Source of the DNA: Thermomicrobiales bacterium
GTDB lineage: Bacteria > Chloroflexota > Chloroflexia > Thermomicrobiales > JALYUS01
Assembly (NCBI GenBank): GCA_038231255.1
Contig: JBBRLR010000004.1
Span: forward strand, 17,489 to 81,488
DNA: 64,000 nucleotides
Direction: 5' to 3'
Positions 1-64,000 of the stretch are shown piece after piece. Each line of letters begins with the position of its first letter. Position 1 is the stretch's first letter. The translations under genes were made by a program, and so were the position numbers. Below the pieces are notes generated by a model. The model worked only from the letters and a program-made list of their open reading frames with translations, was not told the origin of the DNA and did no database searches.

Positions 1-412
1 GCCGCCGACCGAGGAGGAGCAGGCGGCGGCACGCCTCGTCCATGAGCAGGCGCCGCGCGTGGCCGATGTGGAATGCGCCCGCCGGATAGGCGCGCTCGAC
101 GACATGCAGCGCGAGCGTCGGGTGGCGCGCGGCGAAGGTGTGGGCGAGCGCGGCGGACTGATCGGTGCAATTGTTCGCGAAGACGATGATCTCGTAGCGG
201 GCGTGATCGAGCGGTGTGCCGCCCACGTCGCGCTGATCCGCGAGGGCGCGCAACGTTTCGGCGAGCGTTCGTGCCTCGTCACGAACGGGCACAATGACGC
301 AGATTTCGCACGCCGGGCTTGGCGGTGTCCGGACGAAAAGCCCCGGATAATCGCACGGAATCGTTGGTGCAAGAATGTGCTCGGAACGAGTCAGGTCGGG
401 GGTAGAATGCAT
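1..412 (-). CDS. Glycosyltransferase family 2-like protein, N-terminal part (gene runs off left edge)
   Basis: Minus-strand frame from ATG at 412 reads MHSTPDLTRSEHILAPTIPCDYPGLFVRTPPSPACEICVIVPVRDEARTLAETLRAL...YEIIVFANNCTDQSAALA with no stop before position 1. VIVPVRDE and IIVFANNCTD resemble GT-A fold N-terminal strands. The listed + ORF 59..478 is its antisense shadow. Confidence 0.5.
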   Translation of the reverse strand, partial: MHSTPDLTRSEHILAPTIPCDYPGLFVRTPPSPACEICVIVPVRDEARTLAETLRALADQRDVGGTPLDHARYEIIVFANNCTDQSAALAHTFAARHPTLALHVVERAYPAGAFHIGHARRLLMDEACRRLLLLGRR

Positions 413-532
413 CGAGTGTGCCTTCTCGGGTGCGGGATTGCGATCTCATCCAACGATACGGCTGGTGGTATCGCATGATGCGTTCCGCGATATGGGAGAG
501 ATAGCGGAGGCGAGGATGTCGCCCGCTGCCTA

Positions 533-1972
533 TCAGCCGCTGACAGGTTCGTAATGGACTTGATTGCGTCCGCCCGCTTTGGCGGCGTAGAGGGCGGTGT
601 CGGCGATGCGGATCAGGGTGTCCATCGTCGTCGCGTCCGCTGGGAAGATGGCGACGCCGGCGCTGATCGTCGCGCGCACTTCCTCGCCCGATGGGAGATC
701 GAGGCGGTGGCGGGCGACATTCGCGCGTAGCCGTTCCGCGACGATCAGCGCCTGCGCGCCGTCCGTCTCCGGCAGCACTGCGATGAACTCCTCCCCGCCA
801 TAGCGGCCAACGAGGTCAATGCTGCGCACCGCCTGGGTGGCGATCCGCGCCAAATCCCGCAACACGCGGTCACCGAACTGATGGCCGTAGGTGTCGTTGA
901 TGCTTTTGAAGCGGTCGAGGTCGAAGAAGATCACCGCGAGCGACCGCCCGTAGCGGCGCGAGCGTTCCAGTTCGCGCTCCAACCGCTCCAATAATGCGCC
1001 CCGGTTGAACAGACCGGTGAGCGCGTCCGTTTGCGCGGCGTGGGCAACGGCGTTGTGCCGCTGGGCATTGCGGAGCGCGACCGCCGCATGGCGCGCAAGT
1101 TCGGCCACAATTGCCGCGTCGTCCGGCGTGTAGCGAGCGCGCATGGCGCTGCCGACCATGATCGCGCCGATCATCTGCCCCTCGACGCGCAGCGGCGCGA
1201 CGATCACCGAGCCGAGCCATGCGAAGTCGTCTGGCGGCGCGCCATTGAAGTGCGTGGGCACATCGCTGACGAGGAAGGGCTTGCCCGTCTCGGTCATCGC
1301 TTTCGTCAGGCTGTATGCGCCCGGTTCGATCCCCGTAAAAAGGTTGGGATTGACCGCGAACGGCCCGCGCCCGTCGGCGAGGCGGAGTGTGCCACTCTCG
1401 GCAAGTGTCAGGAGCGCCGCGCCCTCGTACGGGACGAGTCGGGCGACCTGATCGAGCACCGCCTCGACGACCGCGCCCGGCTCGAGCGACGCGCCGAGGG
1501 AGATGCCGATGTCGAGCAGCGTTTCCGCGCGGACGGCACGCCGCTCGGCGCTCGCGAATCGCTCCGCCTGCTGGATCGCCACGCCGATCCGCTGCGTGAT
1601 TAGTTGGAGCAATTCGAGGTCGAACTGGTCCAACGACTGCGCGCTCTGCACATCCACCACGCCGAAGACCGCGCCATCCACGAGGACCGGCACGGCGATC
1701 TCGCTCTGCACACCTGTCGCGAAGGGGAGGAATTCGGCCTCGGCCGCGACATCCTGGACGAGCGTGGGCTGCGCCGTGCGGTAGACGCGTCCGATCACGC
1801 CGCGATCAATCCGTACCCGCTCGATCACTGTGCCCAGCCCGGCGTGAGCGCGGGGAACAAGGTCGTCGCCGTCTCGTTCGTAGAGTGTTACCGAACTCTG
1901 CCCGAGGGAAGTGGCGAGCGTGTGGACAAACGTGCGCACGGTTTCATCCATGTCAATCATCACGATGCTCAC
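533..1972 (-). CDS. GAF-GAF-GGDEF diguanylate cyclase
   Basis: 479-aa ORF with two GAF-like segments followed by a GGDEF domain (DALTGLFNR, RFKSINDTYGH, active-site GGEEF). RSID lies 5 aa upstream of GGEEF, matching an RxxD I-site. Confidence 0.9.
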   Translation of the reverse strand: MSIVMIDMDETVRTFVHTLATSLGQSSVTLYERDGDDLVPRAHAGLGTVIERVRIDRGVIGRVYRTAQPTLVQDVAAEAEFLPFATGVQSEIAVPVLVDGAVFGVVDVQSAQSLDQFDLELLQLITQRIGVAIQQAERFASAERRAVRAETLLDIGISLGASLEPGAVVEAVLDQVARLVPYEGAALLTLAESGTLRLADGRGPFAVNPNLFTGIEPGAYSLTKAMTETGKPFLVSDVPTHFNGAPPDDFAWLGSVIVAPLRVEGQMIGAIMVGSAMRARYTPDDAAIVAELARHAAVALRNAQRHNAVAHAAQTDALTGLFNRGALLERLERELERSRRYGRSLAVIFFDLDRFKSINDTYGHQFGDRVLRDLARIATQAVRSIDLVGRYGGEEFIAVLPETDGAQALIVAERLRANVARHRLDLPSGEEVRATISAGVAIFPADATTMDTLIRIADTALYAAKAGGRNQVHYEPVSG

Positions 1973-2198
1973 GGAAGCGACATCTTTCCCCTACCCCGCA
2001 CCCGACATATTTATGAACTTCAGACTATAGTTATGTATATGCACAAATAAATCTGTGCGACAGGGCTAGTATACGGAAAGCACCGACCTGTCCCGTGTCG
2101 TTTGGCGCTAATTGACTTGCAGTTCTGTCATCTGTGAGCGGCACGCGCCGCGTATACTGGGGAAGACGCGCGACGCGGCGCGGAGAAGGGATGATTCA

Positions 2199-3719
2199 AT
2201 GGCCGACAATGCACTAACCGACCGCCTCCCGAACGCGGCGCTGCTCGCGGCACACCCGCTGATTATCGCCGCGAACCGTGGCCCGGTGGAGTTTACGCGG
2301 GGCGACGACGGCAAATTTACGCACAAACGGGGGAGTGGCGGCGTCGTCACGGCGATGAGCGCCTTGGGGAAGTACGTGGACCCGATCTGGGTGGCGAGCG
2401 CGATGACCGAGGGGGATCGTCAGCAAGCGGTCGCGGCGGGTGGCGAGCCGGTCGTTGTTAAGGACCGGGGCCAGCCGCCGCTCAAAATCCACTTCGCGAC
2501 GGTGCCGCCGGAAACCTATGACCTCGCATACAACGAGATCAGCAACTCGATCCTCTGGTTTTTGCAGCACTATCTCTGGGATGTCGCGCACGAGCCGGAC
2601 ATTGACCAGCAGGTCTGGCGCGCGTGGGACATCGGCTACTCGATCCTCAACCTGACGTTCGCGAACACGATCCATCGCGCCGCCGAACTGGCGAAGAGCG
2701 AGCGGCCCATCATCATGGTGCAGGATTACCACCTGTATCTTGTGGCGGCGCTGGTGCGCGAGCGGCTACCGCACGCACTGATCCAACAATTCATCCATAT
2801 TCCGTGGCCGGACAAGGATTACTGGCGTTTCCTGCCCGCGCGTATCCGCCGGGAAATTTGCCTCGGCCTAATGGCATGCGACGTCGTCGGTTTCCAGACA
2901 AACGACCACTGCCACAACTTCATCCAGACCTGCGTCGAGAACGTCCCCGGTGCGGAGGGCGACCACGAGCGGATGTTCCTGCGCCACGCGGGGCGGACGA
3001 TCAAGGTGCGCCCGTACCCAATCTCACTCGATGTCGCCGCCGTCCGCCGCACTGCGGCGAGTCGTGCGGTCGCGGAGTATACCAAGGTGTTGCAGGACTA
3101 TCTGGGCGAACAGACGATTGTGCGCGTGGATCGTGCAGAGCCGAGCAAGAACGTCTTGCGCGGCTTCAAGGCATTCGATCTTTTTCTGGATCGCTACCCG
3201 CAGTGGCATGGCAAGGTGCGTTTCCTCGCGCTGCTCGTCCCGTCGCGCCTGTCGGTGCCGCGTTACCAGCAATATCTGGACGACATCTACGCCTTCATGG
3301 GCAGACTCAACACGAAGCATGGGACGGAGGCATGGCGACCCGTTCGCCTGCTCGTCGGCGATAACTACGAGCGCGCCCTCGCCACGCTGACGCTCTACGA
3401 CGCGCTGCTCGTCAACTCGCTGGCGGACGGCATGAATCTTGTTGCGAAGGAGGGCGCGCTGCTCAACGAGCGCGGCGGCGTGCTAATCCTTTCCGAGACG
3501 GCGGGCGCCCACGAGCAACTGGGCGCGCACGCCATTTCCATCTCCCCGTGCGACATCGCCGGCACGGCGGACGCGCTGCACGCCGCCCTGACGATGCCGA
3601 CCGACGAACGCTTCCGGCGCGCGGCGGCCCTGCGCGCATCCGTCGAGCAGGCGGACATCGTCCGCTGGATCACCGACCAACTGGACGATATCGCCGCGAC
3701 CGAACGCGAAACCTATTGA
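2199..3719 (+). CDS. otsA: Alpha,alpha-trehalose-phosphate synthase (GT20)
   Basis: LIIAANRGPVEF, ILWFLQHYLWD, IMVQDYHLYLVA and LVNSLADGMNLVAKE are typical OtsA motifs. ATG 2199 (MADNALT) follows ggagaaggg. The track start at 2112 is a TTG extension. Confidence 0.9.
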   Translation: MADNALTDRLPNAALLAAHPLIIAANRGPVEFTRGDDGKFTHKRGSGGVVTAMSALGKYVDPIWVASAMTEGDRQQAVAAGGEPVVVKDRGQPPLKIHFATVPPETYDLAYNEISNSILWFLQHYLWDVAHEPDIDQQVWRAWDIGYSILNLTFANTIHRAAELAKSERPIIMVQDYHLYLVAALVRERLPHALIQQFIHIPWPDKDYWRFLPARIRREICLGLMACDVVGFQTNDHCHNFIQTCVENVPGAEGDHERMFLRHAGRTIKVRPYPISLDVAAVRRTAASRAVAEYTKVLQDYLGEQTIVRVDRAEPSKNVLRGFKAFDLFLDRYPQWHGKVRFLALLVPSRLSVPRYQQYLDDIYAFMGRLNTKHGTEAWRPVRLLVGDNYERALATLTLYDALLVNSLADGMNLVAKEGALLNERGGVLILSETAGAHEQLGAHAISISPCDIAGTADALHAALTMPTDERFRRAAALRASVEQADIVRWITDQLDDIAATERETY

Positions 3720-3723
3720 ACGG

Positions 3724-3828
3724 GGTGGAACAGGGTTTCAACCTGTGAGTTGACCAGTTGAAAAATCACCTTGGCGCGTCAGCACCCATCAATTTTTTAG
3801 GACGCACAGGTTGAAAACCTGTGCCACC
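3724..3828. repeat. Inverted pair of ggtggMacaggKttYcaacctgtg hairpin units between convergent otsA and otsB
   Basis: 3724-3749 is ggtggaacagggtttcaacctgtgag. 3803-3828 is the same unit in reverse orientation (rev-comp ggtggcacaggttttcaacctgtgc). The gap is 53 nt. Confidence 0.8.
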
Positions 3829-3851
3829 ATCCTGAAGGCTTCCCGATTTCA

Positions 3852-4691
3852 TCAAATATCCAGCCCGTCCGCGATGGCGGTGAGGAGGGCGGCGACGCCG
3901 GTGACGCCGGTGGCGATAGCGTCCACGCTGGCGAGGACGGCGGGGGGAGCGGTGCCGTCCGGCGCGACGACGCCAACAGCGAGGCCCGCGATGTCGCCGG
4001 CGGCGCGGAGATCGCGCAGCGCGTCGAAGGCGTCCACATCGGTCAGATCGTCCCCGAACATCACGACGCTGTCGAGGGCGTGCGCGGCGCAGAGGCGGCG
4101 GAGCGCGTACCCCTTGTTGATCGGCACGGGCGGGCGAATTTCGATCAGCGCGCGCCCCTCGGTAAGCCATAATCCTTCGGCGGCGGCGAGTGGTTCGAGA
4201 AGGGCGAACAGCGCGGCCCGCGCCTCGCGCTGGTTCGGCGCGAGGCGATAATGGACGCTGGCGGTCGGCCCTTTGTCCTCCAGGATCGTACCGGGCGGGA
4301 TCGGCAGAGTCTGCATCCGCGCGATTACCCGGTGGACATGGAGGGTGAAGGCGTCCGCATCGGCGTCGGTGGTCAGCATGCCGCCCGCGAGCATTTCCAT
4401 GCCGTGATTGCCGACGACGGGCAGTGCGGGGATGCCCACGAGATGCGCGCCATCCTTGGCGCGGCGACCGGTCAGCGCGACGACGAGCGTCAGGCGGGGG
4501 AGAAGGCGCATCAGGGCGCGGCGGGCGTCCCGATCCACGCGGGCCGCGCCGGGCGTCGCCGCAATCGGCGCGATTGTGCCATCTATGTCGGTGATGATGC
4601 CCGCGCGCGGCAGCCGCAGGAGGCGGAGCAGTTCCCCCATATCGGCGGGCGGCGGGATGACGTGCGGCGCGGGGGGGTCAGTCTTCGCCAT
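3852..4691 (-). CDS. otsB: Trehalose-6-phosphate phosphatase (HAD family)
   Basis: HAD motif I in GIITDIDGTIAPIA, later FGDDLTDVDAF. ATG at 4691. Convergent with otsA. Confidence 0.85.
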   Translation of the reverse strand: MAKTDPPAPHVIPPPADMGELLRLLRLPRAGIITDIDGTIAPIAATPGAARVDRDARRALMRLLPRLTLVVALTGRRAKDGAHLVGIPALPVVGNHGMEMLAGGMLTTDADADAFTLHVHRVIARMQTLPIPPGTILEDKGPTASVHYRLAPNQREARAALFALLEPLAAAEGLWLTEGRALIEIRPPVPINKGYALRRLCAAHALDSVVMFGDDLTDVDAFDALRDLRAAGDIAGLAVGVVAPDGTAPPAVLASVDAIATGVTGVAALLTAIADGLDI

Positions 4692-5970
4692 GCGCGATTC
4701 CTGACACGGCGATTGGTACGGCGGCTTGCGCCAGGGCGGCGTCTTTGGCGCGCTGCCGCTTGCCGCCCGTCTCGCGCGCGACGAGGGCGAAGAAGAGGCC
4801 GGTCGAGATAATCAGGGTGGCGTTGATGGCGAGGGCGGGGCCGTAGCCCGCCGCGTCGGAGACAATGCCCATGCAAATCGGGCCGAGGATGAAGCCGATG
4901 TCTCCGAATGAGCGATAGACCCCAAGCCGCGCGCCGATCCCGTGCCCCTGCGCCAGGTCCGCGACATAGGCGGAGGGCGCGGGGCCGGCGACGCCCGTGC
5001 TGATGCCGAACAGGATGGCGGACATCGTAAACCAGAAGACGTTGGGGCTGACGATGAAGCAGACGACCGAGATGCCGGACAGGATCGTGCTCGGCACAAT
5101 CGCCGCCTTGCGGCCGAGATTGTCCACCATCCACCCGGCGAGCGGGACGCAGACGAGGTTGCCGAGCGTGGCGAGTGTGAGAATACCGCCGATCGCTTCC
5201 TCGCCGAGGTGATAGCGATCCGCGCCGAGCAGGGGGAGCGCGGTCGTGCGCGTGCCGGTGCGCGTGAAGAATTGGGCGAGGGTAAGCAGGCAGATGGCGA
5301 GGAACGAGATGTCGCTGAGGAATCGCCACGCCGCGAAGGGGGAAGGGCGGCGCGGGCTGGTCGTCTCCTGCACCGGCGCTTGCTCTCGCACGAGCACCGG
5401 GATCGTGTGGCGGCGCGCGAAGGCCCAACCGAGCGCGAGGCAAGCCATCCCCGAATACACGAAGAAGACGCCGCGCGCCCCGACCGCCCCGGCGATCAGT
5501 CCGCCGACGGTCGGCCCTGCTGTCGAGCCGAGCAGGAACGACCCTTGGAAGGTACTCATCATCCGGCCCCGATTGTCCGGCGTGCTGATGTCGGCAATCG
5601 TTGCCTGCGCGCTGGTGATAAAAAGGGCGGAGCCGATCCCTTCGAGGAACCGGCCGAGCAGCAGGACGGCGTAGACCGGCGCGAGGCCGCAGATGATCGA
5701 GGAAACGGCGGTGAAACACATGCCACCGAGCAGAAAGGGACGACGACCGAATCGATCCGCCAGCCGACCGGCGGGGGTGTTCGTCAGGAGGCGGGCGATG
5801 GGGTAGGCGGAGACGATCAGGCCGATCAGCGCGCCGTTGACGCCGAAAGTGCGCCCATAGAGCGGCAGGATCGGCGCGACCATCGAAAGCCCCACCATGA
5901 CAAGCGCGACCATCACGCAGAGCGTGAACATCAATTCATTCTGCTGGAGGAGCGCGAGCGTCTTCTTCAT
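4678..5970 (-). CDS. MFS transporter
   Basis: 430 aa with about 12 hydrophobic segments and MFS loop motifs GRLADRFGRRP and MVDNLGRK. Its start-proximal neighbour otsB overlaps its 3' end by 14 nt. Confidence 0.85.
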   Translation of the reverse strand: MKKTLALLQQNELMFTLCVMVALVMVGLSMVAPILPLYGRTFGVNGALIGLIVSAYPIARLLTNTPAGRLADRFGRRPFLLGGMCFTAVSSIICGLAPVYAVLLLGRFLEGIGSALFITSAQATIADISTPDNRGRMMSTFQGSFLLGSTAGPTVGGLIAGAVGARGVFFVYSGMACLALGWAFARRHTIPVLVREQAPVQETTSPRRPSPFAAWRFLSDISFLAICLLTLAQFFTRTGTRTTALPLLGADRYHLGEEAIGGILTLATLGNLVCVPLAGWMVDNLGRKAAIVPSTILSGISVVCFIVSPNVFWFTMSAILFGISTGVAGPAPSAYVADLAQGHGIGARLGVYRSFGDIGFILGPICMGIVSDAAGYGPALAINATLIISTGLFFALVARETGGKRQRAKDAALAQAAVPIAVSGIAHGED

Positions 5971-5997
5971 GGCGGCGCTAGCATAGCATAGGGTGGG

Positions 5998-6060
5998 GAA
6001 GTTCGAGGTTCGAGGTTCGGGGTTCGATGATCCGCTCCGAACAGCGAACTCCGAACTTTC
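5998..6060. repeat. gttcgaggttcg / cgaacNcgaac hairpin repeat (copy 1)
   Basis: gaagttcgaggttcgaggttcggggttcg ... ctccgaacagcgaactccgaacttt. Imperfect inverted arms built from tandem gttcgag units, between two minus-strand genes. Confidence 0.75.
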
Positions 6061-6064
6061 CCAA

Positions 6065-6259
6065 CTACTTCAGGGCGAAGAGGACGACGGCGACGACGAT
6101 GGCGACCACGACAGCGAGGGCGATAAAGGCAATCGGGGCGGCGGCCATTGATTTCGCCTCGTGTGGCGTCACATCGCTAGTCGGGACGTTATCGCCGGTG
6201 CGCGTCGGAGTCGTCTCGCTCTCGTGATTTCCTTCGATGGGGAACTGTCGCTGCTGCAT
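6065..6259 (-). CDS. Small membrane-anchored hypothetical protein
   Basis: ATG 6259 (MQQRQFPIEG) preceded by aaaggag. C-terminal TM helix AAAPIAFIALAVVVAIVVAVVLFAL. Confidence 0.5.
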   Translation of the reverse strand: MQQRQFPIEGNHESETTPTRTGDNVPTSDVTPHEAKSMAAAPIAFIALAVVVAIVVAVVLFALK

Positions 6260-6405
6260 GGATGTGTACTCCTTTGATACGTCGCGACGCATTTCTCCAG
6301 GTACGCACGCTTTATGCCAGTGGCGATGCGCTCCCGTTCGCGCCAGTCGCGCGTTTTGCCGCTATGATAGGTGGGCCGGTGGCTGCGACGACGGGGGGTG
6401 CGTGG

Positions 6406-6672
6406 ATGGACGAGAACGAGACGAGTATCGAGGTGCGGGACGCGAGCGGCTCGCGCTCGCCGAATGGGCAGCATATATTCGGTACGCAGGTCGGCGGCGT
6501 GCCGCTTTTCACGCCCGCGGGTGATTGGAACCCGGCGCTAGCGATTGAGGTGGTTGAGGAGGGGAGCATGATCCGGCACGCGAATGGCGCGTGGCAGGCG
6601 GCGGGCTGGCGCCTGCGGGTGCGCGGCATTCCGGCGAGCAGCGCGATCACCACCGGGCGGATGCGCTCATGA
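6406..6672 (+). CDS. Hypothetical protein, translationally coupled to the downstream methyltransferase
   Basis: ORF 6262..6672, with the likely start at MDENETSIEV (ATG 6406; ATG 6364 also possible). Its TGA overlaps the next ATG as ATGA at 6669-6672. No family recognised. Confidence 0.45.
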   Translation: MDENETSIEVRDASGSRSPNGQHIFGTQVGGVPLFTPAGDWNPALAIEVVEEGSMIRHANGAWQAAGWRLRVRGIPASSAITTGRMRS

Positions 6673-7289
6673 CAGCGATAACCCAAAACATATCCCGTCA
6701 GCACGGGGCGGACCCGTGGCTTGACCCATTCTGGGGCGCAATGCAGTCGGCGGGGGATGAGGCGCTCGAACTCGGTTGTGGGCCGGGCGAGGACGCGGCG
6801 GAACTGACCGCGCGCGGGTTCACGGTCGTTGCCTTCGATCTGCTCCGCAAGCCAATCCGCCGGGCGGTCGAGCATGCCCCCGACGCCCATTTCTTCGTTG
6901 CGGATTTGCGCGCGCCGCTGCCGGTGCGGAGTGGGGCGGTGAATGTCGTCGTCGCCTCGCTCTCGATCCATTATTTTCTGTGGCAGGAAACCCTGGGGAT
7001 TCGTGACGAGGTGCGCCGCGTGTTGCGGCCGGGCGGTCTCTTCGTCTTCCGCGTCAACGCGACCGACGATGTCAACTTCGGCGCGTCGCAGGGCGAGGAG
7101 ATCGAGCCGCATTACTACCGCGTGCCTCCCGATAATCGGAATAACCGCCCGTACAAGCGGTTTTTCGACGAGCCGTCTCTCCGCGCACTCTTAACGCCCG
7201 ACTGGCGCATCGCCTACCTCGCGCACCGGACGATCAGCCGCTACGACACGCCGAAGCAGGTCTGGGAATGCCTCGCGTACCCAGAGTAG
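6669..7289 (+). CDS. Class I SAM-dependent methyltransferase
   Basis: Motif I ALELGCGPGEDAAEL followed by VVAFDL, then VVASLSIHY. Start MTAITQN at 6669. Confidence 0.85.
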   Translation: MTAITQNISRQHGADPWLDPFWGAMQSAGDEALELGCGPGEDAAELTARGFTVVAFDLLRKPIRRAVEHAPDAHFFVADLRAPLPVRSGAVNVVVASLSIHYFLWQETLGIRDEVRRVLRPGGLFVFRVNATDDVNFGASQGEEIEPHYYRVPPDNRNNRPYKRFFDEPSLRALLTPDWRIAYLAHRTISRYDTPKQVWECLAYPE

Positions 7290-7323
7290 CGATGCGTGCG
7301 TAGATACAATGAAGAGAGCATTG

Positions 7324-7476
7324 GGCAGCGTAGGCTGAAGAACATTACCAACGAATCCGGTACTGGGTGGCACAGGGTTTCAGCCTGTGAACCGGCATGC
7401 CGCCCGGAGGGCACCCGGAAACCTGCCCCACCGAGCCATTACTTGTGTAAGTTGTAAAGGTTCATCGGCCTGCGAT
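7324..7476. repeat. MITE-like element, partial copy (left TIR present, right end degenerate)
   Basis: ggcagcgtaggctgaag...ggtggcacagggtttcagcctgtgaaccggcatgccgcccggagggcacccggaaacctgcccc...gttgtaaaggttcatcggcctgcg aligns by eye along its length with 16757-16930. Confidence 0.75.
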
Positions 7477-7487
7477 CCCCGCACTAC

Positions 7488-7919
7488 ATGATCGGAGTAC
7501 ATGCCATGACCGCACCCGCGACTGACCGCGTACGCGTGATCCGGCCCGGACAAACTTACGTCGGCAAGCAGGGATTCACGTACGGCGCGGGCGTTTCCGC
7601 CGCGACGACCGGCGCGGAACAACTCTGCATGAATGTGCTGCCGATGCCGACGGGGGCGCGGGCGAAGGTGCATTACCACCGGGCCATCGAGACGATCGCC
7701 TACCTGCTCGATGGTGAATGCGCCGTCTACTACGGCGAAAACGTCGAACACCGGGCGATTATGCGCGCCGGCGACCAGATGTTTCTCCCGGCGGATGTGC
7801 CGCACGCCCCCTGTAACGAGAGCGGCGCGCCCTGTATTTGGCTCGTCGTGCATTCCTCCGGCAGCGATCAGGAGGGCATCGTCCTCCTGCCCGAACTGGA
7901 CGCGCGCCTCGGAGTGTGA
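7488..7919 (+). CDS. Cupin domain protein
   Basis: 143 aa with a cupin metal motif region KVHYHRAIETIAYLLDGE ... GDQMFLPADVPHAP. The start could instead be ATG 7506. Confidence 0.8.
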   Translation: MIGVHAMTAPATDRVRVIRPGQTYVGKQGFTYGAGVSAATTGAEQLCMNVLPMPTGARAKVHYHRAIETIAYLLDGECAVYYGENVEHRAIMRAGDQMFLPADVPHAPCNESGAPCIWLVVHSSGSDQEGIVLLPELDARLGV

Positions 7920-7920
7920 T

Positions 7921-8021
7921 GGTAATAGCGTAGGCTTCAGCCTGCGCTCCCCTCCCGGTAGCGCGGGCTTTCCAGCCTGCGACTGTGAGAAGAGAAAGGG
8001 ACGCAGGCTGAAGCCTACGCT
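7921..8021. repeat. Internally deleted derivative of the MITE-like family (perfect 20-bp inverted arms)
   Basis: agcgtaggcttcagcctgcg (7927-7946) and cgcaggctgaagcctacgct (8002-8021) are perfect reverse complements. The interior gcgcgggctttccagcctgcg is a family-type palindrome. Confidence 0.85.
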
Positions 8022-8026
8022 CCTCT

Positions 8027-9415
8027 CTACCCCACCGTTTTGGCGAAAAAGGCGACGGTGGCGGCGTAAAGGTCCTGCGTGTCGGCGTCGCTGGCGTCGG
8101 CGAAGTAATGCTCCATGTTGGGGTAGTAGTGCGTCTCGGCTGATTTGCCGTGCTCCGTAAGGACGGCGGCGAGGTCGGCCGTCTGGTGGGTTGGGACGAT
8201 GCGGTCCTTCGCGCCGTGGGCGAGGAGTAGGGGCGGCAGGCGGTCGGGGTGGAAGGCGGCGGAGTAGCGGAGATACTGCTCCGGGCGGTGATCGGGCGTG
8301 CCGAGGGCGGTCAGAGCGGTGTCAATGTCGCCCAACTCCGGCGGCAGGTCGAGCATACCGCGCTCCCAGTCGAGTCGGTAGGCGAAGAGGTCCGCGATGC
8401 CGCCGAGGACGACCGCGCCGCGCACGCCGCCCTCGCGTTCCAGCCAGCGGTAGACATGGAGCGACGTGAACGAGCCGCCGAGGATGCCGAGCCGCGTCGT
8501 GTCCGCGCGCAGGCTGATCGTGCCCGCCCGCGCAAGGGCGACGAAAGCGGCGGTATCGTCCATGTCCGCCTCCAGATCGAGGCCGCGCGTCGGGAAGATC
8601 GCCAGCACGACGTATCCCCGCGCGGCGAGCGGCACCGAGACGCGATCCCACGATGCGGGCGTGCCCGGATAGATCGCGAGCAGGACGGGCAGCGGGCCGT
8701 CTCCCTCCGTCGGCTCGTAGACGGCGAGGTCGGCGAGCCGTTTACCGCCGCGCGTGAACGCGACCGTCCGCGCGCGGCTCTCGCCATGCGTGGGCAGATC
8801 GCTCGCGCGCGTCTCCATCGGCCCGAGGGCGAGATCGGTCGGCAGGGATGCCGGTCGCGCCATGGCCGGGTGGAGGACGAAGCGGACATCCCGCACCGTC
8901 TCGCCGCCATGCACATGGACCGCCGCGACGCGCCAGGCGAGGAATTGGTGCGGCCGGTTCGCGGGGAAGGCATCACCGTAGCCGCTTTTCGCCGCCATCG
9001 GCACGAAGAGACCGGCCGGGACACCGGCGAGCATATACCCGCCGTCCGCGTTCGTACTCGCGCGATACGTTGTCCCGTCTATCGCGCTGACAACGACGAC
9101 GGCTTTCGCGATTGGTCGCCCATCTTCCTCCGTCACACGCCCGGTGATACTGCCGTGACCGTGCGCGGTCGGATGCGGCAGGCGCGTCTCCGCGAAGCGC
9201 TGCGCGCCATAGAGCAGCACATTGCGCGGCGCGATCAACGCCCCGATCTCCGCGCTGCCGACGAGCAACAACGCGAAGATGAGCGTAAGAACGATCCGGA
9301 AGGACTGAGATCGTAACCCGGTACTCGTTGTTTTCCTCACGATGACTCGCTCGATCGTTGGGAAGGCGATGACAGAACGACGATAGTAACATCTTGCCAA
9401 CAAGACCGCATGCAT
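8027..9415 (-). CDS. Membrane-anchored alpha/beta hydrolase (dienelactone hydrolase/S9-like) with carboxypeptidase-regulatory-like domain
   Basis: N-terminal TM segment IVLTLIFALLLVGSA. GRVTEEDGRPIAKAVVVVSAIDGTTYRASTNADGGYMLAGVPAG looks like CarboxypepD_reg. C-terminal hydrolase fold has LGILGGSFTS and a late AHGAKDRIVP. The start is uncertain (GTG 9340 possible). Confidence 0.7.
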   Translation of the reverse strand: MHAVLLARCYYRRSVIAFPTIERVIVRKTTSTGLRSQSFRIVLTLIFALLLVGSAEIGALIAPRNVLLYGAQRFAETRLPHPTAHGHGSITGRVTEEDGRPIAKAVVVVSAIDGTTYRASTNADGGYMLAGVPAGLFVPMAAKSGYGDAFPANRPHQFLAWRVAAVHVHGGETVRDVRFVLHPAMARPASLPTDLALGPMETRASDLPTHGESRARTVAFTRGGKRLADLAVYEPTEGDGPLPVLLAIYPGTPASWDRVSVPLAARGYVVLAIFPTRGLDLEADMDDTAAFVALARAGTISLRADTTRLGILGGSFTSLHVYRWLEREGGVRGAVVLGGIADLFAYRLDWERGMLDLPPELGDIDTALTALGTPDHRPEQYLRYSAAFHPDRLPPLLLAHGAKDRIVPTHQTADLAAVLTEHGKSAETHYYPNMEHYFADASDADTQDLYAATVAFFAKTVG

Positions 9416-9502
9416 CCTTAATAGTCCGTATTTTCCGTGGAACCGTTCTTGCCTAAGGAACGTTGTACGAGTCAGAGGGATATATTAAAAGGAGCAACAA
9501 TC

Positions 9503-9634
9503 ATGGCGATGCGACCGATGATGAATGACCACCGGACAATCACCCGCGCAGACCTGCTGGTGGTTTCGGCACTGCTCGTCGTCACCATGTTGCTGATTGT
9601 GCTGGCGCAGGCGCTGGGATTCACGCTCCTTTAG
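9503..9634 (+). CDS. Small single-pass membrane protein (43 aa)
   Basis: ATG 9503 preceded by aaaggagcaacaatc. TM helix LLVVSALLVVTMLLIVLAQALGF. Confidence 0.55.
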   Translation: MAMRPMMNDHRTITRADLLVVSALLVVTMLLIVLAQALGFTLL

Positions 9635-9831
9635 CCGATCAACTCCCCTTTCTCTTTCACGCCCGAGGGTGCACCGTTAAGTGGTGCGCCCTTTGGCATT
9701 TCTGTACGCAGGATAGGCTTTACATAATTCCCGAATTTGCTATGATACCGTCACGGTTTTTTCGGCGGTGTGGGTGTGGAATGGGGCGCACGTGGGGTGC
9801 GCGGGGAAAAGAAAGAGAAACGGGGAAGCAC

Positions 9832-11121
9832 ATGGGATCGCCACGCCGTGGGGCATGGTGGGTGGTTGGCGTCGTCGTGTTCAGCCTCGTGTCATCACTG
9901 ATTTCCGTTCAGGCTGATGTGCCGGTCGGTCCGGTCGCCTACAGCGACGTGGGTGGGCACAATATCCGCGAGCCATTCCTCTCGTATTGGTACGCGCACA
10001 GCAGCGAGAGTGTGATCGGCACGCCGATCACCGAGGCGTTCTCGGAGGATGGCGCGACCGTCCAGTATTTCCAGAATGGGCGGCTCGATGTGCGGGCCGA
10101 TGGTATCGTGCAGCCCGGCCCGCTCGGTCGCGAAGCGAGTGGTGGCCGGACGGATGGCCCGTTTGCGCCGATTGCGGTTTTGCCGCCCGATAGCCCGGAG
10201 CGGCGCGGCTTTACGGAATCGAAGCACACGATCGCCTACGCGCTCCGCCGCTTCTGGGAGGCGCACGATGGCGCATCGCTCCTCGGCCTGCCGATCTCCG
10301 AGGAATTCGGGCAAGGCGGCATGACGGTGCAGTTCTTCGAACGGGGCGAATTGGCATGGCGGCCCGACCGCGCGAGCAAGGCGGACGATGTGGCGCTGAT
10401 GCCGCTCGGTCGCGGCGGCTTCGATGCCCGCAAATACCCGGCGGACTGGCTGGGTCGTGCGCCGTCGCAGGCGACCGCACCGATCGCCTTCCATGTGCCG
10501 GTCGTCATGTACCACCACATCGGCCCCGCATCGCGCTACTTCACGACGCTCGGCGATTTCACGGCGCAGATGGATTGGCTGAAGCAGAACGGCTACCACA
10601 CCGTGACGATCACGCAACTCTACGAGGCGATGTACGGCGGGCGGACGCTCCCCGACAAGCCGATTGCGATCACCTTCGACGACGGCAATGCCGACCAGCG
10701 GCTGGCCTTCCCGGTGCTGCGCGATCGCGGCTTCGTCGCGACGTACTTCATCGTCTCGGCCGTCCGCAACCTTTCGGACGACGATCTCGTCTCGCTCGTC
10801 CGTAGCGGCAACGACGTGGAGAGTCACACGGTTGACCATCCGTTCCTAACGCGGATCGGAGATGGCCCGCTCGCGTACGAGTTGCAACAAAGCAAGGCGG
10901 ATTTGGAGAACCGTCTCGGCTGGCCGGTCCGTTACGCTGCCTATCCATATGGGGACTCCAACGGGCGGGTCTGGAACGCGGCAGCCGGTGTCTACCGGGG
11001 AGCCGTTAATGCGACGGGCGGCAACAGTTGGGAGCCGGGCAAGGGCTATGCCGAGCCGCGCATCGAAATCGGCGGCACCATTGGCCTCGGCGGCTTCGTC
11101 GGCTTCGTGACGCGACCGTAA
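9832..11121 (+). CDS. Secreted polysaccharide deacetylase (NodB domain) with LGFP-like repeats
   Basis: Signal/TM AWWVVGVVVFSLVSSLISVQA. Repeats are GTPITEAFSEDGATVQYFQNGRLDV and GLPISEEFGQGGMTVQFFERGELAW. NodB motifs are VVMYHHIG, ITFDDGNADQ and HTVDHPFL. ATG 9832 follows gaaagagaaacgggg. Confidence 0.85.
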   Translation: MGSPRRGAWWVVGVVVFSLVSSLISVQADVPVGPVAYSDVGGHNIREPFLSYWYAHSSESVIGTPITEAFSEDGATVQYFQNGRLDVRADGIVQPGPLGREASGGRTDGPFAPIAVLPPDSPERRGFTESKHTIAYALRRFWEAHDGASLLGLPISEEFGQGGMTVQFFERGELAWRPDRASKADDVALMPLGRGGFDARKYPADWLGRAPSQATAPIAFHVPVVMYHHIGPASRYFTTLGDFTAQMDWLKQNGYHTVTITQLYEAMYGGRTLPDKPIAITFDDGNADQRLAFPVLRDRGFVATYFIVSAVRNLSDDDLVSLVRSGNDVESHTVDHPFLTRIGDGPLAYELQQSKADLENRLGWPVRYAAYPYGDSNGRVWNAAAGVYRGAVNATGGNSWEPGKGYAEPRIEIGGTIGLGGFVGFVTRP

Positions 11122-11158
11122 GAGGCAAGAAAGAGGGGACGGTCGCGCGCCGCGTCGC

Positions 11159-11368
11159 ATGAGCGATAGCGAGAAGGTCGAATTCGTGGAGAGCAGCGGC
11201 AACATCTTCGCCGACCTTGGGCCGCCAAAGCCGGAAGAGTGCCTTGCGAAGGCCGAACTCGCCATCGAAATTGTCGTCACCGAATCCGCTGCACCGGAGG
11301 AGTCTGGCGAGATCACCGTCGCTATCCGACCGAATGCCAAGCGGCTATTCGGGACTGCCCGCGGCTGA
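11159..11368 (+). CDS. Short XRE/HigA-like protein, possibly a truncated solitary remnant
   Basis: The N-terminus VEFVESSGNIFADLGPPKPEECLAKAELAIEI resembles the conserved leader of HigA-type XRE antitoxins. The remaining 35 aa is too short and divergent for a full HTH domain. No partner ORF is adjacent. Confidence 0.35.
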   Translation: MSDSEKVEFVESSGNIFADLGPPKPEECLAKAELAIEIVVTESAAPEESGEITVAIRPNAKRLFGTARG

Positions 11369-11416
11369 CAATCGGCCTCGCACTACTGCCGATTTCTGTC
11401 TACTGACTACCGTTTA

Positions 11417-12235
11417 CTATCCCCGCGCCCCGCGCGTCGCGTTCACTGCAGCGGCGACATCGAGAGCGATATTGGCGGCGGCGCGACTGCCGGTGAGGAA
11501 TTCTTCGACATGCCAGCCGGGCGTCCACGGGTGGAAAAGTTCGTCGGAGATGGCGAGGACGGCGCCGAGGTGCACGCCGCGCACTTGGGCGAGGGCGAGC
11601 AGGGCCGCGAGTTCCATCTCGACCGCGAGGATGCCCGCCGCACCGTACCGTCGCACTTTCCAGCCCATCTCGCGGAAGATCGCGTCCGTCGTCCAGACAC
11701 GCCCGACACCCGGCGTGATGCCGCGCGCCTCGGCCGCCGCGACGAGCGCCTCGGTCAGTTCGGCGTCGGGCACGGGGTCCGCGTCCGGCGGCAGGTAGTG
11801 GTACGACGTGCCCTCCTCGCGCAGCGCGCCCGTTGGGATGACGATGCCGCCAATTGGTAGATCCGGTGTCAGGCTCCCCGCGATCCCGGCGACGATAAAA
11901 GTCCGCGCGCCCGCTTCGATTAGCAGTTCGCAGGCGCTGACCGCCATCGGCGCGCCGATGGCTAACCGCTGGATGGAGATTGGTGCACCGCCGAGTGTGC
12001 CGTTCCAGAAGGGCGCGATGGCCTGCGTCGAGAATCCGTCGCCGGCCGGGCGCGCGTGCGTCTCGTGGACGAGTTGATCGGCGATGTGCGTCTGAAAGGT
12101 GAGCAGCACTGTCGGATGGACGATGTTCGTCTCCGCCGTCCTGCCGAGCCGCTGGAGACGGTACGCGAGGAACGTGCCGGGCGTTAGATGCGCCTCGTCC
12201 GTCTCCCCCGCCGGTATCGTGAACCAGTCGCGCAT
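11417..12235 (-). CDS. Nucleoside phosphorylase (PNP_UDP_1 family)
   Basis: TFIVAGIAGSL and GILAVEMELAALLALA are typical of purine/uridine phosphorylase-fold enzymes. Confidence 0.8.
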   Translation of the reverse strand: MRDWFTIPAGETDEAHLTPGTFLAYRLQRLGRTAETNIVHPTVLLTFQTHIADQLVHETHARPAGDGFSTQAIAPFWNGTLGGAPISIQRLAIGAPMAVSACELLIEAGARTFIVAGIAGSLTPDLPIGGIVIPTGALREEGTSYHYLPPDADPVPDAELTEALVAAAEARGITPGVGRVWTTDAIFREMGWKVRRYGAAGILAVEMELAALLALAQVRGVHLGAVLAISDELFHPWTPGWHVEEFLTGSRAAANIALDVAAAVNATRGARG

Positions 12236-12259
12236 CCGAGCATTTCCTTTCCTGTTCCC

Positions 12260-13888
12260 TCAGGCCGCGCCGGGGCCGCGCACGAACCGGCCGGGCGTCG
12301 CGCCGGTGTGTACGCTGTCGCGGAGGACGCGCGTGCCGTTCACCCAGACATCGCGCACGCCCACCGACAACTGGTGCGACTGATCGAAGGTGGCGCGATC
12401 GGCGATGGTTTCGGGGTCAAAGATGACGACATCGGCGTAGGAACTGGCGCGGAGCAACCCCCGGTCGCGCAGGGAGAGGCGATCCGCGACGGACGAGGTC
12501 ATCTTGCGGACGGCGTCTTCGAGCGTTAACACCCGATCTTCGCGCACGTACTTGCCCAGGACGCGCGGATACGTGCCGTAGGAGCGGGGATGCGTCGGGC
12601 CGCGCTCCGCCGCCCAGGCCGGGTCCACGCCGCCCGCGTCGGTGGAAATCTTGATCCATGGCTGCCTGAGTTGCTCGGCGAGGTTGTCCTCGGTCATCAT
12701 GAAGTAGATTGTGCTGATCCGCTGCCCCTCGGCGACGAGCAGATCAATCGCCGTGTCGAGCCAGTGCGCGCCGCGCTCCGCCGCGATGGCTGAAAGGCGC
12801 ATGCCGTTGTACTTTTTCACTTCGGGTCGCTCCAAGCCGACGGGCACGATGCCGTCCGGCCCGTTTAACGCGCCCATCGCTTCCCAATCGCCCGACGGGT
12901 TGAGCGCCGCCGCGCGGATCGTCGCGCGCATCGCGGGGTCGCGCAGGTTCTCGTATAGTTTGCCGTCCGCCGCAGCCCACGGCGGCAGGACGGACGACAG
13001 CCCCGTGCCGCCCGCGATGTACGGGTACATGTCGGCGGTCACGTCCAGCCCCGCCGCGCGGGCGTCGTTGATCATCTGGATCGCGGCGGGCATCTTGTGC
13101 CAGTTGTCGCGCCCCGCTGCTTTGAGGTGATAAACCTCGACGGCAACCTTCGCCCGCCGCCCAATCTCCAGCGCTTCCCCCATCGCCTCCAGGAACTGAT
13201 CCGCCTCGGAGCGCAGATGCGTGATGTAGACACCGCCGTACCGGGCGATGACCTCGCAGACCGCGACGATCTCGTTTGTCCCGGCATACGTATCGGGGGG
13301 ATAGATCAGGGCGTACGAGACGCCGAACGCGCCGTCCTCCATCGCCTCGGTCATTACGCGGCGCATCGTCGCCAACTCTTCGGCGGTCGCCTCGCCCATC
13401 GCCATCCCCTTGGCGTACTGCCGCAGCGTGCCGCCGCCGAGGAAGGAGCCGACATTCGGCGCGACGCCGCGCTCGGTCATCGCCTCCAGCCAGTGGCGGA
13501 AGCGCGTCCAGTGCCGCGCGCGTTCCTCCCATTCCGGGAGATTGGTCAGGAAGATGGCGTTGCGCATCGGCGCTTCGATCAGGCCGCCAAAGGGTGCGGG
13601 CGTCCATGCCTCGCCCATAATCTCCGTCGTCACGCCCTGCGTGATCTTCGACAGGCATCTGGCGTCCTCCATCAGTGGCAGGATCGAATGGCTCTGGATG
13701 TCAATGAAGCCAGGGCAAACAACCATCCCCGCCGCGTCCACGACCTCGTCAGCATCCGCCGCCGCCAACTGCCCGGCGGGTGCGACCGCCGCCACCCGCT
13801 CCCCGACGAGCGCGACATCGCCGTAGAACCACGGATTGCCCGTCCCATCCACTACTCGCGCGCCCCGGATCAAGACATCGCTCTGCAT
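12260..13888 (-). CDS. N-acyl-D-amino-acid deacylase (D-aminoacylase, amidohydrolase superfamily)
   Basis: DVLIRGARVVDGTGNPWFYGDVALVGERVAAV and PGFIDIQSHS. Start MQSDVL at 13888 follows gagggaggggg. The track start at 13957 is an extension. Confidence 0.85.
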   Translation of the reverse strand: MQSDVLIRGARVVDGTGNPWFYGDVALVGERVAAVAPAGQLAAADADEVVDAAGMVVCPGFIDIQSHSILPLMEDARCLSKITQGVTTEIMGEAWTPAPFGGLIEAPMRNAIFLTNLPEWEERARHWTRFRHWLEAMTERGVAPNVGSFLGGGTLRQYAKGMAMGEATAEELATMRRVMTEAMEDGAFGVSYALIYPPDTYAGTNEIVAVCEVIARYGGVYITHLRSEADQFLEAMGEALEIGRRAKVAVEVYHLKAAGRDNWHKMPAAIQMINDARAAGLDVTADMYPYIAGGTGLSSVLPPWAAADGKLYENLRDPAMRATIRAAALNPSGDWEAMGALNGPDGIVPVGLERPEVKKYNGMRLSAIAAERGAHWLDTAIDLLVAEGQRISTIYFMMTEDNLAEQLRQPWIKISTDAGGVDPAWAAERGPTHPRSYGTYPRVLGKYVREDRVLTLEDAVRKMTSSVADRLSLRDRGLLRASSYADVVIFDPETIADRATFDQSHQLSVGVRDVWVNGTRVLRDSVHTGATPGRFVRGPGAA

Positions 13889-14079
13889 CGTGCGCCCCCT
13901 CCCTCGTGCGGACCATCGCCGGGGTCCATTGTAGAGGAGAAAGGGGCATGTAGACACTAGACAGACGAAAAAGTGCGAAGCGTCTCCACTTTCAACTGCC
14001 TACTGCCTACTGCTTCGGGCACGGTTCGTGCGGAAGGAGACCGGGAACGATGGATCGCCACAAATGAGAGGAGCATGAG

Positions 14080-14574
14080 ATGGCAGAGACGCAACAAACG
14101 ACCGCCACACGGGAGCGAATGATCCAGGGTTTACAGGAAGACCTTGCGCGCGAGTACAAGGCAATCATCCAGTACGTGATCTTCAGCCAGAAGCTCGACG
14201 GTGCGCGCTACATGGACATTGCGGAGGAATTGGCGCTGCATGCCCATGAGGAGTTGGATCACGCACTGGCGATCGCAAAGCAACTCGATTACTTCGGGGA
14301 ATATCCCGTCCACGAGCCGAAGCCGGTCCAGGTGTCGGAAGAAAACGAGGACATGCTTTGGTTCGACCTGCAAGGGGAGGACGAGACGGTCGCCAACTAC
14401 CGGCAACGGATCCGGCAGGCGCAGGAACTCGAAGAATATGCGCTCGCCGAGGTGCTGCAAGGGATCGTGACGCAGGAGCAGGATCATCAGATTGATCTGG
14501 CCACCGCGCTTAGCGTCGTCCCCGATCCCCGGAAGCGTCAAGGACAGGGACCAGGCGCCAAAAAGTCCTCCTGA
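14080..14574 (+). CDS. Ferritin-like (bacterioferritin/DPS-fold) protein
   Basis: Four-helix di-iron pattern: EYKAIIQY, HAHEELDHA, GEDETVANY, QEQDHQIDL. Confidence 0.8.
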   Translation: MAETQQTTATRERMIQGLQEDLAREYKAIIQYVIFSQKLDGARYMDIAEELALHAHEELDHALAIAKQLDYFGEYPVHEPKPVQVSEENEDMLWFDLQGEDETVANYRQRIRQAQELEEYALAEVLQGIVTQEQDHQIDLATALSVVPDPRKRQGQGPGAKKSS

Positions 14575-14589
14575 CACCGCAGCAATGGG

Positions 14590-14694
14590 GAAGTGAGCCG
14601 CCAAGACGCCACGAACGCCAAGAAGAGTGGGAAAAAGAAATACTGATGTTTCTTTCTCTCTTTCTCGGCATTCGTGGCGTCTTGGCGGCTTATT
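14590..14694. repeat. Long decamer-arm hairpin (copy F1)
   Basis: The left arm gccgccaagacgccacgaacgccaagaag pairs with the right arm cggcattcgtggcgtcttggcggc. The centre is purine-rich on the + strand (gggaaaaagaaa). It lies between convergent genes. Confidence 0.85.
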
Positions 14695-14701
14695 TAGATA
14701 G

Positions 14702-16084
14702 CTATTCCTGCTTGCGATACGCCCCAAGATAGGTGAGCATTGCCGCGCCGGTCTTGATACCTTTGTAAAAGCGTTCGATCTCCATGTTCTCGTTCGGGGC
14801 GTGGTTCGATTCGTCGGCGTTGGCGTATGGGACGCCGAAGGCGGGGATGCCGAGCGTTTTGGTGAAGACGTAATCGGGCAGGCTGCCGCCCATCGCGGGG
14901 ACGAGCAGCGGCTCTTCCTCCTGCGCCGCCGCGATCCCCCGGCGGATCGGCTCGGTGTAGGGGGAGTCGAGCCGCGTCTTTGACGGGTCCATGGAACCTT
15001 GCCGGATCAATTCGACACCTGGTGCGTGCGCGCCGATGTGCGCCTCGACTTTCGCGAAGATCTCGTCGGCGGTCTGCGACTCGACAAGGCGGATGTCGCA
15101 CTTCGCGAACGCCTCGTGCGGCAGAACGGTCTTCGAGCCGGGGCCACCGTAGCCGCCGTGCAGTCCATTGATCGTGAAGGTTGGCCACGTCGCCAGCCGT
15201 TCGTAGAAGCCGCGCTCCGTCGGCTGATCGAATTCGTCCAGATCGAGCGATTGCTTGACCGCTGCGATGTCTACTGGGATGTTCGCCAGCGTCTCGCGTT
15301 CGAGCGGCGTCGGCGCGTCCACATTGTCGTAGAAGCCGTCAATCGTCACGATCCCCCGGTCGTTCTTCATCGTCGCGAGCAACTGCACGAGCGTCCAGAT
15401 CGGGTTCGGCGCGACGCCGCCCCAGTTGCCGGAATGCAGATCACGGTTCGCACCACGCGTCCGGAGTTCGAAACTCAAGACGCCGCGCACGCCGAATTTG
15501 AGCCGAGAGCGACCATCCGCGTCCACGGGGCCATCGCTGGTGATGACGAGGTCGGCGCGCAGTTCGTCGCGGTGCTCGCGGGCGAAGACGGGCATCTGCG
15601 GGCTGCCGATCTCTTCCTCTCCTTCGAGCAGCACCTTGATATTGCACGGCAGCGCGCCCCGGCAGGCGAGCAGCGATTCGAGGGCGAGGATGTGCGCGAA
15701 GTGCTGCCCCTTGTTGTCGCCAACGCCGCGCGCGTAGAGCCGCCCGTCGCGGATGGTTGGCTCGAAGGGGGGCGAAAGCCATTCCTCCAACGGATCGGGT
15801 GGCTGGACATCGTAGTGGCCGTAGAGGATGACGGTCGGCGCGCCCGGCGCATCGTTCCGCTCGGCGAGGACCATTGGCCACCCGGCAGTCGGGATGATCC
15901 GCGCCGTCAGACCGATACGGTTCATCACCTCGGCGATGTAGGCCGCAACCTCGGCGATGCCCAGCCCATGCGCGCTGATGCTCGGCATCCGCAAATAGGC
16001 GATGAGGCGATCAAGAAAATCCTGTCGGTGTTCGTCCACATACGCGAAAACATCGCGCAGATCGGGCATATTCTCCGTCGCCAT
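14702..16084 (-). CDS. M20 family dipeptidase
   Basis: YGHYDVQPPDPLEEWLSPPFEPTIRDGRLYARGVGDNKGQ and LLEGEEEIGSP are M20/ArgE-DapE family hallmarks. Confidence 0.9.
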   Translation of the reverse strand: MATENMPDLRDVFAYVDEHRQDFLDRLIAYLRMPSISAHGLGIAEVAAYIAEVMNRIGLTARIIPTAGWPMVLAERNDAPGAPTVILYGHYDVQPPDPLEEWLSPPFEPTIRDGRLYARGVGDNKGQHFAHILALESLLACRGALPCNIKVLLEGEEEIGSPQMPVFAREHRDELRADLVITSDGPVDADGRSRLKFGVRGVLSFELRTRGANRDLHSGNWGGVAPNPIWTLVQLLATMKNDRGIVTIDGFYDNVDAPTPLERETLANIPVDIAAVKQSLDLDEFDQPTERGFYERLATWPTFTINGLHGGYGGPGSKTVLPHEAFAKCDIRLVESQTADEIFAKVEAHIGAHAPGVELIRQGSMDPSKTRLDSPYTEPIRRGIAAAQEEEPLLVPAMGGSLPDYVFTKTLGIPAFGVPYANADESNHAPNENMEIERFYKGIKTGAAMLTYLGAYRKQE

Positions 16085-16184
16085 GACTCCTCCGAAGTAA
16101 CGAGTACCGAGTAACGAGAAAAGGGCCGGGCATCGAGTATAGCACCCGACCCCCGGCCACTCATTGCTCGTTGCTCATTGCCCC

Positions 16185-16631
16185 CTATGCGGGCGGCGCA
16201 AGATTCGCCACAACGAAAAGACTGCGGAAGGCGCGGCACCAGATGTCAGCGGTGTCGTACTGGGCAGGGTCGAAATCGGCGGGGAGGGCGTAGTTCTGGT
16301 TGCCCTTGTTTCCCTTCAGCCCGCCGAGGTCGAGCGTGCCGTTCGCGCCGCTGATCCGCACGCGGAGGTCGGGGCCGTTACTGACGCTTAGATTCTCCAA
16401 TCGGAGGATGTATGTGCCATCGTCCAGTTGATACACCGTCGCCTGACCGGAACCGGGTTCATCAACGACCGCAAACGCCCCTGTCTTTACCGCAACGGGA
16501 TCGGCGGCGACCGACTGCGCAGCGAGCGGTAGGACGATGAGCGCCATCAAAAACACCGCCATGCCGAGGCGCACCGATGTCCGCACACGAAACGTCCCAC
16601 CGTGGCGCCGAAAACCGCTTTTGACGATCAT
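16185..16631 (-). CDS. Secreted DM13 domain protein
   Basis: Signal-like MAVFLMALIVLPLAAQSVAA. DM13-like features are GPDLRVRIS, GNQNYALPADFDPAQYDTADIWCRAFRSLF. ATG 16631 follows ggagag. Confidence 0.7.
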   Translation of the reverse strand: MIVKSGFRRHGGTFRVRTSVRLGMAVFLMALIVLPLAAQSVAADPVAVKTGAFAVVDEPGSGQATVYQLDDGTYILRLENLSVSNGPDLRVRISGANGTLDLGGLKGNKGNQNYALPADFDPAQYDTADIWCRAFRSLFVVANLAPPA

Positions 16632-16756
16632 TTTGCTCTCCTCGTGCGTTCTCTCGTTTCTCAGCCGCTGATATCATCGGGCAACCGACGGGGCCGCGAT
16701 GTTACGATCATTGTGGAATGTAAAGATAACGAAACGCTTACCGAGACACGCGGAGT

Positions 16757-16959
16757 GGTAGCGTAGGCTTATGAAGTTTACCAACTTGATCCGGTAACGG
16801 TTTGGTGGCACAGGTTTTCAACCTGTGAGCCTGGCATGCCGCCCGGAGGGCACCCGGAAATCTGCCCCGCCCGATTATCTAGTTAAGTTGTAAAGGTTTA
16901 TCAGCCTGCGTCTCTGTCTGAAGCCCACCACGGGGACGCAGGCTGAAGCCTACGCTACC
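16757..16959. repeat. MITE-like element, full 203-bp copy with perfect 14-bp terminal inverted repeats
   Basis: Left end ggtagcgtaggctt (16757-16770) is the exact reverse complement of right end aagcctacgctacc (16946-16959). The interior carries the ggtggcacaggttttcaacctgtg hairpin and ggcatgccgcccggagggcacccgg. No ORF. Confidence 0.8.
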
Positions 16960-16962
16960 ATG

Positions 16963-17460
16963 TCAGTCCTCAGTTCTCAGTCCTTCTGTGACGAAGAGGA
17001 GTTCTTCGAACAGGAGCATATTGTCGTCGGCGGCGAGGCGGTTGTTGCGCTCGAAGCCGCAGCCGAGGCAGCGATGGACGACCATCGGCTCGCCGTTGGG
17101 CCGTGTGAAGCGTGCGACGGGGGCCATCTTCGCATTGCAGTCGCTCGCGCGGTCGCCGGGGCGGCCACCGTCCACATGGCGCGAATAGAGGCAGAGCGGG
17201 CAGTGATTGCGGTGCTTACCGCCGCTGATCGTCGGCCCGATGAAGGCGCGGCAATGGACGCATTTGAACGACTCGCGCCCCTCCCGCACCGCGCGGGTCG
17301 GGCCTCGTCGGGTGGCGTCCCGTGGTATGTCGCGCGGCGCACGAACCGGCATGCGCGCGTTGCGCTGCTGGCGATTCTTCGCGGGTGGCAGGGCATATCC
17401 GCCCTCATCTTCTTCGAAGTCTTTGTCCCTCTCCATAAGCATATGATACCAGACAGTCAT
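16963..17460 (-). CDS. RNHCP domain zinc-ribbon protein
   Basis: Contains the literal family signature KHRNHCPLCLYSRHVD plus CVHC, and a distal CLGCG. Basic N-terminal extension. Confidence 0.75.
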   Translation of the reverse strand: MTVWYHMLMERDKDFEEDEGGYALPPAKNRQQRNARMPVRAPRDIPRDATRRGPTRAVREGRESFKCVHCRAFIGPTISGGKHRNHCPLCLYSRHVDGGRPGDRASDCNAKMAPVARFTRPNGEPMVVHRCLGCGFERNNRLAADDNMLLFEELLFVTEGLRTED

Positions 17461-17472
17461 TCGACTGCTTGC

Positions 17473-18954
17473 CTATTCCCCGCCCCACTCGAACTCCTCG
17501 AAGGGGAAAATCGGGCGCTGGAGGCGGCGATAGGGGATCTGATCGAGGTGGTTCGTCGTCAGGCCCGGCGTGTCCACATCAATGATCTCCGCCGCGATCG
17601 GCGTGAAGGCGGCGCGGAAGTGGACATTGGACTTGAGCATTAGGATCTGCTTCGCGGTCGGCTCGATCCCTTGGGAGCGGAAGATTTCCAGGTCGGTCGG
17701 CTGGGTCCGTTTCGTCGTCAGCAATATTTCCACCCCGTTGACATCGAAGACTGCCGTCGGCCCCATGTCCATTTGCACGCCCGTCCCCATCGGCCCCTTG
17801 TTCCGGTAGATGCCGTCCGTGATGTTGCGCACCACACCCGTCACCGTGAGGGGTGCGCCGTGCAGATCGTCCGTCTTGCCGCCGATGGTGAGCGTGATCT
17901 CCGCGCCCACACCCGCCGCGATGGCCTGCGCTGCCGCTCCGGGATCGGCGATCACCGCGACGGCGGCATTGGTCGCTCCCGCCGCCAGGAGGGGCCTGAG
18001 GAGGTGCGTGCCGTCGCAGGGCGTGCCGCCGCCCGGATTGTCCCCCTGATCGGAGAGAACGACCGGCCCCTTCGGCGCGGCCATCGCCCGGCGCACCGCT
18101 TCCTCCGGCGTGGCGAGATCGGGCACGAATTCCCGCCGCATCTCCCACATGAACGCCGCCAGTTCGTCCGCATACCGGCGCGCGAGCGTCGGGTCGTTGT
18201 CGGTCACGACGTAGAAATACTGGCCCGCGCCGGGGATGTCGCTGTACGGGAAGCCGGGCGCGACGGTGACGGTGACGACGCGCGGATCGCGCTCGATCTC
18301 GTGCGCCTTGGCGACGACCGTCTGCATCGGCGGGCGCTCGCTGTACGTCTTCGGCCCGAAGATCAGGATCGGCGGGTGGGAGCGTGCGGCGGTTGGCTTG
18401 AGGCCGTCGCGCACCATGCGCACGAGGATTTCGCCCGCCTCGATGGCGCGCTCCCATGAATCCACGTGCGGGTAGGTGTCGTAGGTGACGAGTACATCCG
18501 CGTCGTGTACCATCGTCTCGCTGATGTAGCAGTGCCAGTCGAGCGTCGCGACGACCGGCAGGTCCGGCCCGACGAGCGTCCGCACGCGGTGCAGGAGATG
18601 GCCCTCGCCGTCGTCGTCCACCTCCGTGACCATCGCGCCGTGGAGGGCGAGCAGCACGCCGTCGAGTCCGCCGTCCGCACGCGCCGCAGCGATACCGTCA
18701 AGGATGCGCCGCTCCATCGGCTCGATGGCCTCCGCCGCGACGGTGCCGGAGGGGGTCGCGCGACCGAAAAAGGTCGGAAGGACGGCGAACCCTTCACGCA
18801 CCCCGCTCTCGATGAAGCCGCCGAGACTGCTTCTCGTGCCGGTGAAGGCGTCAAGGATCGCATGTCCGTCGAAGTGTTGGAAAAGATCGGGCGTCGTCCG
18901 AATAGTCGAGAATGTATTCGTCTCGTGCGATACCCCGCCGATTGCAACGCGCAT
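17473..18954 (-). CDS. MlrC-like M81 family metallopeptidase (paralog 1)
   Basis: N-terminus MRVAIGGVSHETNTFS, about 490 aa. ATG 18954 preceded by ggaggaatc. Confidence 0.85.
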   Translation of the reverse strand: MRVAIGGVSHETNTFSTIRTTPDLFQHFDGHAILDAFTGTRSSLGGFIESGVREGFAVLPTFFGRATPSGTVAAEAIEPMERRILDGIAAARADGGLDGVLLALHGAMVTEVDDDGEGHLLHRVRTLVGPDLPVVATLDWHCYISETMVHDADVLVTYDTYPHVDSWERAIEAGEILVRMVRDGLKPTAARSHPPILIFGPKTYSERPPMQTVVAKAHEIERDPRVVTVTVAPGFPYSDIPGAGQYFYVVTDNDPTLARRYADELAAFMWEMRREFVPDLATPEEAVRRAMAAPKGPVVLSDQGDNPGGGTPCDGTHLLRPLLAAGATNAAVAVIADPGAAAQAIAAGVGAEITLTIGGKTDDLHGAPLTVTGVVRNITDGIYRNKGPMGTGVQMDMGPTAVFDVNGVEILLTTKRTQPTDLEIFRSQGIEPTAKQILMLKSNVHFRAAFTPIAAEIIDVDTPGLTTNHLDQIPYRRLQRPIFPFEEFEWGGE

Positions 18955-18969
18955 GATTCCTCCAGTTCT

Positions 18970-19034
18970 GGTTCGCAATTCGAGGTTCGAGGTTCAAGGT
19001 TCAAGGCAGATTCGTCCTCGAACTTCGAACCTGT
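18970..19034. repeat. gttcgaggttcg / cgaacNcgaac hairpin repeat (copy 2)
   Basis: ggttcgcaattcgaggttcgaggttcaaggttcaagg ... cctcgaacttcgaacc, between the permease stop and the mlrC-like start. Confidence 0.75.
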
Positions 19035-19035
19035 T

Positions 19036-19941
19036 TTACCCCCTGCTCCCTCGTGGGTCGAGCGCGTCACGCAGGCCGTCGCCGAGGAGATTGAAGCCGA
19101 GCACGGTGACGACGATTGCCAGACCGGGGAAGAGTGCGATGTGCGGATAGGTGAGGATGTAGGTGCGCCCCGCCGAGAGCATCGAGCCCCACGATGGCGT
19201 CGGCGGCTGCGTGCCGAGGCCGAGGAAGCTGAGGGCCGATTCGAGCAGGATGATTCCCGCCACCGAAAGGCTGGCGAGGACGATCAGCGGGCCGAGAACG
19301 TTCGGCAGGATGTGGCGGACGATAATGCGCGCGTCCGATGCCCCGACCGTCCGCGCCGCCGTGACGAACTCCCGCTCCCGCAGACTGAGCACATCCGCGC
19401 GCACGACGCGCGCGTACTGCCCCCAGACGGTCACGCCGATGATGATGACGACATTGCGCAGGCTTGGGCCAAGCGCGGCGGCCATCGCGATCAGGAGGAC
19501 GAGGAGCGGGAAGGCGATCAGCGCGTCCACGATCCGGGAAAGAATCGCGTCCACAAATCCGCCGAAATAGCCCGCCGCCGCCCCGACGAACGCACCGATC
19601 ACCAGCGAAATCCCGGTCGCGGATAGGCCGACAATCATCGCGATGCGCGACCCGTAGATTACCCTGCTCAACATATCCCTTCCGACCTCATCCATGCCGA
19701 AAGGGTGGGCGAGCGAGGGTGCCGCGCCCCGTATCGTCGTATCAATCGCATACGGATCATAGGGGGCGAAAATGGGCGAGAGGATGGCGAGGAGGGCGAT
19801 GAAACCGATCATCACGAGGCCCGCGACCGCCGGCTTGAACCGGATGAATCGCCGCCACGCCCGCCGCCACTCGTTCTGGCTGCGAAACGCCGCCTGCATC
19901 GGCAGGACGGTCGGGGAATGGGCGACGGATTCGCTCGGCAA
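19036..19941 (-). CDS. Peptide ABC transporter permease (DppC/OppC type)
   Basis: 301 aa, 6 TM. The EAA-type loop region REREFVTAARTVGASDARIIVRHILPN is typical of binding-protein-dependent permeases. Confidence 0.9.
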   Translation of the reverse strand: MPSESVAHSPTVLPMQAAFRSQNEWRRAWRRFIRFKPAVAGLVMIGFIALLAILSPIFAPYDPYAIDTTIRGAAPSLAHPFGMDEVGRDMLSRVIYGSRIAMIVGLSATGISLVIGAFVGAAAGYFGGFVDAILSRIVDALIAFPLLVLLIAMAAALGPSLRNVVIIIGVTVWGQYARVVRADVLSLREREFVTAARTVGASDARIIVRHILPNVLGPLIVLASLSVAGIILLESALSFLGLGTQPPTPSWGSMLSAGRTYILTYPHIALFPGLAIVVTVLGFNLLGDGLRDALDPRGSRG

Positions 19942-19956
19942 TTCGCTCTCCTCCGA

Positions 19957-20883
19957 CTAGCGGTACCGGATCCGGGGATCCACGTAGGCGTAAATAAGGT
20001 CCGTCAAGAGTGTCGCCACAACGACGATCGCCGCGCCAATCGTGACGATGGACTGGACGACGAGGTAATCGCGCCGACTGATCGCCTGAAACAAGAGCCG
20101 CCCGATCCCCGGCCACGCGAAGACCGTTTCGATGACGATCGTGCCACTGAGCAGCACGCCGATCCGGAAGCCGACGACGGTGATGATCGGCAAGAGCGCG
20201 TTACGCACGATGTGGCGGAACATCACAATGCGCTCCGTCAGCCCCTTCGCGCGCGCGGTCGCGATGTATTCCTGACTCATTACCTCGAGCGTCGTTGCGC
20301 GCGTCAGCCGTGCGAGCAGCGCCATCTGCTCCGTGGAAAGGACGAAGACGGGCAGGACATACGCCTTCCAGCCATTACTACCAAAGGGCGGCAGCCAGCC
20401 GAGTTTGAGCGAGAAAAGGATGATGAGCATCAGCCCGAGCCAGAAATTCGGGATCGAGATGCCGAGAGTTGAGAAGAGCGTGGCGGATGCGTCGAAGATC
20501 GTGTACCGCTTGACCGCCGCGAGGATGCCCATGGGGATCGCGACGACGAGTGAGAAGAAGAGCGCGAGGCCATTCAGTTTGAGCGTGTTCGGCGCGGCGG
20601 CGCGCAGCAGGTCGGTCACCGGTCTGCCGCCGAAGGTGACGGACTCGCCGAAGTTGCCGTGCAAGATATTCTTCAGCCAGGTGAAATACTGCACGTAGAT
20701 CGGCTGATCCAGCCCCCAGAAGTGGCGAATCACCTCGCGCTGCTCGTACGTCATGTTCGCCTCACCGACAATCAGGTCCACCGGATCGCCGGGGGTGAGA
20801 TGGAGGATCGTGAAGACCATTAGCGTCACGATCCAGATGACGACGACCCCTTGGAGGAGACGGAGAATAACGTATCGGCCCAA
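19957..20883 (-). CDS. Peptide ABC transporter permease (DppB/OppB type)
   Basis: The N-terminus GRYVILRLLQGVVVIWIVTLMVF and SQEYIATARAKGLTERIVMFRHIVRNAL are classic DppB features. TTG start. Confidence 0.9.
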   Translation of the reverse strand: MGRYVILRLLQGVVVIWIVTLMVFTILHLTPGDPVDLIVGEANMTYEQREVIRHFWGLDQPIYVQYFTWLKNILHGNFGESVTFGGRPVTDLLRAAAPNTLKLNGLALFFSLVVAIPMGILAAVKRYTIFDASATLFSTLGISIPNFWLGLMLIILFSLKLGWLPPFGSNGWKAYVLPVFVLSTEQMALLARLTRATTLEVMSQEYIATARAKGLTERIVMFRHIVRNALLPIITVVGFRIGVLLSGTIVIETVFAWPGIGRLLFQAISRRDYLVVQSIVTIGAAIVVVATLLTDLIYAYVDPRIRYR

Positions 20884-20887
20884 TGAA

Positions 20888-20938
20888 CCTCACCCCCGGC
20901 CCCTCTCCATTGCTGACAAGCAATGGAGAGGGGAGAAG
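20888..20938. repeat. cccctctccatNgc / gcNatggagagggg hairpin (copy G1)
   Basis: cccctctccattgc (20900-20913), tgacaa, gcaatggagagggg (20920-20933), preceded by cctcaccccc. Sits inside the ABC operon. Confidence 0.85.
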
Positions 20939-20970
20939 ATTCACTCAGTACTCAGCACCCAGTACTCGTC

Positions 20971-22815
20971 CTAACCTTCCTCGATCCAGTACTTGGCGAA
21001 GTTCTGGTAGAGCCAATAGGGGTTGGTTGCCTTGTCCGGCATGCCCTTGATGCGCTTGTTGAAGAAGAGCACGGTTTCCCAGTACATCACGTAGAGGAAG
21101 GGCACTTCTACCGAGATCAGTTTCTGCAGATCGCTGTAGATTTTCTTGCGCTTCTCCGCATCAACCTCTGCGGCGCCCGCGTCGAGCAATTTCTGCGCGT
21201 CCGGGTTGTCCCAGTGCGCCCAGTTGTTCGTGTTGCCCTTGTAGAGCGCCTGCCCGTCCGGGTCGCCGTTGTTGCCGCCGTAGGTCCAGTTGAACAGACC
21301 GATGTCATAATTCCCCTCGCGCTCCGCCGCGAGCGCGGCGGAGGTTTCCAGTTCCTTCAGTTGCATGTCAATGCCGACGTCTTTGAAGTTGCGCTGCGCG
21401 ATCTCTGCCTCGCTCTTGCGCAGCGCGTCCCCGCTAAAGACGGTGCAGACAACCGAGAGTTTCTGCCCCTGCGCGTTGGCGAGGATGCCGTCTGACCCCG
21501 GCGTCCAGCCTGCGTCCTTGAGCAGCGCCTTCGCCTTATCGAGATCGCGCGGGTAGGGTGTCGTGTTCGTCTCGTAATAAAACTCGAGCGCGGGTGAGAT
21601 GTTGCCCGTCGCCTTGACCGCAAGCCCCTTGAGGAGGTCCTTGACCATCGCGTCGCGGTCCATCGCGTACATCATCGCCTGACGGACGCGCTTGTCGCTG
21701 AGCAGCGGGCGCGTGACGTTAAGCGGGAAATGGTTGACGGCGGCGCCCGGCGCGCGAAAGGTCTGAAATTTCGGGTCCTTGATGAAATTGAGCGTATCCT
21801 CCGGCGCGAGCGGCCAGGTGGAGGAGTCTGCGTCGCCGGTGCGGAGGGCGATGGCGCGCACGGAGGTTTCCGGCACGATGTTCTCGCGCCAGGTGTCAAT
21901 ATAGGGGCGACCATCCCAGTAATCATCGAAGGCCGCGAGCGTGACGTGGTCGCCGAGCTTCTGCTCCATGAACTTGTACGGCCCGGTGCCGACGGGCGCT
22001 TTCTTGTATTCTTTCTCGCCGATCTTCTCATGGACGTGCTTCGGCACGATAGCGATCGTCGCGCTCAGCGCTCCAAAGGGGACGTAGACGCGCGACAGCG
22101 TGACGATGACGGTCGCGTCGTCCGGCGTCGCGACATCCGCGACATCCTTGAAGTTCGGCTGGTTGATTGCGGCATTCTTCGGGTCGCGGAGCCAGTCGTA
22201 GTAATACTTGACATCGGCGGATGTAAAGGGCTGTCCGTCGTGCCATTTGACGCCCTTGCGCAGTTTGAATGTCCACGTCTTGCCGTCCGGCGAAACCTGA
22301 TAGCTTTCGGCGAGGACGGGGGCGAGTTTGAAGTTCTCGTCCACCTTCAATAGCGCCTCGTGGATATTATAGATGAGGACGTACCAGACGGTCGGACCGG
22401 CATCGTCCGGGCTGAGGCTCGAAACATCCTGATGCCCCACCGTCACGAACGTGCCGCCCCGCTTCGGCTTCTTGCCGGACGCGGACGCGGCGGTCGTCGG
22501 GCCGCCGCCCGTGGCCGCGCTCGCCGCCGCCGGGGCGGTAGCGCCCGTGGATGCGGCGCTACTGGCGGCGGGCGCAGTTGACTGATTGACGGCGACCGTC
22601 GGGATCGTTCCTTTGGTGGGCGCTGCCTGCGTCCCACCAGCGGGAGTATTCGTCGGCGCGGAAGTGGAGCCGCCGCACGCAGCCAGGAGCGCGGCGACGA
22701 CCGGACTCGACATGCCGAGGAGCGCGGCACGGCGCGAGAATTCTCTGCGCTGTGCGGGGGTGGCGTCCCGCAATGCCTCGACCAGATCAAGCGGATGACT
22801 GGCGTCGTACGACAC
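20971..22815 (-). CDS. Peptide/nickel ABC substrate-binding lipoprotein (family 5), Tat-type signal
   Basis: RREFSRRAALLGMSSPVVAALLAACGG (twin-Arg plus lipobox), an Ala/Ser/Thr/Gly-rich linker, then an SBP_bac_5-like body. GTG 22815 preceded by gaaggagg. Confidence 0.9.
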   Translation of the reverse strand: MSYDASHPLDLVEALRDATPAQRREFSRRAALLGMSSPVVAALLAACGGSTSAPTNTPAGGTQAAPTKGTIPTVAVNQSTAPAASSAASTGATAPAAASAATGGGPTTAASASGKKPKRGGTFVTVGHQDVSSLSPDDAGPTVWYVLIYNIHEALLKVDENFKLAPVLAESYQVSPDGKTWTFKLRKGVKWHDGQPFTSADVKYYYDWLRDPKNAAINQPNFKDVADVATPDDATVIVTLSRVYVPFGALSATIAIVPKHVHEKIGEKEYKKAPVGTGPYKFMEQKLGDHVTLAAFDDYWDGRPYIDTWRENIVPETSVRAIALRTGDADSSTWPLAPEDTLNFIKDPKFQTFRAPGAAVNHFPLNVTRPLLSDKRVRQAMMYAMDRDAMVKDLLKGLAVKATGNISPALEFYYETNTTPYPRDLDKAKALLKDAGWTPGSDGILANAQGQKLSVVCTVFSGDALRKSEAEIAQRNFKDVGIDMQLKELETSAALAAEREGNYDIGLFNWTYGGNNGDPDGQALYKGNTNNWAHWDNPDAQKLLDAGAAEVDAEKRKKIYSDLQKLISVEVPFLYVMYWETVLFFNKRIKGMPDKATNPYWLYQNFAKYWIEEG

Positions 22816-22947
22816 GGTAATCCTCCTTCACAACGACGAACACACAAACAACGATGACATAGCGGCATTCCAGCGCCAACATTGGCGGGATCCGTGCGTG
22901 TCGAGCGCGATGCAGACCGAGTGCTATTCCCCTGCGGGCATGATGAT

Positions 22948-22977
22948 AGTATAGGGTTATGCTCCGAATAGTGTCAA
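22948..22977 (-). promoter_or_regulatory. Candidate sigma70-type promoter for the ABC importer operon
   Basis: The minus strand reads TTGACA (22977-22972), an 18-nt spacer, then TATACT (22953-22948), about 130 nt upstream of the SBP start. Confidence 0.45.
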
Positions 22978-23047
22978 TCGGCGCGCATCGTGCCGATATA
23001 CCGGATTCAGCGGGTTGTCTTGTGCATCTATGGTCGGACGAATCGCC

Positions 23048-23275
23048 TCATCCGGTCGTTGTCGCGACGATAACGTCCGCGAACTCCGTGAGCATCTGCG
23101 CGGCGATTGTCGGGTCGCGCAGGCGCTCTTCGGGTGGGCGATCCGTCGTCGGGGCGTTGCTGACGGCGAACCGCGCGAACGCCGCTGTCGCGCCATTCTC
23201 GCTCGTCAAGGCGCCGTTTTCCCAGCGCACCGCCGCCTCGTCGCCGCGCCAGCGGATGCGCCATTCGATCCACAT
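23048..23275 (-). CDS. Hypothetical small protein
   Basis: ORF 23048..23290 shows strong G/C third-position bias in this frame (MWIEWRIRWRGDEAAVRWENGALTSENG...). No family recognised. Confidence 0.4.
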   Translation of the reverse strand: MWIEWRIRWRGDEAAVRWENGALTSENGATAAFARFAVSNAPTTDRPPEERLRDPTIAAQMLTEFADVIVATTTG

Positions 23276-23307
23276 ACTCTGCCCCCACATCGGTAGCGTA
23301 GGCTGCC

Positions 23308-24810
23308 TTAAAGATACTGCTCATACCCACCGCGCATCTCGGCGGCGTCGAGCGGCCAGATCGTTCGGCGGATGCGGTGGTACGGGAAGCCGGACAGATC
23401 GAGCGTCGTCGCGCCGGGCGCATCCGCCGCGATGATCGCCGTCGCAAGGTGCGTGTACCCGGCGCGGAAGTGCGCGCTGGACTTGACAGCGATGATCCGG
23501 TATCGCCGCACATCAATGCCGTGCAGCAGGAAGATTTCGTCGTCCAGCACCTGATTGCGGCGCGAGCCGACGAGCACATCCACGCCGCCGATCCGCAAAC
23601 GTGCCATCGGGCCGATCTCGACGAGCATGCCGCGCCCCATCGGCGTCGTCAGGCGGAATTGTCCGTCGGTCAGGCACTTCACGTACGCTGCTGCCTCGAT
23701 GGGCGCGCCGTGCAGGTCGTCCGTCTTGCCGCCGAGGCGCACGTCAATCGTCGCGCCGACGCCCGCCGCGTGTACCTGCGCCGCCGTTTCGGGGTCAAAA
23801 ATGTAGGCGTAGCATGCGTTTTCGAGCTTCATGGCGAGCATCGCGCGCAAGAGGTGCGTGCTGTCGCCGGGAGAACCGCCGCCGGGATTGTCGGACGTGT
23901 CGTTGATGACGACCGGGCCGTTCGGCACTGCTAACGCCCGGCTGATTGCCTCGGTGGCGGTGAGGATTTCGGGCCGGTACTCCTCGCGCGCTTCCCAGAT
24001 CGCCTGTGCGACCGCCTTGCCCGCCGCCGCCGCCAGCGCGGGGTCGTCGTCCGCGATTGTCAGGACGGACATGCCGACGGCGGGCACATCGGTGTAGGGA
24101 AAACCGTGGAAGATCGTGCAATCTATCATGCCGGGCCGTCGTTCCCACTCGCGGCACAGGGCGTTGAGCCGCATGCCGGGTTCGAGGTCGGTGCTGCACG
24201 TCGGGATCATCACGGGTAATTGTTCGAGGTGCATGGTGGGCCGGATTTCCCGCTCCAGCAGGCGATATAGGAAGTCCATCGCCTCCGCGCCGCGCTCGTA
24301 GCTGTCGGAGTGCGGGTAGTACCAGTTGCCGAACAGGCCGTCCGCGTGTTCGAGCATCAGCGGCGTGATGTTGCCGTGCAAATCGAGCGAGGCGGCGATG
24401 GACACCTCCGGCCCGACACGTTCCCGCACCGCCGCAAGTACCGCCCCTTCGAGGTCGTCAATCCCCTCCGCGACGCCCGCGCCGTGGAGCGCGAGGCAGA
24501 CGGCATCCACCGGCATCGCGTGCTCGATTTCCGCCAGCAGTGTCGCGAGGATTTCGTCGTACGCCGCCCGCGTGATCGTGCCGGACGGGTAGGCGGTCGC
24601 GCCGAAGGTCGGCAGCGCCGCGATCCCCCGCTCGTCCGCTGCCGCGAGCATCCCGCCGATATAGGTGCGGTTGCCGCCGTGCGCGCGGACCATGTCGTCG
24701 CCGACGAACCACTGGTACTCCTTGAATGGCCCGGTCGTCGTCGGCGATGAGCAGAAGGTGTTGGTTTCGTGCGCGAACTCGCCGATAGCAATGCGATAGC
24801 GGTGGGTCAT
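23308..24810 (-). CDS. MlrC-like M81 family metallopeptidase (paralog 2)
   Basis: The N-terminus MTHRYRIAIGEFAHETNTFC parallels paralog 1. ATG 24810 preceded by gaggaaaaac. Confidence 0.85.
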   Translation of the reverse strand: MTHRYRIAIGEFAHETNTFCSSPTTTGPFKEYQWFVGDDMVRAHGGNRTYIGGMLAAADERGIAALPTFGATAYPSGTITRAAYDEILATLLAEIEHAMPVDAVCLALHGAGVAEGIDDLEGAVLAAVRERVGPEVSIAASLDLHGNITPLMLEHADGLFGNWYYPHSDSYERGAEAMDFLYRLLEREIRPTMHLEQLPVMIPTCSTDLEPGMRLNALCREWERRPGMIDCTIFHGFPYTDVPAVGMSVLTIADDDPALAAAAGKAVAQAIWEAREEYRPEILTATEAISRALAVPNGPVVINDTSDNPGGGSPGDSTHLLRAMLAMKLENACYAYIFDPETAAQVHAAGVGATIDVRLGGKTDDLHGAPIEAAAYVKCLTDGQFRLTTPMGRGMLVEIGPMARLRIGGVDVLVGSRRNQVLDDEIFLLHGIDVRRYRIIAVKSSAHFRAGYTHLATAIIAADAPGATTLDLSGFPYHRIRRTIWPLDAAEMRGGYEQYL

Positions 24811-24819
24811 GTTTTTCCT

Positions 24820-24890
24820 CACCCCTGGCCCCTCTCCATCGCTCTCAGATCACGAAAGGCGATAGGCTCACATGGCGATAGAGAGGGGAG
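24820..24890. repeat. cccctctccatNgc / gcNatNgagagggg hairpin (copy G2)
   Basis: cccctctccatcgc (24829-24842) pairs with gcgatagagagggg (24875-24888). Confidence 0.8.
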
Positions 24891-25026
24891 CGTACAGACA
24901 CTAGCATTCCGTTGCCATCGTACCTGATTGTGGCAGGATAGCCTACGACGCTATCCCACCGAACCTCGTCATCAGTGTAGAATGCCCCCAGTGGATGAAC
25001 GTACAGAAAGGGGCAAGGCGCGCGTT

Positions 25027-27273
25027 ATGCAGCATCTCCGGGCGGTTTCACTGGCCGGGTCATGGCGCTTTCGGACCGATCCGGATCGTCTGGGCGACCT
25101 CACGTCCGCCGATCTCGTGCAGTCCGCCGACGACGAGTGCGCATTCCATCTGCCCACCTACGACGACAGCGACTGGCAGGCGATCCCTGTCCCCGGCAAC
25201 TGGCAGCAGTTCGGCCACGACTACAATGGCGTCGCCTGGTACCGGACGCGCTTCGTCCGGCCTGATTTTCCCGGCGATGGCGTCGCGCGGCTCCGCTTCG
25301 CGGGGGTGGATTACTACGCCGATGTTTGGCTCAACGGCTTCTACCTCGGTTCGCACGAAGGGTATTTCGCCCCCTTCACTTTCGATTGCACCCGCTGGCT
25401 CCGGGACGACAATGTGCTGGTCGTGCGCGTGGACAGCCCGAACGATGTGCGCGTCAAACACAAGCGCGAGCACGAACGCAAGACGCTCATCAAGGGCGCA
25501 TTGCAGGATTGGGATGTTAACAACCTCGATGTGAACCCCGGCGGTATCTGGAGCGACGTGACGCTGCTCCTGTCCGGGCCGCAGTACATCGCGGAGGTGC
25601 GCGCCGATGTGGATTTGGCCGCGCACGCTGCAACGGGCCGCGCCTCGCTCGCCTTGCGCGTCACGCTCGTCAACGCGCTCCCCGCCGCCGTGGATGCTCG
25701 CGTGCGGCTGACGCTCGCGCCCGCCACCTTCACTAGCGAGACGATCGAGGAGGAGGGGCGCATCCGCCTCCTGCCCGGCCCGAATGTCCATACCCTTTGG
25801 CTGCAAATCCCCGATGCCCGCCTTTGGTGGACGTGGGATCAGGGGCGGCCCGATTTGTACGCGCTCACCGTCACAGTCGGCACGGGCGAGACGCCGGGCG
25901 ACAGCGTCACGGAGCGGATCGGGCTGCGCACCGTCGAGCGGCGCGGCGCGGGCTGGGCGACGTACCTCAATGGCCGCCGCATCTTCTGGCGGGGCGCCAA
26001 TTACCTTTCCGATCAACTGCTCGGTTCAATGACGCCCGAACGGTACGCGCAGGATGTCCGCCTCCTCCACGAGGCGAACATGAACGTGGTGCGCCCCTTC
26101 TGCGTCGTCGAGCATGCCGCCTTCTACGCGGCGTGCGACGCGGCGGGGCTGCTCGTTTATCAGGACTTCCCAATGCAATGGCGGATGGCGAACGACTCCG
26201 ACCTTGTGCGGCGCGCGACGCGGCAGGCGGAGGAGATGATCGCGCTGCTGGCAAACCATCCGTCCGTTTTTCTGTATTGCTACGGCTCGGAGCCGGGCGA
26301 GGCGAACTTCAAGAAGCTGAGCATGGCGCTTGCCGCCACCTCCCGTGCGGCGGACTCGATGCGCATCACTCATCAGGCGAATGAGTACGCCGGCCACTGG
26401 GAGATCATGGCGGAGCGCGAGCGGTATGGCTGGCCGGTGGACATGCACCTCTACAGTGGCTGGTACACCGACGCCTTCGGCGAACTCTACGATCTCGCGC
26501 GCTACACGCCGGAGCATTTCGAACTGGTCACCGAGTATGGCGCGCAGGCGCTCCCCGCGCAGGAACTCCTGCACGCCATCCTGCCGCCCGAGCAGCGCGC
26601 CTGGCCACCGACGCCGCGCGCCCTCCGCACCCTGAAACGCCGCTGTATGCAGCCCGAGCCGCTCTTTCGCGCCGTGCCGGACGCGACGAGTTGGCAGGAT
26701 TTGATCGCCAAAAGCCAGGCGTATCAGGCGCTCGTCCTCAAGTTCCACACCGAGCACTACCGGCGGCTGAAGTACGCGCCGTGCAACGGCGCCGTAATGT
26801 TCACCTTCAACGATTGCTGGCCCGCCGTGACGTGGTCGGTCGTGGACTACGCGCGCCGTCCCAAGCAGGGCTATTACGCCTTGCAGCAAGCCTTCGCGCC
26901 GCTCCATGTCATGCTGAACTGGGTCGCGCCGCTCGCCGCGACGCTCGGCACGCCGTGGCAGGCGGAGATCATCGTCGTCAACGATCTGCCGGAGTCGTTC
27001 GCGGGCCTGATCGCCGGCTGGCTCGTCCGGCACGATGCGACGGGCGCGATCCTCGCCGAAGGCTCGATCCCGTGCGACGTGGCGGCGGACTGCCCGGCGA
27101 CGCCAATCGGCGTCCTGCCACTGCGCCCCCCGCCGGACGCGCCCGTCGGCCCCTGCACCATCGCCCTCCGCCTCACCGACCGAAACGGCGACATCCGCGC
27201 CACGAACGCCTACACCCTCATCCTCCGCGCCCCCTGGCAGACCACGACCTCATCCCTGCGGACGGAAACCTGA
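25027..27273 (+). CDS. Glycoside hydrolase family 2 (beta-mannosidase/exo-glucosaminidase-like)
   Basis: GH2 sugar-binding N-terminus (WQAIPVPGNWQ, GVAWYRTRF, VDYYADVWLNGFYLGSHEGYFAPF), then a TIM-barrel segment. Start MQHLRAV at 25027. Confidence 0.8.
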   Translation: MQHLRAVSLAGSWRFRTDPDRLGDLTSADLVQSADDECAFHLPTYDDSDWQAIPVPGNWQQFGHDYNGVAWYRTRFVRPDFPGDGVARLRFAGVDYYADVWLNGFYLGSHEGYFAPFTFDCTRWLRDDNVLVVRVDSPNDVRVKHKREHERKTLIKGALQDWDVNNLDVNPGGIWSDVTLLLSGPQYIAEVRADVDLAAHAATGRASLALRVTLVNALPAAVDARVRLTLAPATFTSETIEEEGRIRLLPGPNVHTLWLQIPDARLWWTWDQGRPDLYALTVTVGTGETPGDSVTERIGLRTVERRGAGWATYLNGRRIFWRGANYLSDQLLGSMTPERYAQDVRLLHEANMNVVRPFCVVEHAAFYAACDAAGLLVYQDFPMQWRMANDSDLVRRATRQAEEMIALLANHPSVFLYCYGSEPGEANFKKLSMALAATSRAADSMRITHQANEYAGHWEIMAERERYGWPVDMHLYSGWYTDAFGELYDLARYTPEHFELVTEYGAQALPAQELLHAILPPEQRAWPPTPRALRTLKRRCMQPEPLFRAVPDATSWQDLIAKSQAYQALVLKFHTEHYRRLKYAPCNGAVMFTFNDCWPAVTWSVVDYARRPKQGYYALQQAFAPLHVMLNWVAPLAATLGTPWQAEIIVVNDLPESFAGLIAGWLVRHDATGAILAEGSIPCDVAADCPATPIGVLPLRPPPDAPVGPCTIALRLTDRNGDIRATNAYTLILRAPWQTTTSSLRTET

Positions 27274-27387
27274 ACGCAGAGCGCGCAGACATCGCAGAGG
27301 GGAGAAGAGAACGAACGAAGTGTCTTGAACCGAGAGTTCCTACTTGTTCTCTCTGCGTTCTCTGCGTCCTCTGTGCTCTCTGCGTTA
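27273..27387. repeat. Long decamer-arm hairpin (copy F2)
   Basis: gaacgcagagcgcgcagacatcgcagagg ... ctctctgcgttctctgcgtcctctgtgctctctgcgtt. The GH2 stop TGA (27271-27273) abuts the arm. Confidence 0.85.
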
Positions 27388-27418
27388 CCGTTCCCTTTTC
27401 GCCGAGTGGAGGTAGTAC

Positions 27419-28456
27419 ATGCGGACGGTGCGGGTGGCGCTGGTGGGGTTCGGGAATGTTGGGCAGGCGCTGGCGGACCTGCTCGAACAGCGGGCGGACG
27501 TGCTCTACCGCCGGTACCACCTTGACATCAGCATGACGGGGATCGCTACCGCGCGGCACGGCACGATCATCGCGCCGGAAGGGGTGGACCTCGCGCGGAC
27601 GGTCGCGGCAATCGAGGATGATCCGGCGGCGCGGTTGCCGGGCGCGCTGGCGGGCGACATCGCCATGCCCGCCTTTATCGCCACCGTGCCCGCCGACATC
27701 ATCGTCGAACTCAGCCCGCTCGCGCCGGAAAGCGGCCAGCCCGCCATCCGCCACTGCGAGACGGCCCTGCGCAACGGCAAGCACGTCGTGACCGCCAATA
27801 AAGGCCCCGTCGCCTATGCCTATCGCCGCCTGCGCGATCTCGCCGTCAGCCAGCATCGCCAATTTCGCTTCGAGTCCGCCGTGATGGATGGCGCGCCGAT
27901 CTTCGCGCTCGTCGAAAAGGCGCTGCCCGCGACCGAGGTGCGCGGCTTCCGGGGCGTCATCAACAGCACCTCGAACCTTGTCCTGACGATGATGGCGGCG
28001 GGGCAAACGCTGGCGGAAGCCGTCGCGGAGGCGCAACGGCTCGGCGTCACCGAGGCCGACCCCGCCTACGACCTCGACGGCTGGGACGCGGCGGTCAAGG
28101 TCTGCGCGCTGATGAACGCGCTGATGGACGCCGATGTGCGCCCCGCCGACATCGAGCGCACCGGCATCGGCGGCATCACCGTGGACGATCTCGCCGCAGC
28201 GGCTCAGGCGGGCAACGCGATCAAACTGGTTGCGGAAGCGTGGCAAGCGCGGGACGGCACGCCGCATGGCCGCGTCGCGCCGCAAACCCTGCCGCTCGCC
28301 GACCCGCTCGCCACGCTGGCGGGCACGTCCAATATGCTCATCCTCCGCACCGACACGATGGGCGACCTCGCCATCGGCGAGTACGATGGCGGCACTCCGC
28401 AGACCGCCTACGGCGTCCTCGCCGACATCCTCCACATCACGATGAGCGAAGCGTGA
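27419..28456 (+). CDS. hom: Homoserine dehydrogenase (no ACT domain)
   Basis: VRVALVGFGNVGQAL (NAD site) and GVINSTSNLVLTMMAAGQTLAEAVAEAQRLGVTEADPAYDLDGWDAAVK (catalytic domain signature). Confidence 0.85.
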   Translation: MRTVRVALVGFGNVGQALADLLEQRADVLYRRYHLDISMTGIATARHGTIIAPEGVDLARTVAAIEDDPAARLPGALAGDIAMPAFIATVPADIIVELSPLAPESGQPAIRHCETALRNGKHVVTANKGPVAYAYRRLRDLAVSQHRQFRFESAVMDGAPIFALVEKALPATEVRGFRGVINSTSNLVLTMMAAGQTLAEAVAEAQRLGVTEADPAYDLDGWDAAVKVCALMNALMDADVRPADIERTGIGGITVDDLAAAAQAGNAIKLVAEAWQARDGTPHGRVAPQTLPLADPLATLAGTSNMLILRTDTMGDLAIGEYDGGTPQTAYGVLADILHITMSEA

Positions 28457-28457
28457 C

Positions 28458-28588
28458 GAAACCGCAGAGCCGCAGAGGACGCAGAACGGAATCCGGTGGT
28501 GGCGGGCTCCGGGTACCCTCTGGGTGGCATGCCGCTCTGGTGCAGGCTAAAGCCCGCCACCACCAGGAAAATCGCCCCAACTGCGTAA
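28458..28588. repeat. Half decamer-arm (F3) followed by a ggtggtggcgggct...agcccgccaccacc hairpin carrying the MITE core in reverse
   Basis: 28458-28489 is accgcagagccgcagaggacgcagaacgg with no partner arm. The stem spans 28495-28564. The interior rev-comp ggcatgccacccagagggtacccgga matches the MITE core. The tail caactgcgtaa is shared with 41292-41354. Confidence 0.75.
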
Positions 28589-28617
28589 CCCCCAATGCAT
28601 GGCTCATTGCTCATTGC

Positions 28618-29163
28618 TCACATCGTTAGGCGGGCGTAGCGGCTGCGGTAGGCGAGGAGCGGTTCGCCGTCGTTTTCGGCGAAGGCGAGGACTTCGCCGA
28701 CGAAGATGCGGTGATCGCCGCCCCGATAGGTGGCATGGAGGCGGCAATCGAACGACGCAATGGCGGCGCGCAGGAGCGGCGCACCCGTGGTCGCCGTGCG
28801 GTACGGCACACCGCTGAACGTCGCGTTGACGAGCGGCGCGCGGTTGGCGAAGCGATCCGCGAGGAATTCGTCATCCTCCGGTAGCACATTAACCGCAAAC
28901 GCGCCCGCTTCCTCGATCATCGCGACGAACGACGAGGTGGCGACGATGCAGACGAGTACGAGCGGCGGTGCGAGCGAGACGAAGGAGAAGCTGCTCGCCG
29001 TAATCCCCCGGAAGCCGAGCGCACTCCGTGTTGTTACGACCGTCACGCCCGCCGCGAACCGTCCCACCGCCCGCCCGAACGCCTCCGCATCGAACGCCGC
29101 GCCCGTCTCATCCATTGTGCTCGCCTCATTTTCGGTTCGATGTGCGTGACCCAGCCTGTTCAT
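28618..29163 (-). CDS. Flavin reductase (FMN-binding split-barrel)
   Basis: FGRAVGRFAAGVTVVTT and GITASSFSFVSLAPPLVLVCI. ATG 29163 overlaps the upstream gene's stop as ATGA. ATG 29115 is an alternative. Confidence 0.8.
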   Translation of the reverse strand: MNRLGHAHRTENEASTMDETGAAFDAEAFGRAVGRFAAGVTVVTTRSALGFRGITASSFSFVSLAPPLVLVCIVATSSFVAMIEEAGAFAVNVLPEDDEFLADRFANRAPLVNATFSGVPYRTATTGAPLLRAAIASFDCRLHATYRGGDHRIFVGEVLAFAENDGEPLLAYRSRYARLTM

Positions 29164-29789
29164 TTCGCGAACAGGAAGGAGACAAGGCGCGGCGCGTGCT
29201 GATCGTCGTCGTGCCACCATTCCTTAAGGCCGGTCAGGGTGAAGCCGACGCGCGTCGCTGCATCGAGAAAGTCAGACAGGTGATGCACGAAGGCCGGAGG
29301 TTCGATGCGCGCCTGATCCCGCTGGAACGCGGCTTTGCTGCCCGTGTACTGCTTGAATGGGTGCAATTCGCAGACAAACATCTGGCCCGCAGGCGCCAGC
29401 GTCCGTGCCGCCTCGGCGAAAACAACGGAAAGATCGGCGATGTGTTCAAGTACCAGGTTGCAGACGATCAAATCCACCGACTGATCGGCGCAGGGCCAGG
29501 GCTGCATGAGGTCCGCTGCCGCGAAGGTCACGTTGGGGCCGAACCCCTTGGCTCTGGCCTGCGCAAGCATGCCTTCTGAGAAATCAATGGCATGGACACG
29601 GTCGCTAATCTGCGCGAGCAAGTACGTATTCTTGCCGGTGCCGCAGCCAATTTCGAGGATGGAGCGGTAGCGCCGCCCGGCGAGAACGGTGCGGGTGACC
29701 GTCTGATCGAGATCGCGGGTCAGGTTGCGATCGGTGTCGTAGGTGGTGGCCCACTGCGTGTATGCGGTTTGGACAGGTGAAAGAGTCAT
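29160..29789 (-). CDS. Class I SAM-dependent methyltransferase
   Basis: ILEIGCGTGKNT, VHAIDFSEGML, DLIVCNLVLEHI. Confidence 0.85.
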   Translation of the reverse strand: MTLSPVQTAYTQWATTYDTDRNLTRDLDQTVTRTVLAGRRYRSILEIGCGTGKNTYLLAQISDRVHAIDFSEGMLAQARAKGFGPNVTFAAADLMQPWPCADQSVDLIVCNLVLEHIADLSVVFAEAARTLAPAGQMFVCELHPFKQYTGSKAAFQRDQARIEPPAFVHHLSDFLDAATRVGFTLTGLKEWWHDDDQHAPRLVSFLFAK

Positions 29790-29968
29790 CGGCGGCTCCA
29801 GGACCTGAAAGAGGCGCTACCGGGTCCGATGGGGCAAGGCAGCGAACACGATCACCGGTACAGCATACCAGACGATGATCGTCACTTTGGAGAAGGCCTC
29901 CGCCACGGTGGATGCAAACACGCGCCGGGACGCAACGTGTCTCGGTTTCAAGCGCGAGTCCACGACTG

Positions 29969-30013
29969 GAGAAAGGGAACAGGCCGGGAGAGCATATCTC
30001 CCGGCCTGTTCCC
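29969..30013 (-). terminator. Hairpin terminator candidate
   Basis: Perfect 15-bp stem gggaacaggccggga / tcccggcctgttccc with a 9-nt loop, followed on the minus strand by tttctcc. It lies 18 nt downstream of the ORF ending at 30031. Confidence 0.5.
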
Positions 30014-30030
30014 TGTCCATGTGATGAGTC

Positions 30031-30234
30031 TTAGCGGGTACCGCGCCGCTCCCGCCGCATCTCGGGCAGGGCGTCCGTGCGGATCAGATGCTGCTGCCAC
30101 TGCGCGGCAAACTCCACCGTCCGCTCGACATCCCCGAGCGGCGACAGGACCGCCCGCCCGAACGCGCGGATACCCGCCCGCATCTTCTGTGTGTCCATCT
30201 TTGATAAGCCCTTTCCCGGCATCGCTGCCGTCAT
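30031..30234 (-). CDS. Hypothetical small protein (67 aa)
   Basis: 3' part of ORF 30031..30480 (MTAAMPGKGLSKMDTQKMRAGIRAFGRAVLSPLGDVERTVEFAAQWQQHLIRTDALPEMRRERRGTR), followed by a strong hairpin. Start uncertain, no family recognised. Confidence 0.35.
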   Translation of the reverse strand: MTAAMPGKGLSKMDTQKMRAGIRAFGRAVLSPLGDVERTVEFAAQWQQHLIRTDALPEMRRERRGTR

Positions 30235-30445
30235 ATCGAGAAAGAACGACTCCGCTATTCGCGGCGCAATTCCCTCTAAACAAGACAGTACCATGCAGGG
30301 ATGGATTGTGCAACTGTTCACAATGTTAGGAAAATGTGAGCCGGTTTGTGCGTACGTTCGCGGTGCGTCGTGCGATTTGGCTCTGTGAACAAAGCGACAA
30401 TCGGCGAGTTGTGCGATTGACAAACCGGGGAGAACGGCAAAGAAA

Positions 30446-30543
30446 GGGGGAGTTGAACCACGAAGGCGCGAAGAGCACAAAGGGAGAGGAGAGAGGGAGT
30501 TGATTTTTTCGTTCCATCTTCGCGCCTTCGTGGTTCAACTCCC
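30446..30543. repeat. Long decamer-arm hairpin (copy F4)
   Basis: gggggagttgaaccacgaaggcgcgaagagcacaaaggg ... ccatcttcgcgccttcgtggttcaactccc. The right arm encodes the last codons and TGA of the epimerase gene. Confidence 0.8.
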
Positions 30544-31266
30544 TTTTTCAATCTGGGCGGCGTACCGCTCGGCGTCGTCCTCGGGTTGGTAGCCGAGTTG
30601 CTCCTGGGTCGGGCCGATGTCCCAGTAGCGCCGGGTGTTGCCGGAGATCGCGTAGAAGATGCCCCAGGTGAGCGGCGTCTCGATGGCGCGCCACGCCAGT
30701 TGCGCCATGTCGCGCGGGGAGAGCCAGGTGCTGAGGTTGCGGACATTCGTCGGCTCCGGCAGCCACGAGCCGATGCGCAGGCAGATCACTTCCAGGCCGT
30801 GCTCGTCCACATAAAGGCGGGCGATCGCCTCGCCGAACGCCTTGGACGCGCCGTAGTAGCCGTCCGGGCGTACCGGCATGTCCGGGTAGCAGGGGCGACC
30901 CTTTAGTTCGTAGTAGCCCGTGACGTGGTTGGTCGTCGCGAAGACCATCCGATGTACGCCCTCATGCCGCATCGCCTCCAGCACCGTGTACTGGCCGACG
31001 ATGTTGTTGTTGAGGGCATCTTCCCACGGCGTTTGCACGGCGGAGGATGCCGCAAGATGGATCACGGCGTCGCAGCCGCGCATCGCGGCGCGCATTCCGT
31101 CCATGTCGGTGAGATCGGTCTGGACGATCTCTTCGCCCTCCCGCGCGGGGCCGACGGGTGTCCCGCCCGGCCGCTCCTGCAGACGCAGCGCGTACCGCCC
31201 TTTCAGCAGTTCCCGGAGCGACTCCCCGATCTTCCCACTTGCGCCGGTCATCAAAACCTTTTTCAT
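30535..31266 (-). CDS. NAD-dependent epimerase/dehydratase (SDR family)
   Basis: MKKVLMTGASGKIGESL (Rossmann GxxGxxG) and a YGASK catalytic motif. Confidence 0.85.
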   Translation of the reverse strand: MKKVLMTGASGKIGESLRELLKGRYALRLQERPGGTPVGPAREGEEIVQTDLTDMDGMRAAMRGCDAVIHLAASSAVQTPWEDALNNNIVGQYTVLEAMRHEGVHRMVFATTNHVTGYYELKGRPCYPDMPVRPDGYYGASKAFGEAIARLYVDEHGLEVICLRIGSWLPEPTNVRNLSTWLSPRDMAQLAWRAIETPLTWGIFYAISGNTRRYWDIGPTQEQLGYQPEDDAERYAAQIEKGS

Positions 31267-31428
31267 CTCCGCCTCCAGATAGGACTAAGGGCTACGGACT
31301 GAGGACTGAGTATAGCGCATCGTTGCATTTGCATTGGGGCTGGGGAGACGGGCTGTTTGCCGCAGTCGCTCACACCGTTTACCATGCGGCGGGCGGCGAT
31401 GTGGGCGATGCCAAAGGAGCGGTGTGCG

Positions 31429-31893
31429 ATGTCCTACGATGTGTACGTCAACCTGAAGTACGACGATGACGTCGTCCGGCGCATCGTGGACATCGCGCCG
31501 CGCGTAGATTTCTTCGGCGATGGTGAAACGCTGACCTTCGCGCCGAGTGACTTCGCGCCGCACAACGACCGCTTCCGGAGCACGCCGGAGCATCAGTTCA
31601 TCGTCGAGCAGAGCAGCGGCACGCTCGACAGCCACGGCTTTCTTATCATCATCAACCGTGCCGGTCGCTCCCTCGCCCTCCACGATAACGGGCCGAGCGG
31701 GTTTGCCCATGCCCGCGAGACGATCCGCGATTTCAGCGCCTGGGTGCGCGCGCATGTGCCGGGCGCGAAGTTCAATGTTGCCAGCATTGCCAGCACCGAT
31801 GGCTACGCGGATTATGCCTACGTCGGCGCGATGGGAGGCTGGCAAGTCACCGACGCGGGCAACGGCCTCAATCCTGCCGCTGCGGCGATCTGA
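31429..31893 (+). CDS. Hypothetical protein (154 aa)
   Basis: ATG 31429 (MSYDVYVNLKYDDD) preceded by aaaggagcggtgtgcg. Codon bias is consistent with coding. No family recognised. Confidence 0.6.
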   Translation: MSYDVYVNLKYDDDVVRRIVDIAPRVDFFGDGETLTFAPSDFAPHNDRFRSTPEHQFIVEQSSGTLDSHGFLIIINRAGRSLALHDNGPSGFAHARETIRDFSAWVRAHVPGAKFNVASIASTDGYADYAYVGAMGGWQVTDAGNGLNPAAAAI

Positions 31894-32037
31894 GAAAACC
31901 TCACCCCCATCCCTTCGCCATCGCAATGGCGAGGGGTGCCTCCTCTGAACTGTCGTGACATTCCTCATACGTCCCGATCTACTGGAGGTCATTCCCCCTC
32001 TCCATCGCAATAGAGAGGGGCAGGGGGGTGAGGTTTC
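31894..32037. repeat. Nested double hairpin of the cccctctccat family (copy G3)
   Basis: The outer arms gaaaacctcaccccc / gggggtgaggtttc enclose ccttcgccatcgcaatggcgagggg and ccctctccatcgcaatagagagggg. Confidence 0.8.
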
Positions 32038-32117
32038 TCGACCCGACTGTTATACTCGTCCCTGCAATGAGAGCGTGTGTGTATCCACGGCGTATACGTC
32101 GTTGCCGGGGGCGTGGC

Positions 32118-32759
32118 ATGGTGCAAAAAACGATCCGGCTACCCCGCGCCGAGCGGCGCAGACAGATATTGACGATCGCCGCGCAGGCATTCGCGGAGCG
32201 CGGATTCAGCGGCGTGACAATGGAGGAGATCGCCGGGCGCGTCGGCGTGACGCGTCTGATCCTGTATCGCGCTTTCGCTTCCAAGGAAGATTTGTATCGT
32301 GCCATTCTCAGCGACACCGCAGCCCGACTGACCGACGCAATGGCGGAGGCCGTCGCGCTCCCCACCGCCCCGAGCGGCGCTGCCCTCCGCGCCTACCTCG
32401 ACGCGGCCCGCTGGAACCCGGCGGCGTTCATGCTCCTGTTCACAGGCGCGGCGGAAAGCCCGCTCGGCATTGAGATCGAGGCAGCGCGCCATCGGGTGCG
32501 TGAGGAGATCGCGCGGCAGGCGCTCACCCAAGCTGCGAAGGAGGGGATCACTCCCGACCCCTTCTGGTCGCCCCTCGTCGCCGAACTGACCTTCGCCATC
32601 GTCGAGCACGGTACGCAACGGTGGCTGGACGCTGCGCCGACCCCGGCCGCCGATGATGCATTCGTTGAATACCTCCAGCGCGGCGTGAGCGGCATGTTGG
32701 GTGGCATCGCGGCGGGCCACTTCAATTTGCGTTTCCCCGCTGGCCGTGCCCGCAACTGA
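32118..32759 (+). CDS. TetR family transcriptional regulator
   Basis: RRRQILTIAAQAFAERGFSGVTMEEIAGRVGVTRLILYRAFASKEDLY is a canonical TetR N-terminal HTH. Confidence 0.85.
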   Translation: MVQKTIRLPRAERRRQILTIAAQAFAERGFSGVTMEEIAGRVGVTRLILYRAFASKEDLYRAILSDTAARLTDAMAEAVALPTAPSGAALRAYLDAARWNPAAFMLLFTGAAESPLGIEIEAARHRVREEIARQALTQAAKEGITPDPFWSPLVAELTFAIVEHGTQRWLDAAPTPAADDAFVEYLQRGVSGMLGGIAAGHFNLRFPAGRARN

Positions 32760-32817
32760 TTCCCGGCGCGACATACCCGATTGGCGCGTCATATCCCGCC
32801 ATGTGTTTGCGTTCGTC

Positions 32818-33471
32818 CTACCGCGCAACGAGGCTGTTCGCGAGCATGATGTGGAGGATCGTTGGGCGAAGATCGGGATGATCGAGAGGGATAATCCGAT
32901 CGGGTGGGCAGACGAGATCGTCCCGCGTACCCTCGTAGAGGGCGAGGGCAATCTCGTGGTTGTGCGCGTTCGGATAAAGTATTCCGTCAATGTCCGGGTA
33001 GGTCGCCGGGGTTTCGTAGAAATACCGCGACCAGGGCTGCGAAAGCGTGTGATCGCATGCGGCAACGGCGGCGACGGTACCCGCGTTCATCGCCGCTTTC
33101 CCGCGAAGGTCCAAGAGGCGGAGATTCCGCCAGACGACCGGCGTCGCGATGTGCCAATGCGCGAATTCGACGATGCCCGTGTCGCCGAAGATTTCGACGA
33201 GACACGAGGAGAGTCCGTTCGATTGGTCGGTTGACCAGCCGCCGTAATAGATCCCGCGCGCGGGATCATCCGTTGGCTTGCCGGTGGCCGCATCGCGCCG
33301 GTGGTGATCGAATCGCCATTTGGGACCGTGATAGCGGAAGGAGAGCGCCGTCTGGCGATACCGGCTCGTCGGATCGAACAAACGAACAAGCGCGGCGCCG
33401 GATGGCACCGCGCAGAATTTCGGGTATAAGCGGCGGGTCGGGTCGGGCGGAGGTGGGCTGACGACGACCAC
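32818..33471 (-). CDS. RES domain toxin (ParT/MbcT class)
   Basis: WRFDHH (Arg), GIYYGGWS...LSSCLVEIFGD (Glu), and DGILYPNAHNHEIALALY, where the family Ser position appears to be Asn. GTG start 1 nt after the antitoxin stop. Confidence 0.75.
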   Translation of the reverse strand: MVVVSPPPPDPTRRLYPKFCAVPSGAALVRLFDPTSRYRQTALSFRYHGPKWRFDHHRRDAATGKPTDDPARGIYYGGWSTDQSNGLSSCLVEIFGDTGIVEFAHWHIATPVVWRNLRLLDLRGKAAMNAGTVAAVAACDHTLSQPWSRYFYETPATYPDIDGILYPNAHNHEIALALYEGTRDDLVCPPDRIIPLDHPDLRPTILHIMLANSLVAR

Positions 33472-33472
33472 G

Positions 33473-34129
33473 CTAGTTCACCCCAACAGCCTCAGCGAGT
33501 GCAATGATCCGCGCGACATCGCCCCGTTTCAGTACATCGAGCGGGGACGCACCCTCCAGATGCTGATTCGCGCGCGTGAGCCAGCTCACCTTCGCGAGCG
33601 GCGATACGTCGAGCGCCTTGAGCGCCATCGGCAAGCCCGCGACGACGCCATCCGGCCCCTCGGCATCGAATTGCCAGAGCGGAAAGTACCACGCGCCGCG
33701 ATCCTGCACGCCCAGCAAGGTGCCGCTCTCGACGCGGTCGTGGGGGGTTTGCCGACTTGTCCCCAGCAGCTTCGCCACCTGCGGCGCCGTAATCGCATCC
33801 TTCAGCAACTCACGCCGCCGTGCGAACGACGCGGTCAGCACGCGTGTTTCCAACTCGACGATCTCGATGGGGGTGTAGGTCCGCCCACCGGTAAGGGTAT
33901 TGATGAGATCGGCATGGGACGCATCGGGGGCGCGTGTTTCGAGCGCGCGCTCGACGCGAGAAAGCGCTTCGGTCTGCTCTGCGGGATCGAGGTCGTTTAA
34001 TCGGGACTCGATGCCCCGCGCGGCCTTGATGATCGTTGGCCGGTCCTTTTTGTTGTACCGCGTCGGATCCGTGATCTGGATAGCGATCATCGTCTTTCCG
34101 TGAACCCTTTCCTGCACCTGACCGGTCAC
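33473..34129 (-). CDS. Xre/MbcA/ParS-type antitoxin (HTH plus DUF2384-like toxin-binding C-terminus)
   Basis: The C-terminus VSWLTRANQHLEGASPLDVLKRGDVARIIALAEAVG matches the DUF2384 pattern. The middle ITAPQVAKLLGTSRQTPHDRVESGTLLGV is an HTH. The start may be ATG 34090. Confidence 0.75.
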   Translation of the reverse strand: MTGQVQERVHGKTMIAIQITDPTRYNKKDRPTIIKAARGIESRLNDLDPAEQTEALSRVERALETRAPDASHADLINTLTGGRTYTPIEIVELETRVLTASFARRRELLKDAITAPQVAKLLGTSRQTPHDRVESGTLLGVQDRGAWYFPLWQFDAEGPDGVVAGLPMALKALDVSPLAKVSWLTRANQHLEGASPLDVLKRGDVARIIALAEAVGVN

Positions 34130-34179
34130 CTAAAGGAAGAATAACACGCGGCGTCAGAGATGTCAAGGCGCAAGAGATG

Positions 34180-35445
34180 TCAAGTGTTTGGGGTGTCGTT
34201 GCGTGCGTTGCGCGTCGCACCTGGCGCGTTGAGATCGCGGAATACGGGGAGGGCGAGCAGCACCACCGTGGTGAGCGCGAACAAGGCGCCGATGCCAAGA
34301 AAGAGTGTCCGCAGCCCGATTGGGTCAATGAGCACGCCCGCGACGCCCCGTCCAAGCGGAATGAAGGCGAAGGAGAGCGCCGTGGTGATCCCCTGAACTC
34401 GACCGAGCAGCGCGGGTGGCACTCGTTCCTGCCGGATCGTTGTGGTCAGCGGGTTGACCATGCCGACGGCAAGGCCGTAGACGAATGTGACCGCGACAAG
34501 CGCGACGAAGGGTAGACGCAAAGCGAGCGCGCTGAAAGTGATCGCTCCACCGATTGGGTAGAGCGCCAACACGCCCAACCGGGGCAGGCGGTGCCCGATG
34601 GCGGCGAACAGGAACGAACTGACGATGGCGCCCGCACCGAGCGCCGCGAGGATCGCCCCGAAACTGACCGCCGTGCCGAAGGCGCGCTTCGCGTAGACGG
34701 CGAGCAGCAGCGACCACGGCGCTTCGATCAGGTTGGTGAACAAGAAGAGCACGGTGAGCGCGCGCAGCGTCCGGTCGCCGGCGAGGAAGCGCCACCCCTC
34801 GGCGAGATCGGCGAAATATCGGCGCGGCCCGGTACCGCGTGGCGCGGTGTACATGCGATGGGGGATGATCACGCCGATCACCGCAGCGGAGAAGGCGAAC
34901 GACGCGGCATCGAGCCAGAGGACATTGCTCGCGCCGAAGACGGCAATCAGGACACCGGCGAGCGGTGGCCCGAAGAGGATCGCGAAACGCGGTACGGACT
35001 GGACGACCGCATTAGCCCGTTCCAGCCGCATCCCGGCGAAGGCCGCGAGATCGGGGACGAGGCTCTCTCGCGCGGTGCTCCCCGGTGTATTGAAGAGATT
35101 AGCGAGGAAGGTGAGCGCGAGCAGTTGCCAGAAGGCCAGCCCAACCGTGTGATAAAGCAGAGGGATCAGGGCGATGGTCAGGCCGCTTGTCAGGTCCGCC
35201 AGCACGCTTGTGCGTTTAAAACCGAGCCGGTCCACGAGCGTGCCGCCGAAGATGCCGCCGAAAATGAATGGGAGTGTCGCGAAAACGCCCGTCAGCCCCG
35301 TCTTCGCCGCGCTGTTCGTTGTTTGTAGGACGAACCACGGGATCGCGACACTGGTCAGCATGCTGCCGGTAAGCGAGACGATTCCTGCGACGGTCAGCGA
35401 GGCGATCGGCAGTCGTTGTGTCGGTGTCGCGTGCGTGATCGCCAT
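34180..35445 (-). CDS. MFS transporter
   Basis: 421 aa with about 12 TM segments and MFS motif GGTLVDRLGFKRT. Confidence 0.85.
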   Translation of the reverse strand: MAITHATPTQRLPIASLTVAGIVSLTGSMLTSVAIPWFVLQTTNSAAKTGLTGVFATLPFIFGGIFGGTLVDRLGFKRTSVLADLTSGLTIALIPLLYHTVGLAFWQLLALTFLANLFNTPGSTARESLVPDLAAFAGMRLERANAVVQSVPRFAILFGPPLAGVLIAVFGASNVLWLDAASFAFSAAVIGVIIPHRMYTAPRGTGPRRYFADLAEGWRFLAGDRTLRALTVLFLFTNLIEAPWSLLLAVYAKRAFGTAVSFGAILAALGAGAIVSSFLFAAIGHRLPRLGVLALYPIGGAITFSALALRLPFVALVAVTFVYGLAVGMVNPLTTTIRQERVPPALLGRVQGITTALSFAFIPLGRGVAGVLIDPIGLRTLFLGIGALFALTTVVLLALPVFRDLNAPGATRNARNDTPNT

Positions 35446-35544
35446 CCTGCGTTACTCCTCCATCGTGACATCTCACGAAGAGCGTAGTACAAGATATTGA
35501 TTTTGTCAATAACAGAATGAATTTTATTGAGCATAGAGTGACAT

Positions 35545-35580
35545 TAAAAAGAAATCGGGCAGGTACATCACCTGCCCGAT
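35545..35580 (-). terminator. Rho-independent terminator of the cysM-mec-cysO/moeZ operon
   Basis: Minus strand: tcgggcaggt gatgt acctgcccga followed by tttcttttt, 18 nt after the stop at 35598. Confidence 0.75.
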
Positions 35581-35597
35581 GGAGGAAACGAAAGTCA

Positions 35598-37082
35598 CTA
35601 GTACTTCGGCAGTGACGGATCCACGTCGTCGGACCAGGCGAGGATGCCGCCATTGAGATTCTTCAACTTGCGGAAGCCCGCGTCCTTGAGGATGCCGAGC
35701 GCTTTGGCCGAGCGGACGCCGGAGCGGCACTGCAAAACGATCTCGTCCGCCGAATCGAGTTCGTGCATCCGCGCGGGCACATCGCCGAGCGGGATGAAAC
35801 GGACATCCGGCTCCTTGATCGTGCCGAGCGCCCACTCGTGCGGCTCGCGCACATCCACGATGACGAGATGCTCGCCCGCGTCCAGCCGCCGCTTCAACTC
35901 GCGCGGCGTGATCTCCCACTGCGCCTCCAAATTGACTTCTGGCCCCGACGTAATGCCGCAGAACTCGTCGTAGTCAATCAGGTGCTTGATGGTTGCGTGT
36001 TCGCCGCAGATCGGGCAGCTCGGGTCCTTGCGCAGTTTGTACTCGCGGAACTGCATCTTCAGCGCGTCGAACCGGAGCAGGCGACCGATCAGCGGGTCGC
36101 CGATGCCGATAATCAGTTTCAGCGTCTCTGCCGCCTGCAACGCGCCGACGATGCCGGGCAGCACGCCGAGCACACCGCCCTCCGCGCAGGACGGGACGAG
36201 GCCCGGCGGTGGCGGCTCCGGATAAAGGCAGCGGTAGCACGGCCCTTCGTTCGCGTAGAAGATCGAGACCTGCCCCTCGAAGCGGAAGATCGAGCCGTAG
36301 ACATTCGGCTTACCGAGCAGCACGCAGGCGTCGTTGACGAGGTAGCGCGTCGGGAAGTTGTCTGTCCCGTCCACGATGATGTCGTAGTTCTTGAAGATGT
36401 CCAGCGCGTTCTCACTGGAAAGGCGCGTCTCGAAGGTCGTAATCTCGGTGTACGGGTTGAGGGCGGTCAGCCGTCGTTTCGCCGCTGCCAGTTTCGACGT
36501 GCCGATGTCCTCAGTCGTGAAGGTCACCTGCCGCTGAAGGTTCGACGAGTCCACGACATCGGCGTCCACGATGCCGATGTGGCCGACGCCCGCCGCCGTC
36601 AGATACAAGCCGAGCGGCGCGCCGAGGCCACCCGCGCCGACGAGTAGGACGCGCGCCTGCTTCAGCTTCTTCTGCCCCGCCAGCGTCACCTCCGGCATGA
36701 TGAGGTGGCGGCTGTAGCGGCCAATCTCGTCCGGCGAGAGTTCCACGTCCTCCGCATCTGCTCCCTCTCCCGCCTGGCGGGGGAGGGTAGGAGAGAGGGC
36801 CGTGCCGCCCGCAATCGAGGGCACAATCGTCACCGTATCGCCGGAGGCGACGGGTGTCGCATCCTTCTGGAGATAGCGGATGTCCTCGTCGTTCAAATAG
36901 ACATTGACGAACGAGCGCAGTTGGCCGCTGTCGTTGTACAGGTGCTTCTTCAGGTCCACGTACTCGCCGGTCAGCTGCCCAAGCACCTCGCCAATGGTGC
37001 TGCCGGCCAGTTGCACCTGCTCCTTGCCCCCGGCGAACTGCCGCAGCGCCGTCGGGATCAAAATCGTCACATTCTCCGCCAT
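35598..37082 (-). CDS. CysO-like sulfur carrier fused to MoeZ-type E1 adenylyltransferase and rhodanese
   Basis: aa 1-93 form a beta-grasp like M. tuberculosis CysO (VTILIPTALRQFAGG, FVNVYLNDEDIRY, ends VPSIAGG). A linker follows. The E1 part has RYSRHL, LLVGAGGLGAP, CYRC and CPIC zinc motifs. The rhodanese has active-site QCRSGVRS. Confidence 0.85.
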   Translation of the reverse strand: MAENVTILIPTALRQFAGGKEQVQLAGSTIGEVLGQLTGEYVDLKKHLYNDSGQLRSFVNVYLNDEDIRYLQKDATPVASGDTVTIVPSIAGGTALSPTLPRQAGEGADAEDVELSPDEIGRYSRHLIMPEVTLAGQKKLKQARVLLVGAGGLGAPLGLYLTAAGVGHIGIVDADVVDSSNLQRQVTFTTEDIGTSKLAAAKRRLTALNPYTEITTFETRLSSENALDIFKNYDIIVDGTDNFPTRYLVNDACVLLGKPNVYGSIFRFEGQVSIFYANEGPCYRCLYPEPPPPGLVPSCAEGGVLGVLPGIVGALQAAETLKLIIGIGDPLIGRLLRFDALKMQFREYKLRKDPSCPICGEHATIKHLIDYDEFCGITSGPEVNLEAQWEITPRELKRRLDAGEHLVIVDVREPHEWALGTIKEPDVRFIPLGDVPARMHELDSADEIVLQCRSGVRSAKALGILKDAGFRKLKNLNGGILAWSDDVDPSLPKY

Positions 37083-37107
37083 ATCATGACCTCCTCATAT
37101 CAGATCG

Positions 37108-37245
37108 GAAACCGGGGATGAACGGCAAAGACGCAAAGAGCGCAGAGACGCAAAGAAGAAAGAGAAAAAGGACGGGATCCATCTTTCTTTCTTCCCCTTT
37201 GCGTCCTTCGCGTCCTTTGCGTCTTTGCGGTTCATCCCCGGTTTC
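37108..37245. repeat. Long decamer-arm hairpin (copy F5), inside the operon
   Basis: gaaaccggggatgaacggcaaagacgcaaagagcgcagagacgcaaagaag ... cctttgcgtccttcgcgtcctttgcgtctttgcggttcatccccggtttc. Confidence 0.9.
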
Positions 37246-37256
37246 TCCCGTCTTCC

Positions 37257-37688
37257 TCAGCCACGCTCGATGATCTGCTCTTCATTGTAGCCGGAGCGGT
37301 CGGCTTTGAGCACCCAGGACTTAAGATCGAGGGCAATGCCCTTGTAGACGCCCTGAATGATGTAGGAATAGGTCGGCCAGGCGAAGTCGCGATCCGTTTC
37401 GGAGGGGCGCGGCTCGCTGTCCGGGTGGGAGTGGTAGAAGCCGAGCAGTGCCATGCCCGCTTCCCGCGCCCGCCGCTCCTCGTGTGCGATCACCTCCGGC
37501 CCGATCTGGAAGCGCCGCCGCCGCTCGTCCACCTGCTCCCAGGCATTCTCGACCGGTACCGTCTCGCGCACGACCTTCTCATCGCCCTGCATCACACCGA
37601 TCAACAGCCCGCACACCTCGTTCGGGTATCCATTCTCGCTCTGCCGACACACCGTCGCCCTGAGCGCATTTGTCCACACCAGGTTCAT
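37257..37688 (-). CDS. mec: JAMM/MPN+ metalloprotease (Mec-like)
   Basis: EVCGLL plus HSHPDSEPRPSETD (H-x-H-x7-S-x2-D JAMM motif), 143 aa. Confidence 0.85.
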   Translation of the reverse strand: MNLVWTNALRATVCRQSENGYPNEVCGLLIGVMQGDEKVVRETVPVENAWEQVDERRRRFQIGPEVIAHEERRAREAGMALLGFYHSHPDSEPRPSETDRDFAWPTYSYIIQGVYKGIALDLKSWVLKADRSGYNEEQIIERG

Positions 37689-37710
37689 TCTCGCTCCTCA
37701 CAACGATTCA

Positions 37711-37815
37711 GCACGGAGGACACGGAGGCCACAAAGAGCACAGAGAATGAATACGATCGAGAGTCTTCTCATTTGTCTTTCTCTGTGTCCTCTGTGTCCT
37801 CTGCGATCTCTGTGT
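37711..37815. repeat. Long decamer-arm hairpin (copy F6), inside the operon
   Basis: gcacggaggacacggaggccacaaagagcacagagaatga ... tttctctgtgtcctctgtgtcctctgcgatctctgtg. Confidence 0.85.
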
Positions 37816-38753
37816 TATCCCCTTCCCGCATCTTCGCCCCAGAAGGGGAGCGAGAGGTACTTGGCCGCGCCATCGCAGAAGATCGTGACGACCGTGCCCG
37901 TGTCAAGGGTCGCGGCGACGCGCAGGGCGGCAACGGTGTTCGCGGCGGCGGAAACGCCGACCAGCACGCCTTCCTCGCGCGCCAGCCGTTTGACCATCGC
38001 GTGCGCGTCGTCTGTGCTCACTTCCTCGATCATATCCGCCAGCGAAGGATCGTAGATGCCGGGGACGATGGCGGAGACGTAGTGCTTGATCCCCTCGATG
38101 CCGTGGAGCGGGCTGTCCGGCTGGACGGCGACGAGGCGCACGGCGGGGTTGTAGTCGCGCAGACGGCGACCCGCGCCCATCAAGGTGCCGCTCGTGCCTG
38201 TCGCGGCGACGAAATGCGTCACCGCACCGTCCGTCTGCTCCCAGATTTCCGGCCCGGTCGTTTCGTAGTGGGCGCGCCAGTTGGCTGCGTTGTTGAACTG
38301 GTCAGGGTAGAAATACCGCTCCGGGTCGGCGGTGTGGCGGCGTTGCACCTCGTGGATTGCGCCATCGAACCCCTCCGCCGGATCGGTCTCGACGAGCGTT
38401 GCGCCGTACGCCGCCAGCATACGCTTACGTTCCTCGCTCGCGTTCGCCGGCATGCAGAGTTCGACCCGATAGCCGAGTGTCGCGGCGATCATCGCGTAGG
38501 CGATGCCGGTATTGCCGCTCGTCGCGTCCAAAATCGTCTTGTCCGCCGTCAGGAGGCCGCGCGCGATGCCGTCCCGGATCATCGCGAGGGCGGGGCGATC
38601 CTTGACACTGCCGCCGGGGTTGTTCATCTCCGCCTTCGCCGCGACGGTGACGCCCGCCGGCAGGTGCGCCGTGATCTGTGTCAGCCGGATCAACGGCGTG
38701 TTGCCGATCATATCGAGCACGGTCGTCGTGCCTTGTGCCGTTATCTGCGCCAT
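37815..38753 (-). CDS. cysM: Cysteine synthase B-type PLP enzyme (CysM)
   Basis: IGNTPLIRL, NPGGSVKDRPA (PLP lysine), SGNTGIA, TGTSGT. Start MAQITAQG at 38753. Confidence 0.9.
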   Translation of the reverse strand: MAQITAQGTTTVLDMIGNTPLIRLTQITAHLPAGVTVAAKAEMNNPGGSVKDRPALAMIRDGIARGLLTADKTILDATSGNTGIAYAMIAATLGYRVELCMPANASEERKRMLAAYGATLVETDPAEGFDGAIHEVQRRHTADPERYFYPDQFNNAANWRAHYETTGPEIWEQTDGAVTHFVAATGTSGTLMGAGRRLRDYNPAVRLVAVQPDSPLHGIEGIKHYVSAIVPGIYDPSLADMIEEVSTDDAHAMVKRLAREEGVLVGVSAAANTVAALRVAATLDTGTVVTIFCDGAAKYLSLPFWGEDAGRG

Positions 38754-38858
38754 CGGTGCTCGTCCCTCCACGCGTTCGCGGCGCGCATTGTCGCAGAAGT
38801 TGCGTAACAAACGCAACAACGCGTCGCACCTGCGTAGTGGTCACAACGGTAGGAAAGG

Positions 38859-39479
38859 GTGCAGCATTCCCGCATTGCTCATTACGCCCTGCTCTCTTAC
38901 TATGATCGAGAGAATGGATGCAGCGCAGGGAAAGGCAAGCATTTGCAAACGGGTGATCTGGCGCCGGATGTGACGGTGACGATTGAGGACAAGCAGGTAC
39001 GGCTGCGCGATTTCGTCGGTGAGCAGCGCGTCGTCCTCTATTTCTATCCCAAGGATTCCACTCCCTCCTGCACGCTGGAGGCGCGCGGGTTCAATGATCT
39101 CATCGAGCAGTTCGCCACAAATGGAGCAGTGGTCATTGGCGTCAGTACGGACGACGTGACCTCGCACGCCCGATTCGCCCGGCGAGAGGGATTGCGTTTC
39201 TCGCTCGGCACGGACCCGGACGGCACGCTCGCGACGGCCTTCGGTGCAGCCAATCGGCTCGTGCAGGGGATCGTCGCGAAGCGCGTCACATTCCTGATCG
39301 AGCGGGACGGTCGCATCGCCCGCATCTGGGATCGCGTCAACCCGCACACGCATCCGCTGGACGTACTGGATGCGGTGCGCGCCCTAAACCCCACCTGCTC
39401 ATGCTGCCCGGAGGGCGCCCGCGCCCGGTTCCCCACCGGGGAAGGGGAGCGGTATGGTGGTGTCATCCCTGCGAAATAA
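38859..39479 (+). CDS. bcp: Peroxiredoxin (Bcp-type thiol peroxidase) with C-terminal Cys-rich extension
   Basis: GDLAPDVTV...VVLYFYPKDSTPSCTLEA...GVSTDD. The real start may be TTG 38943 after gggaaagg. The tail NPTCSCCPEG is atypical. Confidence 0.8.
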   Translation: MQHSRIAHYALLSYYDRENGCSAGKGKHLQTGDLAPDVTVTIEDKQVRLRDFVGEQRVVLYFYPKDSTPSCTLEARGFNDLIEQFATNGAVVIGVSTDDVTSHARFARREGLRFSLGTDPDGTLATAFGAANRLVQGIVAKRVTFLIERDGRIARIWDRVNPHTHPLDVLDAVRALNPTCSCCPEGARARFPTGEGERYGGVIPAK

Positions 39480-39486
39480 CCGCACA

Positions 39487-41114
39487 TCAGCGTGAGGCTG
39501 GGACTGGGTTCGGGACACCGCCGCCACCACCACCGGGCCGCGGGGATGGCGGAGGGTTCGGCGGGCCACCGGAGGGTGCGGGGCCGGGACGCGGCGGCAC
39601 CGGCACCGGATTGGGGACGGCGACATCGGCCTCGAACGCGCCGATGCTGCACCGGTCGGAACGGCGGAAGAAGCCGCGCTGATCCTTGCCGCTGGTTGGT
39701 AGGGCGGCGCAGGCGTTGGGGTCGGCGGTGTCCTTGGCGGCGCTGCCGGGGAGGAGGGCGAGGGTCTGGGTGGGGCCGCCGTTATCCTTGAGGGTGTCGA
39801 GGTTCGGATTGCCGTGCTGCGTCATAGTGTCGGTGAAGGCGCAGGTGCTCGTCGGATTGAACTCGAGGTTATGACCGCCGTCGGTGATCGCGCCGGAGCA
39901 GTTGGCGAACGTGCCACCGGTGTTGACGGAGAGGAGCGTGTTGATGGCGCTCCGCGTGTTGATGCCGGTGTTGGCCAGCCCGCCCCCGGCGGCGCCGTTC
40001 GTGCCAGGTGCACCCGGTGTGCCGGGATTTGGGCCTGTGCCACCCGATCCACCGCCACCGCCGCTCGCGCTATTGGCGGCAATCGTGACGTTGCCGATGT
40101 TTGCGGAACCGGTGTTGGATACCGCGCCACCTGCGCCCACACCGCCGTTACCGCCGTTATCGCCGTTGCCGGTGTGGCCGGCGAAGCTGCCTCCGGTGCC
40201 GCCATTGCCACCGCCGCCGCCGGTGGCCTGATCGGCGAAAAAGGTGCTGTTCGTCAGTGTAAGCGTGCCGCCACCCTTGGAGACGGCCCCGCCCGATGCG
40301 CCGCCGCCCCCGCCGCCGTTGCCGCCGGTCGCGCTGTTCCCGCTGAAGCGGCTCCCCATCACCGAGAAGGAGGACGCCGACGTGACCGCGATCGCACCTC
40401 CGGTCGCGGACCCGCCGTCGGTGCCGGGTGAACCGGGGGCGCCGGCCCCGCCCGTCACCTGGTTGCCCGTGAACTGGCTGTTCGTCGCGGTGAAGCCGCC
40501 GCCGCCGACGTACACGCCGCCGCCGTAGCCGACCGCGCTGTTGTTGCTCACGACGCTGTTATTCAGGGCGAGCAGCCCGCTGGTGCTGGAGATCCCCCCG
40601 CCACGGTTGATCGCGCTGTTGTTGCTCACGACGCTGTTATTGAGCACGACCGTCCCGGAGCTGGCGAAAGCCCCGCCCCCCCCCGAGCGTGTCGTGGCCG
40701 TTGCTGAGCGTCAGGTTGTTGAAGGTCACGCTTTTGCCAAGGCCGATCGTGAAAATCCGGTCGCTGATGCTGCCGTTGATCACCGTTGCGCCCGCGCCCG
40801 CGCCGTTGATCGTCACATTGGACTGGACATCGGCTCGACCATTGGTCAACGCATATGGTGTGAGGATCCCGGGCAGGGTAATCGTCGTCAGGTCGGATGT
40901 ACCCGCATGCGTGTTGGCGAAGCTAATAGCGTCCCGCAGGGGAGCAGGCATCCATGCCGGAGGTGGCGCAGGCGTTGGTGTCATCGGTGGTATGGTCCAC
41001 GGTGACGACGAAGCTCGCCGCCCCCACCGTCGTAACGGAGAGCGTGGCGAGGAGCGCGCCGAGCACGAGTGCAAACAGGGCGATCCGGGATCGGTGGTCA
41101 GCATGGCGATGCAT
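39487..41114 (-). pseudogene. Secreted beta-helix repeat protein (choice-of-anchor-Q-like) interrupted by two +1 frameshifts
   Basis: Three ORFs join into one protein. 41114-40923 has the signal peptide and ends ...DACSP. 41104-40637 begins at LRDAISFAN and runs to ...HDTLGGG. 40647-39487 has the NNSVVSNNSA/GGG repeats, then DQRGFFRRSDRCSIGAFE and a Pro-rich tail. The frame breaks sit at a C4 run (40939-40942) and a G9 run (40676-40684) on the coding strand. Confidence 0.7.
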
Positions 41115-41291
41115 TACGTGTCCCCTCCATCATCGGCGTCTTCGACCGAAGACAGCACGATCATTTCACCGGCGCGAATCGTTATCTTTTATAATCTCAG
41201 TGTACCAGGGGGATGGGAAATGTACAGGAACTATTACTGGCACAAAGAGTGGTACAATTTCTCGGAGTACGCAGTTCATCGAGAGAATCCC

Positions 41292-41354
41292 GGTGGTAGT
41301 GGTAGCAGGCTTTCCAGCCTGCTACCACCAGCAAAGCCGCGCCCAACTGCGTAA
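41292..41354. repeat. ggtggtagtggtagcaggct...agcctgctaccacc hairpin with caactgcgtaa tail
   Basis: Shares its architecture and the 3' tail gcgcccaactgcgtaa with 28495-28588. Confidence 0.7.
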
Positions 41355-41379
41355 GGGCTAAATTCCCTGTGACGAATCC

Positions 41380-41435
41380 CGGTCGAGAACAAGCGGCGCG
41401 TGCAGCGACTCCTTCGGACCGCTGCACGCGCCGCT
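41380..41435 (-). terminator. Hairpin terminator candidate after iclR-type gene
   Basis: The 16-bp arms agcggcgcgtgcagcg (41392-41407) and cgctgcacgcgccgct (41420-41435) start at the stop codon. The minus strand then reads ttgttctc. Confidence 0.5.
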
Positions 41436-42250
41436 CAACGTGCGGAACCGCTCAGTTGCTCGGTGATCTTGCGTGCGGAAGCGATGACGCGTTCGGCCTG
41501 CTGCCGCTCGTCCTCCGGGCGGAATCGCTGCTCGGGCTGCGTCATCCCGACCGAGCCGATGACGCGGCCGGCGGGCCCGAAGATCGGCGCGCCGAGCCCC
41601 ACCGCGCCGGGCGTACGCTCGCCGCGTGTCAGCGCATATCCCTGTCCGCGCACCTGTGCGATGACTCGCTCCAATGTCGCCCGATCGGTCGTCGTGCGCG
41701 GAGTGATCGCCGGGAGCGACCGTGCGAGAATCGCGCGTTGCTCGCCCTCAGGAAGAAAGGCGAGGATGGCGAGGCCGGTCGCGCCCGCCGTGACGGGGAG
41801 CCACTCGGCGATCTGGCGGGCCTGCCGGATGGGATGGGGCGAATCGACCGTCGCCGCGAGCATCATCTCCCGGCGCGACGGGTCGTACAGGGCGAAGAGC
41901 GCGGTTTCCCCGGTCGCATCGACGAGTTCCTTCAGCCAGGGGAGGGCAACCGTGCGCACCGGGTTATGGTCCGCCGCCTTCCACGCCAGGCGCAGGAAGC
42001 CGAGGCCGAGACGATAGCGGCCCGTCTCCGGCTCCTGCTGGACGAGCCCGCCCGCCTGGAGATGCGCGAGCACGCGGTGGAGGGTGCTCGGATGCATCCC
42101 AACCCCCCCAGCGATCTCCCGCAGGCCCCACGACTGCCCGGCGGCATCGACCATCCAAAGCAGGACCACGAACGCCCGCGCGACAGGATCACGCGTTTCG
42201 CGCTGCGTGGATTCCTCTGTCGCTGACGGTCCCAATGATCGCTCCCCCAT
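41435..42250 (-). CDS. IclR family transcriptional regulator
   Basis: ARAFVVLLWMV...WGLREIAGGVGMHPSTLHRVLAHLQAGGLVQQEPETGRYRLGLGFLRLA (wHTH), then an IclR effector domain. Confidence 0.85.
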   Translation of the reverse strand: MGERSLGPSATEESTQRETRDPVARAFVVLLWMVDAAGQSWGLREIAGGVGMHPSTLHRVLAHLQAGGLVQQEPETGRYRLGLGFLRLAWKAADHNPVRTVALPWLKELVDATGETALFALYDPSRREMMLAATVDSPHPIRQARQIAEWLPVTAGATGLAILAFLPEGEQRAILARSLPAITPRTTTDRATLERVIAQVRGQGYALTRGERTPGAVGLGAPIFGPAGRVIGSVGMTQPEQRFRPEDERQQAERVIASARKITEQLSGSAR

Positions 42251-42354
42251 GATAGCCCTGCCCTCGTCATATCCAGGCTGAAGCCTACGCTATCATTGTC
42301 GCTGATCCCTTCTCGTCGACTGGGTTTGGAGACGCATCCTGATATTCGCACACC

Positions 42355-42383
42355 TTGACAGCGCACGCGAATGAGCATACCAT
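42355..42383 (+). promoter_or_regulatory. Candidate promoter of the aconitase gene
   Basis: TTGACA (42355-42360), a 17-nt spacer, then TACCAT (42378-42383). Confidence 0.4.
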
Positions 42384-42390
42384 ATCTATA

Positions 42391-42419
42391 GAGAAACAAA
42401 CGTTTCTTTATAAGAAACA
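42391..42419. promoter_or_regulatory. Overlapping GAAAC/GTTTC palindromes (candidate IclR operator)
   Basis: gagaaacaaacgtttctttataagaaac contains AGAAAC-aaac-GTTTCT and GTTTCTT-tat-AAGAAAC, immediately downstream of the candidate -10. Confidence 0.45.
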
Positions 42420-42578
42420 CCCTCGTTGCCGTACGCCGCCTGCGGTACAATGGCGGGAAGCAGATCTCGTGCGAGGGCACGGAGCGTCATTGGTTCGCGT
42501 CTCTATCTTTGGCCGGTATTTTCCCATAGATCGCAGCCGTTTGGAAACGCGAAAGCGGGGAACGGCGAGGAGGAAACC

Positions 42579-44912
42579 GTGGATCGTCCTGTCTATCCAG
42601 CGATTGATTCGACCCCGGAGATGGTGACGCGCGTCTACGACCGGATGAAGGCGAATCTGCCGATCATCCGGCAGCGCCTCGGTCGGCCGCTGACGCTGAT
42701 GGAGAAGATCGTCCTTTCGCACCTCGACGATCCCCAAGGGCAGGAACTGAAGCCGGGCGAGAGTTACCTGATGGTCCGGCCCGACCGCGTCGCCTTGCAG
42801 GACGCGACCGCACAGATGGCCCTCTTGCAGTTCGCGCAGGCGAATATCCCGCACGTCGCGGTGCCCTCGACCGTCCACTGCGACCACCTGATCCGCGCGC
42901 ACATCGGCGCGGACCCGGACCTTGCGGGCGCGACCTCCGAGAACAGTGAGGTATACAACTTCCTTTCGTCGGTCTCGCAGAAGTACGGCCTCGGTTTCTG
43001 GAAGCCGGGCAGCGGCATCATCCATCAGGTCGTGCTCGAAAACTACGCCTTCCCCGGCGGCATGATGATCGGCACGGACTCGCACACCCCGAACGCGGGT
43101 GGCCTCGGCATGATTGCCTCCGGCGTCGGTGGCGCGGACGCGGTGGACGTGATGGCCGGCTTCCCGTGGGAAGTGAAATACCCGAAGAAGATCGGCGTGA
43201 AGTTGACCGGCGCGTTGAACGGGTGGGCCGCCCCCAAGGATGTCATCCTCAAATTGTGCAGCATCCTCACCGTCAAGGGCGGCACGAACGCGATCGTCGA
43301 GTTCTTCGGCGAGGGATGCGCGACGATCTCCTGCACCGGCAAGGCGACGATCTGCAACATGGGCGCGGAGCACGGCGCGACGACCTCGCTCTTCCCCTTC
43401 GACGAGCGGATGGACCTCTATCTGCGTGGCACCGGGCGCGCCGCCCTCGCCGATCTGGCAAAGGCGAACCAGGACATGCTCGTCGCCGACCCCGAAGTCG
43501 AGGCGGAGCCGGAGAAGTACTTCGACCGCGTCGTCGAGATTGACCTGACCACCCTCGAACCGATGATCGTCGGGCCGCACACGCCGGACCTCGCGCGCTC
43601 CTTGTCTGAGATCACGGCGGCGGTCGAGTCGGAAGGCTACCCGGACCGGCTCTCCGCCGCCCTCGTCGGCTCCTGCACCAACTCGTCGTACGAGGACATC
43701 TCGCGCGCCGCCGCCGTCGCGCAGCAGGCCATTGATCACGGCGCGACGATGCGGACGAACTTCATGATTACTCCCGGCTCCGAGCAGGTGCGCGCGACGC
43801 TGGCGCGGGACGGGCAACTCGACACGCTGGAGCGGATCGGCGGCAAGGTACTCGCCAATGCCTGCGGCCCCTGCATCGGCCAGTGGCAGCGCGATGATCT
43901 CGCGACGCTGCCGCTCGTCACCGGCGCGCAGGCGAACACCGCGCAGCCGAAGCCGCGCAATTCGATCATCAACTCCTTCAACCGCAACTTCCCACGTCGC
44001 AATGATGGCAACCCGGACACCTTCTCCTTTATCGCCAGCCCGGAGATCGTCATCGCCTACGGGCTGGCCGGTCGCCTTTCTTTCAACCCGCTGACCGACA
44101 CGCTGGAAGCGCCGGACGGCAGCACCTGGCGCCTGGAGCCGCCCGCCAAAGCGCCCGACCTCCCGGCGGAAGGCTTTGTGACGGACACGACGGGCTTTGT
44201 GCCGCCCGCCGAGGACGGCGGCGACATCGAGATCACGGTGGACCCGAACAGCAAGCGGCTTCAGTTGCTTGCCCCCTTCCCGGCGTGGGATGGGCAGGAT
44301 TACCTCAACGCGCCCGTACTACTCAAGGTGCAGGGCAAATGCACGACGGACCACATCTCGCCCGCCGGGCCGTGGCTCCGCTTCCGCGGGCACATTGATA
44401 ACATCAGCGACAACATGTTCATCGGCGCGATCAACGCCTATAGCGGCGAGGCGGGCACAACCCGCAACGACCTAACTGGCGAGGAGAACATGCCCGTGGC
44501 GAAGGTCGCCCGCGCCTACAAGGAGGCGGGGATGCCGTGGATCGTCGTTGGGGACGAGAACTACGGCGAAGGCTCCAGCCGCGAGCACGCCGCGATGGAG
44601 CCGCGCTTTCTTGGCGCGGCGGCGATCATCGTCAAGAGTTTCGCGCGCATTCACGAGTCGAACCTGAAGAAGCAGGGCGTCCTGCCCCTGACCTTCGCGG
44701 ACCCGAACGACTACGACAAGATTCGCGAGGACGACCGCATTGACCTGTCCGAGATCGGCGACCTCGCCCCGAACGCGCCGGTGATGATGCGAGTGCGGCA
44801 CAGCGACGGGTCGAGCGACTTCGCCGAACTGAAGCACACGATGAACGAGGAGCAGATCGGCTGGTTCAAGGCCGGTTCCGCGCTCAATCTCCTCGCGCAG
44901 CGCACAAAGTAG
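42579..44912 (+). CDS. acn: Aconitate hydratase (mitochondrial-type, about 777 aa)
   Basis: LTLMEKIVLSHL, DRVALQDATAQMALLQF, GTDSHTPNAGGLG, NMGAEHGATTS, SCTNSSYEDI, NACGPCIGQW, NYGEGSSREHAA. GTG 42579 follows ggcgaggagga. Confidence 0.9.
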   Translation: MDRPVYPAIDSTPEMVTRVYDRMKANLPIIRQRLGRPLTLMEKIVLSHLDDPQGQELKPGESYLMVRPDRVALQDATAQMALLQFAQANIPHVAVPSTVHCDHLIRAHIGADPDLAGATSENSEVYNFLSSVSQKYGLGFWKPGSGIIHQVVLENYAFPGGMMIGTDSHTPNAGGLGMIASGVGGADAVDVMAGFPWEVKYPKKIGVKLTGALNGWAAPKDVILKLCSILTVKGGTNAIVEFFGEGCATISCTGKATICNMGAEHGATTSLFPFDERMDLYLRGTGRAALADLAKANQDMLVADPEVEAEPEKYFDRVVEIDLTTLEPMIVGPHTPDLARSLSEITAAVESEGYPDRLSAALVGSCTNSSYEDISRAAAVAQQAIDHGATMRTNFMITPGSEQVRATLARDGQLDTLERIGGKVLANACGPCIGQWQRDDLATLPLVTGAQANTAQPKPRNSIINSFNRNFPRRNDGNPDTFSFIASPEIVIAYGLAGRLSFNPLTDTLEAPDGSTWRLEPPAKAPDLPAEGFVTDTTGFVPPAEDGGDIEITVDPNSKRLQLLAPFPAWDGQDYLNAPVLLKVQGKCTTDHISPAGPWLRFRGHIDNISDNMFIGAINAYSGEAGTTRNDLTGEENMPVAKVARAYKEAGMPWIVVGDENYGEGSSREHAAMEPRFLGAAAIIVKSFARIHESNLKKQGVLPLTFADPNDYDKIREDDRIDLSEIGDLAPNAPVMMRVRHSDGSSDFAELKHTMNEEQIGWFKAGSALNLLAQRTK

Positions 44913-44941
44913 TCGGCAGAAACAGTAGGCAGTAGACAGAA

Positions 44942-44970
44942 AGGGCATCCGCGATGGATGCCCTCTTTCG
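44942..44970 (+). terminator. Rho-independent terminator after aconitase
   Basis: agggcatcc gcgat ggatgccct followed by ctttcg. Confidence 0.6.
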
Positions 44971-45010
44971 TAGTATCGATATTCTTCACGATGACGATCT
45001 GTTTCGCGTG

Positions 45011-45097
45011 GAGGGGCGCACAGCCGTGCGCCCGATTCCGTTCCCGAATCAGACGGTAGGAACCACCGGCGAGGGGCGCACGGCTGTGCGCCCCTAC
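45011..45097. repeat. Two copies of the gaggggcgcacRgcYgtgcgccc palindrome
   Basis: Two copies, at 45011-45033 and 45071-45097. Each is a self-complementary GC-rich hairpin. Confidence 0.8.
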
Positions 45098-45200
45098 CAA
45101 TATGGTTTTGTGCCGCTACAAATGTGCCGATACATAAGGTGGTATGACGCGGATAATGCGCGGAATCAGCCGGTGATCGGTTTGGAGGTGGGCGGGGTGT

Positions 45201-45386
45201 TTAGCCGGTTTCGCGCGCCCGTTTGTCCCGGTCGCGCCGCGAAATATCGTTGTCCGTCAGCCCTGCGAACCTGGGGGCGGCGGCTTCAATCGTCTCGCGG
45301 ATGGAGCGGGAAAGCTCCTGGATGAGCTGCAACTGATCTTCCACCGGCCACCGCAGTATTTCCGCCTTGATTTCCTCGTTGGTCAC
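45201..45386 (-). CDS. Small hypothetical protein (61 aa, charged, antitoxin-like size)
   Basis: ATG 45386 preceded by aaggaggg, with good third-position bias. No adjacent partner gene and no family recognised with confidence. Confidence 0.55.
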   Translation of the reverse strand: MTNEEIKAEILRWPVEDQLQLIQELSRSIRETIEAAAPRFAGLTDNDISRRDRDKRARETG

Positions 45387-45716
45387 TGCGTCCCTCCTTG
45401 GAGTGGTAACAACAAAGCGCTTATCGAGTTACCGTATCTGCACAAGCGGTGCCGCGACGCGATTCCGCTGCGATACCTGCCAAATACGATCGGATCATGC
45501 GCCGTTATTCAAATTGGCGAATTCCGCATGATCCACCTCGGCTGCAGTCGCGTACAGGATGATGAAAGATGCAATGCGGAGATGGTCGGCAGGCGCTGCG
45601 TGCGCACATGCCGCGATTGGGCAAAGCGTCGTCGTGGTCGTGGTCATCGTTGCGCAAGGTTCGCTACAATACGGCGCGGCACAGACGTATTCAGGGGTCA
45701 AAGAAAGGTCGTACAC

Positions 45717-46112
45717 ATGCCGATACAAACCCAGGGCCTCAGCCATCTCGCGATTCGCGTGACGGACCTCCCCCGGTCCAAACAGTTCTATTCCGAGACG
45801 CTCGGCTTCCCGGTGATGATGGAGTTCGGGGACATTGTCCTCGTCAATGCCGGTGGTATGCTGCTTGGGATGCGCGGCGGCAACCCGGAAACCGCACCGG
45901 GCGACCGGTTCAACCCATTCCGCGTCGGCCTCGAGCATATCGCGCTCGCCGTCGCCGACCCGGCGGAACTGGAAGGCTTGCAGCGGCAACTCGACGCGGC
46001 GGGGGTGCGCAATAACGGCGTGGAGGACGACTCCTCGACGGGTGGGCGGTACATCAGCTTCTACGACCCCGACGGCATCGCCTGGGAACTCTATTTCCTG
46101 CCGTCGCCGTAG
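45717..46112 (+). CDS. VOC family protein (glyoxalase/dioxygenase fold)
   Basis: GLSHLAIRVTDLPRSKQFYSETLGF and GLEHIALAV...YDPDGIAWELY. Start MPIQTQ at 45717. Confidence 0.8.
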   Translation: MPIQTQGLSHLAIRVTDLPRSKQFYSETLGFPVMMEFGDIVLVNAGGMLLGMRGGNPETAPGDRFNPFRVGLEHIALAVADPAELEGLQRQLDAAGVRNNGVEDDSSTGGRYISFYDPDGIAWELYFLPSP

Positions 46113-46218
46113 CGGCCTTTCCCGACGGTCCGCCGTCTCGCCTCACCCGCCCAGATCGGGTACAGTACCCGTCGTGTACCGTGGCCGATGCCGACAACGG
46201 GCGGGGAAGGGAGCGGAA

Positions 46219-46800
46219 GTGAAGCGAGAACTGACGGGGCAGGTCGCGCGCGTGCTGGTCGGGCGGGATACGGTATCGCTCGTCACGACGAGCGATACCA
46301 CAATCGAGATCACGATGGAGGGCGTCGCGGGCGATAAGCACGCGGGCATCACGCGTCTGTCGGACTCGCGGACGCCGTGGTTCACGCGCGGCACGGTGAT
46401 CCGCAACAGCCGTCAGGTTTCACTGGTCGCGGCGGAGGATTTGGAGCGGATCGCGGCGGCGCTGGAACTGCCGGTAATCGAGCCGGAATGGCTCGGCGCG
46501 AACCTCGTGCTGCGCGACATCCCCAACTTTTCGCACCTGCCGCCGGGGTCGCGCCTCTTCTTTCCCGATGCAGCGGTGTTGGTCGTGACGGAGCAGAACT
46601 TCCCCTGCGTCCAGCCCGGTCGGGTGATTCAGGAGCACTACCCGGACGCGGCACGGCTCGCACAGCAATTCCCGAAGGCGGCGCTCCACCTGCGTGGCAT
46701 CGTCGCCTGCGTCGAACATCCCGGCACGATCCGTGCGGGCGACACCGTGCGCGTGGACGTAATCGAGCAAGCAATCTATTGCGGCGTACCGAACGATTAG
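46219..46800 (+). CDS. MOSC domain protein
   Basis: GVAGDKHAG, RQVSLVAAEDLE, GANLVLRDI, NFPCVQPG. GTG 46219 follows gggaagggagcgga. Confidence 0.75.
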   Translation: MKRELTGQVARVLVGRDTVSLVTTSDTTIEITMEGVAGDKHAGITRLSDSRTPWFTRGTVIRNSRQVSLVAAEDLERIAAALELPVIEPEWLGANLVLRDIPNFSHLPPGSRLFFPDAAVLVVTEQNFPCVQPGRVIQEHYPDAARLAQQFPKAALHLRGIVACVEHPGTIRAGDTVRVDVIEQAIYCGVPND

Positions 46801-47450
46801 CTGCCGAGGGTATTGATCGCCCGCGAAACCAGCACCGCGACGACGACGAGCGAGATCAGGGATTGCATCATCATCAGCACCTTCACCTTTCGCGAGAGGA
46901 TCATGACGTCGGTCGGGCTGAAGGCTGCACTCGTATTGAAGGCTTGGAAAAGGTAGTCGAGGAAGAGCGGCGACCAGTTCTTTTCTTCCGCGTCGGGCAT
47001 CGTCATCTGCGGAAAAAGGAAATCGGTGCTCGTGTATCGCTTGATGTGGCGGGCATGAGGGCCGCCGCAGTCGAGCTCCCAGTACCAGATGGCGAAGACG
47101 AGGATGTTGATCCCCCAGATCAAGGCGCCGTCGCGTAGCAGATGCGTCGCGGGTGTCTTCCCACTCGGCAGCCGGACAATCAGGAGGACAGCACTCACGG
47201 TGATCGCCGCAGTCACCAGCGCCGAAAGCGCCATACCAAAGATGCGGACAAGCCGATAGTTGCCTGAGTAGCGCGCGCCATTGAGCGGGATGGCGAGGAG
47301 GACGATCAGCGCGGCAAGCAACCAGCGAGGACCGAGGCGAATATTGTCCGGTAACACGGCGTAGGCGCTACCAATGGCGAGGGCGGCGATTAGGGCTTCC
47401 CACCGTGGCGCATGACGCCAATGCCGTTCGTCTGCGGTTATTTCTTGCAT
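46797..47450 (-). CDS. DUF1345-like membrane protein
   Basis: Multi-pass membrane protein with LFLDYLFQAFNTSAAFSPTDV. Confidence 0.7.
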   Translation of the reverse strand: MQEITADERHWRHAPRWEALIAALAIGSAYAVLPDNIRLGPRWLLAALIVLLAIPLNGARYSGNYRLVRIFGMALSALVTAAITVSAVLLIVRLPSGKTPATHLLRDGALIWGINILVFAIWYWELDCGGPHARHIKRYTSTDFLFPQMTMPDAEEKNWSPLFLDYLFQAFNTSAAFSPTDVMILSRKVKVLMMMQSLISLVVVAVLVSRAINTLGS

Positions 47451-47609
47451 CGTCGCTACCTCCGCTACTACGGCGACTCTTCCCGTACGTACACCGCGTA
47501 TAGCGTTGCACTGATACGGCGATAACGCAAGGGGGAATCATGTGCGCGATGAGCCACCAGTGCAGGGCGCGGACGTTTGCCTCCGTCCATTACTCATTGC
47601 TCATCGCTC

Positions 47610-48869
47610 TCAGGCCAGCATCGGGTCCATGCCCATGACGGTGGCGCCGATCGGGATATTCGCCGCGTCGAGCGCCTGCATCAGGTCGCCGATGATGTCG
47701 CGCGGGTGCTCGATGCCCGCCGAAAGGCGCAGCAAGCCAGGCGAGATGCCCATCCGCTCCCGCTGCTTCGGGGAGACCTCGCGGTGCGAGGTCATCGCCG
47801 GGCAGGTGATGAGCGTGTAGACATCGCCGAGGCTGGTCGCCGGGACGCAGAGGCGCAGCGCGTCCATGAAGCGCATCACGTCCGCCTGCGTCGCATCCGC
47901 CAGTTCGAATGCCACCATGCCGCCTAACCAGCCCGGCTTGAAGAGCCGCCGTGCTGTCTCATATTGTGGATGGGAGGACAAACCCGGGTGGACGGTGCGC
48001 GCGATCCGGGGGTCGCGTTCCAGCGCGCGGGCGATCAGTCTGGCGTTGAGCATCTGCCGCCGCAGCCGGAGCGTGAGCGTCTTCAGGCCGCGCAGTACCA
48101 TATACGCCTCGTTCGCTGCCAGATTCGGGCCGAGCGTCCGCACGAGCGGGATCAGTGCATGCGCCTCGTCGCCCTTGCCGATCACGACGCCCGCGAGCGC
48201 GTCCGCGTGGCCGTTGAGGTACTTGGTCATGCTGTGGACGATGAAGTCCGCGCCATTGGCGAAACCGGAAAGCATCGGCGGCGGCGTGAAGGTGCCGTCC
48301 AGCACGACCCGCGCGCCGACCGCGTGCGCCGCCTCCGCGATGGCGGGCACGTCGGTAATCCGCAGGAGCGGGTTGGACATCGCCTCGATCAGGACGGCAC
48401 GCGGCTTCGTCTCGATGATCGCCGCACGGGTCGCCTCGGTGTCGGTCGTGTCCACGAAGGTGGATTCGATGCCGAGCGTACTGAGCACATTCACCAGGAG
48501 CGTAAAGGTCGCGCCGTACAGATCGCGCGCCGCCACAATCCGCTCGCCCGCGCCGACACCCGCCGCGAGCAGCGCGAGATGGACCGCCGCCATGCCCGAA
48601 GAGGTGGCGACCGCCACATCGCCCCCTTCGAGGGCGCGGATCGCTTCTTCGAGCGCCGTCACCGTCGGGTTGCCGTAGCGGGCGTAGACGTAGCCCTCCT
48701 GCTGCCCGGCGAAGACGGCGTCCAGTTCGGCGATCTCGTCGTACATGTAGGCGGCGGAGCGGTAGATCGGCGTGGAAACGGGCGTGAAGTTCGGCTTCGG
48801 CCCGCGCTCCCCGGCATGGACGGCCCGCGTACCGATATCCCACCCCGTCCTGTCGCGATTGGTCGTCAT
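47610..48869 (-). CDS. PLP-dependent Cys/Met metabolism enzyme (cystathionine gamma-synthase / methionine gamma-lyase family)
   Basis: TRAVHAGE, YARYGNPT, SSGMAA and HSMTKYLNGHAD (PLP lysine). ATG 48869 follows ggagg. Confidence 0.9.
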   Translation of the reverse strand: MTTNRDRTGWDIGTRAVHAGERGPKPNFTPVSTPIYRSAAYMYDEIAELDAVFAGQQEGYVYARYGNPTVTALEEAIRALEGGDVAVATSSGMAAVHLALLAAGVGAGERIVAARDLYGATFTLLVNVLSTLGIESTFVDTTDTEATRAAIIETKPRAVLIEAMSNPLLRITDVPAIAEAAHAVGARVVLDGTFTPPPMLSGFANGADFIVHSMTKYLNGHADALAGVVIGKGDEAHALIPLVRTLGPNLAANEAYMVLRGLKTLTLRLRRQMLNARLIARALERDPRIARTVHPGLSSHPQYETARRLFKPGWLGGMVAFELADATQADVMRFMDALRLCVPATSLGDVYTLITCPAMTSHREVSPKQRERMGISPGLLRLSAGIEHPRDIIGDLMQALDAANIPIGATVMGMDPMLA

Positions 48870-48925
48870 CGTGGCCTCCGAAGGATTGAGGATTGATACT
48901 CTCTCACGATAGCCATGGTGCAATG

Positions 48926-48965
48926 CCCTGCGTAGGGGCGATTCGTGAATCGCTCCTACGCAGGG
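48926..48965. repeat. ccctgcgtaggggcgattcRtgaatcgcYcctacgcaggg palindrome
   Basis: Near-perfect 40-nt hairpin between two minus-strand genes. Confidence 0.8.
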
Positions 48966-48980
48966 TACCACGCCAGAGGA

Positions 48981-50162
48981 TTAGGCGAGGACGCCTGCCG
49001 CGTACTGCGTGCCGATCGGGTCGTTTTCCGCCCAGCGGGTGGCGCGGAAGGGGTAGAGCGCCGGGGCCGCTTGTGGGCCACCGGTGATCAGATTCGCCAT
49101 CAGCGCGCCGAAAACGGGCGAGAGTTTGAAGCCATGGCCGCTGAATCCGACCGCGCAGAAGTACCCTTCGATGCCCGGCACGGCATCGAGCACGGGATGA
49201 TTGTCCGCACTGCCGTCGTAGATGCCCGCCCAGCCGCCCTGCGCGACCGACCGGGCGAGCGCGGGTAGCCGGTACGCGCCTTCCGCTTGGAACCGCTCGA
49301 TTTCGGCGCGCGTGACGCCCTGATTATACGTATTGGGGTCGGCATACACCGAGTCGTCCTCCCCTGCGATCGAGCCGCACAGCGTAACATCCCCGGCGTG
49401 CGGCAGCAGATAGGCGTTGCGGTGCATATCGAGGACGACGGCGTGGGGCGCGCGGGCATCGTCGGGGCGGCGGAGGGCGGCCATCGGGTGGCGGCTCGGC
49501 GCGATCGGCAGATCGAGACCCACTTGCCGAAGGAGCGCGACACCCCAGATATTCCCCGCATTGACGACGATTGGCGCGGCGATCTTCCCCGTGCTCGTCC
49601 GCACGCCGCGCACGCGGCCGCCCTCGTGCAGCACCTCAAGGACTTCGACGCCCTCGCGGATCGTCACCCCGGCGGCGCGGGCGGCATTCGCGTAGGCATG
49701 GACCGTCGCGACGGGATCGGCGTATCCCGCCGCCGGTTCCCAGCAGCCGAGGGCGATATCGTCCACCCGCAGGCGCGGATCGAGGGCGTGCATCTCGTCC
49801 GGCGTGACGATCCGCGTGTCAATGCCGATCCCTTGCTGCATCGCGACATTCGCCCGCAATCCGTCGGTATCCGCCTCCCCAACGGTGACGAGGACGCCGG
49901 ATTCGGTGAAGCCGGGATCGCCCCCGCCGATCCGATCCGCCCACTCGCGGAAAATCTGGAGGCTGTCGCGCGCCATCGCGGCGGTGAAGTCGTTGGAATA
50001 ATGCTGCCGGACAATCGCGCCGCTCTGCCCCGTCGTTCCCGCGCAAAGGTGCGCGCGCTCGACGAGCAGCACATCGCGCACGCCCGCTTTCGCGAGATGC
50101 AGCGCGATACTCGTCCCGATGCACCCGCCGCCGATTACCACCACGCCCGCCGTCTCCATCAT
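48981..50162 (-). CDS. FAD-dependent oxidoreductase (DAO / sarcosine-oxidase-beta-like)
   Basis: VVVIGGGCIGTSIALHLAKAG dinucleotide fold, C-terminal GFSGHGFKLSP. Confidence 0.85.
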   Translation of the reverse strand: MMETAGVVVIGGGCIGTSIALHLAKAGVRDVLLVERAHLCAGTTGQSGAIVRQHYSNDFTAAMARDSLQIFREWADRIGGGDPGFTESGVLVTVGEADTDGLRANVAMQQGIGIDTRIVTPDEMHALDPRLRVDDIALGCWEPAAGYADPVATVHAYANAARAAGVTIREGVEVLEVLHEGGRVRGVRTSTGKIAAPIVVNAGNIWGVALLRQVGLDLPIAPSRHPMAALRRPDDARAPHAVVLDMHRNAYLLPHAGDVTLCGSIAGEDDSVYADPNTYNQGVTRAEIERFQAEGAYRLPALARSVAQGGWAGIYDGSADNHPVLDAVPGIEGYFCAVGFSGHGFKLSPVFGALMANLITGGPQAAPALYPFRATRWAENDPIGTQYAAGVLA

Positions 50163-50190
50163 CGCGCCCTCCTTGTGAAGACCTATTGAA

Positions 50191-50385
50191 CCACGGCGGG
50201 AAATCGTGCGGCAACGGTCGCTAACCGGTACCGGCGCGGGCTATCCAGCGCAGAGCATCGAAGACCTCGCGCAGGGTCTGGTCACGCCGCGGGGCATCGC
50301 GGTGCATCAGGATCAAGGAGGAAACGACGAAGTTCCATTCGGTATCATCGACATCCGAGGAATACGATTTGCGTTGGGTATTCAT
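50191..50385 (-). mobile_element. Relic of an IS5-family transposase N-terminus (DUF4096-like)
   Basis: The minus strand reads MNTQRKSYSSDVDDTEWNFVVSSLILMHRDAPRRDQTLREVFDALRWIARAGTG, TAG, then RPLPHDFPPW. This matches the pattern YPSDLTDxEW...PR...LRxV.NA..Y..RTGCQWRxLPxDFPPW. Homology stops about 30 nt before the oxidoreductase start. Confidence 0.6.
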
Positions 50386-50606
50386 CTATCGAGTATACGC
50401 CGCCACCAAGTTCATAAGACCCGCTAATCCTCCTCAGACGAAGAAACTCTGCCTGCGCTCCCGTTTTCCTGCCACTCATCGGGGGTTGCAGTGAAGGTAG
50501 ACGGAGGTGGACTGACTGATCGCCATTCGTCGTACTGGTAGCTTTGAGCGTGGAGCACGTCCGAGAATCTCTGAAGCCATCTGCCGCTCACCGTCTCTTC
50601 GCGTGA

Positions 50607-51899
50607 TTACGCGACGGTCCACGTCTCGATGTCCGCCATGACGGCGGCGGGGGAGGGGAAATCGCGCGCGTCGCGGAGGAAGGCGCCGCTGGGCGGGAGG
50701 AGGGCAAGGATGTCCTTGCCAGGCAGGTGTTTGCCGAGAATCTTCGCCTGGATGTGCGCGGCGCCTTCGTAAATGCGGATCACGGCGGCGTCAGCGAAAA
50801 TCTGGGAGATCGGCATCTCTTTGGTGTAGCCCATGCCGCCGTGCAGCAGCATCGCTTCCTGCGCCGCCCAGAGCGCTGTTTCGCCCGCGACCAATTTCGC
50901 CAGCGACGCCCAGACGAAGCCCCGCTCGTCCCCGGCCTGTTCGTGCGCCGCCGCCTTGCGGACGAGCAAGCGCGCGATCTCGACCTGCCGCCGGATGATC
51001 TGGAGATGATTTTGCACTTCGGGGATGTCGGCGAGTTTCTTGCCGAACTGCTCGCGCTCCTGTGTATATTTCTCCGCCTCGTCCAGCGCGTGGCGGGCGA
51101 TCCCCGATCCCTGCGCGGCGACCCAGATGCGCGAGTGCTGTAAGGTGGATTCGATGATCTGCCAGCCCTCATTGACCGTGCCCATCAGCCCGTCCTCCGG
51201 GACGAAATGGTTCTGGAAAACGACCTCGCAGAGCTGGGAGCCGGGCTGGCCCAGTTTGTTGAAATCGGATGCCTCGACGGTTTCGACGCCCGGCCCGATT
51301 TCTGTCAGCAGCACCGAGATGCCCCGCCCCCGATCTTCGGGCCGACCGGTGCGTGTGGCGAGCATGATGACGGTGGACGCCGTCGCCGCAGTGATGAAGC
51401 GCTTCGCGCCATTGACGATCCAGCCACGCCGCGTCTCATCCCATGTCGCTTTGCAGCGGATCGCTTTGGCGTCAGAGCCGGTATTCGGTTCGGTCAGTCC
51501 GAAGCAGGCGATCACCTCGCCACGCGCCATGCGCGGGAGGTAACGGGCGCGTTGCGCCTCCGTGCCAAATTTGTTGATCGGGAAGGCAGTGAGCGAGTTC
51601 TGGACGAGGATGTTCAGCCCCAGCCCGGCATCGCCGCGCGCCAACTCCTCCATCACCGCCACCTGTTGCAGGGACGGGACGGCATTGCCGTCGTACTGCT
51701 CGGGAGTTTCCAAACCGAGCAGCCCGACCTCGGCGCATTTCTTCATCAACTCGTAGGAATAGTGATGCGGGTCCCGTTGCGCTTCTTTGAGGTAGCGCGG
51801 GAACTCGCGAATGACGAAATCCCGCGCGACGAGCGCAAACTCATCGGGGCGCTCGTTCATGACTTGACTGAGGATGGAATCAGTGTGCGTCGTTGTCAT
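50607..51899 (-). CDS. Acyl-CoA dehydrogenase
   Basis: CFGLTEPNTGSD, the C-terminal YEGAAHIQ, and overall ACAD architecture. Start MTTTHTD at 51899. Confidence 0.9.
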   Translation of the reverse strand: MTTTHTDSILSQVMNERPDEFALVARDFVIREFPRYLKEAQRDPHHYSYELMKKCAEVGLLGLETPEQYDGNAVPSLQQVAVMEELARGDAGLGLNILVQNSLTAFPINKFGTEAQRARYLPRMARGEVIACFGLTEPNTGSDAKAIRCKATWDETRRGWIVNGAKRFITAATASTVIMLATRTGRPEDRGRGISVLLTEIGPGVETVEASDFNKLGQPGSQLCEVVFQNHFVPEDGLMGTVNEGWQIIESTLQHSRIWVAAQGSGIARHALDEAEKYTQEREQFGKKLADIPEVQNHLQIIRRQVEIARLLVRKAAAHEQAGDERGFVWASLAKLVAGETALWAAQEAMLLHGGMGYTKEMPISQIFADAAVIRIYEGAAHIQAKILGKHLPGKDILALLPPSGAFLRDARDFPSPAAVMADIETWTVA

Positions 51900-51937
51900 A
51901 ATCGAATGGTACGCGCGGAGTCCGAATATTTCAAGGG

Positions 51938-51983
51938 GGTTCGAGGTGCGAAGATAGAGAGTCCGTTCCTCGAACCTCGAACT
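51938..51983. repeat. gttcgaggt / cgaacctcgaac hairpin repeat (copy 3)
   Basis: gttcgaggtgcgaag ... ttcctcgaacctcgaac. Confidence 0.65.
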
Positions 51984-51989
51984 CATTGC

Positions 51990-53489
51990 TCAGTACGCGT
52001 TGCGGTCGCGGAAAATGAGGATGATGGTTTTGGCGATGATTTTCACATCGAAGAAGAGGGACCAGTTCTCGACGTAGTACAGGTCGTAGCGCGTCCGTTC
52101 CTCGATGCTCGTGTTGCCGCGCAGACCGTTCACCTGCGCCCAGCCGGTGATGCCCGCTTTCTCACGATGGCGGCGGGCGTAGCGGGGGATGGACTGCGTG
52201 AACTGATCCACGAAGACGGAGCGCTCCGGGCGCGGCCCGACGACGCTCATCTCACCGAGCAGCACATTGATGAACTGCGGGAACTCGTCGAGCGAGAAGC
52301 GGCGCATGAAGACGCCGAGCCGGGTACGGCGCGGGTCGTTGGGCGTCGTCCAGACCGGCCCGCTCTGCGCTTCCGCATCCTGCCGCATCGTGCGGTATTT
52401 GATGCACCAGAACGGCCTGCCATCCCGCCCGACCCGTTCCTGCACGAGAAAAACCGGGCCGGGTGAGGTTGCTTTGACGAGCAGGGCGAGGAGCATCAGC
52501 AGCGGCGAAAGGAAAATCAACGCCGCGAGCGAAACGAGAATGTCGAGCGTCCGCTTCAGCGCGCGATTCCAGCCCCGCAGCGCGATCGTTCGCACCTGCA
52601 CCATCGGCAGGCCACCAAGGTCGCCGATGCTCAACTCATTGTTGGTAATCAACTGGAAAGTATCCGGGTACACCGTGATGCTCACCGGGTCGTCGGCGCA
52701 ACGATCCACAAGATTGACGAGCCGCGCCTGCGACGCCCCGGCGAGGGCGATCAGCACCTCATCCACGCGCTCCATGCGCAGGATGTTCGGTAGGCAGTCC
52801 GTCGTGCCGAGGATGGGCAGGCCGAGCATTTCTCGCTCGTCCATCGGGTGGTCGAGGTCGTCCGCGATGAAGCCGACAACGTGATAGCCGAGGTGCGGCG
52901 AGCGGCGTACCGTCTCCAACACCGTACGGGCGGGTGATCCGGTGCCGACGATAACGGCGCGTTCGGCCGTCACGCCGTGTCGCCGCAGCGTGCCGATCAG
53001 AGCGGAATACATGAGCCTGCCGAAGGCGATGCAAACGATTGCCAGCGCCCAGCCGGACAGGAGCAACTGGCGGGTATAGACGAAGCGGCTGCCGAGCAGA
53101 AAGGAGTTGACGGCCAGTGCGAGCACGACGCCGACCGAGAGCGATGAGCAGAGTTTGGCGAACTCATCCACGCGCGAAACGCCGCGCTTGAGCGTGTACA
53201 GCCCGGCGACGTTGAACGAGGCGAGCGCCGTCACTTCCAGTACGGCGAGCATGATGATGTAGACGCGGCCCGGCGGCGGGAGGAATCCGCTGCTCGTCAG
53301 GCTCGCGTCGAGTCGGTACGCGAGCAAAAAAGCGGCGGCGAGGAGCATGATGTCCAGAAGGAGTTGCCCCGCTGCAATGATCAGCGTTGGCCAGCGCCGC
53401 CGCACATGGACGGGTAGCGCGGTTATCCGTGCGTCGGGATCATGAGGGTCCGAAGCCGTCGACGGCGCGACAACAATTTCAGCCGTCAT
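51990..53489 (-). CDS. Polyprenyl-phosphate glycosyl-phosphotransferase (WbaP/exopolysaccharide priming sugar transferase)
   Basis: N-terminal TM block and a central Rossmann-like segment. The C-terminal bacterial sugar transferase domain has RVGRDGRPFWCIKYRTM, DEFPQFINVLLGEMSVVGPRP and GITGWAQV. Confidence 0.85.
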   Translation of the reverse strand: MTAEIVVAPSTASDPHDPDARITALPVHVRRRWPTLIIAAGQLLLDIMLLAAAFLLAYRLDASLTSSGFLPPPGRVYIIMLAVLEVTALASFNVAGLYTLKRGVSRVDEFAKLCSSLSVGVVLALAVNSFLLGSRFVYTRQLLLSGWALAIVCIAFGRLMYSALIGTLRRHGVTAERAVIVGTGSPARTVLETVRRSPHLGYHVVGFIADDLDHPMDEREMLGLPILGTTDCLPNILRMERVDEVLIALAGASQARLVNLVDRCADDPVSITVYPDTFQLITNNELSIGDLGGLPMVQVRTIALRGWNRALKRTLDILVSLAALIFLSPLLMLLALLVKATSPGPVFLVQERVGRDGRPFWCIKYRTMRQDAEAQSGPVWTTPNDPRRTRLGVFMRRFSLDEFPQFINVLLGEMSVVGPRPERSVFVDQFTQSIPRYARRHREKAGITGWAQVNGLRGNTSIEERTRYDLYYVENWSLFFDVKIIAKTIILIFRDRNAY

Positions 53490-53642
53490 CGGACGCCCTC
53501 GGTAGATCGTGGATCACACACCGCGATGCTTCGCATACCAAATGTATACACCTTCTTCCGTCGTATCGCAAGAGAACAGGTGTACGTACGGAGTGAAAAG
53601 TAGTCGGTAGCCAGTATGAGGATCAACCCCTCTGACTACCGA

Positions 53643-54581
53643 CTACTGTCTGCTACTCGGCGCAGACGCCACGCGCCGTTTGCGGGCCGGTCGCAGTAAG
53701 TTTGCCAGTAGGGCGATAAGGCCGCGCGCGCCGATCCCGGTGTAGATGAGCAGGTTGAGGGGCAGGGCGGTTTGCCGCGCGTAATGCAGCCGGTGGAAGC
53801 GCCACATCGCGCCGTAAAAGGCGAACGTGGCGCGGATGCTCCGCTGGCTGCTCGACGAACCTTTGTAATGGAGAATGCGCACGCGCGGCTCGTACCGGAC
53901 GCGCCAGCCGCGCGCCTTGATCCGGTAGCACCAGTCGAGGTCCTCCCCGTACATGAAGAATCGCTCATCCATCAGCCCGGCAGCGTCAATCGCCGCGAGC
54001 CGGACCATCAGACACGCGCCCATGCCGCTGTCCATCTCGATCGCCTCGTCCGGGTCGCGGTAGGTGAGGTTGTACTGCGCGAAGCGGGAATTGTGCGGGT
54101 AGCGCGCCGCCATGCCCGTCAGTTTCCAGAAGGAGTTGAGTGGCGTCGGGAAGGAGCGGCGACAGGCAAGGTCGAGCGAGCCGTCCCGCAGCACGATCTT
54201 CGGCCCCACAACCCCTGCTTCCGGGTGCGCCGCCAGCACGCCCAGAAGCCCCGTCAGTGCGTCCGGCGGCATCGCCGTGTCCGCGTTGAGCAGGAGGACC
54301 GCGACGCGCGTCCGATCCGCGTCGTCTGGCACGGCAGCGACGATCTCCCGCAGTGCGAGGTTGTTGAGTGCCGCGTAGCCTCGGTTCTCTGCCGCGACGA
54401 TCAGCCGCACCGCCGGGAAATCGCGCCGTACACCCTCGGCGGTCCCGTCCGTCGAACCGGCATCCACGACATAGACCGTCGTCGGGATGCCCGGATGCGC
54501 CGCCGCTACCGACCGCAAGCAGTCCGGCAGGAGCGCGACATTGTTGTAGGACGAAACAACGATATACAACCGATCCATCAT
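53643..54581 (-). CDS. Glycosyltransferase family 2
   Basis: YIVVSSYNNVALLPDCLRSV, VYVVDAGSTDGT and the MYGEDLDWCYR (ED motif region). Start MMDRLY at 54581. Confidence 0.85.
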   Translation of the reverse strand: MMDRLYIVVSSYNNVALLPDCLRSVAAAHPGIPTTVYVVDAGSTDGTAEGVRRDFPAVRLIVAAENRGYAALNNLALREIVAAVPDDADRTRVAVLLLNADTAMPPDALTGLLGVLAAHPEAGVVGPKIVLRDGSLDLACRRSFPTPLNSFWKLTGMAARYPHNSRFAQYNLTYRDPDEAIEMDSGMGACLMVRLAAIDAAGLMDERFFMYGEDLDWCYRIKARGWRVRYEPRVRILHYKGSSSSQRSIRATFAFYGAMWRFHRLHYARQTALPLNLLIYTGIGARGLIALLANLLRPARKRRVASAPSSRQ

Positions 54582-54615
54582 CGTATTCACGGGCCGGAGG
54601 ATACCAGATTCGTCG

Positions 54616-55272
54616 CTATGGCGCGTCGAAGTAGAGATTGGGATTGAGCGGGATGTGCGGACCATAGCGGAGCGAGCGCACGGTGACGTCCGCCGGAACC
54701 TGGAAGACGAGCGTCCCCTTCACCTGCCCGCCGGACGAGAGCCGGAACCGGCTGGGGAGGTTGTTGACGCCTGTCGGGAAGACCTGATCGTATTCCCGGT
54801 CGTCGCTGCCGCGCAGTTTCCACGGCTCGCCGCTGATGCTGAAACGACCGGTGTTTTCGACCAGCACGTCAATCGTGATCTGCTTCGCCGCGGTATTCGG
54901 TGTCGGTGCGGCGCCGCCGACGCTGAGGATCGTCACGCGCGTCTTCATCAGGCCGACACCCTGCTTGAATGTCCCTGCGCTGTTTGGCGCGAGCGGGACA
55001 TGCACATCCGCCGTCCCCGCCGCGCTCCGCACCTGCCCAAAACTGAGGAACAGGACGATCGCCTGTACCGCGACGCCGACGACGATGATCGTCACGGCGA
55101 TCAGGATGCGCCTGCGCCGCTTCTCCGGCGGTTCCGGCGCGGGTAGCGGGAATGCGGGCTGCTGATGCGACGGCGAGTACTGCGGCGGGGCGTACTGCCC
55201 CGGCGGAGGCTGGTACGGCCACTGCGGATACGTCGGCTGCCACGGTGGGCCTTGGGGCGGTTGCTGTGCCAT
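54616..55272 (-). CDS. Pro/Gln-rich single-pass membrane protein with DUF4352-like extracellular domain
   Basis: PQ-rich N-terminus, TM ILIAVTIIVVGVAVQAIVLFL, and a beta-rich C-terminal domain (ITIDVLVENTG...WKLRGSDDREY...GTLVFQVP). Confidence 0.6.
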   Translation of the reverse strand: MAQQPPQGPPWQPTYPQWPYQPPPGQYAPPQYSPSHQQPAFPLPAPEPPEKRRRRILIAVTIIVVGVAVQAIVLFLSFGQVRSAAGTADVHVPLAPNSAGTFKQGVGLMKTRVTILSVGGAAPTPNTAAKQITIDVLVENTGRFSISGEPWKLRGSDDREYDQVFPTGVNNLPSRFRLSSGGQVKGTLVFQVPADVTVRSLRYGPHIPLNPNLYFDAP

Positions 55273-55304
55273 CCGATCACCATCCCATATTCATAGCATT
55301 TCCC

Positions 55305-56558
55305 CTACCCCCGCCCATGCGCGATCAGTTTCGCCTCGGGCAGGCGGCGGAGATGGAGCATGACGAGCAGGCCGACAAACGGGCCGGGGGCGAGGAAGGC
55401 GAACGTCCAGCGCCAGCCGAGATGGTCGCGCAGGATCGGCACGAGCCAGATCGTCACGACCGTCAGGGTGAAGCCGACCGCCAGTTGCAGCGTTAATGCC
55501 GTGCCGACGTACGACTGGTCCGCCAGTTCGGTGACGACCGTCGAGAATTGCGCCGAATCCGCGACGACGGTCACGCCCCAGACGAGGCCGACCGCGACGA
55601 CGACGGGAAAGGGCGCGCCGAACGCGAAGCCGATGCCGAGGGCGCACGCGCCGGAGATCGCCATCGCGGCGGCGGTCGTGCGCGTGCGGCCCCAGCGGTC
55701 GCCGAGGACGCCGCCGAGCCAGCAGCCGACCGCGCCGATGCCGATCACGGCGAAGGTGGCGAGCGCGGCGCTCCGGCGGGCGTTCGTCGTGCCGCGCGCC
55801 GTCAGGCTGTCCGTCGCGAAGGCGAGGAACCACGCCCACATCGCGTAGAGTTCCCACATGTGCCCGAAGTAGCCGAGCGAGGCGAGGCGGACGCCCCGGT
55901 TCGCGAAGACTTGACGGATTTGCTTCGGGTCGAACGGCGCGCGGGAAAAGGGGAACGGGCCGTCGTGGATCGTCAGGGCGGCGAGCAGCGCGCCCGCGAC
56001 GGTGAGGAGTGAGGTCGCGAGGATCACCGCGCGCCAGTGCAGGCCGCCGATACCGTTGACGAAGTGGGGCAGCGCAGAGCCGAGTGTCAGCGCGCCGACC
56101 ATCACGCCGAGCGCCATGCCTCGCCCGCGCCGGAACCACGTCGAGAGCAGTTTCAGTCCGACCGGATAGACCCCCGCGAGGAAAAATCCCGTCGCGAACC
56201 GTAGCGGGATGGCGAGGCCTGGCCCGTGCGCCAATACGATCCCTGCGTTGGCCGTCGCGGCGCCGAGCGCGGCGACGCAGAAAACCCACTTGGGCGGGAA
56301 AACATCGGCGAGTGTCAGCACGGCGGAAAGCACGGCCCCGGTGACAAAGCCGAGTTGCACGGCAATTGTCAGCAGCGACGCCTGATTGGTCGTCAGCCCC
56401 CACGCGGCGCGCACCTGCGGCACGACAGCGGAGGCCGAAAACCACGTCGTCATACTGAGCAGCACCGCCCCCGCCATCACCGCCAGCGCCCGCCACCGCC
56501 TAACCGGAAGGGCGTCGGCTTCAGCCTGAACCACCGCAACCACCGCTTTCCCTGCCAT
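55305..56558 (-). CDS. MFS transporter
   Basis: 417 aa with about 12 TM segments. Confidence 0.85.
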   Translation of the reverse strand: MAGKAVVAVVQAEADALPVRRWRALAVMAGAVLLSMTTWFSASAVVPQVRAAWGLTTNQASLLTIAVQLGFVTGAVLSAVLTLADVFPPKWVFCVAALGAATANAGIVLAHGPGLAIPLRFATGFFLAGVYPVGLKLLSTWFRRGRGMALGVMVGALTLGSALPHFVNGIGGLHWRAVILATSLLTVAGALLAALTIHDGPFPFSRAPFDPKQIRQVFANRGVRLASLGYFGHMWELYAMWAWFLAFATDSLTARGTTNARRSAALATFAVIGIGAVGCWLGGVLGDRWGRTRTTAAAMAISGACALGIGFAFGAPFPVVVAVGLVWGVTVVADSAQFSTVVTELADQSYVGTALTLQLAVGFTLTVVTIWLVPILRDHLGWRWTFAFLAPGPFVGLLVMLHLRRLPEAKLIAHGRG

Positions 56559-56589
56559 TGCTGCATCTCCAGATCACCTAGCCGGGGAG

Positions 56590-56713
56590 GACCGCAACGG
56601 CGCAAAGGACACAAAGAGCGCAAAGAAAGTTATGAGAGGGAAACCCTTGCAATCCCTCCCCTTGCTTCCTTCCCTCGTTGCGTCCTTTGCGCTCTTTGCG
56701 CCTTTGCGGTTCA
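56590..56713. repeat. Long decamer-arm hairpin (copy F7)
   Basis: gaccgcaacggcgcaaaggacacaaagagcgcaaagaaag ... cgttgcgtcctttgcgctctttgcgcctttgcggttc. The minus-strand tip tgaaccgcaaagg supplies the TGA of the S9 peptidase gene. Confidence 0.85.
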
Positions 56714-58648
56714 TTCAGTTTCATCTCCCGGTTTCAACCATTGATCGTACCAGGCGCGGACGCGGCGGAGGATGTCGCGCTGGTGGGCGCGCTCGCGGAC
56801 GCCGTGCGGCTCACGTGGGTAGATAACGAGTTGAACGGGCACGTTCTGTTCCCGCAAGGCGCGCGAGAAGCCGATGGCCTGTGAAACGGGCACACGGGCG
56901 TCTTCTTTGCCGTGGAGGATAAGGAGCGGGGTCGTGGCGTCTTTCGCGTAGGAGATTGGAGACAGACGGGCGGCATTGTGCGGGCCGGGGCCGTCCCACG
57001 GGCGGTCGCCGCCGAGCGCGGCCTCGAAGGTCGGCAGGTCGCTCGTCATCGTCATCATGTTCCAGTCGGAAACGCCCGCGCCCATCACGCCCGCCTTGAA
57101 GCGATGCGTCTGCGTGATCGTCCACGCGGTCATAAAGCCGCCCTGGCTCCAGCCGCCGATGCCGAGCCGGTCGGGGTCAGCAATGCCGCGCGCAACCGCC
57201 GCGTCCACCGCCGCTATGATGTCGCGGTAGTCCGCGCCGCCGACATCGCCGCGCGCCGCCGTCGCGAAGGCGTTGCCGTGCCCCATCCCGCCCCGGCAGT
57301 TCGGCATCAGCACCGCGTAGCCGTGCATCGCCAGCCACTGTCCCCAGTTCAATGGGCGGAGGTTCCAGCCATTCGTCCAGCGTGAATACGGCCCGCCGTG
57401 GACATAGACAACTGTCGGCAGCGGTCCTTCCGGCGCGTCCGGCGGCCGGATCAGGATGCCGTCGAGCGCGAGCCCGTCCGGCGCATCCCAATAAAACGGC
57501 TCCTGTTTGCCGAAGCGGACATCCCGCAACACTGCGTGGTGGTCGCTGACGCGGTGAAGTTTACCCGGTTGTCCCGTCCACAATTCGGGCGGTTCACTCC
57601 CCGCGCTCCGCACGGCCGCGATGACCGGTGCGGCAGTATGGGGCGGCATCGCCAGCGAGAACGCGCCGAGGTCGCCCGTCGGGTGCGCACAGAACAGGGC
57701 GGGCAGTCCGGTCGGCGTATTGATGTTGACAAGCTCCGTCGTTAGCCCCCGTGCGACGGCGATGGTGATACGGGGCTGGCCCGGCGCGGCGCGGAGATTT
57801 ATGGCGCACGCCATCTCATTGACACTGGGGCCGATCACGGTTGGCTCGCCGCCATCGGCGGATACAGCCCAGACGGTGTGGGAACACTGCGGCATCAGCT
57901 CGTGCGGCGCGACGAAGACGAGCATGTCGCCGATTGCCTCTGACTCGCTCCATGCGAGGTTGTTTCCACCCGTCGTCTGGCAGAGATGCCGCGCTTCACC
58001 GCCCGCTGCCAGGATCGTGAGGATCGCCGTTTTGTGCCGGTCATCCAGTTCCGGCGTCGGCTGGGCGAAGTAGGCAATTGTCGCGCTGTCCGGCGACCAG
58101 ACGCACTCGGTGATGTGCATATCGCCGGTCGGTAGCGTCGTCACCGCGCCACTGGCGAGATCGAGGAGATGGAGGCGGTCGTAGGACCATCGCTCGCCGT
58201 AGACATCGGCGTCGTCGCGCTCTTTTTCGCGCCGTTCGTCCGCGTCGGTCGGGTCGTCGGGCGCGAGAAAGGCGATGCGTGCGCCATCCGGCGACCACGC
58301 GAATGACGCGATGCTCTTCTTTCGCTCAACGAGTTTTTCGGCCTCGCCGCCGCTGGCGGGCATCCGGTAGAGCACCTTCGTGCCCCGGTTCGCACGGTCG
58401 GAAAGGAAGGCGAGCGTTCCGCCGCTCGGCGACCAGCGGGGCGTATCGTCGCGCCCACCGCCGAAGGTCCATTGCCGCGCCATCGCGGACCCGTCCGTCG
58501 GCGCGACCCAGATCGCCCCTTCCGGGTGGTCGCCCTCCTGCCCATAGCAGGCAGCGACATACGCGACGCGGCTCCCATCCGGCGACACATGCGGGTCGTC
58601 CGGGTAGGCGAGCGAAACGACTATCTCTTCCGTCAATGGCATCGGCAT
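56711..58648 (-). CDS. S9 family serine peptidase (acylaminoacyl/prolyl oligopeptidase type) with beta-propeller
   Basis: Propeller repeats (SPDGSRVAYV, WSPSGGTLAF, WSPDGARIAF). The catalytic domain has GGWSQGGFMT and HGKEDARVP. ATG 58648 (MPMPLTEE) follows ggaagga. The longer track ORF overlaps the next gene. Confidence 0.9.
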   Translation of the reverse strand: MPMPLTEEIVVSLAYPDDPHVSPDGSRVAYVAACYGQEGDHPEGAIWVAPTDGSAMARQWTFGGGRDDTPRWSPSGGTLAFLSDRANRGTKVLYRMPASGGEAEKLVERKKSIASFAWSPDGARIAFLAPDDPTDADERREKERDDADVYGERWSYDRLHLLDLASGAVTTLPTGDMHITECVWSPDSATIAYFAQPTPELDDRHKTAILTILAAGGEARHLCQTTGGNNLAWSESEAIGDMLVFVAPHELMPQCSHTVWAVSADGGEPTVIGPSVNEMACAINLRAAPGQPRITIAVARGLTTELVNINTPTGLPALFCAHPTGDLGAFSLAMPPHTAAPVIAAVRSAGSEPPELWTGQPGKLHRVSDHHAVLRDVRFGKQEPFYWDAPDGLALDGILIRPPDAPEGPLPTVVYVHGGPYSRWTNGWNLRPLNWGQWLAMHGYAVLMPNCRGGMGHGNAFATAARGDVGGADYRDIIAAVDAAVARGIADPDRLGIGGWSQGGFMTAWTITQTHRFKAGVMGAGVSDWNMMTMTSDLPTFEAALGGDRPWDGPGPHNAARLSPISYAKDATTPLLILHGKEDARVPVSQAIGFSRALREQNVPVQLVIYPREPHGVRERAHQRDILRRVRAWYDQWLKPGDETE

Positions 58649-58668
58649 GGCGGCGCTCCTTCCAGCCA

Positions 58669-59469
58669 CTATTCCCCCGCCCGTACCGCGACAATTTGCA
58701 GCCGCGCGCCATGTGCCGCCGAGAGGTCGAGCCAGCGGGCTTCCGCCGGGCCGGGGTCGGCGGTCAGGCAGGCGCTGTAGGGGCCGTCGCCGCGCGCGGC
58801 GAGCGAGGCAGTGAGCGGGCTTTGCGCGTCCGCCGGCTGCGCGAGTTCGATGCTGTACTGGCCGACAACATACGTCGCGGTATGAGCGCGCAGGTCCGGG
58901 TTGTCGCGCTCGACGAGCGGGAGGGCGTCGAGGAGTGCGGTGAACCGCTCCTTCGCGGCGGCGAGGTCGCCGACGGCAATCGTGAGGCTGAGGATGCCCG
59001 TCACGTTGTTCGCGTGCTGCGTCGCCTCGCCGTTCGGCACGCGCAGGCCGCGCGGCGTCACATCCTCGATGACGAAGGGGAGTTGGCCGGCGGGCGACAC
59101 GCTCGCGCTGCGCCATTGGAGTTGCACGCCGTCCAGCCGCGCACGCGCGCCGTCCATCGGCGCGTAGGGGAGGCCCGCCCCGGTGAGGCGCGCAACATCC
59201 GCCGCGAGATCGGTGCTGCCGAGGGCGAAGTCAATCAACCCGCCGCCGGCATCGAGGAAGCGGCGCCAGCGATGCTCGGAGGGTGTTGATGGGTTTTGGA
59301 AGGCGATCAGTTCGATGTACGCGCCATCCACGAAGGCGATCAGGGCGTTGTGCGTGCCGCCGGGGTGCGCGCCGCCGGGTATGACGGTGAAGCCAAGTCC
59401 CTCGTAGTCGCGGATGCCGGTCGCCAGGTCGGGGACGAGAATAACGCAATGGTCAATGCCGGTGAGCAT
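58669..59469 (-). CDS. VOC/glyoxalase-like two-domain protein
   Basis: MLTGIDHCVILVPDLATGIRDYEGLGFTVIPGGAHPGGTHNALIAFVDGAYIELI. Confidence 0.7.
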   Translation of the reverse strand: MLTGIDHCVILVPDLATGIRDYEGLGFTVIPGGAHPGGTHNALIAFVDGAYIELIAFQNPSTPSEHRWRRFLDAGGGLIDFALGSTDLAADVARLTGAGLPYAPMDGARARLDGVQLQWRSASVSPAGQLPFVIEDVTPRGLRVPNGEATQHANNVTGILSLTIAVGDLAAAKERFTALLDALPLVERDNPDLRAHTATYVVGQYSIELAQPADAQSPLTASLAARGDGPYSACLTADPGPAEARWLDLSAAHGARLQIVAVRAGE

Positions 59470-59616
59470 CAGTGCCGCCCTCCTTTGTCGTTCCGTCAGT
59501 GTCTCAGTTCTGTGGTGCAGCGTAGCATAAAGCGCGGGCAGTGGGCGGCCAACAGCGGGGAATGGACGAAGGCGGTATGATGGTCGTGAGCAGCAGTCGG
59601 AGACAGGAGACGCGCG

Positions 59617-59961
59617 ATGGCGGAATCAACGCAGCGGGAACAGCAGAGCCGGAATATGCACGCCCTGAGCAATCTTTCGCCGGACGAGCGGGCGGACGCC
59701 CTGATCGCGCAGTACATCGAGCCGCACCCCGGCAACCCCGGCATCGCGGAATATCGCCTGCACGTCGAGGAAAACGGGTAGCCAGTCTGGTCAATCATTG
59801 GGAGCCTGGAATTGGGCGCTGAAAATATTGACGAGATCATGCGGGACTACCAAATCTCGCGCGAGGCGGTCGAAGCGGCGCGGGCATATATGCGCGCCAC
59901 AATCAGGCGATTGACGATCCAGGCGATTGACGATCGGCTCGCCGCCAACCGCGCCTATTGA
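59617..59961 (+). pseudogene. DUF433-like antitoxin gene with in-frame TAG
   Basis: ATG 59617 after aggaga. The frame reads ...EYRLHVEENG, TAG (59779-59781), then PVWSIIGSLELGAENIDEIMRDYQISREAVEAARAY..., which is the DUF433 C-terminal pattern. Its TGA shares one nt with the next ATG. Confidence 0.55.
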
Positions 59962-60360
59962 TGGCACGATTCTATCTGGATGAAAATTATCCCGGTCGGG
60001 GTCGCATCCATGCTCGATGCGGCCGGACATACGACGCTCACCACTCGTGGCGCGAATAAACTTGGCACATGGGATGCCGATTAGATACTCTTCGCGACCG
60101 AGCAGGGTCGGACCATTGTGACACATGACTGGAGCGACGACCGGACGCTCCACGAGGCATGGACACGATGGTCTCCCCACTGGCGAGAACCGCGACTGCA
60201 TGCCGGCATCCTCGTCCTCGATAAAGGACACGGATTGGGAGCGGCCGATTATGTAGCGGCGATCTTGTCCTTCCTGTTAACCGCGCCGCCATCGCTCCCA
60301 AACGCCGTGTATGACTGGTTCGCGCGGGGCAGCGGTGTTTGGGAGCAGTGGCGACCCTGA
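59961..60360 (+). pseudogene. DUF5615-like (PIN-like toxin partner of DUF433) gene with frameshift and in-frame TAG
   Basis: MARFYLDENYP is followed by a +1 shift near 59994. The frame then reads VGVASMLDAAGHTTLTTRGANKLGTWDAD, TAG (60082-60084), ILFATEQGRTIVTHDWSDD... This matches the pattern LDEN...AGH...sDeeIL..A..egR.lvT.D.DF. Confidence 0.55.
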
Positions 60361-60612
60361 CATAAGGGGAGAATCGCAACAAGAACGCAAAGGTTTACCA
60401 ACTCGCTACTCGCTACTCCTCACTTCGCCGACGCCGACCGGGACGCCGCGACCGAGGAAAACAACCGCGCCGACGATCATCAAACCGCCCACGTTAACGG
60501 TACGCGTTGATACGAACAGTACGACACCATCAGCCGAGTCCGACTGCCCTTGCGCGTCAGTGGACGAACGTACGCAAAATCGGTACGATGGGTCTGACGA
60601 TTCGGGGATCCC

Positions 60613-60651
60613 ACTCCGAACCTCGAACCTCGAACCGCGAACTCCGAACCT
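60613..60651. repeat. cgaacctcgaac repeat (copy 4, single arm)
   Basis: ctccgaacctcgaacctcgaaccgcgaactccgaacc, just upstream of the yitJ-like RBS. Confidence 0.6.
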
Positions 60652-60678
60652 GCCAGGAGGCGACGATTGACGGGCAGC

Positions 60679-62592
60679 ATGAACGACACGGCGAAACGGA
60701 CGGTGCATCCCTTCCTCGCGCGGGTGCAGGACACGGCGCGCGGGCCGCTCCTCTTCGATGGCGCGATGGGCACCCTGCTCCACATGCGCGGGGACGAGCC
60801 GATGGATACCTGCTTCGTCGCGCTCAATAAATCCCGGCCCGACCTCGTCTCGTCGCTCCACCGCGACTACATCGCGGCGGGCGCGGAAGCGATCAAGACG
60901 AACACCTTCGCGGGCAACCGCTTCCAGTTGGAACTCCATGGCTGGGGCGACGAGGTGCGCGATCTGAACAAGCGCGCCGCGAAACTCGCCCGCGACGCCC
61001 GCGAGATCAGCGGACAGGCGGTCTGGATCGCCGGCAGTGTCGGCCCGACCGGGCGGCTGCTCGCGCCCATCGGTATGAGTGCCATCAAGGAGATCCACGC
61101 CGCCTTCCGCGAGCAGATCGAGGTGCTCGTCGAGGGCGGCGTGGATCTGCTGCTCCTCGAAACCTTCTCATCGCTCGCCGAGATTCGTGAGGCGATCGCG
61201 GCGGCGCGCGCCGTCTCCGACTTGCCGATTATCGCCTCGATGACCTACGCGGACGACGACCGCACGCCCGTCGGCCACGCCCCGCCCGATGTGGCGCGCG
61301 AGTTGACGCGCCTCGGCGTGGACTGCATCGGCGCGAACTGCTCGGTTGGGCCGCAGAATGTTACGCGCGTCGCTCTCACCCTCCGGCAGGCGACGCACCT
61401 GCCGATCAGTGCGATGCCGAACGCCGGCTGGCCCGCCAACCTCAACGGGCGGATCGTCTACGCCTCCTCGCCCTCGTATCTCGCGGCGCACGCGCGGCAG
61501 GCTGCGGAGGCGGGCGTCCGCATCCTCGGCGGTTGCTGCGGCACCGAACCGGCGCACATCGCCGCGATGCGGCAAGCGCTCGATGCCCTATTCGCCCTCG
61601 ATTCGCAGGTCGCGAAGCACCCGAATGGCGCCGCCGTGGCGATCACGATGCTCCCGGCGGAGGCAACGGACGCCGGGCTTGATGAGCCGGAGTACGGTAG
61701 CGAGTTCGGGCGCAAACTGGCGCGCGGTGCGTTCGTCACGACGGTCGAGGTCGCCCCGCCGCGCGGCCTCAACCCGGCAAAGGTGCTCGCCGGGGCGCGG
61801 CTGCTCATGGAGGCCGGGGTGGACGCCGTGGATGTCACGGACAGCGCCCGCGCCCGCCTTTCGATGAGCCCAATCGCGACCTGCGCGCTGATCCAGCAGA
61901 AGGTCGGCATCGAGACGATCATTCATCTGACCACGCGCGACCGCTCCCTAATGGGCTTGCAGGCGGACTTGCTCGGCGCGCATGCGCTCGGCCTGCGCAA
62001 CGTCCTCGCCCTCACCGGCGACCCTCCCTCACTGGGGAATTACCCGAACTCCACGGCGGTCTACGATGTGGACTCCGTCGGACTGATCGGTATTCTCAAG
62101 CAGATGAACGAGGGTGTGGATATCGGCGGCAACCCAATCGGCGCGGCCGCCGGCTTCACCATCGCCTGTGCCGTTGACCCGACGCGCGACGATTTGCACG
62201 AGGAAGCGCGGCGCTTGAAACGGAAGATCGCGGCGGGCGCGCACTTCGTGATGGCGCAGCCGATCTTCGATCTCGACCGCTGGCGGCGCTTCCTCGATAT
62301 TTACGGCGCCGTCGAGATTCCCGTCCTGCTCGGTATTCTGCCCTTGCAGAACACGCGGCACGCGGAGTTCCTGCACAACGAGGTGCCCGGCATCGTCTTG
62401 ACCGACCGCGTCCGCCAACGCATGGCGGACGCCGGGAACGACGGTCGTCACGTCGGCATCGCCCTCGCGCAGGAACTGATTGTGGAGGCGAAAGACCTCG
62501 TGCAGGGCATCTACATGATGCCCTCCTTCGGTCGCTACGAACAAGCCGCCGCTGTCCTGTCCGCCATCCGCGAACCGGCAACCGGGGATTGA
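60679..62592 (+). CDS. yitJ: Bifunctional homocysteine S-methyltransferase / 5,10-methylenetetrahydrofolate reductase (YitJ-like)
   Basis: The N-terminal domain has LLFDGAMGT, GANCSVGP and GGCCGTEPAHI (zinc Cys ligands). The C-terminal MTHFR domain has VTTVEVAPPRG, HLTTRD, LALTGDPP and QPIFD. Confidence 0.9.
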   Translation: MNDTAKRTVHPFLARVQDTARGPLLFDGAMGTLLHMRGDEPMDTCFVALNKSRPDLVSSLHRDYIAAGAEAIKTNTFAGNRFQLELHGWGDEVRDLNKRAAKLARDAREISGQAVWIAGSVGPTGRLLAPIGMSAIKEIHAAFREQIEVLVEGGVDLLLLETFSSLAEIREAIAAARAVSDLPIIASMTYADDDRTPVGHAPPDVARELTRLGVDCIGANCSVGPQNVTRVALTLRQATHLPISAMPNAGWPANLNGRIVYASSPSYLAAHARQAAEAGVRILGGCCGTEPAHIAAMRQALDALFALDSQVAKHPNGAAVAITMLPAEATDAGLDEPEYGSEFGRKLARGAFVTTVEVAPPRGLNPAKVLAGARLLMEAGVDAVDVTDSARARLSMSPIATCALIQQKVGIETIIHLTTRDRSLMGLQADLLGAHALGLRNVLALTGDPPSLGNYPNSTAVYDVDSVGLIGILKQMNEGVDIGGNPIGAAAGFTIACAVDPTRDDLHEEARRLKRKIAAGAHFVMAQPIFDLDRWRRFLDIYGAVEIPVLLGILPLQNTRHAEFLHNEVPGIVLTDRVRQRMADAGNDGRHVGIALAQELIVEAKDLVQGIYMMPSFGRYEQAAAVLSAIREPATGD

Positions 62593-62735
62593 GCGCAGAG
62601 AACGCAGAGGACGCAGAGGGCGCGGAGACTACAGAGAAGAGATTTGGAAATATATGAATTGGTAGGAAATTCTTCCACTCCCTCTTTCAACTCCCTTTCT
62701 CTGGGTTCTCTATGCTCTCTGCGTCCTCTGCGCTC
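62591..62735. repeat. Long decamer-arm hairpin (copy F8) whose two tips carry the stop codons of both convergent genes
   Basis: The left tip is tgagcgcagagaacgcagaggacgcagagg. The reverse complement of the right tip is tgagcgcagaggacgcagagagc. The yitJ-like TGA (62590-62592) and the MFS TGA (62734-62736) are the terminal TGAs. Confidence 0.85.
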
Positions 62736-63948
62736 AACCCCCTCGTCCGTACCGGAACCAGGATGCGGCGGCGGTGAGGAAGAAGAGGGCGGCGGCGAGG
62801 GCGAAGATGAATGAGAGCGAGAGCCAGTCCGCCACCCAGCCGAGGGCGAGGCCGGAGACGAGGAAACCCATCTCGAAGACGCCCGTTTGCGTCGCCAGTG
62901 CCGCCCCGCGCCGTTCGGGGGGCACGAGGTCCACCGCGAGGGCGTTCAGTTCGGGGAGGACGAGGCTGATCGCCCCGCCCCAGATCAGCGCGGCGACGAC
63001 AAAGGCAGGGAAGACGGGGAAGGCGGTCAGGATTGTCAGGCCGACGCCGAGTGCGATCAGGCCGGGGATCAGCACGCGCCACCGCCCATAGCGGTCCGAC
63101 CACCGGCCGCCGACCGCCCGCACGACGAAGAACATCAGCGCGTCGAAGGTGAAGAAAAACCCCGCGCCCGACAAATGTCGCTCGTCCATCAGCGGCACGA
63201 GAAAAGCGAACACTACCCCGTTCCCCAATGCCGTCACGAAACTCGGAATCGCCGCTGGCAGCACCCGCCATTCGAGTAGCGATCCCCGCATTTGCTCCCC
63301 CTTCCCCCGTGGGGGAGAAGGAAGGGGGGGTAGGGCTGCTCCCGCCCGCAGCGGCAGCAGCAACAGCGCGCAAAGCAGCCCCGCGCCCGCCGAGAGTGCG
63401 AAGGTCAGGTGATACGACACATGCGTCGCGACGAGCAGGCCGACCGGTGGCCCGATGGCGATGGCGACCGTTGAGGCAACCGACGATAGCCCGATTGCCT
63501 CGCCCCGCCGCGTTTCGGGCGCGAGTTCCGCCGCCATCACGACGCTGCCGGTGAGGAAGATCGCCGACGCGACGCCCTGGAACAGTCGGACGGCGATCAG
63601 CACCCAGAGCAGCGTGCCGATCCCGTAGAGCGGTGATGAAAGCATCATCACCGCGCCGACGATCAGGAGCGGAAGGAGCGCGCCCCGATCCATTGCGCGG
63701 CCAAGAAAGGGCCGGGACAGGATCGCGCTGATCGAGAGCGCCCCGATGACGAGGCCGATCCGCCCATTCGAGAAGCCGTGCGCTTGCATATACTGTGGCA
63801 GCGCCGCTTGCAGCACGAAGATCGTGAAGAACCACATGCCCGTTGCCGCGAGAAAAAGTACGAAGCGCGGTGACGCCAGCGGCGACCGATCCGTCTGATG
63901 AGAGGATATTGGGGAAATCGCTGCGGTGATAGTCGGTTCGTTCCCCAT
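62734..63948 (-). CDS. MFS transporter
   Basis: 404 aa with about 12 TM segments and MFS loop LGRAMDRG. Confidence 0.85.
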   Translation of the reverse strand: MGNEPTITAAISPISSHQTDRSPLASPRFVLFLAATGMWFFTIFVLQAALPQYMQAHGFSNGRIGLVIGALSISAILSRPFLGRAMDRGALLPLLIVGAVMMLSSPLYGIGTLLWVLIAVRLFQGVASAIFLTGSVVMAAELAPETRRGEAIGLSSVASTVAIAIGPPVGLLVATHVSYHLTFALSAGAGLLCALLLLPLRAGAALPPLPSPPRGKGEQMRGSLLEWRVLPAAIPSFVTALGNGVVFAFLVPLMDERHLSGAGFFFTFDALMFFVVRAVGGRWSDRYGRWRVLIPGLIALGVGLTILTAFPVFPAFVVAALIWGGAISLVLPELNALAVDLVPPERRGAALATQTGVFEMGFLVSGLALGWVADWLSLSFIFALAAALFFLTAAASWFRYGRGG

Positions 63949-64000
63949 GCGCGCCAGTGTAGCACGCCCACCTCGCCTCGACGCACCCGCCCGCCGCGTG

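Follow-up and report, generated by a model that had tools for sequence, protein, structure and literature searches.

We asked how a sulfur carrier that is encoded as the N-terminus of its own activating enzyme could enter E1 chemistry, which needs a free carboxylate; at Gly93 of the protein considered here, this is impossible without proteolysis. The protein (494 aa) is encoded in DNA of a Thermomicrobiales bacterium (GCA_038231255.1 JBBRLR010000004.1:17489-81488; this whole stretch of 64,000 nt is called the window), on the minus strand together with the genes for a CysK/CysM-family PLP enzyme and a JAMM/MPN+ metalloprotease. On balance, we favour the reading that the cysM-like, JAMM and cysO::moeZ genes form a three-gene operon for protein-thiocarboxylate-dependent sulfur transfer into cysteine, in which the carrier is made at the N-terminus of its own E1-rhodanese and the JAMM enzyme cuts this precursor.

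Three co-directional genes and their products

An earlier note on this DNA had described three co-directional minus-strand genes; their coordinates and motifs all check out, and profile searches returned the domains that it had assigned (ThiS, ThiF, Rhodanese, Prok-JAB and PALP). The cysM-like ORF (37815-38819, minus strand) is open as far as a TTG at 38819. Its probable ATG start lies at 38753, which agrees with the end coordinate given in the note, and yields a protein of 312 aa; alignments with homologues from related loci begin at residue 1 of this version. The product of 37815..38753 (minus strand) is assigned as a CysK/CysM-family PLP-dependent cysteine synthase from its matches to PALP (PF00291, E 1e-69, 235 bits), to NCBIfam and to PDB entries and from the SVKDR motif, with the PLP-binding Lys at residue 51. 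The NCBIfam matches all fell below their cut-offs (TIGR01138 cysM, 357 bits vs 394; TIGR01136 cysKM, 342 vs 344; PRK11761, 321 vs 413). The best PDB matches were CysM of E. coli/Salmonella (2.5e-68), and M. tuberculosis CysM was not among the top 60 PDB sequence matches. The label 'mycobacterial-type' calls for caution on this point. Use of a protein thiocarboxylate by this enzyme is putative and is suggested by the operon context alone.

The JAMM gene (37257..37688, minus strand, 143 aa) lies upstream of the fusion gene (35598-37082, minus strand), with a gap of 174 nt between the end of the former and the start of the latter. This interval holds a long REP-like hairpin with 63-nt arms (37108..37245; RNA fold -98 kcal/mol, z = -10.6), partly kept in L004, the nearest relative. 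An imperfect hairpin of short tandem repeats with 39-nt arms, one copy of a REP-like element family, occupies the intergenic interval 37712..37814, and similar elements are found at 14591, 27264, 30442, 56591 and 62584. Immediately 3' of the fusion-gene stop codon, a terminator-like hairpin (35554..35580, minus strand; 12-bp stem with 7 GC pairs, then TTCTTTTT) likely marks the end of the operon.

The fusion protein begins with a CysO-like beta-grasp sulfur-carrier domain (residues 1-93, 36804..37082, minus strand) with the C-terminal motif VPSIAGG. ThiS (PF02597) matched residues 7-93 over the complete profile (1-76/76, E 2e-12, 47.8 bits vs a cut-off of 22.5). As the note had proposed for residues 1-93, the domain resembles M. 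tuberculosis CysO, its closest solved relative: an alignment pairs residues 4-93 with residues 2-93 of PDB 3DWG chain C over the full length (E 9e-21), Gly-Gly on Gly-Gly. In the AF2 model residues 1-89 are folded with confidence. The codons of G92-G93 (GGC GGC) are at 36804-36809, and the reading frame is open beyond them, both as the note had it; the ORF runs on in frame for 401 residues, so that the gene product has no free C-terminal Gly carboxylate.

The second domain (residues about 113-378, 35949..36746, minus strand) is a ThiF/MoeB/MoeZ-type E1 adenylation domain (ThiF, PF00899, at 123-357, E 2e-83, 279 bits) with the motifs GAGGLG at 149, CYRC at 282, PSCAEGG at 297 and CPIC at 356. 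The GxGxxG motif, both CxxC pairs and the crossover-loop Cys299 are conserved among 65 homologues (C359 in at least 90% of the sequences, the others invariant), and Foldseek matched the fold to MoeB 1jw9_B and ThiF 1zud at TM 0.93-0.95. Of the NCBIfam models, PRK08762 MoeB scored above its cut-off (471.5 bits vs 449); PRK07411 (522 vs 633) and MoeZ PRK07878 (498 vs 647) scored below theirs. The protein ends in a rhodanese sulfurtransferase domain (residues about 389-494, 35601..35918, minus strand; PF00581 at 392-485, E 3e-15, 57 bits), whose top Foldseek match is Uba4 6yub_A. Its active-site motif CRSGVRS begins at C452; both C452 and R457 are invariant in the same 65 homologues.

An invariant Gly-Gly precedes a variable linker

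Carrier and E1 are joined by a linker (residues 94-112, TALSPTLPRQAGEGADAED; 36747..36803, minus strand) that is hypervariable and predicted to be disordered, with the proposed cleavage site at its start, between G93 and T94. The note had also placed a linker here, though of 20-25 aa; relative to split E1s the extra segment comes to about 19 residues (94-112). The model gives pLDDT <50 at residues 90-111. Across loci the linker measures 11-45 aa, and a single 90%-identity cluster brings together 481-aa and 494-aa variants that differ by a 13-aa linker indel. Among the 65 homologues P88, A91, G92 and G93 are invariant and no column between G93 and E119 is; Gly-Gly is kept in all 153 related loci. 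An invariant Gly-Gly beside a variable, disordered linker is the selection pattern expected for a carrier that is released. In 55 of 59 fused junctions the P1' residue is Ser, Ala, Thr or Val. Such small residues (like Cys), together with split carriers whose tails start with Cys, would fit a protease whose other substrate is carrier-GG-Cys.

Could the beta-grasp domain instead never be released? It would then stay attached to the E1 for docking or regulation, a role proposed for the Ub-like N-terminus of Campylobacter-type ThiF, and another part of the genome would supply the true carrier. ThiF proteins that carry a fused Ub-like domain do occur alongside a standalone ThiS, and their role is probably a different one (Iyer et al. 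2006, PMC1779556), and the genome was viewed over 64 kb only, beyond which it may encode other carriers. Yet those ThiF-fused domains were called 'distinct from ThiS' (PMC1779556), whereas the domain here is CysO from end to end with its Gly-Gly intact, and that Gly-Gly does not vary in the 153 loci. Nor did a second carrier turn up: tblastn found no other CysO-like ORF in the 64-kb window, in accordance with the note, which had seen no free-standing beta-grasp ORF in the locus; the window has no plausible short ORF ending in GG; and a second carrier is absent from all of about 160 fetched loci. The domain is, moreover, a separate gene in split relatives, with which the fused form has repeatedly interchanged (see below). 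We therefore regard a permanently tethered domain as very unlikely and retain release of the carrier as the preferred reading.

Fused and split forms among relatives

To call the fusion rare or novel would be an overstatement. ThiS, ThiF and Rhodanese occur together in 116 of the best 120 protein clusters (of the four exceptions, the one checked, P0042, is a gene-call artefact). Species-level genome hits number at least 599, and among the best 80 of them the majority have the fusion, in the order cysM-JAB-fusion. Fused relatives come from Chloroflexota, Acidobacteriota, Gemmatimonadota and other phyla; the fusion is found in many soil-bacterial species and is the prevailing form in several phyla. 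In relatives, the fusion protein is annotated merely as 'MoeB'. Release of ThiS/MoaD from fusion partners by JAB peptidases had been proposed in 2006 (PMC1779556), and cleavage of a SAMP1-MoaE fusion has been demonstrated (PMC4443979). On any member of the fused family itself, we found no experimental work in the searchable literature.

A sequencing or assembly error that erased a stop codon between cysO and moeZ would also produce such an ORF, and split relatives do exist, some with just one stop codon between the carrier and E1 ORFs. This explanation is effectively refuted: the same open junction recurs in several phyla, in assemblies made independently; NCBI has the identical 494-aa sequence on a 95-kb contig, in a 48-member 90%-identity cluster with 494- and 481-aa relatives; and L004, 95% identical, is likewise fused.

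A survey of orthologous loci, which the note had put forward, found both forms, with at least nine fused-split transitions on an E1 tree of 148 loci. Every one of the 82 split carriers runs on for 1-29 residues past Gly-Gly, with none stopping at GG itself; Cys is the first residue after GG in 15 of 83 split tails. As all 82 are extended, the carrier in this clade would always be a precursor, for which the E1 is the largest 'propeptide' here, and carrier maturation is, as far as the sequences predict, a family-wide trait.

The adjacent JAMM enzyme is the candidate maturase

The JAMM ORF matched Prok-JAB (PF14464) with E 2e-22 (80 bits vs a cut-off of 25), and its motif is intact (E24 and H86SHPDSEPRPSETD99, HxHx7Sx2D). 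The best NCBIfam match, desampylase NF041370, stayed below its equivalog cut-off (77 bits vs 130); the best PDB match was 2kcq_A, annotated as Mov34/MPN/PAD-1 family (5e-18). Of the 62 fused loci that could be evaluated, 60 have a JAB gene directly upstream, and such a gene is adjacent in 40 of 53 split loci. Together with the extended split carriers, this lends support to the adjacent JAMM as maturase, which the note had suggested, and makes it the obvious candidate for carrier release, with a cut after Gly93 as the best-supported mechanism. That a JAMM enzyme would hydrolyse the bond after the Gly-Gly of its cognate Ubl is argued by analogy (PMC4443979, PMC5925218).

Another enzyme could also make the cut after Gly93, either a housekeeping peptidase or the product of a JAMM gene at another locus, with the adjacent JAMM hydrolysing only the carrier-cysteine adduct, like M. 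tuberculosis Mec. In two fused loci (L076 and L078) and in 13 split loci whose carriers are extended, the fetched flanks contain neither JAB nor cysM, and the cut must fall to another protease or to a JAMM gene at a distance. M. tuberculosis, whose CysO has GG as its C-terminus, likewise has a JAMM enzyme, and the presence of a JAMM is thus not specific to precursors. For the cleavage of M. tuberculosis MoaX, the source names no protease (PMC4326299). Against this stand the immediately upstream JAB gene in nearly all evaluable fused loci and the fact that only JAMM enzymes of this type have been shown to cut exactly after the Gly-Gly of a sulfur-carrier Ubl (PMC4443979, PMC5925218). We consider a different protease unlikely.

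Proposed mechanism

The following scheme builds on what the sequences show: the architecture and its conservation, a Gly-Gly that never varies, a linker that is variable and predicted to be disordered, and C-terminal extensions throughout the family. Each enzymatic step in it is inferred. With Gly93 locked in a peptide bond, the 494-aa protein would be translated as an inactive precursor (step 1). The JAMM zinc protease would cut Gly93-Thr94 in the disordered linker (step 2), giving an E1-rhodanese of 401 residues and a carrier of 93 residues whose Gly-Gly carboxylate is free. The E1 would adenylate Gly93, and the rhodanese persulfide on Cys452 would convert it to the thiocarboxylate (step 3), whose sulfur the PLP enzyme would add to its own aminoacrylate intermediate (step 4). 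After an S-to-N acyl shift, the same JAMM, as a CysO-Cys hydrolase, would hydrolyse the carrier-Gly-Gly-Cys peptide bond and free cysteine (step 5). In both step 2 and step 5 the JAMM would hydrolyse a Gly-X peptide bond in the tail of the carrier, so that the two share one chemistry.

The released carrier might instead serve mainly molybdopterin synthesis, tRNA thiolation or covalent protein modification of the TtuB/SAMP kind, with the JAMM as deconjugase and the cysteine synthase only supplying or recycling sulfur. The best NCBIfam names, which apart from PRK08762 MoeB score below their equivalog cut-offs, lean this way: the E1 is named MoeB and MoeZ, the Ubl SAMP1 and the JAMM desampylase. 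MoeZR is reported to be dual-use in mycobacteria (PMC3227635), and protein conjugation has been raised for JAB-linked operons (Iyer et al. 2006, PMC1779556). However, the three-gene linkage with a cysteine-synthase-family enzyme is strict across phyla, the closest solved relative of the carrier is CysO, and the gene calls read for three loci show no MoaE, ThiG, tRNA-thiolase or E2-like gene beside the cassette. We judge such another main process to be quite unlikely, and cysteine remains the favoured destination of the sulfur.

Might the fusion be a zymogen-like switch rather than a neutral merger? The carrier would be inert while attached and might block or occupy the E1; cutting by the JAMM would then make carrier and E1 active together, in a fixed 1:1 ratio. 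We give this idea only a small chance. If true, the protease would control entry into thiocarboxylate-dependent cysteine synthesis, in oxidative stress for instance, and the protein would be the first natural Ubl with its own E1 as 'propeptide'. The C-terminal extensions seen throughout the family, among them Cys-rich tails and GG-Cys tails resembling the product adduct, would in that case have a regulatory role.

Comparison with known systems

The M. tuberculosis CysO-CysM-Mec-MoeZ pathway has the same four functions: a GG beta-grasp carrier, a PLP cysteine synthase, a JAMM hydrolase and an E1-rhodanese. There, the carrier is a separate GG-ended protein; here it is fused to the E1, and a maturation cut is therefore needed. 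The E1 gene here is within the operon, whereas in M. tuberculosis moeZ is an unlinked gene. The PLP enzyme is nearer to E. coli CysM than to M. tuberculosis CysM, so that its substrate may be either O-acetylserine or O-phosphoserine.

The same gene set in overlapping phyla constitutes operon type 4c (ThiS/MoaD, E1-rhodanese, JAB and cysteine synthase), described from Solibacter, Rubrobacter, Chloroflexus, Salinibacter and others (Iyer, Burroughs and Aravind 2006, PMC1779556). The type 4c table and text record no carrier-E1 fusion, and the sole Ubl-ThiF fusion discussed there pairs a non-ThiS domain with a separate ThiS.

Trimming has been described or proposed for QbsD/QbsE (thioquinolobactin) and CxnF/CxnE (chuangxinmycin), which share with our locus the extra residues past Gly-Gly, a neighbouring JAMM gene and a MoeZ-type E1 (PMC5925218). 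The fusion has both marks of a JAMM-matured precursor, with 401 residues past GG and the JAMM gene adjacent. QbsE-type extensions measure 1-10 residues, as against a 401-residue enzyme, the carrier's own E1, here; the split relatives, with their short tails, resemble QbsE. HcyS/HcyD is reportedly another such pair, in which a JAMM trims a sulfur-carrier precursor with extra residues past Gly-Gly.

Carriers joined through Gly-Gly to a pathway partner are also known. HvJAMM1 cuts an engineered linear SAMP1-MoaE fusion exactly after GG, a cut that is needed for function and whose JAMM dependence has been shown (PMC4443979), and M. tuberculosis MoaX is cleaved after Gly82, which is likewise required (PMC4326299). 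In both, the partner is the sulfur-acceptor MoaE rather than an E1, and the product is molybdopterin rather than cysteine. Ubiquitin precursors (polyubiquitin and ubiquitin-ribosomal protein fusions) are similarly linear Ubl fusions cut by a protease after Gly-Gly (PMC11354881); they differ in being eukaryotic, in being processed mostly by cysteine-protease deubiquitinases and in having a partner that is not an E1.

Results

The fusion gene (35598-37082, minus strand) encodes a 494-aa protein with Pfam matches to ThiS (residues 7-93), ThiF (123-357, E 2e-83) and Rhodanese (392-485), and residues 7-93 cover the ThiS profile from its first position to its last. On the same strand lie the JAMM gene (37257-37688, 143 aa; Prok-JAB, E 2e-22, Pfam) and the cysM-like ORF (37815-38819, 312 aa from a probable ATG at 38753; PALP, E 1e-69, Pfam). 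The catalytic signature of the JAMM protein (E24 and H86-x-H-x7-S-x2-D99) is intact, as are the E1 motifs GAGGLG, CYRC, PSCAEGG and CPIC and the rhodanese active-site motif C452RSGVRS in the 494-aa protein, and the SVKDR lysine of the PLP enzyme. The codons GGC GGC at 36804-36809 encode Gly92-Gly93, and the reading frame is open beyond them. M. tuberculosis CysO (PDB 3DWG chain C, residues 2-93) aligned over its full length with residues 4-93 of the carrier (E 9e-21), the Gly-Gly of one coinciding with that of the other. Thus the earlier note, which had described three minus-strand ORFs with these motifs, the Gly-Gly codons within an open frame and the likeness of residues 1-93 to CysO, was correct in all of these points. 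Among the best 60 PDB sequence matches of the PLP enzyme, the closest solved relatives were E. coli and Salmonella CysM, and M. tuberculosis CysM did not appear. This enzyme scored just under the NCBIfam cysM/cysKM cut-offs, and the JAMM protein scored under the NCBIfam desampylase equivalog cut-off. The MFS transporter gene downstream of the fusion gene is probably a separate unit, as a strong terminator-like hairpin (35580-35554) follows the fusion-gene stop codon. On the other side, a gene for an AhpC/TSA-type peroxiredoxin (38859-39479, plus strand) is divergent from the cysM-like gene. The mycobacterial CysO pathway is linked to oxidative stress, and the peroxiredoxin fits this link; it is not kept in the relatives L002 and L003.

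We asked whether the fusion is real and how widespread it is. The identical 494-aa sequence is present in NCBI, on a 95-kb contig, and its 90% cluster contains members from Thermomicrobiales and Chloroflexota MAGs that are annotated "molybdopterin-synthase adenylyltransferase MoeB". The combination of ThiS, ThiF and Rhodanese was found in 116 of the 120 best protein clusters (64-95% identity). A genome scan with one genome per species yielded at least 599 relatives, the best 80 of which all matched the query from about residue 1-7 onward; they came from Chloroflexia, many classes of Acidobacteriota, Gemmatimonadota, Rubrobacteraceae, Eisenbacteria, Armatimonadota and others, and almost all of them repeated the gene order cysM-JAB-carrier-E1. 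An assembly error can be excluded as the origin of the fusion, since the fused form recurs across relatives of several phyla. The fusion is therefore real, as had been proposed, being present in these 116 clusters and in most loci among the best 80 relatives, and it is not a rarity. The survey of orthologous loci suggested in the same note revealed both forms, fused and split. No second carrier was found in any fetched locus, or in the source genome as inspected over the 64-kb window.

Some public annotations of orthologues begin at an internal codon (locus L001, 4078-5523; protein P0042; NCBI HEX5506856.1), so that a "MoeB" of 382 aa results and the carrier domain is hidden. P0042 could be taken for a split form; the DNA of L001 is one continuous fused ORF, and the 382-aa protein reflects a gene call that was cut short. 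Instead, it is the call for the JAB gene that is extended in L001. Full-length orthologues, too, bear the names MoeB or "ubiquitin-like small modifier protein 1".

All 153 fetched loci with a carrier match had a Gly-Gly that aligned with G92-G93. In an alignment of 65 sequences P88, A91, G92 and G93 were invariant, and there were zero conserved columns between G93 and E119. The distance from the Gly-Gly to the RYSRH motif varied from 11 to 45 residues across loci, and even within a single 90% cluster the linker differed by a 13-residue indel. AlphaFold2 modelled the 494-aa protein as three confident domains, with a pLDDT below 50 for residues 90-111. Judged from the alignments, the Gly-Gly appears to be under strict selection and the linker does not. 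An invariant Gly-Gly followed by an unconserved, length-variable linker of low pLDDT is the pattern expected of a cleavable tether, not of a domain that no longer serves as a carrier. Of 59 fused junctions, 55 had Ser, Ala, Thr or Val as the first residue after the Gly-Gly; the tails encoded after the Gly-Gly in split loci began with Ala, Cys or Ser in 45/83 cases (Cys in 15/83). Translation of a separate E1 from an internal start found no support: the sole in-frame candidate is a GTG at V113, where a Shine-Dalgarno-like GGAGG lies merely 2 nt upstream, and a nearby ATG lies in another frame.

Split forms made up about 17 of the 80 genome loci (the best 80 of at least 599 relatives) and, in a set fetched with an E1-only profile, 65 of 69 loci. 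A neighbour-joining tree built on the E1-rhodanese region of 148 loci (67 fused, 81 split) required at least nine changes of state under parsimony, indicating that evolution treats the fused and split forms as equivalent. The free-standing carrier ORFs of the split loci all overran the Gly-Gly, by 1-29 residues (median 5), and none of 82 split loci encoded a carrier ending at the Gly-Gly; five E1 loci whose upstream sequence was long enough lacked a carrier there. As all split carriers, like the fused ones, extend past the Gly-Gly, the carrier of this clade is, on sequence grounds, predicted to be always made as a precursor. The window protein is then an extreme precursor, its extension being the E1 itself.

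We also considered programmed stop-codon readthrough or recoding in the split relatives. In a first sample the carrier and E1 ORFs were in the same frame in 17/17 split loci, with a single stop between them in about half; this sample was possibly rank-biased, as the query had included the carrier domain. In the sample fetched with the E1-only profile, frame offsets of 0, 1 and 2 occurred 20, 22 and 23 times. The frame agreement of the first sample was thus a sampling bias, and recoding was rejected.

In some split relatives, mostly Terriglobia-type Acidobacteriota, the tails are Cys-rich (L022, 5547-5582; L038, 6268-6294; L043, 1721-1747; L062, 959-985; also L116, L142, L144, L153, L154 and L160). 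Examples are CCCC, CCEG, VNLCCICS, SMIRCICS, ..LNLRCICR, ..PCCCPSCCRP and CCPCGCCCCPR; at least two Cys are present in 25 of 83 tails, and roughly 10-15% of all tail residues are Cys. Cys codons repeated just ahead of the stop, with the E1 gene of a putative cysteine-synthesis operon downstream, could be an attenuation-like sensor of Cys-tRNA supply, or the peptide could be a metal- or persulfide-binding tail. In L084 and L140 the tail is a single Cys, so that the carrier is encoded as ...AGG-Cys-stop. This product has the same sequence as the carrier-cysteine adduct, the putative JAMM substrate of the pathway, and its maturation would free one cysteine.

The JAMM gene lies directly upstream of the fusion gene in 60 of 62 evaluable fused loci. 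Neither JAB nor cysM was found in the fetched flanks of two fused and 13 split loci. The latter form a JAB-less sub-clade (L044, L130, L133, L136-L141, L145, L151, L152 and L156), in which a JAB or cysteine-synthase gene was absent from the fetched 2.5-6 kb upstream and from the rest of the loci. The carriers of this sub-clade still extend past the Gly-Gly, and so either the gene for their trimming protease must lie elsewhere or the carrier-E1 pair must belong to another pathway.

No riboswitch or other known RNA was detected at the Rfam gathering threshold in the whole window. Long imperfect hairpins of one family are scattered over the window; they consist of short tandem repeats rich in purines, with the units CGCAGAG, CGCAAAG or ACACAGAG and their complements (14591-14695, 27264-27395, 30442-30549, 37108-37245, 37712-37814, 56591-56710 and 62584-62742). 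Two copies (37108-37245 and 37712-37814) occupy the intergenic gaps of the operon; the former folds with -98 kcal/mol (z = -10.6) and is partly kept in the 95%-identical relative L004. As members of a dispersed family with at least seven copies in the window, these hairpins are not specific to the operon, and we rejected them as operon-specific regulators; they look REP/MITE-like. Near the operon, a 386-aa Gly/Asn/Ser-rich repetitive protein with a Pro-rich C-terminus (39487-40647, minus strand) is encoded next to a 155-aa ORF (40637-41104, minus strand); neither has a Pfam match, and local GC at this gene pair reaches 0.68-0.72. A further pair (32818-34129, minus strand) encodes 218-aa and 217-aa products, the former with weak Xre/MbcA/ParS antitoxin and HTH matches, both under the Pfam cut-offs, and the latter with no Pfam match. 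This pair may be a toxin-antitoxin module.

Discussion

E1 chemistry requires a free carboxylate on the carrier. Apart from this requirement, we infer the following steps from homology and context. The carrier-E1-rhodanese would be made as a 494-aa precursor, which the JAMM protein would cut at Gly93|Thr94; the calculated masses are 53,645 Da for the precursor, about 9,981 Da for residues 1-93 (9,850 Da without Met1) and about 43,682 Da for residues 94-494. The E1 would then adenylate the freed Gly93, and a persulfide on rhodanese Cys452 would give a thiocarboxylate on the carrier. Sulfur would be passed to the aminoacrylate intermediate on the PLP enzyme, and after an S-to-N acyl shift JAMM hydrolysis would free cysteine. 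That the carrier is released at all by proteolysis at the Gly-Gly seems likely to us; the full chain, from the JAMM cut of the precursor through to cysteine release, we regard as more likely than not. In the mycobacterial pathway, the carrier-Gly-Gly-Cys peptide is the adduct hydrolysed by the Mec-type JAMM. Because the small or Cys residue after the Gly-Gly resembles this adduct, precursor cutting and product release may be the same reaction on near-identical substrates.

The carrier domain is masked in many genomes by the "MoeB" label or missed through truncated gene calls. Pathway reconstruction in Acidobacteriota, Gemmatimonadota and Chloroflexota therefore omits a predicted sulfide-independent route to cysteine. 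If JAMM cleavage is true, the operon would provide a natural bacterial Ubl that is made within its own E1 and freed by a JAMM protease, a direct prokaryotic counterpart of the way in which ubiquitin precursors are processed, and it would assign a defined protease to sulfur carriers with an internal Gly-Gly, a class related to MoaX.

The earlier note knew of no characterised self-fused CysO-MoeZ, and our literature search, with most subscription journals outside it, agreed: no paper on a characterised CysO-MoeZ fusion or on a carrier fused to its own E1 was found, and Ubl-E1 fusions received generic mentions only, such as those in Thaumarchaeota "shared with bacteria" (Makarova and Koonin 2010, PMC2948915). 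The gene set is that of operon type 4c of Iyer, Burroughs and Aravind (2006, PMC1779556), who proposed that JAB peptidases might free ThiS/MoaD from fusion partners; the sole Ubl-ThiF fusion they discuss involves a non-ThiS domain and occurs together with a separate ThiS. HvJAMM1 cleaves a linear SAMP1-MoaE fusion exactly after the Gly-Gly, in a reaction that is Gly-Gly-dependent and required for function (PMC4443979). QbsD is described as shortening QbsE by two residues, and CxnF has been proposed to shorten CxnE by ten (PMC5925218). In M. tuberculosis MoaX, cleavage by an unidentified protease is required after Gly82 (PMC4326299). An internal Gly-Gly is also present in a further natural carrier of solved structure, the 168-residue "MoaD related protein" 1v8c_A (PDB), in which about 80 residues follow a beta-grasp Gly-Gly at about position 87.

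All elements thus have close precedents, and the general idea goes back to a prediction of 2006. New here are the scale of the fused architecture, its repeated fusion and fission, the apparent rule that carriers of this clade are always precursors, and the finding that an apparent conservation of frame came from sampling bias. The reading of the fusion as a pro-protein was sensible. The finding belongs to a known system as one of its variants, widespread and unannotated, and is not categorically new.

Follow-up and report, generated by a model that had tools for sequence, protein, structure and literature searches.

Gene-end hairpins of a Thermomicrobiales bacterium probably belong to one palindromic repeat family with a GxxExxY nuclease cassette

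Introduction

In REPIN-RAYT systems, hairpin-forming doublets of REP sequences occur together with a single-copy REP-associated tyrosine transposase (Bertels & Rainey, 2011, PMC3116915; bioRxiv 10.1101/2021.07.10.451892), and REPIN populations are reduced in genomes without RAYT (bioRxiv 10.1101/2021.07.10.451892). Short tandem arrays in other bacteria have been read differently. In Geobacter metallireducens, tandem arrays of 7-8-nt units paired on opposite strands at variable distance (classes 1-3) were taken for regulator sites, and neither a gene nor mobility was connected with them (Aklujkar et al., 2009, PMC2700814). Two dispersed heptamer repeats, STRR in heterocystous cyanobacteria and GGGAATC in Xanthomonas, are tandem 7-nt non-coding units enriched within ~50 bp of stop codons and scarce between divergent genes; they are described as G-quadruplex-forming direct arrays, not as clamped inverted pairs, and with no associated gene reported (Rehm et al., 2015, PMC4692102).

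Here we analyse a family of long hairpins found in a 64-kb stretch of a Thermomicrobiales genome (the window). Like REPIN-RAYT systems (PMC3116915; bioRxiv 10.1101/2021.07.10.451892), this family comprises hundreds of short extragenic palindromes per genome, placed behind genes, and one or few apparently vertically inherited genes flanked by the same repeats. It differs in that the gene encodes a GxxExxY protein of the predicted PD-(D/E)XK fold, whereas RAYT is an IS200-like HUH/Y1 transposase; in that its arms consist of tandem 8-9-nt units, whereas a REPIN uses a single REP with a GTAG-type head; in that its copies share arms and not centres; and in that it spans many phyla with one unit core. 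MITEs such as Correia/NEMIS and Nezha are likewise small, non-coding and high-copy, with terminal inverted repeats, and can fold into hairpins and alter the ends of neighbouring genes. However, no parent IS with a DDE transposase bears the ends of the hairpin family, no consistent target-site duplication was found for it, and similarity between its copies does not extend over the full element. In a scan of small genes, none between arms encoded a transposase, and the GxxExxY nuclease was the only gene found there. Judged by the description in PMC2700814, the Geobacter sites have the same paired architecture, and the reverse complement of their class 2 unit TCTCCGTS(Y), SACGGAGA, corresponds to the CACGGAGA/CACGGAGGA units found here. 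Intrinsic (Rho-independent) terminators also form a stable stem-loop right behind a stop codon, but the stems of the hairpin family are 3-5 times longer, almost never carry a U-tract and occur inside operons.

Results

An earlier note, made from the letters of the window, had placed eight copies in it, and all eight are where it put them: seven full hairpins and one half copy. They are listed here with unit type and folding z-score.

14591..14695, unstranded: full hairpin of CGCCAAG-type units; 34-nt arms, 88% complementary; MFE -66.5 kcal/mol; z -11.45; neighbouring ORFs 14080-14574 (+) and 14702-16084 (-)
27264..27395, unstranded: full hairpin of CGCAGAG-type units; z -5.54
28454..28489, plus strand: solo left arm (half element), TGACGAAACCGCAGAGCCGCAGAGGACGCAGAACGG, without an inverted partner; z +0.65
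30423..30549, unstranded: compound site, with a remnant outer clamp and one unit (~30423-30441, ACCGGGGAGAACGGCAAAG) followed by the next hairpin
30442-30549, unstranded: full hairpin of CACGAAG/CGCGAAG-type units; 33-nt arms, 94% complementary; z -10.71
37108..37245, unstranded: full hairpin of mixed CGCAAAG/CGCAGAG units; clamp GAAACCGGGGATGAAC ... GTTCATCCCCGGTTTC; 63-nt arms; z -12.14
37712..37817, unstranded: full hairpin of CACGGAG/CACAGAG-type units; inverted repeat itself 37712-37814; z -6.13
56591..56713, unstranded: full hairpin of CGCAAAG-type units; inverted repeat itself 56591-56710; z -7.14
62584..62742, unstranded: full hairpin of CGCAGAG-type units; clamp GGGGATTGAGC ... GCTCAACCCCC; z -6.68

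The inverted repeats of the seven full hairpins have arms of 33-63 nt with 74-94% complementarity. The folding advantage over shuffled sequence that the note had anticipated is present in all seven (z -5.5 to -12.1; 0 of 200 shuffles equalled any of them) and is confined to them, the half copy folding no better than its shuffles. Patterns of two consecutive units matched the window 26 times (~0.5 expected), and every match lay within the eight loci; the list of window copies is therefore complete. A scan of the window against Rfam at gathering thresholds gave no match.

Each arm starts with a short clamp, (GGGGA)TGAAC or GAAACCGGGGAGAAC, and continues with 3-5 tandem units made of a 7-nt core, CRCNRAG, and a spacer of 1-3 nt. 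The measured period is 8-9 nt and not the 9-10 nt of the earlier description. The terminal inverted repeat TGAAC/GTTCA is conserved and stands at 118 of 329 element ends genome-wide, and five unit subfamilies coexist in the genome. Loops are unrelated among copies (24 of 14,365 loop pairs showed any match, and one pair was identical). The two halves of a loop are no more complementary to each other than halves taken from different elements, because all loops are GA-rich at the left and CT-rich at the right, and we therefore rejected unique palindromic loop centres, the signature of fold-back synthesis. Arm complementarity within a species is 0.92-1.0, compared with an identity of 0.7-0.9 between orthologous arms of different species. 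Integron attC sites were also rejected: the ends found here, GGAGAAC/GTTCTCC or TTGAAC/GTTCAA, do not fit RYYYAAC/GTTRRRY, and the copies are single and dispersed between housekeeping genes.

Genome-wide, we counted 383 three-unit arms (22 in a reversed-sequence control) and 170-196 full hairpins (0 in a complement-only control), the latter being lower bounds because the census, a seeded local alignment of each arm against its reverse complement, misses three of the eight window copies. The further copies that the earlier note expected in the genome thus exist, with at least 170 full hairpins and a family size of about 200. Pattern and alignment censuses were used since the copies are not positionally homologous, unit number being variable and loops unrelated. 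All genomes analysed were MAG-grade, and genes were called with a simple caller made for this analysis. The hairpins are all intergenic and lie at a median of 9 nt past stop codons. Seven copies that seemed to lie within genes were 5' over-extensions of ORFs, and RPE-like in-frame insertion was rejected on these grounds. Convergent spacers hold 40 copies (27 expected) and divergent spacers 10 (25 expected; p = 6e-4).

Six stop codons had been reported to coincide with element tips (27271, 28454, 30535, 56711, 62590 and 62734), and all six are correct. The TGA of ORF 24928-27273 (GH2-like according to the earlier reading), at 27271-27273, lies inside the CTGAAC left terminus of its hairpin, and that of ORF 27419-28456 is the start of the half element. 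On the minus strand, the TGA of ORF 30535-31266 (30535-30537) comes from the GTTCAA right terminus of the compound site and that of ORF 56711-58669 (S9 peptidase-like according to the earlier reading; 56711-56713) from the GGTTCA right terminus of its hairpin. The 62584..62742 hairpin makes up the entire spacer of two convergent genes and provides both of their TGA stops (62590-62592, plus strand; 62734-62736, minus strand). A seventh contact, missing from the earlier note, is the TAA stop of ORF 37815-38819 (37815-37817, minus strand), which adjoins the last unit of the 37712 hairpin. Tip-supplied stops are rarer genome-wide than in the window: in 24 of 173 facing genes (~14%) the stop is the TGA located exactly 5 nt ahead of the first unit. 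Of 46 stops inside an element, 34 are TGA; of 134 stops outside, 57 are (p = 3e-4). These data agree with the note's view of a structured, insertion-prone repeat family whose tip can supply a stop, the TGA being part of the TGAAC/GTTCA terminus.

Comparison of orthologous sites showed that elements turn over, nest and shrink between congeners. At the 27264..27395 site, genome G001 has a CACAGAG-type element and G007 retains a clamp scar. At 30423..30549, the element is missing from G001, whose C-terminus differs, and takes the form of a one-unit mini hairpin in G010 and of a half element in G007. The 37108..37245 hairpin separates two co-oriented minus-strand genes; G001 has flank and clamp in common with it but different units, and in G007, which lacks the element, 8 nt separate the stop codon from the ribosome-binding site of the next gene. 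In the orthologues of 56591..56713 the element is of the CGCAAAG type (G001a) or the CACAGAG type (G001b, G007), and the C-termini read WLKPGDETE*, WLKGD* and WLKTED*. The 62584..62742 site holds an element in six congeners, with CGCAGAG, CACAGAG or CGCGAAG units, and a one-unit mini hairpin, TGAACCACAGAGGTCTCTGTGGTTCA, in G007. The orthologues show that the element has rewritten the C-termini of flanking genes, the outcome that the earlier note had proposed to look for among orthologues. None of the orthologous sites compared presented an insertion with clean, fresh boundaries. One possible direct repeat of 7-8 bp (CCTCCTCA / CTTCCTCA) at 37108, seen against the empty G007 site, is anecdotal, and the other sites were nested, scarred or ambiguous.

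The earlier note had missed a link to a nuclease gene that bears the same arms. The genome has a single GxxExxY gene (PF13366 / TIGR04256), located between nuoF and nuoG, with the hairpins' inverted arms on both sides (CACAGAGGACGCAGAGAA ... CTCTGTGTCCTCTGTGCTCTCTGTG). It scores 138.8 bits against a cut-off of 35 for family TIGR04256, which Pfam lists as PDDEXK_3. The cassette is about 0.5 kb long and encodes a protein of 125-135 aa; its own arms are of the CACAGAG/CGCAGAG type, and it shares an ATTCAG clamp with the 37712..37817 hairpin. Six residues, G32, E35, Y38, D74, E84 and K86, do not vary among 44 homologues; they belong to the G-x-x-E-x-x-Y motif and the D...E-x-K nuclease motif. The predicted structure (pLDDT 91.6) has a restriction-endonuclease/Cas4-like, PD-(D/E)XK nuclease fold, in which D74, E84 and K86 are the predicted catalytic residues. 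The protein sequence had no match among PDB chains, and Foldseek searches with the model gave generic nuclease-fold matches only, with E-values no better than 1e-3. In a census of PD-(D/E)XK proteins, the function of GxxExxY, a widespread family, is listed as "Unknown" (PMC3424549). GxxExxY receives only passing mentions in the searchable literature, where no link between it and palindromic arms was found, and searches on the unit strings returned no paper and those on STRR plus hairpins nothing relevant.

The nuoF|nuoG cassette site is syntenic in three related MAGs, G001 and G010, and is an empty 12-nt spacer in G011, suggesting that the cassette occupies a fixed site and is vertically inherited. 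By tblastn, the nuclease was absent from the phage collection and present in seven plasmid or chromid records; the collections searched gave no indication of a phage or plasmid as its vector. PF05635 (the 23S rRNA IVS four-helix-bundle protein), a candidate second cargo, is absent from the genome.

We next consider how far the gene and the arms go together. Inverted arms flank 22 of 33 GxxExxY loci in Chloroflexota, compared with 6 of 499 small genes of this genome (p = 1e-25), and 4 of 5 hand-picked GxxExxY loci of other phyla. In a survey of ~25 phyla and classes they flank 48 of 77 loci, often with the TGAAC clamp; the periodicity score applied in this survey misses some arrays since spacing varies between 8 and 9 nt. 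A Geobacteraceae GxxExxY gene (L245) has CACAGAG arms, and loci from Cyanobacteria to Myxococcota share the unit core and the TGAAC clamp. Culturable carriers of the gene include Crinalium epipsammum PCC 9333 and Gloeocapsa PCC 7428. Among relatives, none of the 13 genomes that carry the gene has fewer than 90 arms, and the gene is missing from all 16 genomes in which two arms or fewer were counted (p = 5e-7). In the phylum sample, arrays (10 or more arms) occur in 27 of 34 genomes with the gene and in 4 of 117 without (p = 2.6e-19); the remaining 7 of the 34 have few arms. Across both comparisons, G028 (148 arms, 86% completeness), G102, G067 and G079 have arms but no detected gene. In all these correlations the genomes are not phylogenetically independent.

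G007 serves as a natural knockout. It has kept the nuoF|nuoG cassette and its arms, but its GxxExxY gene carries an internal deletion of ~225 nt. It has 45 arms, whereas its congeners have 183-792, and at 11 orthologous sites a full element remains at one or two, the others being mini, half or clamp forms, replaced or absent. The repeat population shrinks with gene loss in this one lineage of the genus, which is the basis for the collapse discussed below.

Discussion

We consider it likely that hairpins and GxxExxY cassette are two forms of one palindromic repeat family, the hairpins being its high-copy members without a gene and the cassette its gene-bearing form, and we infer that the nuclease acts on their arms. 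By analogy, the best reading is a system of the REPIN/RAYT kind that employs a different enzyme, in which the hairpins would behave like selfish "REPIN-type" DNA; G007 would then parallel the reduced REPIN populations of RAYT-less genomes. In the mechanism that we propose, a dimer of the GxxExxY nuclease probably engages the arms, either as symmetric duplex or once extruded into a hairpin or cruciform, and would cut near the clamp. The break would then be filled by host repair or replication copying the arm set from another copy. At a low rate, the outcome would be the spread of elements to new spacers; more commonly, both arms of existing elements would be re-homogenised. Such re-homogenisation would account for arms that are 92-100% complementary, for unrelated loops and for unit types that switch between species. 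Since the copies are unlike outside their arms, simple transposition of whole elements must be excluded as the main process. In the absence of the enzyme, long palindromes would be deleted down to their clamps. The effect on stop codons is probably a by-product of an element terminus that reads TGAAC on either strand, and insertions clipping the 3' end of a gene would survive if the element's TGA is in frame.

Against this reading stand the coexistence of one gene, with arms of the CACAGAG/CGCAGAG type, and five unit subfamilies, the genomes with arms but no detected gene, and the 7 of 34 with the gene but few arms. Correlations between gene and arms would also be expected if the gene merely inhabits or homes into pre-existing hairpins. 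Host processes alone, such as slippage in short tandem repeats and the perfecting of quasi-palindromes through template switching, would then make and keep the hairpins, and GxxExxY would be a small homing-type selfish gene that lodges in their loops and depends on them as habitat, neither propagating nor maintaining them. That only the arms are common to copies, that heptamer hairpin families without a known gene exist in the same genomes (AGCAATG in G000, CGAGTAA in G007) and that arms occur without the gene in a few genomes all suit this explanation. It predicts many gene-less, hairpin-rich genomes, however, and only 4 of the 117 gene-less genomes of the phylum sample are of this kind; it also sits poorly with the ten-fold fewer arms and shrunken elements of the congener with the dead gene, and slippage by itself leaves the conservation of unit core and clamp across phyla unexplained. 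We regard it as unlikely, though it is the rival we take most seriously.

The earlier note also offered an RNA reading, suggesting compensatory covariation under selection on structure and, as one of its alternatives, a lineage-specific class of terminators or mRNA stabilisers. Strong folds, the median position just past stops and the enrichment in convergent spacers are what such a class would show, and a secondary mRNA-stabilising effect is plausible, as REP elements of Proteobacteria stabilise upstream mRNA. Yet G.U-compatible mismatches are not in excess on the sense strand (124 sense, 117 antisense; p = 0.70), and all units of both arms are altered alike, which indicates concerted evolution or replacement at the DNA level and not pair-by-pair compensation. 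A T-run of four or more follows only 16 of 339 element ends (5%), and some copies are located within operons, one at nuoF|nuoG and one at 37108, where it separates a stop codon from the ribosome-binding site of the following gene. Neither does a fold need identical tandem units within an arm, and the family tracks a nuclease gene across phyla. Both the covariation and the terminator or stabiliser class are thus improbable. We find it harder still to see the arrays as sites at which a global regulator or nucleoid protein binds, an explanation to which we give very little weight. Its precedent is the paired opposite-strand sites of G. metallireducens, each of three tandem TCTCCGTS(Y) units, which were annotated in this way (PMC2700814). 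The hairpins are instead depleted between divergent genes, where promoters lie, and placed at 3' ends. Their turnover, nesting and shrinkage between congeners also speak against such sites, and the gene associated with them encodes a nuclease, with no regulator associated.

Returning to the REPIN/RAYT-like reading, we tentatively raise a broader possibility, which we hold to be less probable than not by some way: that GxxExxY proteins are the enzyme partner of a second, independently evolved REPIN-like replicator in more than 20 phyla, working by break-induced arm conversion and not by whole-element transposition, in which the nuclease would cut palindromic heptad arrays and both arms would be copied anew from other elements, so that long perfect palindromes at gene ends are continuously regenerated and collapse when the enzyme is lost. 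If this is true, a large orphan protein family would gain a function, and the long-lived intragenomic repeat systems of the REPIN/RAYT type, which are passed on vertically, would be joined by one with a second enzyme class. It would also account for the heptamer and octamer hairpins of Geobacter, cyanobacteria and others, which have been noted without an explanation, and for the repeat hairpins that earlier genome papers labelled regulator sites. Tying GxxExxY to a defined DNA partner, inverted CRCNRAG arrays plus a TGAAC clamp, would make its function testable with oligonucleotides.

The elements also affect annotation. They do yield spurious low-complexity ORFs, as the earlier note had said; they extend ORF starts and rewrite the last codons and the stop of genuine genes, and the hairpin repeats probably break MAG assemblies. 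Other repeats are present beside this family. The AGCAATG arms of G000 and the CGAGTAA arms of G007 belong to heptamer hairpin families without a known gene. The genome's own RAYT-like (Y1-transposase-like) gene, C28:42941-43447, is flanked by another repeat, GGGCTTTAGCCTGCC, and positions 3724-3828 of the window form a palindrome of a different family.

Hairpin arms are inverted arrays of a seven-nucleotide unit

Eight long hairpins had been described in the window. Long imperfect palindromes do occupy seven of these loci, while the eighth (28458-28489) is a left arm only. Sequence reading and an inverted-repeat scan gave arms of 33-63 nt in the full copies, 74-94% complementary. RNA folds of the seven full copies scored z = -5.5 to -12.1, with none of 200 dinucleotide shuffles as good; against 200 such shuffles, the half copy gave z = +0.65. 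The arms are built not from 9-10-nt units, as the earlier note had it, but from a 7-nt core, CRCNRAG, with 1-3 nt of spacer, which gives a period of 8-9. Two-unit matches to this pattern number 26 in the window (about 0.5 expected), and every one falls within the eight loci.

Further copies abound in the window's own genome (G000; 5.1 Mb, 254 contigs, 64% G+C), where a regular expression found 383 three-unit arms vs 22 in the reversed sequence. A census seeded on two units, with local alignment of the arm to the reverse complement of the downstream DNA, recovered 170 full hairpins at a score of at least 36 and 196 at a score of at least 30 (complement-only control, 0), all census counts here being based on patterns and our own gene calls in MAG-grade genomes. 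The true number is nearer 250, because this method misses three of the eight window copies. Unit subfamilies CGCAAAG, CGCAGAG, CACGAAG, CGCCAAG, CACAGAG and CACCAAG occur side by side, enclosed by a conserved outer clamp, (GGGGA)TGAAC ... GTTCA(TCCCC) or GAAACCGGGGAGAAC ... GTTCTCCCCGGTTTC. The centres (median 44 nt, 44% G+C) are 76% purine in the left half and 76% pyrimidine in the right, and are unrelated among copies (any BLAST hit in 24 of 14,365 loop pairs).

Elements also nest, as in the 62591 copy of the relative G002. Immediately outside the window hairpin at 30442-30549, positions 30423-30441 hold a remnant GAAACCGGGGAGAAC-type clamp and one decayed unit (ACCGGGGAGAACGGCAAAG), which suggests that a younger element landed in an older one or took its place.

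A separate palindrome family, outside the CRCNRAG family, is present between convergent genes at 3724-3828 (GGTTTCAACCTGTG ... CACAGGTTGAAAACC). At this site the congener G001 has an unrelated small hairpin, and another congener, G007, has about 480 nt including an extra minus-strand ORF. Across the whole genome of G138 (same class, genus g15), the reversed control pattern gave more matches (87+68) than the real one (15+25); G138 therefore holds an abundant mirror-image motif array (GARVCRC-like units), perhaps another repeat family.

Placement relative to genes and the terminal TGA

Relative to the 4,184 genes called in G000 by a simple codon-usage caller, all elements are intergenic, seven seeming exceptions being ORF starts extended too far. 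They lie a median of 9 nt from the facing stop codon and are enriched in convergent spacers (40 vs 27 expected) and depleted in divergent ones (10 vs 25; p = 6e-4). Spurious low-complexity translations of the kind foreseen in the earlier note are seen (e.g. TQRTQRTQR, LCVLCVLCA). Four ORFs in a mechanical ORF list cross hairpins; they would be false gene calls, their length partly inflated by the stop-free GA-rich or CT-rich arms:

14131-14727, minus strand, ORF crossing a hairpin
26691-27536, plus strand, ORF crossing a hairpin
30318-30746, minus strand, ORF crossing a hairpin
56226-56744, plus strand, ORF crossing a hairpin

The six stop codons previously named as lying at element tips are all correct, and a seventh, the minus-strand TAA at 37815-37817, directly adjoins an element as well. 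A TGA precedes the first unit, at positions -5 to -3, at 118 of 329 element ends (107 of them reading TGAAC), and it is present on both strands because the element is a palindrome. Of 173 facing genes, 24 end exactly on the terminal TGA, and all 24 of these stops are TGA; more broadly, stops inside an element are TGA in 34/46 cases vs 57/134 outside (p = 3e-4). Orthologues, a comparison the earlier note had proposed, do differ in their C-terminal residues according to element type or presence, and the S9-peptidase-like stops each fall in an element terminus, the element type differing from one genome to the next.

C-termini of orthologous proteins flanking elements
S9-peptidase-like, G000: WLKPGDETE (stop), element present
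S9-peptidase-like, G001b: WLKGD (stop), element present
S9-peptidase-like, G007: WLKTED (stop), element present
Epimerase-like, G000: AQIEKGS (stop), element present
Epimerase-like, G001: AQITTP (stop), no element
Epimerase-like, G007: AQVEGVGFHRAGT (stop), half element

This comparison shows that an element does sometimes create the stop and last residues of the flanking gene. The TGAAC clamp is common to Cyanobacteria, Myxococcota and Planctomycetota as well, which makes it a long-standing part of the element and no host adaptation. We read the stop-codon effect as survivorship, in which the trimming of a 3' end by an insertion is tolerated if the terminal TGA is in frame.

A GxxExxY gene is bracketed by the same arms

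G000 contains exactly one PF13366/TIGR04256 (GxxExxY) gene, at C14:52823-53170 (138.8 bits vs a cut-off of 35), between nuoF and nuoG and oriented like the operon. The bracketing arms are CACAGAGGACGCAGAGAA, 8 nt upstream of the ATG, and CTCTGTGTCCTCTGTGCTCTCTGTG, 14 nt downstream of the stop, and the clamp, TTCAG, is that of the 37712 copy in the window. The protein has invariant G-x-x-E-x-x-Y and D74...E84-x-K86 motifs. Its confident structural model (pLDDT 91.6) has a generic PD-(D/E)XK fold, nearest, with weak scores throughout, to restriction-endonuclease-like, Cas4 and lambda-exonuclease structures.

The association of gene and arms extends well beyond this locus. In Chloroflexota, inverted tandem-unit flanks surround 22 of 33 GxxExxY loci vs 6 of 499 small genes of repeat-rich G000 (p = 1e-25), where the unit variants, among them CACAGAG, CGCCAAG, CACGAAT and CACAGATTA, follow the lineage of the gene. 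Outside Chloroflexota, arms were found at four of five hand-picked loci and at 48 of 77 in a set drawn from about 25 phyla and classes. The cassette has been inherited vertically at one site: three related MAGs (87-89% identity over 2.4 kb) share the nuoF|nuoG site in synteny, as do G001 and G010, and the spacer is empty (12 nt) in G011, which belongs to a different genus and has no arms. The nearest named relatives of the gene and its flanks are Thermomicrobiales/Chloroflexota MAGs.

Arms are few in a congener whose gene has an internal deletion

Among 31 relatives, all 13 genomes with the gene have at least 90 three-unit arms and 16 of 18 without it have at most two (p = 5e-7); among 151 Chloroflexota, at least 10 arms are present in 27 of 34 genomes with the gene and 4 of 117 without (p = 2.6e-19), both p-values ignoring phylogeny. 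In two relatives with arms no gene was detected: G028 (148 arms, 86% complete) and G007, which at 86-87% DNA identity is as near to G000 as other congeners and nearer than G008 or G009.

G007 retains the nuoF|nuoG cassette with both arms, with about 225 nt deleted mid-gene. It has 45 arms vs 183-792 in ten congeners. Of 11 sites where G000 has an orthologous element, one or two hold a full element in G007 and two hold other hairpin types; about five have shrunk to a one-unit mini hairpin, half an element or the clamp alone, and about three have nothing. In G001, whose gene is intact, four of five window sites carry an element, and all five mappable G001 elements have a G000 counterpart.

In G007 (G007:C15:72110-72196 and G007:C15:21457-21698), a spacer that in G000 holds a CACGAAG element has instead a hairpin with CGAGTAA/CGAGTAG heptamer arms, and another element has an extra CATGCTGCC x3 array, so unit families replace one another at the same spacer. 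G001 carries two syntenic copies of the 52-64 kb region of the window (G001:C3:286812-288216 and G001:C18:70101-71475; 82-86% identical to G000), with different element types at the same sites; this bin probably mixes two related species.

Explanations for the paired arms

The compensatory covariation proposed in the earlier note is real at orthologous sites, but it is concerted, with the same change in every unit and in both arms, as seen at 62591.

First unit of the element at the 62591 site
G000: GCGCAGAG/CTCTGCGC
G008: CCACAGAG/CTCTGTGG
G009: CCGCGAAG/CTTCGCGG

Arm complementarity within species is 92-100%, vs 70-90% identity of orthologous arms between species. At 37108, G000 and G001 have flank and clamp in common and differ in their units, so units turn over in situ, inside an inherited element. 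Selection on the fold does not demand that tandem units within one arm be alike. Over 105 elements whose transcribed strand is known, G.U-compatible mismatches were equally frequent in the sense strand and in the antisense only (124 vs 117, p = 0.70), and a T-run of at least four follows 5% of element ends. Copies lie inside operons, one between nuoF and nuoG and the 37108 copy between a stop and the next gene's ribosome-binding site, which in G007 are just 8 nt apart. A scan of the window gave no Rfam match at gathering thresholds. On this evidence (wobble, T-runs, operons, Rfam and concerted change) we consider an RNA-structure family unlikely. A MITE reading breaks down because no transposase was seen between arms among the small genes scanned and copies are not alike over their full length.

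We propose instead that the nuclease recognises heptad arrays and makes its cut close to the clamp. During repair the arms would be copied in from another copy, rarely making new elements and often re-homogenising old ones, and palindromes would be deleted once the enzyme is gone. Such a scheme would explain why the arms are conserved although the centres they enclose are unrelated, why the two arms of an element match each other better than orthologous arms do, and why the population collapsed in G007; the coexistence of five unit subfamilies with a single gene is left unexplained. That the gene is a passenger, merely inhabiting hairpins produced by host processes, seems to us rather unlikely.

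Relation to known repeat systems

The system closest to these elements and their putative nuclease is REPIN-RAYT. Its defining RAYT is not the partner here, since the associated enzyme belongs to a different superfamily. The gene-arm co-occurrence, fixed cassette site and G007 shrinkage described here follow the pattern reported for RAYT genes and REPINs, where REPIN populations are likewise smaller if the genome lacks a RAYT (bioRxiv 10.1101/2021.07.10.451892). The Y1-transposase-like gene of G000 itself has flanking repeats that differ from the heptad hairpins. With its inverted GTGGTGGCGGGCTT(C/T)AGCCTGCC flanks (GGGCTTTAGCCTGCC palindromes), this RAYT-like Y1/HUH gene (within C28:42928-43516, outside the window; motif HAHIL) forms a REP/RAYT pair of the classical kind, distinct from the hairpins.

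Paired tandem-octamer sites of the same kind are annotated as regulator binding sites in Geobacter metallireducens, where the class 2 unit, TCTCCGTS(Y), is CACGGAGA read as its reverse complement (PMC2700814). Xanthomonas and Nostoc have been described as carrying dispersed heptamers close to stop codons (PMC4692102). The function of GxxExxY is listed as unknown (PMC3424549), and our literature search found no paper tying such repeats to it. A second heptamer-hairpin type, with AGCAATG units (GCAATGAGCAATGAG ... CTCATTGCTCATTGC), surrounds small ORFs elsewhere in G000, outside the window (C52:3387-3982 and C126:3467-3977).
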